Source: Vermamoeba vermiformis | Lineage: Eukaryota | Length of the DNA stretch: 44,398 nt | Direction of reading: 5' to 3' | Assembly (NCBI GenBank): GCA_045837725.1 | Contig: JBEWZL010000146.1 | Coordinates: 62,001-106,398 of the forward strand | In this document: positions 1 through 44,398 of the stretch, piece by piece | Numbering within the stretch: position 1 is the first letter of the stretch | How the letters are laid out: each line of letters begins with the position of its first letter | The notes under the pieces: model-generated | What the model was told of the DNA's origin: nothing | The model's input: only the letters and a program-made list of their open reading frames with translations | The model's database searches: none | Translations under genes and position numbers: made by a program

Positions 1-13
1 AATACTAGAACAG

Positions 14-447
14 CATGAGTGTAGTGAAGTGGATTCATTTGAATTGGGGCGATGACGGCGTGCGACGACTGTTCAAAAAAGTGCACGAACACTTAGAGGA
101 CGGAGGGCTGTTTGTATTGGAAGCTCAACCTTGGAGCTCTTACAAAAAGAAACAACGTGCAAGTGAGGTAAGTTGATTACTCCTACCGTGTGATATCTGT
201 TGGATCCTTTGCGATCTAAATCTGACTCTCGTTCTGTCGCCAGGTGACAAAGCAAATGTACAAGACTATCAGGTTATATCCTGAAGATTTCAAAGGCCTA
301 TTAGAGTCAATCGGGTTTGAGCTTGTTGAAGAAGTAGTGCCACAAGAGATAAAGAAAGGATTTGGTCGCTCGATTGCCATCTACAGAAAGAAAGCGCCGC
401 AGTTGGCGGTTACGCAACAAACTAATGTACAGGACACCATTAAATAA
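14..447 (+). CDS. MEPCE: Bin3/MePCE-type methylphosphate capping methyltransferase, 3' part (exons ~14-167 and 244-447)
   Basis: Manual translation gives MSVVKWIHLNWGDDGVRRLFKKVHEHLEDGGLFVLEAQPWSSYKK, the Bin3 signature (KWIHLNWGD...EPQPW.SY). GTAAG..CAG intron at 168-243. Confidence 0.9.
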
Positions 448-698
448 GGTATTGTAAGGCTGACAGGCCTCGGAAAATTACTTCCTTCAAACAGTTTTCT
501 GATTTTACGCATTGCTGCAATTAGTAGATGTGCTATCTAAAATCAATCAAACACATTATCGTTACTATTCTCTATTATATATTTCATTCTTTGTTTTTTC
601 TGTTCACACTGCGTCTCATTGAATTTGTGAATCGGCCACCGTATAATGCGTGACCGCGGAACGGTTATTATTATTAGCAAACAATACGAGTTACAAGC

Positions 699-3111
699 AT
701 GAAGTCATTGTTTTTTATTTTAGTTACTTTGGTTAGTGTTCAACTTACTTGGGCCAGTCAAGACCTGTTGCTGGATGGTGTTCTTTCGGCCGAAGCCGTC
801 GCCAACGACCGATGCCTTTCAGCCTCGAACCTTACCTATACTGTCAACAAATTATTAAGCCAAGAGATTGTCACTGCCCTTGCCACTTTGCAAGCGGATC
901 CCACGCAATCCATCGCGAACATCACTGCATTCCTTAAAACGGTGTATACCGTAGCCTTATCAACCAACCCTTATTGGCTCGCCGGATATTCGACAAACGC
1001 CTACTGTAAGTTCAATCGATTTCGTAACAAGTCAAGCGAAGATTGATTGCCTCGATGCGTGAAAGCAAGCAACCAAAAAAAAAACCAAAAGCGGAACCAT
1101 AGGAACAAAAAAAAACCCGCGAAAAAGGGGATTGAAGGGATGGAGGAGGTTTTGGGAGGGGAAAAAGAGTACGCCAACAGAGGAGGTGGAAGAGAAGGAA
1201 AGAAAGTTAAACTGAAAATGGCCCAGGATAAAAAATACCCTGGGCGAGGGACCGGTAAGAACCCGGGGCTGTGAGGGGCCTGGGGGAAGAAATCCGTTCC
1301 CCCGAGGGTGAGCCCGGCTCGCGAAAGCGTTTTGATTTTTTTTTGAGTGAGTTGTTTTCTATCCATGATTACCTAACGAAATGGATGAGTCTCGCTCACT
1401 GCTATTTATGAAGATTTGACGAGCGTCAGTTGTGTAAAATTCCAGTTTCCAGTTTCTCCGCACTTGACTTGTCCGATCGCGATTTGACATCTTGGCGTTT
1501 CAGTTGGCTTTGCTAGCGACAGCGTCTATTCCTTCCGTAACTGCAGTCTGCCCGAAAACGCTTTGCTGCCGGGCTGCCAGTCAGTCCCAGCACCGGCCAT
1601 GCTTGCTTTCATCCGTAACAACGTTACTTTCGTTGACAACAGCCGACACGTGTGGTCTGTAGACAACGAAGGAAATTTGATTGAGGAGCTCTATGTTGAG
1701 AAGAGAGAATCGTTTGCTACCAGAAACCTTTGGTAAGATCCAGAAAAAAAACCGAATCCCGCCATTGTGAAATTCTTATCTTTAACGCCGATGATATTAC
1801 CACTTTCTTTATTATTGTACCGAGTTAATTCGAATGATTGGCATCATAAATTCTAAATTATAATTTCAGGTACTCTTCTCCGGGCTGGATCTCGTTCACT
1901 TCGCTCACCAGCGGCCTTCAAACATTTACCTACAGCAAGGTCATTCCTGGTATCGAAGGCGCCGTTGCCGTTAGCGACCGCAGTTTCCGCGAACCGTGTG
2001 CTCCGTGCATCCAATCTGCCCCTGCCGTATCGAGCGCGGAAGAATTGAACAACGCGGCTGTTACTCAACCGAGCACTTTGCAGGACTTAATCACCTTGAC
2101 CAAAGCTGTTTGGAACGCTGTCCACAAGTAAGTTTAAGCTTTAAAAAGGTGACGTCCGTATGACCCTTTATGACACGTTGATGCGCGTAAGACTGGCTTA
2201 TATCAATTATGATGTGATGACATTCAAATACACATGTCAGACTTAAGCCCTTAAAGACGTTTAATTAGTACAATAACATGATAGTTCTTCGTGCTATATT
2301 AATTAACTATCTAGTGCGTCTGCTGCTCAAGTTGGTTTCCCCAGCGGAGATTTCATTCAAGTGAAGAATTGCGCTGACCGAGCTACCGAGCCTAGCGAGT
2401 CTTATTGCGCACCCGTAAGTCTTCGAAACATTTTAACTTAAGCTATTAAGATAGAATCCAATACCATACAATCATGCCGATTTTGCATTTTTTGTGATAA
2501 GGCTTGACTTTAACGTGTGCTGTAACCTGTTACTCGTTCGTAGTGACGAAATATCATTCGTTCTTCTATTATTATCTTCTGACGAACGATATTCCATTCT
2601 CTTCGTATGATAACGGATATTTCTCATATGTCGGCATTGACCAACCAACTTTCCAAATCTCCTTCTAAATACTGTTACAAATCCTTAGGGTACTACCAGC
2701 CACGTCGCTGCTATCTACAGTCCCGCGATTCTCAGCACGGAGTCCATTCGTGTCTTCAACGTTTCCGAGACTGGCGATCTCGTCACTACGGCATACGTGG
2801 ACTATCAAGGCCGCAACAGCACCTCGCAACCCTGGTACGCTGTCGGACAACAAGGCATGGGCTTCTCTCCCATCTACCGCCTCGCAGACAGCACATTAGT
2901 CCGTTCGTTTGTTATTGGCCGCGGTGTGGAGTCCGTTGTGGCCGCTGACACGCTCGAAGAAGAGTGCGCGACCAGTGCACCTGTTTCGACCAATCAGCCG
3001 CAAGCTCAGCAATCATCGCCTAAGGCACAATCGCCGCAAGTTTCCTCCGCGACCGTTGTTTCTTTGACGATTGTATCGATTGTATCTATCGTGGTGTGCG
3101 CGTTCTTGTAA
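699..3111 (+). CDS. Multi-exon secreted or GPI-anchored-type surface protein of unknown function (possible Cache-like motifs)
   Basis: Signal peptide MKSLFFILVTLVSVQLTWA; exons at about 699-1004, 1504-1732, 1871-2127, 2315-2414 and 2689-3111 bounded by GT/AG; Ser/Gln/Pro spacer and hydrophobic C-terminus without a cytoplasmic tail. Confidence 0.65.
1050..1370. other. Garbled purine- and homopolymer-rich tract, likely low-quality sequence
   Basis: Runs of A, G and C unlike the flanking introns and exons; lies inside the 699-3111 gene. Confidence 0.55.
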
Positions 3112-3302
3112 ACACTATAATAAAAAATAGCGCTGCGATTTCGAAAGAGAATATCCTTTCCAGCTCTGGGATATTGGCTTTTCATTGGGCCAAAAGAGTT
3201 TCCTCTTTTTTTAAATTGTGGTTGTTTCACGTGTCAGAAAAAGTGCGGAATGCACCAGATTTGAAAATATTCTCTTCGCTCATTTGTCATACCTTTAGCG
3301 TC

Positions 3303-6295
3303 ATGTCTAACACAGAAGTTGAAAAAAGTAATGCTCGTAAGCTACGAGTATGCTTAGAGGGACAAGAAAAGGATGAAGCAACCGAGATTGAAGTTGCAGG
3401 AGATTCAGTTTCGTGTAAGATAATTTTAAATATTAATAGAACGGCTATAATATTTTTTCTAGCATTTATGCAAGCCATTGCGAGCTCTGGATATTTAACG
3501 ACGCATCCAGTCGCAGATTTCGAAGCAATTACCTTAGACGACCAGGTCTTAAAGCCACGCCAGAAATTAGCTTTGTTGGACATAAAAGATGACACCGTAT
3601 TCGTATTAAAAGTAAAAGAAGGCACAGATGGTGAATCAGAAGAGAGTACGAATGACGAAGATATTGACGGCGGTAATTTGAACTCTATTGGCAGAGGCAA
3701 GTTTATTTTTGGTCGAGGTCGAGGTAGAGGTCGAGGCAGAGGCAGAGGATTCAGAGGATTCAGAGGCAGAGGCAGAGGTAGAGGTCGTGGAAAAAGAAGT
3801 GGCTGGAGATTCCGCGGTCTTGGTGCTGACTCGGTGTTTGATCTGGATGCAGGCTCAGAGGACGTAGCAACTGAAAGTCTCGATGGCTTTTCTGTAGCTC
3901 GTCGTGACATCGTTGACAAGGTAAGACTATATTGTGAGTTATACTAACAAGTCTAACTGATCAAATTGATAGAAAACTGGTGAAGTGACGGGCAAAGAAG
4001 TGATGGTCTCAATCATCGGTGAAGAGCTGAAAGTGATATTGCGAGAAGAGCTCGGTGCTCACGAGGATCAGTTGTACGCCGTCAAGCCTAAATTGGCTGC
4101 TAACTTCTTCGTGCCATACTTGCCCAATCTCAAAGAGCGGTAAGTAGGCAACTTGTGCGCATCTAATCGGCTCTGATATTTACCCCATACGTTGTAGACT
4201 TGAAAAAGAAGAAGACTCTGAGAACAGTGCTTTGAAGCCGTTCGTAGATTGGTTGGCTAAGGAGTGCAAAGAAATCACAGAGAAGCTCGAAGCGATGTTG
4301 CAGAAAGGGTGTCATTTCATTCGCGGACTTGGTGCTCTACTTCAGCAAGGGCAAAAAGGTCTATGGTACGTTGTGCATTAGTATGACACGCCAAAGAATC
4401 GATTTTTGACATTCAATTATGAGTGCGCGAAGACGTCTTCCGTCAAAAAGTCGCCTTTGAAATTCTGTCCACGAGATATTACTCGTCATTCTTTGGCAAT
4501 TTCTTTAGTGTCACTGGCAGTGTCGTTTTCACGAACGGATTGAAGTTCTTCTCAGTTTCAAAGACGTTCAATATCTCCTCCTATCAGGTAACTAGCTAAC
4601 AGTGTCCCAATGGGTAACATGTCCTAACGTGTCATATATTAGGGTGTTAGAAGTCTCGAGGACTTGCCTGTTCGAATGTTAGACGACAAGAGCACTGAAG
4701 AGCTCATCGAGCGCGGTAAAAAGTTTAAGAGTTACGCACTCGGCACACATCATTTGGCGTACAAAGGAGCCGTATTCAGACGCAGCTTCTACAGCTTGTT
4801 GGTCCTCAAGGCGTAAGTGGTCAATAGTTACATTATAAGTTTGTCTAATTCGCCTTGTTAGTGATGGTCGAATTATGATTGACGGTGCTAGTTTCAAGCG
4901 CATGTCTCCGAACTATAGGTACGATAACGATGATATTGACTCGAACAAGAACAATCTTAACACATTCGCTTAGAAATCGTAACTTTGTCGATGCTGAGAG
5001 TGAGGGAGGAGTTGGTTCACCAGAGTAAGTACTTGACTGTCATGACAATCAGTCTGTAGTCCAGTGTTAATGCCTCGAAACAGATTGCACGAAGAAGATT
5101 TGTGGCGCACGTGGCCCTTCGTGTACGGCTTTGCGTTCAGCGCCAAGAAGTGGGGTGAGCTGAACGTGGACTGGATGACACCGGTGCAGTACGAAGACAC
5201 GGCCTTCGAGCAGCTGGTCATTCCCGCGGACAAGAAAGAGTTGATCCAAGCGCTGGTCAAGTACCGCAATCAGGGCTTCTCGGACATCATTACCAACAAG
5301 GGCGGTGGCTGCATCTTTTTGTTGCACGGCAGTCCTGGTGTTGGTAAAACTTTGACCGCCGAATCTATTGCGGAGCTGTTGCACCGACCTTTATACAGGT
5401 ACTACACATTTTCCTAATTTAGTAATATAATCTTTGCATCAATTTTATGAGACATCTTGGCGGTCTTTATACCATATTAATATATATTCCCTATTATAGT
5501 GTTTCGGTCGGAGAGCTGGGCACATCAACCATCGACCTCGAAGAAAGACTGCGCGAAATTCTCGAAATTGCCTCGGTCTGGGACGCTGTCGTGTTGATCG
5601 ATGAAGCGGATATTTTCTTAGAAAAGAGAACTGAAGAAGATATCAAGCGCAATGCACTTGTTGGTATATTTTTGCGACTATTGGAGTACCATCAAGGTGT
5701 TTTGTTCTTGTAAGTAGACCCAGATCTGGCTCCTCGAAAAAACCACTACTAACAATGCCTATTTGTAGAACCACTAATAGAGTCAAGTCCTTCGACACTG
5801 CGTTCCATAGCAGAATTTCAGTGGCTCTTAAGTACTCTGACTTGGATGTGGACACAAGAGGTACACCCGAATTGACACGCGTTTACTTATCTATGATGCC
5901 TTTTGCTAATTATCTCTTAATTCAGAGAAAATCTGGGACACATTGTTGACAGCTGCAAAGATCAAGACGTGCAAGGGCGCTGATTTCAAAGAGCACTTGT
6001 TGAATGGTCGGCAGATCAAAAACTGCATCCGTCTCAGTCAGGTATGTCAAATAGTGCTTTGATTATTATTCAGTTATTAACGATATCGTCGACATAGGCG
6101 CTTGCTACTTCGATGAAGAAAGAAGTTGATGTCGATCTGATGTTACGCACAATTCGCGTCACGTTGCAGTTCGAAGTGGATCTGCTCGATTCAATTATTG
6201 CTGAAGAGGCATTTGATGAGTTGCTTAAACATGAAGTGCAGCACGAAGTACAACAGAAATTGCATCATAGCGGCGAGGTGATCAAGAGCCACTAA
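3303..6295 (+). CDS. AAA+ ATPase (fungal/protist type with long N-terminus; ubiquitin-like start and RG-rich tract); multi-exon, one apparent frameshift near 4304-4309
   Basis: Walker A GSPGVGKT, Walker B VLIDEAD, motifs FLRLLEYHQG, TTNRV..FD.AF.SRI and LNGRQIKN; N-terminal ERGKKF...HLAYKG. Confidence 0.9.
3711..3790 (+). repeat. Coding (GGNMGA)n repeat encoding an RG/GAR tract
   Basis: ggtcgaggtcgaggtagaggtcgaggcagaggcaga... translates as GRGRGRGRGRGRGFRGFRGRGRGRGRG. Confidence 0.85.
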
Positions 6296-6711
6296 AGTTT
6301 CATTTAGATCTTGTAAATTTGTTCTCTCGTGTAAAAAATCTTGCAAATACGATGGTCTCCGTGTTGCTCTGAGTATGATTGTATACCATTTAGTGAGTAA
6401 TTTTATAAGATCTCGGTTAGATCTGTAAGCGGTGCCAGATGTCGCTAAAAACAGTCGATTAGATTTTGTTTCGGCAATTAGCCGTGGATTTTTCGGCGGA
6501 TAATAATAGACGAGTCGTTGCTTCCTCAAAAATTGGTGTCGCGTTACGAATAAGCATTAATTTCCGTGTAATTTCTGCGACTTTTGTACGAGATTTTTTG
6601 ACTGTCCTTTTTGTCAGCTATAAAGTTCAAACCGATCTTTTAGTTTATTCAACCTCAAAAGTATATCGACGATATACACGCAAGCCTAAATAGCACCATT
6701 CGACAAAAACA

Positions 6712-7904
6712 ATGGGCAACCACAAACGACGCGCTTACGTACCGAAGTCTTATTGGACTCCCTTATTTTGGCGACCAATCCCTCGCTCGCTCGACTTTCC
6801 TTCTCGACGAAGACACCCTGTCTTGGCTGCTTTGATGGACTGGTTCATCGTGTTGGTTTTAATCGCTTTGATAATCATTTTCCGATTGGTCCCTGCTCCG
6901 TCTAACATTCAATATTTCCGAGTTAATGACCCTAATTTAAAGTACGTATATTTAGCATTCGAAAATCAAGCTTAGTACTAATCCTATTACGCAATAGTTA
7001 TCCGGATCTGCCCGAAGTAGTGAACCAAACAGTTTCTTTTATAGTCTTAGTAGTTTTCCCTGTTGGAGTCTTAGCACTAGCTCAGGCATTCCTGCGTGAC
7101 GGGGACGACTTCCACTCCGGCTTTCTCGGTTATGTTGAGGCCATCCGTAAGTGACACTTGTGACACGTGTCAAACTAACTTTGTCTAATGCGGATCTGCA
7201 GTGTTTTCATTCGCCGCAACTACCTTCCTCTGGTTCACTATTGGTGGATTGAGACCGAAGTTCCTTGCCCAATGCAAGCCTGACATGAGCAAGGTGACCG
7301 ACGTCAACGCGTACTACTCGACTGAGATCTGCACTGGCTTCAACGTCAACGAGCTCAATAGTCTCGATTCAGCCTTTTCACCTCGCCCTACTCAAGCGTA
7401 AGTCAGATCTATCCCCTTTGAATCAACCATAGGAAGTTTAATGACTTTGCTTCTTAAAGATGGCCGAGTGGTCACGCAGCGAATATCTTAGCAGCAGGAG
7501 TGTTCATCATATTCTATTTGAACGGCAAATGGAAGACATTCGATAGGCGAGCACATCTGTGGAAACTTTTCATTTTAGTGTGCATATTTATGGCTTACTT
7601 ATTCATCGGATTGAGCCGATTAAGAGGTATGTACTTAGTATTTGACAATAGGCAATTAAACAAGCTGGATCTAACTTGGATCGTGTTTTCAGATTTCGAA
7701 CACAACAACAGACAAGTTATTACGGGTATTATTATTGGTATTGTTAGCGCTTTGTTGGCCTATGCCTTGAACTACTGCTCGTTCTTGGGTCCTGACAACC
7801 ACATCCCTTGCCGCAAGTTGAACAAAGGCAAAACTGAAAAAAAGCCTGAGTCGCAACCGCCGGTAGACCCCGTCGATCAACAGCGAGTAATGGAGATGGC
7901 CTAA
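6712..7904 (+). CDS. PAP2-family lipid phosphate phosphatase, paralogue 1 (5 exons)
   Basis: C1 ...LRP, C2 WPSGH and C3 SRLRDFEH motifs; several transmembrane helices. Confidence 0.9.
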
Positions 7905-8115
7905 ATAGCTCCTCTAGAGGATTATAGGTATATTTGTACCATTTCTCGTCTGCCGAATAAACTTTGCGACTATTTAATTCTTTAACGAAAACTCAGCGAA
8001 CTTCTTTCTCGATATATTGCCGCTCTCGACATGGTATCACTGCGACAATATGAGGTTGTACCATGGTTCCTTTATTTGTCCTTTGTTATTTTCGGATCAA
8101 GGTCATAAATTCGCA

Positions 8116-9272
8116 ATGAACGAATCACAACGAGAATTAAATCCTTTAACACCCCTATTAACTTGGTCGCCTATTCCAAGCTTCGAGTTTCGACCAGAGA
8201 AGAAAAGAGAGCTCAAAGGCGCATTAATGGACTGGTTTATTATTGCAATTTTGATAGGCCTTATTTTGGTCTTCCGATTAGTACCAGCGCCTTCAAATAT
8301 TCAATATTTTCGCGTTAATGACCCAGAATTAAGGTAGCAGCAATTATTATGATAATATCTAATCGTTTACTAATATTCTATTAGTTATCCTAATTTGCCC
8401 GAGATTATCGATAACAAATATTCCTCCGTGCTGCTAATTATTCCATTGGTCGTAATTATCCTAACATCGTGGATAGCACGAGACTGGAAAGACTTTCACA
8501 AAAACTTATTGACTTACATCGAGGCAGTGCGTAAGTACAACAAAAATATTCTGACACCTGTCACGCGATCTGATCCGCTCTCAAAAGTGTTTTCATTCAC
8601 TGTAACAACCTTCTTTTGGTTCACTATTGGAGGACTACGACCAAAGTTCTTAGAGGAGTGTCAGCCTGACATGAGCAAAGTGACAGATCCGAACAAATAC
8701 TACTCGACTGAGATCTGCACGGGCTTCACGCTCGACGACCTCTCGAGCCTTGCGACAGCTCTTACTCCAAGACCAACGCATGCGTAAGCCTAACTTTGCT
8801 ATTCATATCATCACACTGCCGCCTCGTATATATTATATTGTTATTCATATTTGTCTTGTAATTAGGTGGCCCTCGGGACACGCTGCAAATATCCTCTCAG
8901 CAGGGGTATTTTTAGTGTTATTTTTGCACGGCGTTTGGAGAACTTTTGATCGTCCACAGAGACTATGGAAGTTATTCATTCTCATTTGCATATTTGTTGG
9001 ATATTTATTTGTTGGACTGACTCGTATTCGAGGTAATTTTAAAAAAATAATTTCTGCGCCAGATCCGCTGATATTTTTGTTTAGATTTTGAACATAATAG
9101 CCCTCAAATTGTTACTGGCATGGTTATTGGTATGAGTAGCGCTATAATCGCATATGTTTTCAATAATTATAGCGCTAGTAATAATAGCGATAATAAACCA
9201 AAATAATATAATTTTAAAAGCGGATCTGTAATGCTCGTTCGTTTAAAGAGATTGAAATATTGTTTTATATAA
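8116..9272 (+). CDS. PAP2-family lipid phosphate phosphatase, paralogue 2 (tandem duplicate with the same intron positions)
   Basis: WFTIGGLRPKF, WPSGHAANIL and TRIRDFEH; strong similarity to paralogue 1. Confidence 0.9.
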
Positions 9273-9383
9273 ATTACAAATTGAAAATTACAAGTTCAAA
9301 AACTAATACGAATAAGTTAATATTCGTATTTAAAGCGATTTCTATTTTCTATTCTTTTAAATGGATCCAGATCCACTTACTTT

Positions 9384-12300
9384 TTAATCGCCCTTAGGTT
9401 CGCTGAGCCTCTTTAGTGCCTCAAAATAAGTCTCTTCGTAAATGTGCAACTTGTCGAGTGTTTCTTTGTACTCGATTTGTTTGCTGATTTCTTTGTCACG
9501 TTGTTTTGCCAAATCTTTAATCACTCGTTCTTCTCGCTTTTCTGTTTCTTCTAACGTCGAACTTCTACAATAGGGATAATAATAGTATATTAGTTATATG
9601 ATAGTAGGTGTTGGGGTTTAGTGTGAGGACGTACCCGAAGACTTGTTCGAGTTTTTTCTTGTTGACTGGACTTTTGACGACACTGCGCGGGCTCTCGGCT
9701 GAAATAGACGGTCGCGGGCTCTTTGGCGTGACAGGGCCAGTACGTGCGATACGAGCTTTAGACACCAATTTCTTGGTGATCTTTGCACGCACGCCGCTCA
9801 CGTCTTTTTCACACTGTTGGGCCAGTGCCTCGCTGCGTTCTTTGAGCTCTGCAGCGTGTTCAGTGAGGTACTGCTCGACGTAATCTGACACGACACTGCT
9901 GCCGTCATCACTAAAGGCATAATGTCAGCATTGAGCTTTCAAGTGTAAGTGTGAAAAATTGTATCAAAAGTACGTACCCGACGAGACTGTTGTGACTACC
10001 ACCGCCGATCATCTTGGCAGGCGTTGAATCTTTTCTATTTGGATCGAGCAAGTTAGCCTCGCTGCCGGACTCGCGGCCAAAAAACTTGTTGATTTTTTTC
10101 TTGGAGTTTTGACGGGCCAATGGTGCGGAGGGCTGATCCAAACTTGAAGGCTACACGAACAAATATTAACACTTGATATCATAGTACTGATTATTAATAC
10201 TTACAGCATTCATTGCCACTTTGAACTCGTCAATCGTCGTCGGTTTTTTCTGGAAGACAGCTTCGAGATCCTTGGTGACATTGTCCAAATAGGTCATGAC
10301 TTGCATCGACACTGTTGACGTGTTCGATGTACCAATCGATATCGAGGAGAGTGAGGCTGAGACGTCATCGGGGACAGGGATGTTTTGAGACGAGCCGAGG
10401 CCTGATTGCGGTGTGTGCGTGCCTGTCAGATCCAGCGTCAGATACAGCTCGTGGTTAAATTTGCTACAGATTCTAAAGTATACTCAATGGAGACCTACCC
10501 GAGCTGTTGTCAGTCTTGACAGAATCAGGGCCATCAGATCCACCGATGGTCGCAGGACCGCTGCTGGTCATGACCGCGGACGAGTGCAACAAGGATTTCT
10601 CAACAGAGGGCAGAATGGTCTGCGAGGCCGAGAGTTGTGACTGCGTTACTTCACGCTCTCGTTCTCTGTTCGCGTCCAAGGACGAAGCAGTGGGTGAGAG
10701 GGGCAGCGTGGAGGGGAAGATGAGGGCTTGCATCCATCGCATGTCAAACGTGATCAGCACCACTGTGAACATGTCCTAGCGAGGGAAATGACACGTGTCA
10801 GAATGATTGAAAACGCCAATAAAAGTAATTGATAATTTGAGTCATATGATAGTATAAATATAACCAGGGCATGAAACAAACACTCTATGAAGGAAGAGCA
10901 TTTGGGATTAATCTGGTATCTTCGTGGCCAATGCAAATAGGCCTATAAGACTTACGTATAAATAATTCAAATTGTCGAACAGCAGCGGAACAATCGAAAC
11001 ATCAGCAAAGTTTCCGAGTTCTTTTGAACGAACAATTCTCTTTGACGTGTCTTTAGGATTCATCGACTTCTTCAGTATGTCTGAGGCATTGCATAGTCAG
11101 TAATTTCCTTATTAGGAAATGAGATGTTGTGACGTACCATATCCGAGTTTTTCAAACAAAATGTCCGCGAGTTTGACAGCCACGTGACAGGTCGGATAAT
11201 TGAGGGACTGTGACTTGCCCTGGAATGTAATCAAATCGCGGAAATATTTCGGGTACTGTTCCGAGAACTGCACTAAAAAGGAAATTCCCTTGATGTTACG
11301 ACCATTCATGTCTGCTAATGTTTTAACTCCCTGCAAAGTCAAGATGAGTATATCATCGAGGCATTTCCAAATATGGTAATGGTGAGATCGTACCTGAAGT
11401 CCCAACAGCTCGAATTGTACGGGCGATAAATGTTGCAATCTGACGTGCGGGAATGCTGCGTAATACAACTGACGAACGAGCTGGACGTGTGCCTATATTT
11501 GGGTATAAGTTAGTTGGTTAATATAAAATTAAAGTTAAAATTTAATTAAAGCAACTGCTGCGAATCTTATTAATCAATTCAAATTTTGTAACGATTTGAG
11601 TAATTCCAAATAAGGAAAGTCAATTAATCATTTGATTCTCGTGCACTAAATTGTACCCGATTAGTGTGATCGAATGGCGCGCATTCTAAGCTCGTAATTT
11701 GTGCTTGAAAATAGGCTAGTTGAAGTTTTGATTTGTCATGCGAGATCCAGACTTTACTCTGCGTTAGAATAAAGGTTAATAGCCTGATATAAATAAGTAA
11801 ATATTATATATGATATGTACCTTCAATATAGACAATACTTCGGCCTTTTCGAATTGTTTGAGCATTTTCAGTTTGTCGTTTAGAGGCGCAGATTGTAACA
11901 GACTATTAATCAATTTCAATGTATGATAAAACGTCTTATTGTTACGCAACATCTTCAGCATAATCCTATAGCGAGTATAAGTAAGGCGTAGACAATAGAT
12001 GCGGATCGCACGTACCTGTATGGATCTTCTGATTTTTGTTGAGCCAGGCGAAGGAAAACATCCACGAGAGAAGCATGACCGTTCGTGGCTTTTTCGAGGA
12101 ACTTCAACAGCAATTTAAGGCCATATACTGCTGCTTGTGCTTGACGTTGCCATTGCGGGATCGAGCTCGTTACAAATCTGATCAACTCTAGCGGCACCAA
12201 GTCCCACGGGAAGAACCGACTCTTGCATAAGTCGAGTGCAGTACTCACTGGCTTCTCGAAGTTGGAGTCGTTGTACGGATTTGAAAGTTCTTTGGCCGAG

Positions 12301-14383
12301 TCGATCAGCTTATGCAGCAACAGCATGCCAACATCGTCTTTGCTTAAATAAGGCTCTTTAGGCTCCAATGTACCATCTACTTGGCCAGTGAATGGTTTTT
12401 TGAGCTTAAGTGGCGGCTTTGTAATGAACAAAGTGTCCGTTTTTTCGAGGATCTTGCGCAGATCGAGAAACTTTTTGAGCTCTAGAATAGACTGGGTCTT
12501 GTCTAGTCCTCGATGAAACCACTCGCGGCAGTCTCCTAATAGCTCGTGCACGCGCAGAGAGTCGGGCTCGCATTCTGACCAGAACCGATCGAAGAGCATC
12601 AGTCCGCAGCAGAACAGATCGTTGAAAACAAATGAGCCATCAAACAGCATGTTGTTCACGTGCTTGTCCAATGCTATTATATAATACGACATTAGTAACT
12701 ATAGTTTAGTAACGAACGTTCAATGAGATCCGCGTAGCAAAAAAAAATAAAAGAAATTGATATGTGGGATATAGCAAATTTTTACGAAATAAAAGGCACA
12801 GGAGAGCCTACTATTTCCTGCAAACCTGCATGTGATGGACAAATAAGGCTATTCTAAGCCATAATTAACACTTTAAGGTAGATCAAATTGGATGTGGTAA
12901 GTACGCAGCAAATTATCGTTCAAAAAATTATTATGGTACCGAGACCAAGCTCTATAATAAACTTACTTTCGTTTCCAAAGAACCATTCGAGTATAATCTG
13001 CGTAATATTGATCAAAACTAACGACAGCGGATAATCCGTCGGATCCATTCCTTCATGTTCGTCCAATAAGCGTCTATATACTGGATAATAGTTCTCGCCA
13101 AAGTACAACCACGATTTGACGGTCAACAAGTTAACTCCGACCCAAAAGACCTCGCTGCTGTAATTCTGCAAGTAATCGTTGTACATCGTGATCCGTTGCA
13201 GCAATTGTTGATGAGCTTCTTTGTTAGGATTGAACAAGATGCGACTATCATCGTACCAAGACTCTAATAAGCACGTCTATATAAAATACAACGAGGTTAG
13301 AAGTGTTTGCAATAATTTATCGAAAACCTATTTTTGGACGTCCGAGAACGGACCTTCGGTTCTTTTCGAAAAAATTCAGATATGTGGAAATTGAATTCCA
13401 AACGATGTATATTATAGTAATTGATATTGTTATATGCTTAGTGTAGGTTTAAGTTGCCTCGTTAAATTTAGAAAATAAAACTGGTGCTTGTACTTAAATT
13501 TAAATAAACCTTAGTATTTCTTAATATTGGAATTATTATCGTTATTTAGAACATAAATTGCACGTTAAATGATGAATATAAGTCATAAGCAATTTTAATC
13601 AGCTTGACAGACAAACTAACTGTCAGTTTACGTTGTTGACTTCGAGTTTAATTTTTAGTTATTTTGATGCGTTAGGTTAATAGAGGTATTAATATAGTCC
13701 TGTTAATTATATGGATCATAATTCAATCAATTTCGAGGGCAACAATTGTAAATTTACTTTTGCATACCTGATAGCGCAGTAATGACGGCTTGACACTATT
13801 AGGCTCGTGCTTGGATAGGTTCTGATATTATAAATACAAATAAGCATATTTTTCGTAATTTAAAATAATTTGATGAGTTTAAATTAATTTTCTTACCAGC
13901 AGTTTTGATGCGAAATTTAACTTTTCCAATACGTTCAGTAGCTCGCTAGATTCACCTCTGGGCAGTAGTACTAGCATATTTACAAAGAAAATAGCTATCA
14001 ATTCACGGCTGAAAACTGCTATCGTCTCGTTGTTCAATAAACTCGCCAAACGCTCGATGGGATTAGCGAGTTTGGGGTTGTTTGTTGTCGATAATAGCTT
14101 ATAAAATTGAGTCACATATTTTTTGTTCTCCTCTAGCACTTTGATGGCTATTTGAAGCGTGTCTGTAATGAGGTCGTCTGACTGGACATCTAACGCGTTC
14201 AATAATGTTGGAATAAATGCTTGAATTGCACTTAAGCTGCCGTCATTTGCTCCATTCATCGAGGATTTAACCTAAATAAATTATTTTAATTTTTTTAAAC
14301 CGCGCCTAACTGAAAGATAAATTTTGATACTGGATGCGCTGTGTAACTGCAATAAGATTTACCTCGGAAGAGCTTGAGGACAT
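9384..14383 (-). CDS. Large multi-exon protein with two ELMO/CED-12-like domains, helical repeats and a low-complexity/coiled-coil C-terminus
   Basis: ELMO motifs FNPNKEAHQQLL, DYPLSLVLINIT and FNDLFCCGLMLFDRFW; second set PFDHTN..HVQLVRQLY, FELLGLQG and NYPTCHVAVKL. Start MSSSSE|VKSSM inferred from splice signals. Confidence 0.75.
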
Positions 14384-15135
14384 ATAGCGATATATATTAC
14401 AATAGTGCTCTTCGAATGGTTGCAAAGGATGAGCTCTAACAAAAACAAAATGCGACAGAAAATCAATTGTCCTGCCTACTCGGCACCAATTCCTGCCCAG
14501 ATCTGCATAACAAGAACACGTTTCTCGCCATCGTTTGCTAGCATTAAAGAGCCAACACTACTAATACTAATGAGTCTTGCGAACACGTTGTTGAATTGAG
14601 TCCTGTTTGCATAAGGGGATCTCCGCCTTGATGCATCAGCGGGATGTGGCTTGTGTAACCTTCGTGTTCATAAAACCCAATTAGTAGCTACACAAACACC
14701 GATTCTTGATCGGTTGTATCCTTAAACTCGTTTAAATATTCTTACTTTCTGACCTTGTTTTTGGGATTGAGCTTGAATGCCAAACCCTGATTTCGCTTAC
14801 CGTTACTAACCACAAAATATATTCGGGCATATTTTAAGACTAATTTTAGCGTTGCGTTTACGAAGATTGAGCGCTTTAGCGTATTTTTGAAAATCGATGG
14901 TGGAAATGAATCTTCTTAGCGCTTGCTGAAAAATCGTAGATAATCAAAAACACGATATAAATGTAGTCCCTGAATTATTTATAATATTATGGCTATTTAT
15001 AAGCAATATTTAAACCAATTGTGACGAACTTGAATGATCACCGACGACAGCGGTTCCATCTAACCAGCCTCAGCCTCAATACGTATTAAAGCGACTCAAT
15101 ATTGTTATTTATTATCACTGGGGACCAGGCAGCGA

Positions 15136-15143
15136 GCCCACAA
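15136..15143 (+). promoter_or_regulatory. snRNA upstream sequence element (DUSE/USE-like, GCCCACAA)
   Basis: CCCACAA lies 61-67 nt upstream of the predicted U6atac start, matching the core and spacing of the Dictyostelium upstream sequence element WCCCAYAA (about -63). Confidence 0.65.
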
Positions 15144-15203
15144 TTTATTTTGAGCAGTTTTTGGGCTCCAGACAAAACCACCGCCACTGAACAATTGTTG
15201 GAT

Positions 15204-15312
15204 GTGTACGTTGAGCCGAGAGAAGGTTAGCAACTCCCCCGATAGGGACGAGGCGGTCATTTGACCTAAAACTTACATAGGCAAACCAACTATAAGTTGG
15301 AACTTTTTTTTT
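15204..15312 (+). ncRNA. U6atac: U6atac minor-spliceosome snRNA with a variant 5'-splice-site box
   Basis: GTGTACGTTGAGCCGAGAGAAGGTTAGCA aligns without gaps to human GTGTTGTATGAAAGGAGAGAAGGTTAGCA (recalled from memory). AGC triad intact; ISL CTC-CCC-CGATA-GGG-AC-GAG; hairpins GGTC-ATTT-GACC and CCAACT-ATA-AGTTGG; T9 end. Confidence 0.9.
15304..15312 (+). terminator. RNA polymerase III oligo(T) terminator of U6atac
   Basis: Nine consecutive T, 3 nt after the 3' hairpin. Confidence 0.75.
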
Positions 15313-15513
15313 GTAAGGCGATCGAGCCGTGCAGGGAATTTGCATCGTGCTTCGCGTGTGCCACCCTTTGTATCTACATTACTCGAAAATTTATGTAAAC
15401 TGAAGTATTATGATACATTGGTTGAGAAGTACTAACCCGTAATCTGAGAAGTAATTACTGGGTGTTAGCGCAATTTCACTCTATTTAATTTTTATTTTTG
15501 ATCTGGCAGCACA

Positions 15514-17460
15514 ATGGGCAATATTTTGTCTCAGTTTGGCATCATAAGGTTCAGCGATGTAGCCAGGTACGATTAATGTCATATCAATTGGTCCTTCTAT
15601 GGTGAATTCAATCGATCTCTCGCGATCGTCGTGATCGAATCCACTCTGTCTTCCCTAAAAATTAATAATAAATTCTAGGAACGAATATTTTCGTGCCGGA
15701 GTTGGTTTATTAGCCGTTAGTGCTGCCACTGGTGTTATTCGAGCATTTGCAACAATTATGTGGCGACGCGTCAGATCCAGCTTATCTGTCACTGTTGAAA
15801 TTCCCAGTAGGGACCATGCCCATGGTATGTATTAATTATTAAAAATATTATTACGCTAATTCATGCGAAGCTGTCGGATCTGAGTTCACGTTTCATATTA
15901 TTTTAGTTTACTCGTTAGAAATTAATTTGTAAAAGCACTATACTAAATTATTATGAATATTAATGATGGTTTAGCTAAATAAATTATTTTCGTAGCTTGG
16001 ATCTTGGAGTTAATGAACGAGTTGCCCTACAGCAAAAGATCACGAACACTTGCATTGGAAACAACATATGAACGCGATGAAGATGGTGTTAGCGAGCCTA
16101 AAGTATTATTCGTACCAAATATAGGCCACCATTTCTTCAGTTACAAAAACAAGTGGATTTGGTTGACACGTGATCGCGACAATAGCGTGAGCGATTATTC
16201 TACTGGTGGACCATTAGAGACCATGACTTTGACTACATTCGGCACTGACCGCCAAGCACTTCAAACTTTTATTAGTGACGCTATGAAATTATCAATGGCC
16301 AAAGAAGAAGGTAAGCTGCAAAGTGCCAGATCCGTTCGAAAGCAATACCATGTTCTTATATTTCCTTTTTAGGCAAGACCGTTATTTATACCGTCGCTAA
16401 TGGTGATTGGACTAGATTTGGTGTTCCTAGAGCAGTACGACCATTGCACTCAGTGGTCTTGGAGAAAAATATTTCCGAGAAGCTATTGACGGATGCAGTC
16501 GAGTTTTTGAACAGTTCTAAGTGGTATCACACACGAGGTACGTTACTAACAATATATTAATCACTAGTCGCCTAATAGTACCATATAGGCATTCCATACA
16601 AGCGGGGTTATTTGTTCTACGGACCTCCTGGCAGCGGAAAAACCTCGTTCATTACAGCGCTGGCCGGAGAATTAAAACTGTCCATTTGCATCATCAATTT
16701 GAACAATCAAGACCTCAATGACGAACAGTTGAGTCATCTTTTGAATAACACGCCCAACAAACGATGCTTGATTTTGATTGAAGGTACGACCAATTTCTCA
16801 CAATCACTTTCCTTTTATGGAAATGAGGCTGATTGAGCTATTTTTAGACGTCGATGCCGCTGCTATTGCCAAGGGTACTACAGCTGATCACTTCGGGTAA
16901 GTCCAACTAAAATTTTCTTGTTTTTGAGAGTTTTCAAGATTTGACACCTTATTTCCTTTTATAGTAAAGGCGTTACCTTGTCAGGCCTGTTGAACGTATT
17001 AGACGGAGTTGTCAGCCCCAGCGAAGGTCGATTGATCTTCATGACCACCAACCACTTCCAATTGCTCGATGCAGCGTTGATCAGACCAGGTCGTGTTGAT
17101 ATGAAAGTCCATTTTGGTCTCGCAACACCAAGTCAGGCAAAAAGACTGTTTTTGAATTTTTATCCGGGCGAAGAAAAGTTGGCAAAAGAATTCGAGAAAA
17201 GAATTCCCGATCGAACTTACAGCATGGCACAGCTTCAAGCCTACTTTGTATATTGCAAGAGCAGTCCTGCAACAGTGGTCCTTGAAAACGTTGAAAATTT
17301 GGGTCAGATCGTGTCGGATCCAAACTCCGAAATTATTAAGCGCGAAGTTATTACGATTGATTCAGACAAAGAAGATAGCAATCAAATTGTTGGATTTATT
17401 AAGAACGAAAAACACGATGACGAAGAAGATAATCATCAGTTGAGATCCAGCAGAACATAA
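15514..17460 (+). CDS. BCS1: Mitochondrial chaperone BCS1 (AAA ATPase), multi-exon
   Basis: N-terminal [20 protein letters not shown] and [59 protein letters not shown]. Confidence 0.92.
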
Positions 17461-17486
17461 AAATCTCCCATTTTTCCACGAAACTT

Positions 17487-19771
17487 TTATTTCGCACCAT
17501 ATTTCACAAGTTGTTCGAGCCACAGTACATTGTTATTCTTCGCACATTGCAGCGGAGTGTGGTCCGTGATTGTTCTTGCGATTGATATCGACGTAAAGGG
17601 CTAGCAGACTCACCAAACTAGATCCGTTCTCGCCGCTGTTCTTGCACAAGAGATGCATCAAGTTGTTGCCTTTGTTGTCCACAAATGTCACATCTGCACC
17701 ACGTGACAGCAACAGCTCGACAATGTTTTTGAGATGGAGTGACACTGCGAGTGAGAGCGCTGTTTGTGTGGCACGTGGTCCTTGAACAACGGTGTTGATG
17801 TGTGCGCCGTGTTCGAGCAGCAGCGTGATGTTTTCGATGGCCATTGTCTCGTTTCTTGTTGCGGTATTGACTGCGAGCATCAATGGCGACGCGAGTAATT
17901 GAGGCCCAATGAGGTTTGGATCTGCTCCGTACGTCAAGAATGTTCTTGGACTAGCGTCTTTTTCTAACGCTGCCACTAATAGTGTACGCCCGGTACTGTC
18001 TTTGTAATTAATTTTCTCTTTGCAATGGCGGATGAGGCCCATCGCTAAGCTTGCGTTGTGGTTGTACATCCGCGTCATGATCCAATGGCCGTGCGCATCT
18101 TCAACTATTTCACCCCATCGTTTGAGTTCGGAAAACACATAATACGATACATTATGCCAATCGACGTTCATACACTTAATGTACTGCTTCGTATCAGTAA
18201 GATCGTAATTGCACGTGCTAGCCAGATCTTCAAACTGAACGTTGTTGCTGCCCAAAGTAGCACCTTTGCTCAGCAGGAAATCTGCGTGGCTACGTTTTTG
18301 TTGCTTAAATGCCCGAAACAGCGGAGTATTTCCGTCAATATCGCGTGGGCTCCAGTCATCAATGTATTGCGAGAGTTCGTTAACGTGTGACGGAGAAACC
18401 TCATTCTTGTAGCGAATCATTGCGTGAAGAAATGTCGCGCCATCTTCGTCTCGCACTTTCATGAAATCTCGAACCTGTTCTGGTCCGAGAAAATGAACGA
18501 TTTCTGTCACGCTGATCTTATTCACGAATCCGCAAAAAAAGTTTGGGCCACCTTGTAAGAGATATCTTTTGTCTTCATGATAAGCTTCGATTAGCGCTTT
18601 GATTTGGTCTATAGTGCCGTAATCGACGTAAATACTGAGCCGGATCCACATTGGCCAATCAAGTGCTGGCAAGATCCGAATAATTGTTTCATTCATCGCT
18701 GGCATATATTTGTACGTGTAAAGAAATTGAATGTTAGACCTCGGATGAGCTGCAAATGTGCTGTAATCGGCAAAATTGGTGGCACGAAAATTGGGAGAGG
18801 AAGGGAAGTGATACTGTTGAGCTCTTGAATTCAGATCGCACTCGTATTCGAACGAAGAGTGCTTATAATATACTTCTAGTGCATTTTCGTATTCTACATT
18901 TAAGACCAGCTTGAAGAATAAACTTTGCGAGTTGAATCTGAAAAACTGTTCGTACGACATGTGCTTTCCGAGTGGTGCGTTCCTGCAGACTACTGAGTAT
19001 GAAATAGGCCATCTCTGTGCTATACTATCGATATTTTTCAGGGTAATCATCGTACAAACGAAAATACAGCGCTACGTGTTGCAGATTTGGAAAAACTGTT
19101 TTGAGATCTTGGAGACAGTCTTCTTTGTGATAAACAATGCTCAATTCTTTCACTTTCGAAAATTGCGTAGTTCTTAAGGTCGAAATTTGCTTTAGAATAT
19201 CTGCAGCGGTGCTTCTGATTTCCAATCTGGTCAAATCTGGAAAGCCATCTAACATAGGACAGTCCTCAACTGCGATGGATAGTGTTGATATTCCTCGTAA
19301 TAGTTGTTTGCCGATGTTTTTAGCGTGTTTTCCATGATCAAAACAAAACACCAGCGTGTGTAACCGATCGGATGCGAATAGGAGTTCTTTGATCTCCTCA
19401 AAATTGCAATAGCGCGAAGTATTATAAAGTATCATTGTCGTTACTCTATATTCCTCTGCCATTTTGGCTGTGAATAGAAGGGGTTTTGCCAAGTTGAGGC
19501 TGATTTGTTTGTTTGCATCCGCTTGCTGACAGGCTCTTTTCCATCTTTTAGATACTTTAATGAACACTCTAAGCCATATATCAAAGCAAAAGTATTTAAA
19601 CACTTGTCCTAGAATCTCTAGCGGTAAAATATCCAGCGAAACGGACACATCTGCTTCCAACTTTGCTTCCTGTGTAAATTTATTCAAATTAGAATTTTGA
19701 TAATTATAATTAGAATTATTTAAGTACTGCACTAATTTTTGCTCTCTTTGGCGGCTCGAGCATTCCATCAT
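17487..19771 (-). CDS. Intronless F-box + LRR-like + ankyrin-repeat protein (two apparent +1 frameshifts near 19036 and 17561)
   Basis: F-box LDILPLEILGQVFKY...VSKRWKRA; ankyrin repeats DGATFLH, DGNTPLFRA, TGRTLL, SPLMLAV and QTALSLAV. Removing one base near 17561 gives a last repeat GHTPLQCAK...LVKYGAK*. Confidence 0.8.
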
Positions 19772-19951
19772 CGCTCCTTTTTCTCTTCAACATTTACGTT
19801 TGCGCAAACCAACAGTGAGCTCTTGGCCTCAGTGGTGGCGTATCACGACTTAGCAACGAAAAGTATTTAATTTCCGCCCAGATTTTTTCGTACTCTTTTT
19901 GCATGACTGAAGTTGGCTTTTTTTTATTGCGCAGGAAAAACCAAATTTGCA

Positions 19952-22695
19952 TCACATAATAACTAGACTGAGAACTACAAATAATGTGATTACAATGTTC
20001 TGAATGTTGGAGCTTGCAAACGACACAGAAGGGTTGCCGGGACTATTTGTCGTGGGTGCTTCAATGACAGGCGGGAGATAATCGCTGGATCTGCATTGAC
20101 TCGCTAACTGTTGCACTGGCAGCGTCTGTTCCGCGTACGAATAACAATTGAAGTACCCGAGGTTCAGTGACACATTGCGCGAAGGACCTAAAGGACACGC
20201 GAAGACCGTGTCAGCATGATTGGTGCCAAACGCATAAGCGGCGCCGCTGTAGCCCTGTGCGTAGTTGTTCTGCACGATCGTGTTGACCACCGAGTACAGC
20301 GTGGCATTGGGCGGTCCTAATTCGACGTACTGGGCCTCAAAACAGTTTGACAGGAAGAGGCCCTGGGACACGTTCTTAAACACATCTTCGATCGGAGATA
20401 TTCCGCCGACACGTGTCAAATTGTTGCCTCGAACCTCGATGCCGAACAACATTGTTCCACGAGTGAATCGATCTTGCGCTGAGAGCTGACTGCCAGCCAA
20501 TCGGATCATTGCACTGGCTCGTGGATTGTCGCCGTAGATCAAATTGTTCAAGATCTTCGAGTTGTACACGAATGTCAGTTGAAGAGGTTGGGACGGAATA
20601 TTAATATTTCCGCCGCACTTAGGAGCAACAGTAGTTCCGCTGATGGACTGGTAGGGCTGATAACTGATTCCACCTGAGTTAATGAACGAGTTGCCAACGA
20701 CTGTCGAGTTTACGAAGGCTGAGGCGTACAGCCACAAGCCACGTGGATTTCCTTTGAAGAGCGTGTCTTTGATGATCCAATTCAGACCACCCAAGGGATT
20801 GTACGCGTAAAGGCTGTCAGATATAGGTACCACTTGCCAAGGCTGATCTAGCGTGAAAGTGTTGGCTGTGGCTGAGACAACACGACGTGTCTGACCCATG
20901 CCCGGACCACTCGTGATCGTCACGCTCAGCATGTTAGCAGTCTTAAAGCTCCAGTTTGCGGAACTGTCTGTCAACGTCGTGCTCGTGGCTGAGGTCACGC
21001 GGCCAACGCCCGCTTCACCACGGTAAGGTCCACCGCCTTCACTCAAAATAGTTTCTCCGTCGTTGTTGAAGTTTGAAAAGTTGTAGTAGAGTGTTTCGAA
21101 TTGGCTGTTGGTGACGGCAATGTTTTCGCAGAAATTGCACGACCACATTCGACTTTCGACTGGACTGGCCCCGGCAAATTGTTTGCGGGAGTCGCGGATG
21201 AGGTGAAAATTGTCAAACACTACATTCTTCGTCGAGCTCGAAGTCATGTAGCCATTCTCGAAGTACAGCCATACATTTCTAAATATGGCATTTGTAGTGC
21301 ACCCAAATAGGAAAAGTGTTGTCGTCTGTGCTTGACCCAACAAGACATTCTGAGAAGTAATTGTGACGTCTTGCACGAGCATGTTGTTGGCTGCCACGCC
21401 AAAATACGAGCCTTTGATGTCCAAAAACAATCGGACTAGTGCAAGATTCGAGCTATTTCTACTTGAAATCGCAGTGCTAGTGAAGCCAGGGTTGACATCT
21501 GCCGTAGCCAAAAGTGACAGATCCATCATGGCGAAGTTGTCTAATGAACTGTCTGAGCTGTAGATCCATACATTAGGATCGTCCATGTTGCAGTAACCAA
21601 AGTAAATAGTCGTCTTGTTGACACCAGCGCCTTTAATCACAATATTGCTGTGAAGCTGCAAAGATCGACAGGAGAGCCAGTAAAATGTTCCTTCGGATAT
21701 TTGCAGCATTCCTCCGCCTTGTGCGGATAAACTGTTAATTGCATTTTGAATGTCCGGAAACACGTCATATGAGCTGTTGGAAGAGCTCGGGATCGTTATG
21801 ACGTTTGTTTCAGCGAACCAAAAGTTGACGCCCCAACCAAGGCCGAGACCTAGATAATCTTTGCCTAATCTGGCAATAACGGTGAATGTACTGGTCTGCT
21901 CTACACTGAGTCCATTATCGACTTGCACGCGATAAACAGTGTCATTCAGCAGATCCGCTGGAGTCACTACTGTCAATACAAATTGATCGCTATCTTCAAC
22001 CAATACTTGAGCAGATAGCGCTGTATTTGTTCTATAAGATACTATATCAATACGAGTTAAAAATTTGGGATCTGATTTACCCTTCCTGAACGAACTTGAC
22101 TGTCGGTTGCCAAGCACTGCCAAAGTACAAATTCTCACCATAGATCTTCATTTCAGTGCTTGGAAGAATTTCGCTCTTATCAGACTGTTGAAGGAATGGT
22201 TTGTTCAACGTTACTGCCTCGCTTTCTTCGCTGCCTGATCTGACCTTTGTAAAACAGAAACGGTTAAAATCCAGGCAAATTTGACGTATAACTCTTACTT
22301 TAACGTGATAAGCTTCTAAAAACCAATCGTTCGGGATGATAAATTGGATGACAGATCCTTCTCTCGGGTCAGAAGGAATTAATTCGGCGGTTACTTCAGC
22401 TTGGCTATTTCCTGATATTAGGACTTGTACATTCGATCCAAATCCATCGCCTTGAACGTAAACAATGTCACCTGTCGGAATATTATATAAATAATTGTAA
22501 ATAAATTACCAGCTAATTGGATCCGCTTTATTAATTACGGAAATGATATTTTTGAGTGTTAATATGTTATCTTACAAGAAAATTACCTGGAAAGCCAGTA
22601 GACGAATGATTTAAAATGACGGTTTTGGCTGATCCGAGCAATAGTCCGTTCGATAGCAATACAATTAAAGCGCAGATGACCAAATCTTTAATCAT
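19952..22695 (-). CDS. Secreted/GPI-type protein with IPT-like N-terminus and pectin-lyase-fold (right-handed beta-helix) domain
   Basis: Signal peptide MIKDLVICALIVLLSNGLLLGSA; IQNAINSLSAQGGGMLQISEGTF and LHSNIVIKGAGVNKTTI (beta-helix N-cap); hydrophobic C-terminus; three 5' introns. Confidence 0.8.
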
Positions 22696-22921
22696 GTTTT
22701 ATTAACACGGTTGTGGTGGCTCTTTGCTTCATTTGAAGATATGAAAATCATAATGTCGAAGCGATTTCTGAAGAAACAATTCAATTTCGTGACAATCTAA
22801 CGCCGTAGTACGGAATTCAATTGAAGGTGTTTTATTTTACAAACGTTGCTTCTTATTGCCTGCAGTATTGTTATGTACTGGTGCAGATTTGACAAAAAAA
22901 GAAATTTATTTTACAACTAAT

Positions 22922-25900
22922 CTACATTTGTTCGAGTTTCTGAACGACTTGATCAATGGTCGGACGCTCCTTAGGTGCCATTCTCCAACATTCTTCCATG
23001 ATTGAGGCGAGTTGTGGCGAGCAATCGTCAGGAATGGTCGGTGTCAGACCATTATCGCGAATAGATCTGCCGACCTCGATTGGATCTACCGATGAATGCG
23101 GCTCGTTTTGGGAGATAATTTCGAACATTAATATACCAAATGACCATACATCTGAACAAAATAACATTACGTTAGTACCGGTGATAGATCTGGATCCGGC
23201 TGTATTCCGCTGACCTGATTTGGCAGAATATTCTTTGCTTTTCAATGCCTCAGGCGCCATCCATCTGATCGGACCGAGCTCCGAAGCAGTTGTTCCACGC
23301 TTCTGTTCATCAACAAATCGCGACATGCCAAAGTCCGTGATCTTGGGCTCGTTGTTTTGAAGCAAAATATTTCTCGCTGCAATATCGCGATGCACAATGT
23401 TGTTCGCATGCAAGTGGCCAAGTCCTTTTGCCACGCCATAGATCCACGCCAACTTTTGATCTTTCGGGAACCGCTCTTGGCTTTCGAATAGCTTGTCATC
23501 AAGTGATCCACCGTTGCAATATTCGATCACTAGTATGATGCTGTCTGTCTCGGGATGCACGCTGAATCCAAACAACTGCACGACATTGGGATGAGGTCGG
23601 AGTTGCATCATTAGTTCGAGTTCTTTGATCACCGTTGAATTGGCTTGAGTTGCGCTCACTTTCAGCGCGACATTCGAGCCCTTCCACGTGCCTTTAAAGA
23701 CTTGGCCGCTGGCTCCCTGTCCTAGCTGCTCCGCCGAATGTGAGGTCCCTGAAGGGAATGAACCACTTGCCGTACTGCGTCTCCAAGCCAACAACGTTGA
23801 GTCCTCGTTTCTTCTTCTTGTTTCGACGGAGCACGAAGAACACAACCAAACCTACTGCCACTGCCACACCCACAACAACGGGTACTACAATAGCCACTGT
23901 CAGATCGCTGCCACTGAGCATGCCTGAATTTGGATTGTCCGAGGTGCCAGGAGAGAGCACGGGAGAGTTTAACGACAAACGAGCTAACATCCAGCCACGT
24001 GACTTCGTTGGAGTAATATCCGAGACTGTAGTGTTGGCCACCAGCTGTCAAGATGAGCCCATTGCTGAGTGTTGTACTGACTGCAGGTAAAATCTCCAAG
24101 CTGTACGGGATAACGTTCCACGTGGCCAGGTCATTAACATCGATATATCGGACAGTGCCATCGTCACCGCAGAACACAAACAAAATGTTGTTCGATACAG
24201 CTATGGAGACTCGTGTTTGAGGTGTTGTTAGCAGTGAGAACTTGTTCCATGTTTGTGTTGTCGTGTTGTACGTATAAATGCTTTCAAATGTGTTCTGGGG
24301 AGTGAGAGCGGTAAAGTAGATGACATTATCATAAACAGCGAATGAATGTGTATAATCAGATGTCTCTCTTCCCGTCGCTGCGGTAATCTGCGAGTCGGTC
24401 AGTCGAAGGATGCTCGTCAAAACTATCGTAGGGAAATACGCCGTGCGTTGTATGACAGGAATGCTTGTGAACGTTGAAGAAAGAACGAACTCCGAAAAAA
24501 TTCCCGGAATCGGGATACTTGACCAGTTCTTCGCTATCGTGTCGAACATAAGCAATGTCCATCTATCGCGCAAAATGAGGGTGTGGTCCAAGACTGCCAC
24601 GGCTCTGTATCTGCTGGAGGTTGACGAAAGATTCGCTGCAATTGAGTCTTCCCACGCGCCAGTCTGATAATTGTAGACATCGATATAAGAGTATTCTTGG
24701 ATCGTCGGTTGTTTCGGCATGACCACTAGACCATCCGCTGATTGAACGAGACCGTCAGCAACGACATCTATCGGCTGAGTGTACGTCAAATTGACCCACA
24801 CATATCCCTGTGCCAGATTGATGATGTTTCTGCCAACCACTGTGAGGTCCGGGCTCGGTGTAGTCGTGAATGAAACCTGGGAGCTGATTGATGAGGATGC
24901 CTCAGGAGGTAAATAGACTATCCAAACAATAGTAGTGTTCCTGACTACCACAAATGTCGCGTCATCAATGGCGAGGACAGCTGTAATTGTAGCACTAGAC
25001 GTTAAAACTGACGTTACAGTTTTAGCTGTAGAGTCATAATAATAAATTGTGTTGCCATTGTAAATGAGCTGTCTGTTGAAATAAGGCGTAGTGCTAGTAA
25101 CTGCGGCGATTTGATTGCTCGTACTTGTCCACGTGCCATCGTAAACAAGGGTTTCTCCTGCCTTCAAAATTACGAACTGGTCGTTGATTCCAAAGGCAGA
25201 AAGTAGTCCATCGACTTGGATCCGTTCTGAAGTGCTATTCTGCCAGTCTATTTGCCAGAAACCACTGTGATCCACCACAAACGTAACATCCGCAAACGAA
25301 ACTGCTTCGAATGGGCTGGTTGTTGGTAGTTCGAGCCAATTTGAGGTGCCTAAGCGATGGACGAAGGCGCGGTCTGAAAGCCAAATGACGACGGTGTTGT
25401 ACGAGACTCGAAAATCACGTGTTTGAACGGATGTGGATGTGTTCCAGGTCGTCACATTTTCGAACAACTGTAGGTCGTATGATGTAGAGTTGAATATCCA
25501 AGCCCCGTGGTATTGCTCCTTTGAGGTAATATTGAAGCCTCCGACACTGATGATGAGATCTTCATGAACGATGGTATTTCCGCCGGCGAGTTGTTGCATA
25601 TGATCCGTTAATTTCGTAGAATTTGACCACGTAGAAGTACCGATATCGTAGAAATCGGCGGAAAAAGATCCAAGTACGGTTAATTTCGAGTTGTGAATCG
25701 AAAGTTGAACCGGAGTACGAACCGTACTGCCGCAAGTAGGTGTTGTTGCATAATTAAGCGTCGTTGGGTTCCAAAAGCTTGGGCAATTTTTTGAAGTGCG
25801 GCCTGCGATAAAATACAGTCGTGGATAGATGTGCGCAGGGGACACAAATCCACGAGCTTCAGGAAGTTGTAGCGTCTGAACAAGACTTTTGCTGCTAGTG

Positions 25901-26082
25901 TCGAATACATCGATTTGCTTTGACGGAATCAGGTCGTGCATCTCGTATCCGCCAACGAAATAGATTTTATCGTCCACTTGCAACGATGACATTGCACTAC
26001 GATGAGTGGATATGTACGTAGTAGCTGTAATTAAATCGCCACAAGCAACACTGATAACAGTGCCGAGGATGAAGAGAAACAT
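22922..26082 (-). CDS. Single-pass receptor kinase: kelch-like beta-propeller ectodomain, transmembrane helix and tyrosine kinase(-like) domain (two apparent +1 frameshifts near 23969 and 23731; one intron near 23152-23214)
   Basis: Signal peptide; kelch GG motifs (KIYFVGGY, IISVGGF, ILTAGG); TM VAIVVPVVVGVAVAVGLVVFFVL followed by RRNKKKKR; GQGASG, VALK, HRDIAARN, DFG and PIRWMAPE. Confidence 0.88.
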
Positions 26083-26551
26083 CCATTTATGGAATAACAC
26101 GGTGCATCTGAAATGAGTGGTCAGTTAAATGTGTTCAAACAATGGTCATATTTTATAAAAAACCAATTTGAACTGATTTTTTTGGTATTTGATATCGGAT
26201 TAATACCGCAAAATGTAAAATAACGAACCACCGTGATTCGATCTACGTACCTAGGTTTTGGCATTGGGTTTTCAAATATCGCAACGACCGTGTCGTGGTC
26301 GTGGTGTCCTACTATAAAATTGTTGACAAAAATTCGCTAAATTTGCAATTTTATCGCGTGCCGTGTCAATCAACTTACCCATTGAGACCAAAGTCTCATC
26401 TGCTTTTTTTCACCACCTGTCTAGTATTTTTGCACGTGATTCATTCCTCGATTGTCTTCTAATATTAATAGGTGAACGGTGACAAAGCTGTTGTTATCTG
26501 CGCCAGAGACGAGGGGCGCAGATGTGGATGGAAAATTGATTTTATTGTCTT

Positions 26552-28059
26552 TCAGCTGCACAAAATCGTTACGCGAGATTTTTGCAATATCTCCAATAGT
26601 ATTTCATTTTGCAACGGCGTTAATAACTTTTCTAGTTCTGTATGAATGCTCATCACTTCTGCTTCCTCGCGATTTTCAACGGATTCGACCAAAGCATGCA
26701 ACACCGAAAATACCCAAGTGTTATCAAAATATACATTAGCACTCTCCCTAGTGTCTTCAAATATGTTCACTTCTTCACCGCCATTCGCTGTAGCCTCGTT
26801 CGCGTACTCTCGTTGCACGTGTTTGATCATCAAATTCGCTTGAGAAAAGTCGTCCTGTAGTAACATAATTAGCATGACATATTAATATAATTATAGTAGC
26901 ACGCACCAGTAGTATTAATATAAATATTAGAGTTATATAAGCTTCGATGAGTTGGTCAATATAAAACGGATCTTTGTTGTTCAACGTCGATTGTTCCGTC
27001 GCTAACTTGACAATCCATTGCACGAGTTCAAATGATTGCTTATAATTTTCTAATATAGTGTTAGTGATTTGCTTACTAATAGCCTTTAAATAACCACGTG
27101 CTACGTACTGTGTCTGAAGTGGCACTCAAAACCCTTTTTCAGGGAGTCAATCGCCATCATAGCATTTTCACCTTGTTGAATCTCTGCTGCTCGCTCAAAA
27201 CAATACGCTGCTTCTTTTGTTCGCCTTAACATCTGCAACAAAAAACAAATGTGTTCGTTAACAATGGACACGGGTTCACTATAAGGGAATGCCGTTACAC
27301 ACCATCAATCCGCTGCCCATTTCAAAATATAGTGATGCGGCCATTGCAAATTTCTTCTGCTCCATATATAGCTAATAATTATTGTTAAAAATTGATTACT
27401 GATGGATCAAAGATCTGGCCACGTACTTTAATAGCCATTAAATAACAGTGCTGCGCTTGTTCTGCATTTTCATGAAAACTGAAATATTGCATTGAATCGA
27501 GGTCCTTTTCACTCTCCCAAAATATGTGACCTAAAAAATGTATTATAGCTTGATCCTCGTGTCAACTTTCGCCGCAGATCTGATATTTACGCACCTGCGT
27601 TTGTTAAATATAGTGCCTCTAGTGCTGTATTTTTCATAGCTTGGTGACATCTTGCTACTGCTAGACAAACAAATGCTGTGTATTGGTGTTCACCATCTCG
27701 TGTTAGTGCCTTCGATAAATTAATAAAATATTAATATTATTGGTACAGAATATTATATGTTGTTATGCGGATAAGAATTGTTATCAAATAATTAAATTAT
27801 TTTTTATAATTACCTTTATTAATTGGTCATATTTTTCTAAAGCTTCTCCAATATTCGGCTTCCTTAAAAATCGCCTAAAAAATGTATTAGCATTTAAAGA
27901 TTAATTTTAGAGTCAAAGACAAGCCGATCTTGCTTCAGATGGAAAATTCAATTTTGATAACGGAATGATTTACCTTTTTGTCAGTTTCTTTGTTATTAAC
28001 TGATACGATTCTAAATAATTAGCGCCTACTGCATCGTTAGGACCTTCAAACCCAGACAT
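26552..28059 (-). CDS. F8A1: HAP40 (40-kDa huntingtin-associated protein) orthologue, multi-exon
   Basis: YLESYQLITKKLTK|RFLRKPNIGEA and AFVCLAVARCHQAM match the HAP40 hallmarks KLKKRFLRKPN and CQLAVARCQQAL. Confidence 0.88.
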
Positions 28060-28170
28060 TGCGTCTTGTTCTTCCGATCCAAAAAAATCTTAAAACTGAC
28101 AGAAAGCGTTTATGATTAATATCGATTCTTTATTACATATTTCTAAATAGTATTTACAAAATTATTATTT

Positions 28171-30143
28171 TTAGGATTGAACGGTCTTTATCTTAGTTAA
28201 GCGGCAGCGGATGGAGCCAGTGCAGAATGGAACACCAATAGCTCTGAGAGAAACAAGAGTTAGATAATAAGATCCAACTAACATGATATTAATACCTTGA
28301 GAAGTCAGGGGGAGTCATAGGAGTTAACAACTCGACCTTGTATTTAGTCAAAAGTTCCATCCACGCGACTTTCATGACAATGTTCGCGAATCTCTCGCCC
28401 ATGCAGCGATGAGTGCCATAACCAAACTGAGTGTAGGTCTTGTTCTCGATATGCTTAGCAATCGCATTACCAGCAAATCGTTCGGGCTTGAAAGTGTCGG
28501 GTTCTTCGTACACATCCGGATCGTGGTGAGTCAAGTAAGGGCTGACAGCAATAATCTCGCCTGACGGGACTGTAGTGCCACCAAACTCAATAGGGGTGAT
28601 GACTCCTCGAGTAATGAACAATACTCCGTAGTTACGAACGACTTCTTTCATGATGCAATCAGAGAACGATAATTTCTGAAGAGATCCGAGGTTGAAGTCG
28701 TGGTTGCCTATTATAGTCAGAATTAATTACCATGTTCTTCCACAGGGTCTGTATTCCGATACTTACTGTCCAAAGCAGCTTCGACTTCGTTACGCGCTTG
28801 ATCTTGGTACTTGGCATTGTCAGCAATATGAGCCAATGACCAAGCCAAAGTGCCAGCGAGGTTAGTATGAGCAGCGAACATTACGGCAACAAAAGCAGAC
28901 GAAAAGAACTCGGGGTACTTCTCAGTCGGGAAACCTTCTTGTTGCGCCATATTAATGGTTAACTGGAAGAAGTCCATATTGTGCTTGTGATCCTCGGGAT
29001 TGGCTAATCGTTTTGAAGCCTAATAGGTAGACTTGGAGTCAATACCATGAGTTTGAAAATAGCGGCGAAACTTACTTCCGCTGCGATGATGTTGCGCATC
29101 TTCTGACGCGAGGTTTTGACGAGTTTGTTGGTGGGAGTAGGGAGCCATGGTGCAATGAGTGACAGGGGCTTGAAGGCATTAGTTTCAATGTCGTAGTATG
29201 AACGGGCAAATTCTTCTCCGTATTGTTTGTAAGTTCGCTCGCCCAAGAAGCACAACGTATTAATCAATACGATAACACGAGAGATCTATATTTAATATAA
29301 CCGCAGTTAGATTCCGTCCGCTTTAATTAACTTTAATAACGTTCTCGACTCGATTGTAATCGTTCACTGAACCGAAAAAAAAGTCACGTGGTAGTAATCG
29401 GCACACAATAAACAGGGATTTGTACAAGAATGGAAATAAACCGATTCAGTGGTTCGGCGATAATATTAAACAAACTCCGTTCAGAATCTTTTGAGCGGAT
29501 CAACAAAATTACGTACTTCTGGAAACAAGTCAAAAGAGTCCTTTGCTGCCAAGTTCTCCCATTGCTTAGTGACTTCACTGCGGACAGTATCGAAGTAGTA
29601 TTGTAGACGATCGTGCTTCAAAAATCCTTCAGCGACGTATTTATGGGCTTGAGGTCCGTCGTCTCCGAAAGGTTCGGATCCGATCACCGCTTCAACGAAT
29701 CTCTTTGTAGCTAAAATAATATAATATGAGCCCCTCGTATTTATCCATAATAATCCTTTCATTTTTTGACGCTACTTACATTTGATCGTCAGATCGGATT
29801 CAGTCGCTCGATAAAACCTCGTGACGTCTTCGGGATCCATTGAGATGGTCATACGTAACAGATACATATCGACGGTGAATACTTTGCCGAACTTTTTGTG
29901 GGCTTCTCGAAGCAATGCCGCCGGATTTTCTGCGGTCAAAATGTTAGTATGAAAATTTTCGGAGACGGAGTTTGAGAATAATAGAGATTATCTATATATT
30001 CATTAGTCATACTTACTTCCAAAGGCAATAGCAGTCGATGGACCGCCCATGATAGGTATGCCGGGAATCGGCTGCGGAATTAGAAGTTTGGCCAGTACAA
30101 GACAAAACGCAAAGGCCACGATGATAGCTAATATGAAGTACAT
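28171..30143 (-). CDS. Cytochrome P450, CYP51-like, multi-exon
   Basis: N-terminal TM plus Pro-rich hinge; ExxR (EVVR); PERF; haem motif FGYGTHRCMG; I-helix MFAAHTN. Confidence 0.9.
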
Positions 30144-30229
30144 GATCTTGTGTGGTTCTCAATGTAAATTAATAATTGCAAATGACCAAATTTGAGGTTA
30201 GACCAATGTTGTTGCCTAGACAAAAAAAG

Positions 30230-30375
30230 CGGAAGGAAACTTGTTCTTACGCGGGCAGAATAAAGCGGGGTTTTGGGGTTTTTAATTTTTTACCCAAAAG
30301 GGGGGGGGGGTTAAAAGGGGGGGGGGGGGGGGAAAAAGGGTTTTTTTTAATAAAAAAAAATTTTAATAAAAAATT
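30230..30375. other. Homopolymer-rich tract (long G, T and A runs), likely low-quality sequence
   Basis: G runs of more than 10 nt and alternating A/T runs in an otherwise AT-rich intergenic spacer. Confidence 0.55.
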
Positions 30376-30432
30376 TGTGCATCTCCATTATTGAATTATA
30401 AATATTTATTCACTTGTTTTATCTGATATCTA

Positions 30433-31251
30433 TTATTTCGTCTTTAATTTCTTATTTGATGTACGCGCACTATTTGGTTTGGATGCGAAGAACTGCTTTG
30501 TAGCAACAATGAACAATAAAATATTAACAACGTACGTGGCAAGGCACACTGGGCACATGTCTCGTAGTACAAAGAACAAATAGTAGCCGAAGAACAAGGC
30601 GGCCCCCTAAAAAGGACGGATCAGGATCCGCTCTTCGAAATTTCAAAACTTGAAGTCGCCTTATTAATTTGAAGGATTGTAGATGGTACTATCTTCAATA
30701 CTTACCAAAGATAATATTCCGCTGATAAAGATTGCGAATGAGTGCAATGGCAAGCGATTAAAAGGTGGCAGTGTGATCAGAAAGACCGCCAAAAAGAAAG
30801 CCAAGCCTAAATACATAATTTAATATTGACCATAATAGTACAGTATGTTAAACATACCTAAGTTGGCATTTGATTGGTACAGAGGTCCGTGTTGTTGGGT
30901 GATTCCGAAAGTTTCGACGAGAATGTGAGTGTGGTCTCCTGCTAATGCCTAATAATTATTTAAAATATTTTTTTATGTTCATTATTAAAATAGGCAAAAA
31001 TCGAGCAAATGGTCGAAATTAAGCGTAATATCAAAATTTAATTACCATTAATTACTCTCTGTATTGGTTTAAAATTGCGCAAATTTTACTAAAATAGAAG
31101 TCAAATAAGTATTTACCTTGGAACATTTAATTTCTTCGGTTAGATCGCAAGCAGGTGTGTAAGCGTCACCTAATCTAGCTTTCTCGATTTCGACATGAAT
31201 CGAGTATATGGACAACGCCATGCCCATAAGAGTTAATATGCGCACCCACAT
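30433..31251 (-). CDS. VKORC1: Vitamin K epoxide reductase family protein (4 exons)
   Basis: SIYSIHVE..YTPACDLTEEIKCSK loop cysteines, QSN motif and active-site CxxC (DMCPVCLATYVVN). Confidence 0.9.
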
Positions 31252-31379
31252 GATTAAATTCCGTTGAGGTGTTTTGGTGCGATCAAAAGCGTAAAATCAG
31301 TCACTTTAATTTTTAACGATAGAGCACAATGCAATATTTAAATTTATAATGTAAATAGCGTATTATATTTATATGATTA

Positions 31380-33557
31380 ATGGCTGAGCAATTATTGGAC
31401 ACTTTACAGCAAGATACAGCGAGTTTGCTGGATCAAGCAAGAAAAGCGGGCAACAATGTTTTATTAGAAGACACTAAGGAGTCTATTAAGGTCCTATTTG
31501 ATATAGAAAATATTTACAAGCATTCGTTAAGCTCTGGAAGTAAGTTAGTTCTGCATATAACTAAATTTAATCATAAACAGATCTACCTTGTAAAATTTAA
31601 TGCAGTTAATTATAAAATTAGTTTGCGCCATAATTACGATAAACCGACATTAGCAATATGTTCCTCGAATTTAATCGCGATCTCGATCTGAAATTTTTCT
31701 GTTCAGTGTTTGGCCAATCTCACCCATGGAACTACCTCAAAAGCTTCACCAGTATAGTCCCTAATTCATCTGATTTATTGTCCGAGATAAAGTAAGTAAT
31801 CGAAATTTGCTTTGGAAACTTCGATCTTCGGTTGTAACAAAGATTTTCTTAGGGCTTCCGCGAAGACAAATGACGGCCGATTGCGATTATTCATTAGGCT
31901 TAGTCTCAATGAAGGAAATTTAACTTCTTACACGCGAACGCTTGTCTCGGTAAAGCCTTCCATCAGGTACGATCGAATCCACTAAACAGTCACGTGACAA
32001 GTTACCCTAATATTATTCTTCATTTAGAAAACACTACACGGAGGAGTCTATTATGCTTCGAGATGAGTTCAGCGCTCGATTCGTCGAACAATTATCAGCA
32101 CTCGAACATGACATCCAATTCCGTCTGTTCGTCAAAGACGGCACAGAATTTGATCGAGCTGAATATTGGGCCCAACAATTCAAAACCGTTCAAAACTCAA
32201 TCGCACCAACTTCCTCGAATCATGTGGACGAAGATATATTGAAAATTGGTCAACGCAGATCCGTCAGAAGTATTGCGCCTGTTGAACCCGAACAAATTCT
32301 AGAAGATAAGGAAAATAATGCAGATGAAACAGACCCCGAAGACAACAAGATTACGTTGAGTGATGAAAATATAAGCAAAGCTAGTACTAGCAACGAAAAC
32401 TCGCCACCAACAGACGAGCCTCAACAACCACTGCCATTGAACGAAGCCACGAGCGATATTGGGTCATTAAACGCGTCAGTAACATTGCCCGAAGAATCAC
32501 CGCCGAGTGTGGTGGACATGAGTGACCTTGAAGACACGATGAAAATGCTCGATGAGATTGAAAAAACAGTGCCCGACACCATCAGTCAGTTAGGCTCGGC
32601 GCTTTTAAAAGCAGCTATTGAAGACGATGAAGACCGATTGAGACGCGATGAAGAGCGGTTGAACATTCTAGACGAGGTGTTTGAACAGCAAAAAAAGGAG
32701 AAGGAAGACAAGCAAAAGAAATTCACCGAGGTAAGTTAAAGTGATGCCCGTGGTCTTACAAGTCGTATGTATCTAACTTTGTGACAGATGAACAACTCAC
32801 GGCGCAGTAGCATGAAGTTGAGGCGGTCACAAGTCAATTTGTCGCAACCATCAAGCACGAAGACCTCAGTCGAAATCACAACAACGACGGTCACTACAGC
32901 ATCAACAACGAGTCCGAGAGACCGTGGCTCAATGGACGTTGACTACTCGAAGTCACTTAAAGATCTGCACGCGCACAGAGATCGCAGTCAGAGTCAGCCC
33001 AATGCCTCCAACTCGCCATACAACTCAGTGCGACGCTTGTCCGCTTCACCTTCACTTAGCGCGAGCACAGGCGACTTAAGTATGTATTGCAAGGGCTTGT
33101 TACTTCAATTGATAGTTGACACGAGTCACTGTAGGTGTCGAGGATGGAAGGCTTGTTGATAACGCGAATCCCAAGAGTGGTTCATCGAGCACAACGACCA
33201 GTCCTCGCGTGACGGGTGATAACACACCCTGAAGAGAAAGAACTCATTGAACGACGTCCTGTGTGGATAGAGGATAAAGACGCGATCAAGTAAGCTACTG
33301 ATAACCTTATAATGTGTAACTAATGCTTTGTTTCAGTTGTGCCAAGTGCGACGCAAAATTTTCATTGGTCACTCGTCGACACCACTGCAGAAATTGTGGT
33401 CGTGTATTTTGCTCAAAAGTAAGTGTGCTTCATTGTAGTCGACAATATCAATACTAAACTGGTCTTATAGTGTTGTAAAGACAAATTACCACTGCCACAC
33501 TTAGCCTACAACAAGCCCGTGCTAGTGTGCGTTGAATGCGCGTCGAAACTGCAATAG
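31380..33557 (+). CDS. RUN and FYVE domain protein (one apparent +1 frameshift near 33215-33229)
   Basis: RUN motifs [13 protein letters not shown] and [48 protein letters not shown]. Confidence 0.9.
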
Positions 33558-33739
33558 TTTTCTCAATTTTGATATTTAATGAGAATAACTATTAAAGGCA
33601 CGAAGGAAATATGATCGATAGTGTAATACTCAATGTACATTAATGTAAATACTCGTTACCGACGAAACAAAAAAGTGCTATCATTGTTCTAATGCAAAAT
33701 TTACAATTTAATCGTACAATAGAGTTCCTATTAATATGA

Positions 33740-34402
33740 TTAACGTTGCTTAGGGTGATACAAGAAGCCAAAGATGGCACCTAAGATGGCGAGGAAGGCT
33801 TCAGTGCCGAACAAAATTTTCAGCTTGCTGTCGTCCCAGTTACCAAAGAATTTGTTGCCAATCATGTGCCAGGTGCCTATTAGTCATATATTAATTAATG
33901 GAATCCGAAGATCACGTAGAAGAATTGAAATGGAACTGAGATCGAGGTTGCAACGAAAAAAGTTTTTGGGTTTTGTATTCTTACCGTTAGTAATAGCAAT
34001 CCAGCCGATGCACAATGATCGTGCAACGTATTTCTTGGCATTAATTGAAGCCTCAGACAAAAAGGTCATTTGAATAGCCACCGTTGACAAGGCAATCAAA
34101 GCAGCACTATGTAAAAATAATATTAGATTAATATAATCACTATATTATAATTTTTATGCAATTAGAATAATTTTTATAGTCAATTAAAAATTCAAACACG
34201 TCATCTGAAAATCTTAGCAAATTACCAAAGGCTCCAAATTAGATAGTACTTACCCCCAGCCACTCATAACAGATAATGTGTCTCTAGACAACGAATCATG
34301 ATGCACACTGCCCAAAATCATCGACGGCTTCATGTACATGGTAAATCCGACGAGGAAAATAACGATGCCGTTCACCAGCAAGTACTTATCGATAGCTGAC
34401 AT
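33740..34402 (-). CDS. Small multi-pass membrane protein of unknown function (3 exons)
   Basis: Spliced reading MSAIDKYLLVNGIVIFLVGF...ILFGTEAFLAILGAIFGFLYHPKQR* with about four hydrophobic segments; canonical splice sites. Confidence 0.65.
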
Positions 34403-34508
34403 GTTAATATTGAATATTATGATGTGTTCACGTGTTCAGTGCGTAACAGAAAACTATTTCAGCCGTTTTTTTTTGTTTCGTCCGATCTGTTGACCCAAAA
34501 GAACACGA

Positions 34509-36552
34509 ATGAGCACGAGAAGCTTATTATTTATAGCTCTCATAGCTTATCTAGCTTGTGTAAATATAGTATTAGCAGCGCAAACGCGAGATGTTGACGA
34601 GTTGCTCGTTATTGGAGTAGATTTGGATCAGAACGCACCGACTTGCTATCCAATTGAAATTTTAAACTATCACGAGATTGTAAATAATGTAGATATTCTC
34701 GGACATAGCTATTCAGTCACCTATTCACCTCTGACTGGTTCAAATATCGTTTTAAACACATCAACGCTTCTGGGGTAAGATGCAACCGAAAGAAAAATAT
34801 TAGCGAGCCATTTATTCGCAATTATTTTATTTTAATTATTTTCCAATGGCTTGGTAACTACGCAAATGCCGGTAATTTTAATTTCAATTTTCCGATCTGG
34901 CGCGAAGAAGTTCAGTTAGTACCAATCCAATTCTAATATTAATGCTATTTTATTTAGTACAAAATCACTTGGTCACTCAGGCCGCGTTTATCAAAATAAT
35001 TTGGTCATGTATGACGGCGGTACCAAATCCTGGTGGTCGCAAATGCTACGCGAGTCTGTAAAGGGAACTTTAATTAAGAGTACTTTGCCTGCCGTACCCT
35101 CTGTATTAACCAAGTGAGTATACTAAAATAATCGTACAATTTATTTTAATTTTTTGTGCATCCACATTCCCGCGCAATATTAAAGCTTTCCTTTTGCCTT
35201 GGAAGTACCTCCATTAATATAATATATTTAGGTGGTCGACTTGGAAGTCCTTATATAACAACACTAAGGTTCTGAACCGTGACACTGGCTACAAGTACAA
35301 TTACAACAATAATCCTTATCCGGGCTATTCAGACGAAGACAGGTACGTTAATAGTCATTATTTCCTAATATAGAAATGTGTTGAGGACATCTTTTGACAC
35401 TTTTGACACGCAGCTCTCGTGTCATGTTCCCGTCTTGTTACTCCACGTACAAGGATGTTGATCCATACAAGGCACACAACTCCAAACCCAAAGAATGGAC
35501 TTTTGTCGTGCAAACTGACAGCGAGGGCGGCTATGCTTTGTTCCCTTATTCTGAGCTAGTAAGTGTCATTTAGACGTGAGATCCAGCACGTGCACTTGCC
35601 ACCCTGTCCACAAGTTTACTAACCCCGTGCAGAGACGTTATACTTTGATCAATTTTGGCACGAGCAGCGGCAGTGAGAAGAACCCGTTCTTTGTCTTTTA
35701 CGACGAAGAGAAGCAGTTCACGCGTGCGTGGAGTTCAATTGTCAACGGTGAAGCACGATCGTTTTACACGAACAATGAAATTGCTGTTCCTGAAAGCTAC
35801 GCGACCTATGGTCTAATGACACTGCGTGACGATAGAAATAACGTGTGGAACATGCGTGGCATTGCTATTATGGGCCCGAACAAAGGTACGTGTCACTTTG
35901 ACCAGCACACGTGTCATCGTCTGACCCGAACTTAGGCACCAAGTTGAAGCAATTGTACTCCTTCACTGCATACTGGTTCGCAGCCTCGTCATTCTTCCCG
36001 ACAGCTAAGATCTTAAAATCCGGTCTGTTGGTCGAATCTAAGCCCTCAGTCACCTGCGTGCCCGCTGTGAATCACACCATTGGAAGTCCTTTCTACGATG
36101 ATGAACGTAAGTCCTACTTGCACGCTGTACAGTACAATGTCTAACTTGCCCTTTAGATCAATTCTGTGAAGTGCCGTGCAATATGCTCGTTGTGGCTGGT
36201 GCTCAGGATGAAGTGCCGCCAGTCAACAGCCCAAGGTAAGCCATTCACTTAGTAATAATCTACCTCGTACTAATCGCTCTCAAGATGGACCGACGCCGCT
36301 GGCTTTGAAGCCTATTCGAGACTGCCACCCAATGTGACGCAGTTCTTCGTGACTTGGGCTGTCGTCATCAGCGTGTTCTTGGCCGTGTTGACGTACTACC
36401 TCGTGAACAAATATAGAAAGAACCCTCAACATCCAGGCATGAACAAGACTGGCAGTTTAGTGACTATTGACGAAGGCGAAGAAATGATGAATGAAATTGA
36501 ATTGACTGGGTTCAATGACGACGACAACAAGGTTAACGGCAAGCGAGAGTAA
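34509..36552 (+). CDS. DUF3179-domain type I membrane protein, multi-exon
   Basis: Signal peptide; CYPIEILNYHEIVN, SVTYSPLTGS, GHSGRVYQNNLVMYD..TKSWWSQM and AYWFA..SFFP are DUF3179 motifs; C-terminal TM plus acidic tail. Confidence 0.8.
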
Positions 36553-36570
36553 TTCACTGAACATGAAGGT

Positions 36571-38144
36571 TTATGTTAATATTATTAAACACGTATTTAT
36601 TTTATGATAGTTTTTAAGAACTCGAGGACAGTCTTATAAACAGTACTGTCCTTATTTTCATACGCTACGAGTTGATTGTGATTGCTCTCAACTGTGACAT
36701 TTGACACGCCCTCAGCATTCAATGGTGTCACACTACTTGGCACGGCCTATCAGTCCTATTAGTACCACAGTATAATATAGCAACACTTACTATTGCGCGG
36801 ATCTGATTTGCTAGCTTGGTAGGCAATGTTTCGGTCACATTTAACACGCGGATCCCTTGCCTTTCGACAGAAAATACAAAGTCTGCATTGAGTTCTCGCA
36901 CATATTCTCCACTGACATTAATAGTAGTAGGCAGTCTCTTGCTCTGTGAGAATAGGCACCTAATTTTGATTCCATGTAAGTAAGATCCAGATCACGTAAG
37001 GTACCCATTGACACGTGTCAATTTTTTGACGGAACTTTTGACGTACGCTAATGAATGGTCTAACATTGCGTTGTCAGTGTTAACGTGAGGTGTGCCTAAG
37101 AATACAACGGCCTCTGAGTGGTCGTAGAGTTGATGATATTCTTTCTTCTTTGATATCTTCGTCTTTTGAATACTGTCCTTAATAATCCAGCCTCCAATGC
37201 CATGTCCAACCTAAATTTGGTTATTTTAAACAATTTCAAAATTAATTAATCGCATCGTACCCAAATTAACGGCTTTTTGTTGTTGGTACTTTGTCGTAGT
37301 TTGATTAAGTGATTCAATGCATGTCTGGACACGCGTCCAATGTCCGTTGATAATTTACTCGCTGTTAATTTGTAGCCCATTGATAACACTCGAATATTCT
37401 TTTGTAGATCCGCTGGCAACCAATCACGAAGCCAGATCTGCATCCAGTAGTGTTAAAAAATACTATCGTATCGGCTAACATCATTACATACATCATTATT
37501 TTTTGTACTCCATGATAATAGTGCGTTGCCGCCATAATCATGAACGAAAATAATGTCTGAAAGAATGCACGTTAAAATGAGTTTTCTTCGTATGATTCAA
37601 ATTTACCTGCAATATGTGTTGATTTATTTGCTGATTTATTTTTAGCACTTTCATCGTATAGGACGTGAATTCCTTCGCGTTCAGTGGTCGATCCGTCGAT
37701 CCAGTCAATTGGTCCTCGTAGTCTTGGTGTCCTAATGTCGTGTTATTATGAAAATAATAACTTAATTATCGTACTTAATCTTTTTTGAACGCTTTTTTCC
37801 TCTTTTGACTGGTTTGGTAGCAGAGACAATTTTCGCAGATTTTTTGGGTGGATCTTCTTCGATCTTTTTGATTGCTCGTGGCTTTTTGCTATTTGCAGCT
37901 CTTGAATTTAATGCCTTAGTTTCTTTTTTGCTTCGAATGTGGCGAATGGAGGCATAAGAAATGAGAGATTGAGCCTGAAAAGAAATAAACTCAATTAATT
38001 TTATTTTATTACTGAAAATTTATTTATAGTGCTATTTATACGATTAGATCTGATATATACGACCGATAAATATCCCTAAATACATCGAATCATTTTCTGA
38101 CTTACGAAAATTGAATGTCCGATCCGGATCCCAGTTCCAAACAT
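36571..38144 (-). CDS. SERAC1-like alpha/beta-hydrolase-fold protein, apparently lacking the catalytic Ser
   Basis: DIIFVHD, WLRDWLPADL..IRVLSMGY, KPLIWVGHGIGGWIIK and VVFLGTPH; basic N-terminus. The 3' end is approximate. Confidence 0.75.
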
Positions 38145-38789
38145 GATTTCTGCTTAGTTAAACCAAGAATAAGCTTACATTGAAATACGCATAATATTTT
38201 AAGCAAATTCAAGCCCTCTGTCTGGTCCTTGAACGGAGTTTCATTAACAAAATCAATTTTTTACAACACGCAACGTAGGAACACGACTAAAGCGGCATTA
38301 TATATTTTACCCGCTAGTGTTATATTTATAATTATATGGCAGTATTTATTGTGCAGTAGAGGCGAAGATTGAAAGAGCAAAAACGCGCCAAGTTCAGATC
38401 AGGTAATAAATCAATAAATTTTGTCTTAGCATACTATTTATATTATTTGTATATAATTCTAATTGCAGATATTTAAATAGCGATTTATTAACGAATTTTC
38501 TATTTTTCAAATAATTTGGATCTAACAGACCTTTAGTTTTTATTGGTCAATTATTAATGGCTATTTATTCCGTGATTTATTATGAGTGTTCTAATTATTA
38601 TAATATACACAGCAAATGTCTTCATCAGATCCGTCAAATTCGCAAATTGTCAAATTGAACATTGGTGGCTACAAATACATGACGACTAGAGGCACGCTAT
38701 GCAAGCAAGGAGATTGTTATTTCAATGCACTATTAGGAGGCAAATATAGCGCGTTGAAAGACGAAGAAGGATATTATTTTATAGATCGG

Positions 38790-38892
38790 AATGCCTGCGC
38801 TGCTCGTGGGGGTAAATTCAGCTTTATTAGGGGTGGTGGCTCCCCGTCACCCCCCGCCACGGGTTGGGGCTAACGAGAGCACCAAAGCCCCC
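38790..38892 (-). repeat. Terminal repeat B2 (103 bp)
   Basis: Identical to 39126-39228 by direct comparison. Confidence 0.95.
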
Positions 38893-38925
38893 TATTGTAC
38901 AACGTGAATAAAAATAAAAATTAAA

Positions 38926-39125
38926 AAGAAAAAATTAACAAATAAATATTAGGCTCTGTCAAATATACGAGCCTTGTGGTAGTCTTGGCGTTGGCGTTCG
39001 ACACTTCTATTTCCTCGAACTTCCAATTTTGGTGTGAATCGCACGTGACTTCTCCACCAGGGCTGCCAAAAACCGATCCGCTTGGCCTATTCATACGCTA
39101 AGTGCTGCGTCACTGTAGCTGCACG
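38926..39125 (-). repeat. Internal repeat A2 (200 bp)
   Basis: Matches 43291-43489 except one extra base in a homopolymer run (5 versus 4 A on the + strand). Confidence 0.95.
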
Positions 39126-39228
39126 AATGCCTGCGCTGCTCGTGGGGGTAAATTCAGCTTTATTAGGGGTGGTGGCTCCCCGTCACCCCCCGCCACGGGT
39201 TGGGGCTAACGAGAGCACCAAAGCCCCC
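39126..39228 (-). repeat. Internal repeat B1 (103 bp), abutting A2
   Basis: Identical to B2; the B1-A2 junction reproduces the joined ends of the element. Confidence 0.95.
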
Positions 39229-39257
39229 AAACACAGCGAACGAGCCCCCAAACCAGA

Positions 39258-40333
39258 TCATTGATAGATTGCCGCCGCCGTCGCCAGAGACAAGGAAGAG
39301 CAGCGCTCAAAAAATTGAGGAGTTCTCATCGCCTCGATGATCGCCTGTGGGACTGACAAGCGCTGATCCAGAGAAAAAGTGACGTAACGCATGTAGGCGT
39401 CTGACACCCAGTCTCCTTGAGCCTTGACCATCACCCTGTCCGCTCCCGCGATGAAGGCTCCCGTCGTGCCACCTTTACGCAGCGAGTGTGCGGAGAAATC
39501 CTTCGGATCCAACCCGCACTGAAGGCAGGTCTTCTTGATCACTGGAGAAAACAGGTAAGTAAGCACAATATGCAACTACTGCCACGATACTTACTATCGT
39601 TAAGCTTCGAGTGCACCAGCGGCATAACTCTACCGTCATCACCTTTAAAACAAAAAATCGACCCCGATTCAGGCATGGGACACAAGGCCCACATCGCCTC
39701 CAGGGCCACTTCGGGACACAGCGCATTTCCCGGTACTGAGAGCAGCGGGATGATCAGCCTTCTCTCGTTGAATTGGACTGTCTTCGTTCGATTGAGCGAA
39801 ATTAAGAAACCACGCTCGTTCCTTGACAAGTTCAACGCGCTGAGATGCTTTGCTGGGTCGAATTTCTTCGCAGATTTCTGCACAAGGTTTCCACCCCGAA
39901 GAAAAGACCAGAAGCCGACCACGAGGCAAGCCCAGAAAGTGCGGTGGAGAGATGATGACCAGTCTAAGCACGCCTTGAGTTTGAGCAACTCCACAGGAGT
40001 GAGAGGGTGCTTGCTCGACGGTGTGTAGGACTGCGCGCGTTTAATGCCCTTGAGGACCACCTTGAGGCGAAGGCTGTCACGCGCTGGGTGTGGGCCACCA
40101 TGCAACTGTTGAAAAGCGAAAATGGCTGTCAAGTATGTCTTGATCGAACTTGCCTTGACGCCATTATTTGCAAGATATGCCGCGTAGTCGGCCAGGACAA
40201 ACTCGTTCGTCGGGAAGAATGTTCGATTCGAAGCGTAGCAGAACCTGGCAAAGGCCGAAACCACTGCCTGCCTGGCCTTGACCGTGGAGTCCACATAGCC
40301 GAGGCCAATGTAATCTTCCGCTGTCAAAGACAT
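39258..40333 (-). CDS. Tyrosine recombinase of the element (exons 40333-39595 and 39541-39258; 340 aa spliced)
   Basis: Catalytic R (FLRGGN), K (RTKT), HxxR (HSLRKG), GDW and Y (YMRY); the two ORFs join in frame on removal of a 53-nt GT-AG intron. Confidence 0.9.
39542..39594 (-). other. Spliceosomal intron within the YR gene
   Basis: GTAAGT...cttacttacctgttttctcCAG, 53 nt, phase 1, restoring KLND-M-IKKT. Confidence 0.85.
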
Positions 40334-41958
40334 TCTGGATCAAACTCGGGGCACAACTGCATGGAGAGCCCTTTGTCAATCAGTTTGTCGAAATTCAATC
40401 GCGAACCCGCATCTGCCAGGTCGTTAAGAACCCCCGGTACGTGGACCGCAGTCAAGTGAAAGTTGTGTGTCGCTGATAGCCAAAACAGAGACCGTAGCAT
40501 TCGCATGATGATTGGGGATGCTGAAGACCCCTTGTTGATGGCCGAAACGGTCGTGGTATTGTCCGATGAGACGATCACCCGCTTGTTGGCCCATTCTGGG
40601 GCCCAGCGAAGCGCAGCCAAGTAGACTGAAAGGCACTCCTTATCATTGATGTGCCACGCAGATGTCAAAGGGTCGTGGATCCGCACGATGAAGTGCTTGT
40701 CGAAGATAGCACACGCAGCACTATTTGAGGCGTCCACCTCAAACCGACGCATGTCAATGGGCATTGGGTCCAGCATAACGGCTTTGCCATTCCAGGCGCT
40801 CGCAAATCGAAGCCACCAATCCAAATCTGCACGGAATTCATCGTCTAGAGACACCACGTGATGTCGCTCTGGGACCGAGTTGGCCAGGATGATCATGCGG
40901 CGGAGGAAAGTGCGTCCGCCCCTGATCACTTTAGCGCCGAAGTTGAGCTTACCAATCAAGCGCTCCAGATCGCGCTTAGTGCACGAAACTCGATCCTTGA
41001 AGCTCCGTAGAATGTCGAGAAGGTCAGCTAGCTTGTCTTCTGGTAAAGAAATGATGCGATCATGCATATTGATGCGGATGCCAAGGAAGACCAGATCCTG
41101 ACAGGGCTCAACCATCTTCTTCTCTGAAATTGGCCAACCCAATTCGGTTAGACACTCGCGGAAATTGACGAAGTCTTTCCAAGCTTGAGCGCGTGCAGCA
41201 TCAGAGTCAGTGCCAACAGAAAGCACGAGGAAGTCGTCAATGTAGGGCAAAATGAAGGCCACGTTAAAGAACTTGTTGCCTACTCGGACAATGAAATTAG
41301 AAATTCTCCAGAAAACGTAAGGAGCTGAAGCTAGACCAAAGCAGAGGCGCAGATCGATGTAGAAGGTGCCACGCCACTCGAAGCCAAAGTAATGCCAGTC
41401 ACCCGGCCAGATCGGGACATGACGATAAGCTGTTTCAATGTCGAACTTGCAGCCAAAAACCCAAGGGTTTTCCATTATGAAGTCGCATGCATCATCGACC
41501 GTGCTAAACTGAAAATTGACCAAATCAATGTATTCATTCAACGCCGCACCCTTTGGGCGACTGAGATCAGTAATGCGACGGAACTTGCCTTCGCTCTTCT
41601 TGACTGCACCAAGAGCATTGACTTTGTATGGTTGGACTGGCAGTACTGCAATGAAACCCTTCTCTAGTTCCGTCATAATGTCTTGGTGGATGAAGTCTTC
41701 GCACTCCAAGACACTAGCGTAGTTCGGCAAGAAAGACGCTGGCACAGCCACACCCTCCTTGACAACTCGAAGGCCACCACCAGGCTTGAAAATGTCGGTC
41801 AGGAAGTCGGCGTCAGAGTCCCCCACCAAGAATCTCTTCCACTGATTGAAGCGGAGGGTCACTGCACTAGAGCGGGCTACGATCTCTACTCCCGGCGCTC
41901 CGCAGACGCGCCCGATGAACTCGTCTTGCCGGGATGGCCTTTTGGGCCACTGGAGCAA
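40324..41958 (-). CDS. Pol: reverse transcriptase + RNase H
   Basis: KFRRITDLS, KFDIETAYRHVP, LCFGLASAP and YIDD; RNase H motifs VDAS, INDKE, SDNTT and NDLADAGSR. No ATG until codon 95. Confidence 0.95.
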   Translation of the reverse strand: MLQWPKRPSRQDEFIGRVCGAPGVEIVARSSAVTLRFNQWKRFLVGDSDADFLTDIFKPGGGLRVVKEGVAVPASFLPNYASVLECEDFIHQDIMTELEKGFIAVLPVQPYKVNALGAVKKSEGKFRRITDLSRPKGAALNEYIDLVNFQFSTVDDACDFIMENPWVFGCKFDIETAYRHVPIWPGDWHYFGFEWRGTFYIDLRLCFGLASAPYVFWRISNFIVRVGNKFFNVAFILPYIDDFLVLSVGTDSDAARAQAWKDFVNFRECLTELGWPISEKKMVEPCQDLVFLGIRINMHDRIISLPEDKLADLLDILRSFKDRVSCTKRDLERLIGKLNFGAKVIRGGRTFLRRMIILANSVPERHHVVSLDDEFRADLDWWLRFASAWNGKAVMLDPMPIDMRRFEVDASNSAACAIFDKHFIVRIHDPLTSAWHINDKECLSVYLAALRWAPEWANKRVIVSSDNTTTVSAINKGSSASPIIMRMLRSLFWLSATHNFHLTAVHVPGVLNDLADAGSRLNFDKLIDKGLSMQLCPEFDPECL

Positions 41959-43268
41959 TGAAGGACATTGTGATTGGAGGACTTACAGTCAGAGCAAGAA
42001 TGAGAGTACTCGCATGCATCAGAGCTCTTCGAACAACCCTTGTGACCGTTGAAAGCAAAGCAGACACCCTTCTTCTTCTTGGTGCCTGAAAAGGCCTTGG
42101 GCTTGTTGTCCTGCTTGGCCTCGGCACGTTGATGAATTGGACGCGCTCGAAGAGTAGTGAAGAGGCTCTCCAAGGGCCTGTCTTTCCAGCGAAGCTTGCC
42201 CACTGCTTGGAGCGATCTGAGGCGCTCGTCCAGTGCCATAACTGAGAGCCATTCGTAGCCATCACCAAGCTCCACGATCCAGCGGACAAAGGCATTGTAA
42301 TCTCGCTCGACAAAACCTTCCTCCTTCTCGAGGAGGTCCTTGACTTCCCACGACGCTCGGATATAATCCTCCGCGTTCTGTGGGACCTTAGCCTGCGAGG
42401 GTTGCAACCTCTTCTCCAATGCCTCCTTGGTGAAACAGCGCGGGAGATAGACCTGGCCTGGCTTCCTCAGCTCGACTGTCGCTTGGACGTCCGCCAGTTG
42501 ACCAACAGGGGTGGCTTTCGACGTTCCGTGGATCAAAGATTGGCCCCAGGGCTGAGGCAAAAGCAAGTTGTTGATGGGGCTCTGGGGAACGAGGCTCCCG
42601 GCTAGCGAGTCCAACTGCGATTTCATCGACGACAACTTGAGCTCCAATTGGGCGATAAGTGCGTCAGCACCCGCCGCCACCTTAGGGTCTTTCGCCAAAG
42701 CGCTAGGAGGGGGGACATCCGTGATCTGAACTGCTGGAGCTGTAGCAGGGGTCTTCGGTTGAGACTCTCCGATCTTCTGCCGTTTATTGCGCTTCTTCTT
42801 CATGTACTCTCGGACAGCTCGGGCAATCTCCGCTTCAGTACTGTCTGAGTCTTCTGAATCTTGGTCGCCATCCGAGTTGATCTTCTCAGGAGACTCCGAT
42901 GGGCGATCCACTGGCTGAGGAGGTCCCTGGGACGACCAATTCTCCACCCGTTTAGTCACTGGGGCCAACAACGGCAACAGCTCCGGATCCTCCACTAAAT
43001 CTGCCGCCTTGGAGTAGATCCGAGAGATTTCCTCCTTCGACACTGCTGGACTGCGCTCCAATTGATCAAACTCCCCTCCTAAGCAGTACGCCAACGCCAG
43101 GGAGCATAAGAAGCGAAGCTGGTCCACATCTGACCCAGCCTGATCTATGATCGACCATTTCACGGATCCCAGAGCTTGCTTCCAGAGTCGCGCTTCAGGC
43201 CAGTTTGAGAGTAGTGGGGTCTTGAGTGTCTCCACTAGGTTCTGGATAAACGATTGTCTCGCAGTCAT
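41886..43268 (-). CDS. Gag-like ORF1 with C-terminal CCCH + CCHC zinc fingers
   Basis: 460-aa ATG-initiated ORF just after A1; C-x8-C-x6-C-x3-H followed by C-x2-C-x4-H-x4-C. Confidence 0.88.
   Translation of the reverse strand: MTARQSFIQNLVETLKTPLLSNWPEARLWKQALGSVKWSIIDQAGSDVDQLRFLCSLALAYCLGGEFDQLERSPAVSKEEISRIYSKAADLVEDPELLPLLAPVTKRVENWSSQGPPQPVDRPSESPEKINSDGDQDSEDSDSTEAEIARAVREYMKKKRNKRQKIGESQPKTPATAPAVQITDVPPPSALAKDPKVAAGADALIAQLELKLSSMKSQLDSLAGSLVPQSPINNLLLPQPWGQSLIHGTSKATPVGQLADVQATVELRKPGQVYLPRCFTKEALEKRLQPSQAKVPQNAEDYIRASWEVKDLLEKEEGFVERDYNAFVRWIVELGDGYEWLSVMALDERLRSLQAVGKLRWKDRPLESLFTTLRARPIHQRAEAKQDNKPKAFSGTKKKKGVCFAFNGHKGCSKSSDACEYSHSCSDCKSSNHNVLHCSSGPKGHPGKTSSSGASAERRE
41890..41946 (-). 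promoter_or_regulatory. Candidate -1 ribosomal frameshift signal (C CCA AAA, 5-nt spacer, stem-loop)
   Basis: Heptamer at 41946-41940 is in the gag frame; TCCCGGC/GCCGGGA and AGACG/CGTCT stems follow; a -1 shift enters the pol frame. Confidence 0.65.
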
Positions 43269-43290
43269 CGTTGAAATTTATTTCCGAATT

Positions 43291-43489
43291 AAGAAAAAAT
43301 TAACAAATAAATATTAGGCTCTGTCAAATATACGAGCCTTGTGGTAGTCTTGGCGTTGGCGTTCGACACTTCTATTTCCTCGAACTTCCAATTTTGGTGT
43401 GAATCGCACGTGACTTCTCCACCAGGGCTGCCAAAACCGATCCGCTTGGCCTATTCATACGCTAAGTGCTGCGTCACTGTAGCTGCACG
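43291..43489 (-). repeat. Terminal repeat A1 (199 bp)
   Basis: Copy of A2 at the 5' end of the element. Confidence 0.95.
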
Positions 43490-44174
43490 GATGGAGAGTA
43501 CTTTAAACCGATCTTGTCTTATTTAAGAACTGGCGAGCTGGAAATACCACACGATATGTCCCATAATAGAGTACTACGTGAAGCAGAATATTACAACATT
43601 AGATTGCCAGAAATAGAAGTTGACGAATCCGAATCCAACGATCAACCAAGACAATTGCTAAAATTCAATGGAATATACGTCTCATCTGATTTAAGCAAAG
43701 GCCTATTATTTTTGGATGATAAGAACGTGCTGGTCTACAAAACAAACGAAAACGTGATGGAGCGCGAGGTTTATCATTATCCCATGAACGAGCTGCAGAT
43801 TTCGTTTGAAGGAAATTTCTTTTTATTGGACAAATACCTTATTAACAACTCGATGAGCTTTGATTTTTATACCGGCGAATTACCCAAGCCAAACACCGAT
43901 TACAAATGCCATCAAGACAAAAAACTAATTTTAGCGCTAAGTTTCAGACCGAACCAACAGCTGAATATTATAGGCACGCATACGAAGACTATGAATACTG
44001 ATTATCACGTGTCAAGAACACCGCGGAACATTCCGATCATCTTGCTGAAGAATTGCAATGTTTTAGCGGCCGAGAAAACAAACACGTTCTCGCTGATTTA
44101 TTGTTTCGGCGATATTTTAGTGGCCTGCACGAGCAGCATGCAGTTCATATTAGTTAGGACCTAGTGTAGTTATA

Positions 44175-44398
44175 TCAATCAATAAACCCTTGTACATTTG
44201 TAGATAACCTTCTTTCAAAATCAAATGCTTAGTGCTAGATCCGGATCTGCGGTGAACTTACGATAGGGCCATAAACAATAGTGTGCCGCGTACTTGAATT
44301 CTCATTCTGAGAACCGTTGACTTTTCGTTGACTGAGTCAGAACCGTAAAATGACATTCCTAGCTTATAGTAAGTCCCTTTTGGACCTATTACTTTCTC
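44175..44398 (-). CDS. Possible 3' end of an unidentified gene running off the window
   Basis: Open frame VIGPKGTYYKLGMSFYGS...LFMALS, then a GTAAG..AAG intron and a short last exon; no recognised domain. Confidence 0.35.

What the first reader, a model, noticed from the sequence alone, without database searches (positions are those of the whole stretch)
15204..15312. U6atac snRNA with a rewritten 5'-splice-site recognition box: possible variant minor spliceosome
Seen: an intergenic RNA gene reading GTGTACGTTGAGCCGAGAGAAGGTTAGCAACTCCCCCGATAGGGACGAG..., with intact AGAGA and AGC triad, an internal stem-loop, two 3' hairpins and a T9 end. Known: U6atac nt 11-15 (AAAGG in human and plant, recalled from memory) pair with the U12-type 5' splice site RTATCCTT, with G15:C+5 and G14:C+6. 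Here nt 12-14 are GCC rather than AAG while the flanking catalytic core is unchanged. Inference: this RNA would pair poorly with canonical U12 donors and well with about /RTATCGGYT. The lineage may have recoded its minor-intron consensus, or may carry a second U6atac serving a separate intron class that standard U12 classifiers would miss. Three clean substitutions do not resemble the homopolymer insertion errors seen elsewhere in the window. No matching intron was found in this window.
Basis: partly seen in the sequence, partly recalled or inferred. Interest (0 to 1): 0.9.

Follow-up and report, generated by a model that had tools for sequence, protein, structure and literature searches.

The report
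Ordinary U6atac gene, known CC variant
This is a real and conserved gene for U6atac, the catalytic RNA of the minor spliceosome, and its odd GCC box is the "CC variant" described in 2008 in many eukaryotes that still have normal minor introns, so it does not point to a recoded splicing system.

Summary
Rfam places a full-length U6atac at 15204-15311 (+) with 54.8 bits against a cut-off of 33. Nucleotides 12-14 (15215-15217) read GCC where the family consensus reads AAG. An independent metagenome contig matches 15199-15309 with 0 differences. Two syntenic relatives, L002 and L020, carry the same box. Their gene body is 98/100 identical to the window while the flanks have diverged.

The interpretation does not hold. 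Davila Lopez et al. 2008 (PMC2396436) named this motif, [GU]CCGA in place of AAGGA, the U6atac "CC variant". They found it in Trichoplax, cnidarians, a sponge, Acanthamoeba, Physarum, Physcomitrella and oomycetes, with one type per species. The minor introns known in those lineages have canonical RTATCCTT donors.

My metagenome scan for U6atac genes lacking G14 returned 59 loci. Of these, 55 read GCC, spread over five of seven unrelated-looking backbones.

No RTATCGG-type intron, second U6atac or U11 was found, but no genome was available to search. How a CC box works with canonical donors has been unexplained since 2008. This is a new member of a known kind, of low interest.

The parts
15204..15312 (+). 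U6atac snRNA gene, including the T9 run
   Evidence: RF00619 hit at 15204-15311, 54.8 bits against a cut-off of 33, model 1-126/126. It is 107/109 identical to syntenic loci L002/L020, whose flanks have diverged.
15215..15217 (+). nt 12-14 = GCC. With G15 and A16 this gives GCCGA, the 'CC variant' form of the 5'-splice-site box (consensus AAGGA).
   Evidence: Alignment to the Rfam consensus. Motif [GU]CCGA described in PMC2396436. Identical in X5 record 13 and in L002 and L020.
15218..15232 (+). Catalytic core GAGAGAAGGTTAGCA, with the AGC triad at 15229-15231
   Evidence: Identical to the Rfam consensus at these positions.
15234..15252 (+). Internal stem-loop (nt 31-49): 3 bp, a 2-nt bulge, then 3 bp
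   Evidence: RNAalifold on 11 CC-type U6atacs gives pairs 31-36/42-49. Pair 36:42 is U-A in 9 sequences and C-G in the window and L002.
15255..15266 (+). Hairpin GGUC/GACC (nt 52-63)
   Evidence: Four of the five alignment pairs show changes on both sides across the backbones.
15286..15300 (+). 3' hairpin CCAACU/AGUUGG (nt 83-97)
   Evidence: The only 2 differences from L002/L020 lie in its loop.
15304..15312 (+). T9 run, read as a Pol III-type terminator
   Evidence: The run is T17 in L002/L020. Its function is inferred.
15136..15164 (+). Conserved upstream blocks at -68..-54 and -50..-40, a candidate external promoter element
   Evidence: Invariant columns in the window/L002/L020 alignment, within flanks that are otherwise diverged. 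Function is inferred and not tested.
15112..15119 (+). Conserved upstream block TTATCACT (-92..-85)
   Evidence: Invariant in alignment A1. Function unknown.

Best explanation
This is the organism's ordinary, functional U6atac gene, of the 'CC variant' type that was already described.

Shown or read directly from the sequence: it matches the U6atac family model, it has a T-run end, and it has a conserved upstream element.

Inferred from the family: its GAGAGA/AGC core and internal stem-loop form the catalytic centre of the minor spliceosome together with U12, after release from U4atac. A T-run end and an upstream element are what a Pol III-type gene would show.

The GCC at nt 12-14 is not a private rewrite. 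It is a discrete alternative state of the box shared by many distant eukaryotes whose minor introns keep canonical RTATCCTT donors.

Most likely mechanism (inferred, about even odds within this explanation): in CC-variant lineages U11 selects the donor, and U6atac then holds it by a short contact. The contact would be A16 with U+4 and G15 with C+5, perhaps also G12 with U+8 and A11 with U+9, with C13 and C14 left unpaired opposite U+7 and C+6. The rest of the positioning would be done by proteins, much as for the short U6-donor contact in the major spliceosome (that comparison is recalled, not from a call). The strict conservation of CC suggests it has some other partner, which is still unknown.
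For: Identity: RF00619 at 54.8 bits against a cut-off of 33, full model, the only Rfam hit in the window.

Purifying selection: L002 and L020 are syntenic relatives (blastn pieces of 75-88% identity, lying between window 6868 and 17462). The U6atac body is 98/100 identical, against 45 of 69 aligned bases at -70..-1, 57 of 134 further upstream and 51 of 89 downstream. The binomial probability of 2 or fewer changes in 100 at 20% divergence is 7e-8.

Structure: 9 of 23 predicted pairs show compensatory changes across 11 CC-type sequences.

Sequence check: X5 contig with 0 differences over 15199-15309.

Known kind: the CC variant [GU]CCGA is documented in seven lineages, one type per species, with canonical U12 introns in Acanthamoeba and Phytophthora, in Physarum and in P. 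sojae and P. infestans.

Breadth, found here: among 59 metagenome loci selected only for lacking G at nt 14, 55 read GCC. All 59 of 59 pass the RF00619 cut-off, at 58.7-116.3 bits. Of 60 sequences (59 loci plus the window), 55 could be clustered. They fall into 7 clusters at 85% identity over nt 30 to the end, and representatives of different clusters share only 49-80%. Five of the seven clusters carry GCC.

Ordinary introns: the exon gaps I could map in the window are U2-type. Five of 6 show GT...AG boundaries, and one was mapped exactly to a GTAAGT donor.
Against: None of the following could be checked in this organism, because no genome is held: whether it has U12-type introns at all, what their donors look like, whether U11, U12 and U4atac exist, and whether a second AG-type U6atac exists.

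Expression is not shown cleanly. One of 2 RNA runs (X21) gives 3.8x depth on the gene bin. Four of its reads run on past 15311 into sequence unlike the window. None of the 43 reads laid from the two RNA runs is 99% or more alike, so these runs come from a diverged strain. The other run (X23) has 0 depth on the gene.

The short-contact mechanism is inference. The human suppressor experiments show that G14 and G15 pairing with C+6 and C+5 matters there (PMC4980772, passages). It is therefore unexplained how C14 is tolerated.

The window's U6atac is the most divergent backbone (49-64% identity to the other clusters) and scores lowest among the sequences that look functional.
Confidence: 0.87

Rival explanations
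1. One reading: this lineage has recoded its minor-intron donor to about RTATCGGYT, and the GCC box is the matching change in U6atac.
For: Predicted duplex energies favour it: CC box with AUAUCGGCU -9.7 kcal/mol against -3.4 with AUAUCCUUU. The organism's own minor introns were never seen, so it is not excluded. Co-evolution of a minor snRNA with its intron motif has one precedent, Physarum U12 and its branch site.
Against: The same box occurs in many lineages with canonical donors. RTATCGGY occurs 2 times in the window against 3.73 expected, and neither match is a plausible intron. Across 380,056 bases of window plus CC-variant loci, RTATCGGY followed by a branch-site-like motif occurs 4 times, against 4-6 for four control motifs. 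One apparent GTATCGG lies 4 nt inside an intron whose donor maps exactly to GTAAGT.
Confidence: 0.04
2. A second, specialised U6atac paralogue. A canonical AG-type copy would exist elsewhere in the genome, and this CC copy would serve a separate intron class.
For: Not testable here, so not excluded. The metagenome scan was designed to exclude G14 copies, so it cannot show that they are absent.
Against: In all species examined in 2008, either the AG or the CC form was present, never both. There is exactly one RF00619 hit in each of the 59 loci and in the window. With reads accepted from 80% likeness and differences listed from 3% of reads, no alternative letters were listed at 15215-15217 (that table was truncated).
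Confidence: 0.03
3. A decaying or silent U6atac pseudogene.
For: It has the lowest Rfam score among the functional-looking copies (54.8 bits). No clean evidence of a mature transcript. Pseudogene-like copies do exist elsewhere: L044 and L047 have a GCT box, no T run and 59.3 bits.
Against: 98/100 identity to syntenic relatives whose flanks have diverged. Conserved upstream blocks. An intact core, stem-loops with compensatory changes, and a T9 terminator.
Confidence: 0.02
4. Same identity, different mechanism. The conserved CC has a specific RNA partner other than the intron.

Candidate 1: an intramolecular 4-bp stem of A11-G12-C13-C14 with G22-G23-U24-U25, which would loop out GAGAGAA.

Candidate 2: the same U11 G6/G7 that read the donor's C5/C6, so that U6atac would help displace U11 by binding U11 itself.
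For: The stem appears in the single-sequence minimum-energy fold and in the consensus fold of 11 CC-type sequences, and evaluates to -3.3 kcal/mol. It cannot form with the AG box. The ACC box of L015 turns the G-U pair into A-U. That U11 G6/G7 pair with donor C5/C6 is shown by suppressor genetics. Near-invariance of CC across distant backbones implies a constraint.
Against: Positions 22-25 were fixed by my search pattern, so no covariation test is possible. The GAC box of L009 breaks one pair although that copy scores 116 bits. The published U-CC form would lose the G12 pair. A 4-bp stem is weak. By my recollection G23-U25 are needed for pairing with U4atac and U12; I did not check this here. 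No U11 from a CC-variant organism was in hand.
Confidence: 0.3

Closest known systems
U6atac 'CC variant' (Davila Lopez, Rosenblad & Samuelsson 2008, Nucleic Acids Res 36:3001, PMC2396436)
   Same: The box reads GCCGA, which fits the published motif [GU]CCGA in place of AAGGA. The rest of the molecule is a normal U6atac. The published paradox applies here too: the box cannot pair well with canonical U12-type donors.
   Different: The organism is unidentified and may be a lineage not listed in 2008. Its backbone is the most divergent of those seen here (49-64% identity over nt 30 to the end). The paper's Figure 5 and supplementary alignments were not available to me, so I cannot say whether a close relative is already listed.
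Canonical AG-type U6atac (Rfam RF00619 consensus; the human snRNA used in the P120 suppressor assays, PMC4980772)
   Same: The same 5' GTGT start, the same GAGAGAAGGTTAGCA core, an internal stem-loop, a 3' stem-loop and a T-run end.
   Different: nt 12-14 are GCC rather than AAG. In human cells G14/G15 pair with donor C6/C5, and C14 cannot do this. The 3' half is shorter: 108 nt against a model of 126.
Physarum polycephalum U12 snRNA and branch-site co-evolution (Larue, Elias & Roy, preprint 10.1101/2020.10.12.336362)
   Same: This is the one documented case where a minor-spliceosome snRNA recognition box and its intron motif changed together.
   Different: There the matching intron motif (TTTGA) was actually observed in thousands of introns, and the donor stayed [GA]TATCCTT. 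Here no matching intron motif is seen, and the snRNA change is shared with lineages that have canonical donors.
U6 snRNA of the major spliceosome (features recalled, not from a call)
   Same: It has the same role: a catalytic snRNA with an AGC triad and internal stem-loop, made by Pol III, contacting the donor through only a few base pairs.
   Different: The Rfam clan competition assigns this locus to U6atac, not U6. The core reads GAGAGAAGG rather than the U6 form.

Membership tests
U6atac snRNA (Rfam RF00619) | Covariance-model score at or above the curated cut-off over the full model | tested here: met
   54.8 bits against 33, E 1.1e-10, model 1-126/126.
U6atac snRNA (Rfam RF00619) | Catalytic core GAGAGA...AGC | tested here: met
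   15218-15232 is identical to the consensus.
U6atac snRNA (Rfam RF00619) | Internal stem-loop and 3' stem-loop | tested here: met
   Nine of 23 pairs show compensatory changes among 11 sequences.
U6atac snRNA (Rfam RF00619) | AAGGA box able to pair with donor positions +4 to +8 | tested here: not met
   The box is GCCGA. Its duplex with AUAUCCUUU is -3.4 kcal/mol and does not use the box. The family as published includes members without AAGGA, so this does not exclude membership.
U6atac snRNA (Rfam RF00619) | Base pairing with U12 (helix I) and U4atac (stems I and II) of the same organism | not testable with these tools
   No U12 or U4atac in the window or in the 59 loci. No genome is held.
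U6atac snRNA (Rfam RF00619) | Pol III-type gene: T-run terminator and upstream promoter element | tested here: inconclusive
   T9 at 15304-15312, and conserved upstream blocks at -68..-40. Promoter function is inferred only.
U6atac snRNA (Rfam RF00619) | Expressed as a small stable RNA | tested here: inconclusive
   3.8x depth in one of 2 RNA runs, from a diverged strain, with 4 reads running past the T run.
U6atac CC variant (PMC2396436) | Motif [GU]CCGA at the position of AAGGA | tested here: met
   GCCGA at 15215-15219.
U6atac CC variant (PMC2396436) | It is the only U6atac type in the genome | not testable with these tools
   No genome is held. There is only one hit in the window.
U6atac CC variant (PMC2396436) | It coexists with canonical RTATCCTT minor introns | tested here: inconclusive
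   No verified U12-type intron of either kind in the window or the loci. Known for other CC lineages from papers.
Co-evolved snRNA and intron-motif pair (Physarum U12 type) | An intron motif that carries the change complementary to the snRNA box | tested here: not met
   RTATCGGY is at or below chance (2 against 3.73; with a branch site, 4 against 4-6 for controls). Power is low.

The most novel reading that the evidence does not exclude
The CC box is a working recognition element for a class of minor-type introns with donors near RTATCGGY. Classifiers trained on RTATCCTT would miss this class, in this lineage and perhaps in other CC-variant lineages. The evidence here does not exclude it, because no genome and no usable junction data of this organism could be examined. 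It is made unlikely by the canonical donors of Physarum, Acanthamoeba and Phytophthora and by the lack of any motif excess in 380 kb.
Probability: 0.03. Interest if true: 0.9.

Novelty: new member of a known kind. Interest (0 to 1): 0.2.

Why it matters
For this window it matters little. The gene is the expected minor-spliceosome RNA, and its unusual box was catalogued in 2008.

The wider point is a reminder of an old loose end. A large part of eukaryotic diversity carries a U6atac that cannot make the donor helix shown to be required in human cells, yet splices canonical minor introns. In the library I searched, only the 2008 paper uses the term 'CC variant' together with U6atac.

The metagenome scan adds that GCC is by far the commonest state once G14 is absent (55 of 59 loci). 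It also shows that rarer GAC and ACC boxes exist in copies that look functional. Annotators and scanners should treat a GCC box in U6atac as normal.

Tried and rejected
Whole-genome search: none is held. The records behind L002 and L017 are not held either.

RNA holders: the look-up of sequencing runs listed no RNA holder.

Read laying: the two RNA runs with the same species label gave 18 and 25 reads, none 99% or more alike, and no joints. They therefore gave no intron catalogue and no clean transcript ends.

U12-type intron hunts:
- RTATCCTT occurs 3 times against 2.91 expected, and RTATCGGY 2 times against 3.73.
- A donor plus branch-site scan of the window gave nothing convincing.
- The same scan over the window plus 59 loci (380,056 bases) gave 13 canonical and 4 'recoded' candidates, against 4-6 for controls.
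- The two best canonical candidates have no open reading frame across the junction and were dropped.

Minor snRNA partners: none in the window at E up to 5, and none in 335,658 bases of loci.

AG-type comparators: scans of genome contigs and viral contigs with an any-box pattern found 0 stretches each. I therefore had no AG-type sequences other than the Rfam consensus, and I could not test what co-varies with the box.

Taxon: not resolved.
- The 731-aa ORF has only unnamed close relatives.
- A BCS1 exon is at most 62% identical to any listed hit; its best named hits, at up to 59%, are early-diverging fungi.
- A P450 exon has one unnamed 93% hit.
- The two Atlas look-ups and a PDB sequence search were uninformative.

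Earlier findings of this scan: nothing on this genome or sequence.

Papers:
- I searched for later treatment of the CC variant and found none.
- PMC11347168 and PMC10639083 (passages only) do not mention it in the passages shown.
- PMC2655684 (passages) and PMC8199999 (passages) add nothing on the box.
- Figures and supplements were not available.

Full report
OBSERVATION

An Rfam 15 scan of all 44,398 bases at gathering thresholds gives a single hit: RF00619 U6atac at 15204-15311 on the + strand. It scores 54.8 bits against a cut-off of 33, with E 1.1e-10, and covers model positions 1-126 of 126. A permissive rescan (E up to 5) adds only three sub-threshold chance matches to unrelated families. 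It finds no U11, U12, U4atac or second U6atac.

Counting nt n as window position 15203+n, nt 12-14 (15215-15217) read GCC where the family consensus reads AAG. The following GAGAGAAGGTTAGCA (15218-15232) is identical to the consensus. The internal stem-loop (nt 31-49), a hairpin at nt 52-63 and a 3' hairpin at nt 83-97 are predicted for the single sequence and for an alignment of 11 related sequences. The T9 run at 15304-15312 is read from the sequence.

IS GCC REAL?

Yes. I laid two DNA contig sets and two RNA read sets on 14001-17000, accepting reads from 80% likeness and listing differences from 3% of reads.
- A 111-nt contig of a water-metagenome run (X5, record 13) covers 15199-15309 with 0 other letters and 0 gaps. 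Neighbouring X5 contigs differ from the window, so this is another strain.
- The contigs of X2, from the same sample as the best holder, cover the gene bin at word depth about 518. No difference is listed inside the gene. That table shows only its best-supported rows, with 159 not shown, so this is supportive rather than conclusive.

Two metagenome loci, L002 and L020, carry the same gene with the same box.

IS THE GENE UNDER SELECTION?

L002 is syntenic with the window; its blastn pieces, at 75-88% identity, lie between window 6868 and 17462. In the three-way alignment the identities to L002 are as follows:
- U6atac body: 98/100 identical, and both changes lie in the loop of the 3' hairpin.
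- -70 to -1: 45 of 69 aligned bases.
- Further upstream: 57 of 134.
- Downstream: 51 of 89.

At 20% divergence, 2 or fewer changes in 100 bases has binomial probability 7e-8. Upstream, invariant blocks stand out at 15112-15119, 15136-15150 and 15154-15164. I read these as a promoter element, which is inference.

Across 11 CC-type U6atacs, 9 of 23 predicted pairs keep pairing through changes on both sides. This is a maintained gene, not a decaying copy.

Expression is not settled. One RNA run (X21) gives 3.8x depth on the gene bin, with the first mate on the - strand. Four of its reads continue past 15311 into sequence unlike the window. The other run (X23) gives 0. None of the 43 RNA reads laid is 99% or more alike, so both runs come from a diverged strain.

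WHAT THE BOX IS

I scanned the metagenome contigs for U6atac 5' ends in which nt 14 is anything but G.
- 59 loci came back.
- All 59 pass the RF00619 cut-off, at 58.7-116.3 bits, with one hit each and no other Rfam family in 335,658 bases.
- The box reads GCC in 55, GCT in 2, GAC in 1 and ACC in 1.

Of 60 sequences (59 loci plus the window), I clustered 55 over nt 30 to the end. Five were set aside: four because my crude T-run rule cut them short, and one because its contig ends. The 55 fall into 7 clusters at 85% identity. Representatives of different clusters share only 49-80%, and GCC occurs in 5 of the 7 clusters. GCC is therefore a discrete state shared by very different U6atacs, not a private change of this organism.

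The literature explains this. Davila Lopez, Rosenblad and Samuelsson (2008; PMC2396436; section 16 read whole) state the following:
- AAGGA is present in most U6atac RNAs.
- A different motif, [GU]CCGA, which they call the CC variant, is found in Trichoplax, cnidarians, Reniera, Acanthamoeba castellanii, Physarum polycephalum, Physcomitrella patens and oomycetes.
- It is not a paralogue, because each species has either the AG or the CC form.
- It must have arisen or been lost several times.
- It is 'difficult to explain', because the U12-type introns known from Acanthamoeba and Phytophthora pair with AAGGA but not with the CC motif.

The window's GCCGA fits that motif exactly.

DOES A CC BOX IMPLY RECODED DONORS?

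The published cases say no.
- Physarum, a CC-variant species by the 2008 paper, has its U12-type donors defined as [GA]TATCCTT. The only snRNA-motif co-evolution reported there concerns U12 and the branch site (preprint 10.1101/2020.10.12.336362, passages).
- Phytophthora sojae and P. infestans U12 introns satisfy the RTATCCTT rule (PMC2846911, passages).

In the DNA available to me there is no sign of the predicted donor.
- RTATCGGY occurs 2 times in the window against 3.73 expected.
- One match lies inside an 800-aa ORF. The other shows no intron-like context and appears to lie opposite a minus-strand gene (by eye).
- Over 380,056 bases of window plus CC-variant loci, RTATCGGY followed by a branch-site-like motif and a 3' end occurs 4 times, against 4-6 for four control motifs.

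Canonical candidates were more frequent (13), but the two best have no reading frame across the junction, so I count none as verified. These scans have little power, because minor introns are rare.

The introns I could map in the window are ordinary. I aligned close protein relatives to the window. Of 6 exon gaps, 5 show GT...AG boundaries and the boundaries of the sixth could not be placed by eye; where measurable, the introns are about 50-170 nt long. One intron begins GTAAGTATCGG, which contains the 'recoded' motif 4 nt in. Exact mapping against a 93%-identical protein places the donor at GTAAGT.

MECHANISM

- CC box with AUAUCGGCU: -9.7 kcal/mol.
- CC box with AUAUCCUUU: -3.4 kcal/mol, and that duplex uses the downstream AAGG rather than the box.
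- Consensus AG box with AUAUCCUUU: -5.7 kcal/mol.

In human cells G14/G15 pair with donor C6/C5, and U11 G6/G7 pair with the same two bases (PMC4980772, passages).

My best account is as follows. In CC-variant lineages U11 selects the donor. U6atac then holds it by a short contact (A16 with U+4, G15 with C+5, perhaps G12 with U+8 and A11 with U+9), with proteins doing the rest. This is inference.

The near-invariance of CC argues for some partner, and I note two candidates. The first is an intramolecular stem of A11-C14 with G22-U25, which appears in the single-sequence fold and the consensus fold at -3.3 kcal/mol and cannot form with the AG box. The second is U11 G6/G7, which are complementary to any CC.

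Neither candidate can be tested here. My search pattern fixed nt 15-29, so no covariation is possible. The GAC box of L009 breaks one pair of the stem. No U11 from a CC-variant organism was in hand.

WHAT REMAINS OPEN

- No genome is held for the window. I therefore could not check for a second U6atac, for U11, U12 or U4atac, or for the organism's own minor introns.
- The taxon is unresolved: the organism is a eukaryote without close named relatives in the collections searched.
- Figure 5 and the supplementary alignments of the 2008 paper were not available, so a close relative may already be listed there.
- In the library searched, only the 2008 paper uses 'CC variant' together with U6atac. 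Two further searches found no later treatment. Subscription papers are not covered.

VERDICT

The feature is a new member of a known kind. Interest is low for this window, although the underlying puzzle has been open since 2008.

Noticed in passing
L009:179-306 and L015:335-460: Two full-length, high-scoring U6atacs (116.3 and 93.7 bits) with T runs carry boxes GAC and ACC. Neither fits the published [GU]CCGA motif, so the box has more states than AG and CC.
   Followed up: partly
L044:2145-2262 and L047:1768-1885: U6atac-like copies with a GCT box, several other changes and no T run (59.3 bits). They are probably pseudogenes of one of the CC-type backbones.
   Followed up: no
window 17462-26550: In the syntenic relative L002, the sequence after the BCS1-like gene continues with a match to window 26550-27234. 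About 9 kb of the window therefore has no counterpart there. That stretch holds the ankyrin ORFs, the 731-aa ORF and the kinase and Kelch ORFs.
   Followed up: no
window 19952-22147 (-): A 731-aa ORF with no Pfam family. It has a 97%-identical unnamed protein, three relatives at 53-54% identity, and more distant hits including a bacterial 'glycosyl hydrolase family 28-related' protein with PF12708. This may be a gene of bacterial origin.
   Followed up: partly
window 22922-26124 (-): A protein kinase ORF (22922-23851) and an 800-aa Kelch-repeat ORF (23722-26124) overlap by 130 bases in different frames on the same strand. This may be one receptor-like kinase gene split by a frameshift or a short intron.
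   Followed up: no
window 39405-43277 (-): A retroelement: an ORF with a reverse transcriptase domain (40324-41982, PF00078) lies between two ORFs that match no Pfam family. GC is about 0.50-0.52 here, against about 0.36-0.49 in the rest of the window.
   Followed up: partly
window 6694-9091 (+): Two tandem, similar multi-exon genes with PAP2 phosphatase motifs; the Pfam hits are in the ORFs 7458-7904 and 8684-9091.
   Followed up: no
window 14416-14723: Run X2 holds two contigs over the same stretch, at depths 289 and 332. One has 3 differences from the window and the other has 18 differences plus 24 gap letters. This suggests two haplotypes or strains in that sample.
   Followed up: no
window 14001-17000, runs X21 and X23: RNA runs filed under the same species label as the best DNA holder give no read that is 99% or more alike (0 of 18 and 0 of 25). 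The label therefore covers strains or species that differ by several percent.
   Followed up: no
window 28708-28766 (-): A 59-nt intron of the sterol 14-demethylase-like gene begins GTAAGTATCGG. The 'recoded' donor motif sits 4 nt inside a normal GTAAGT donor, which could trap motif-based searches.
   Followed up: yes
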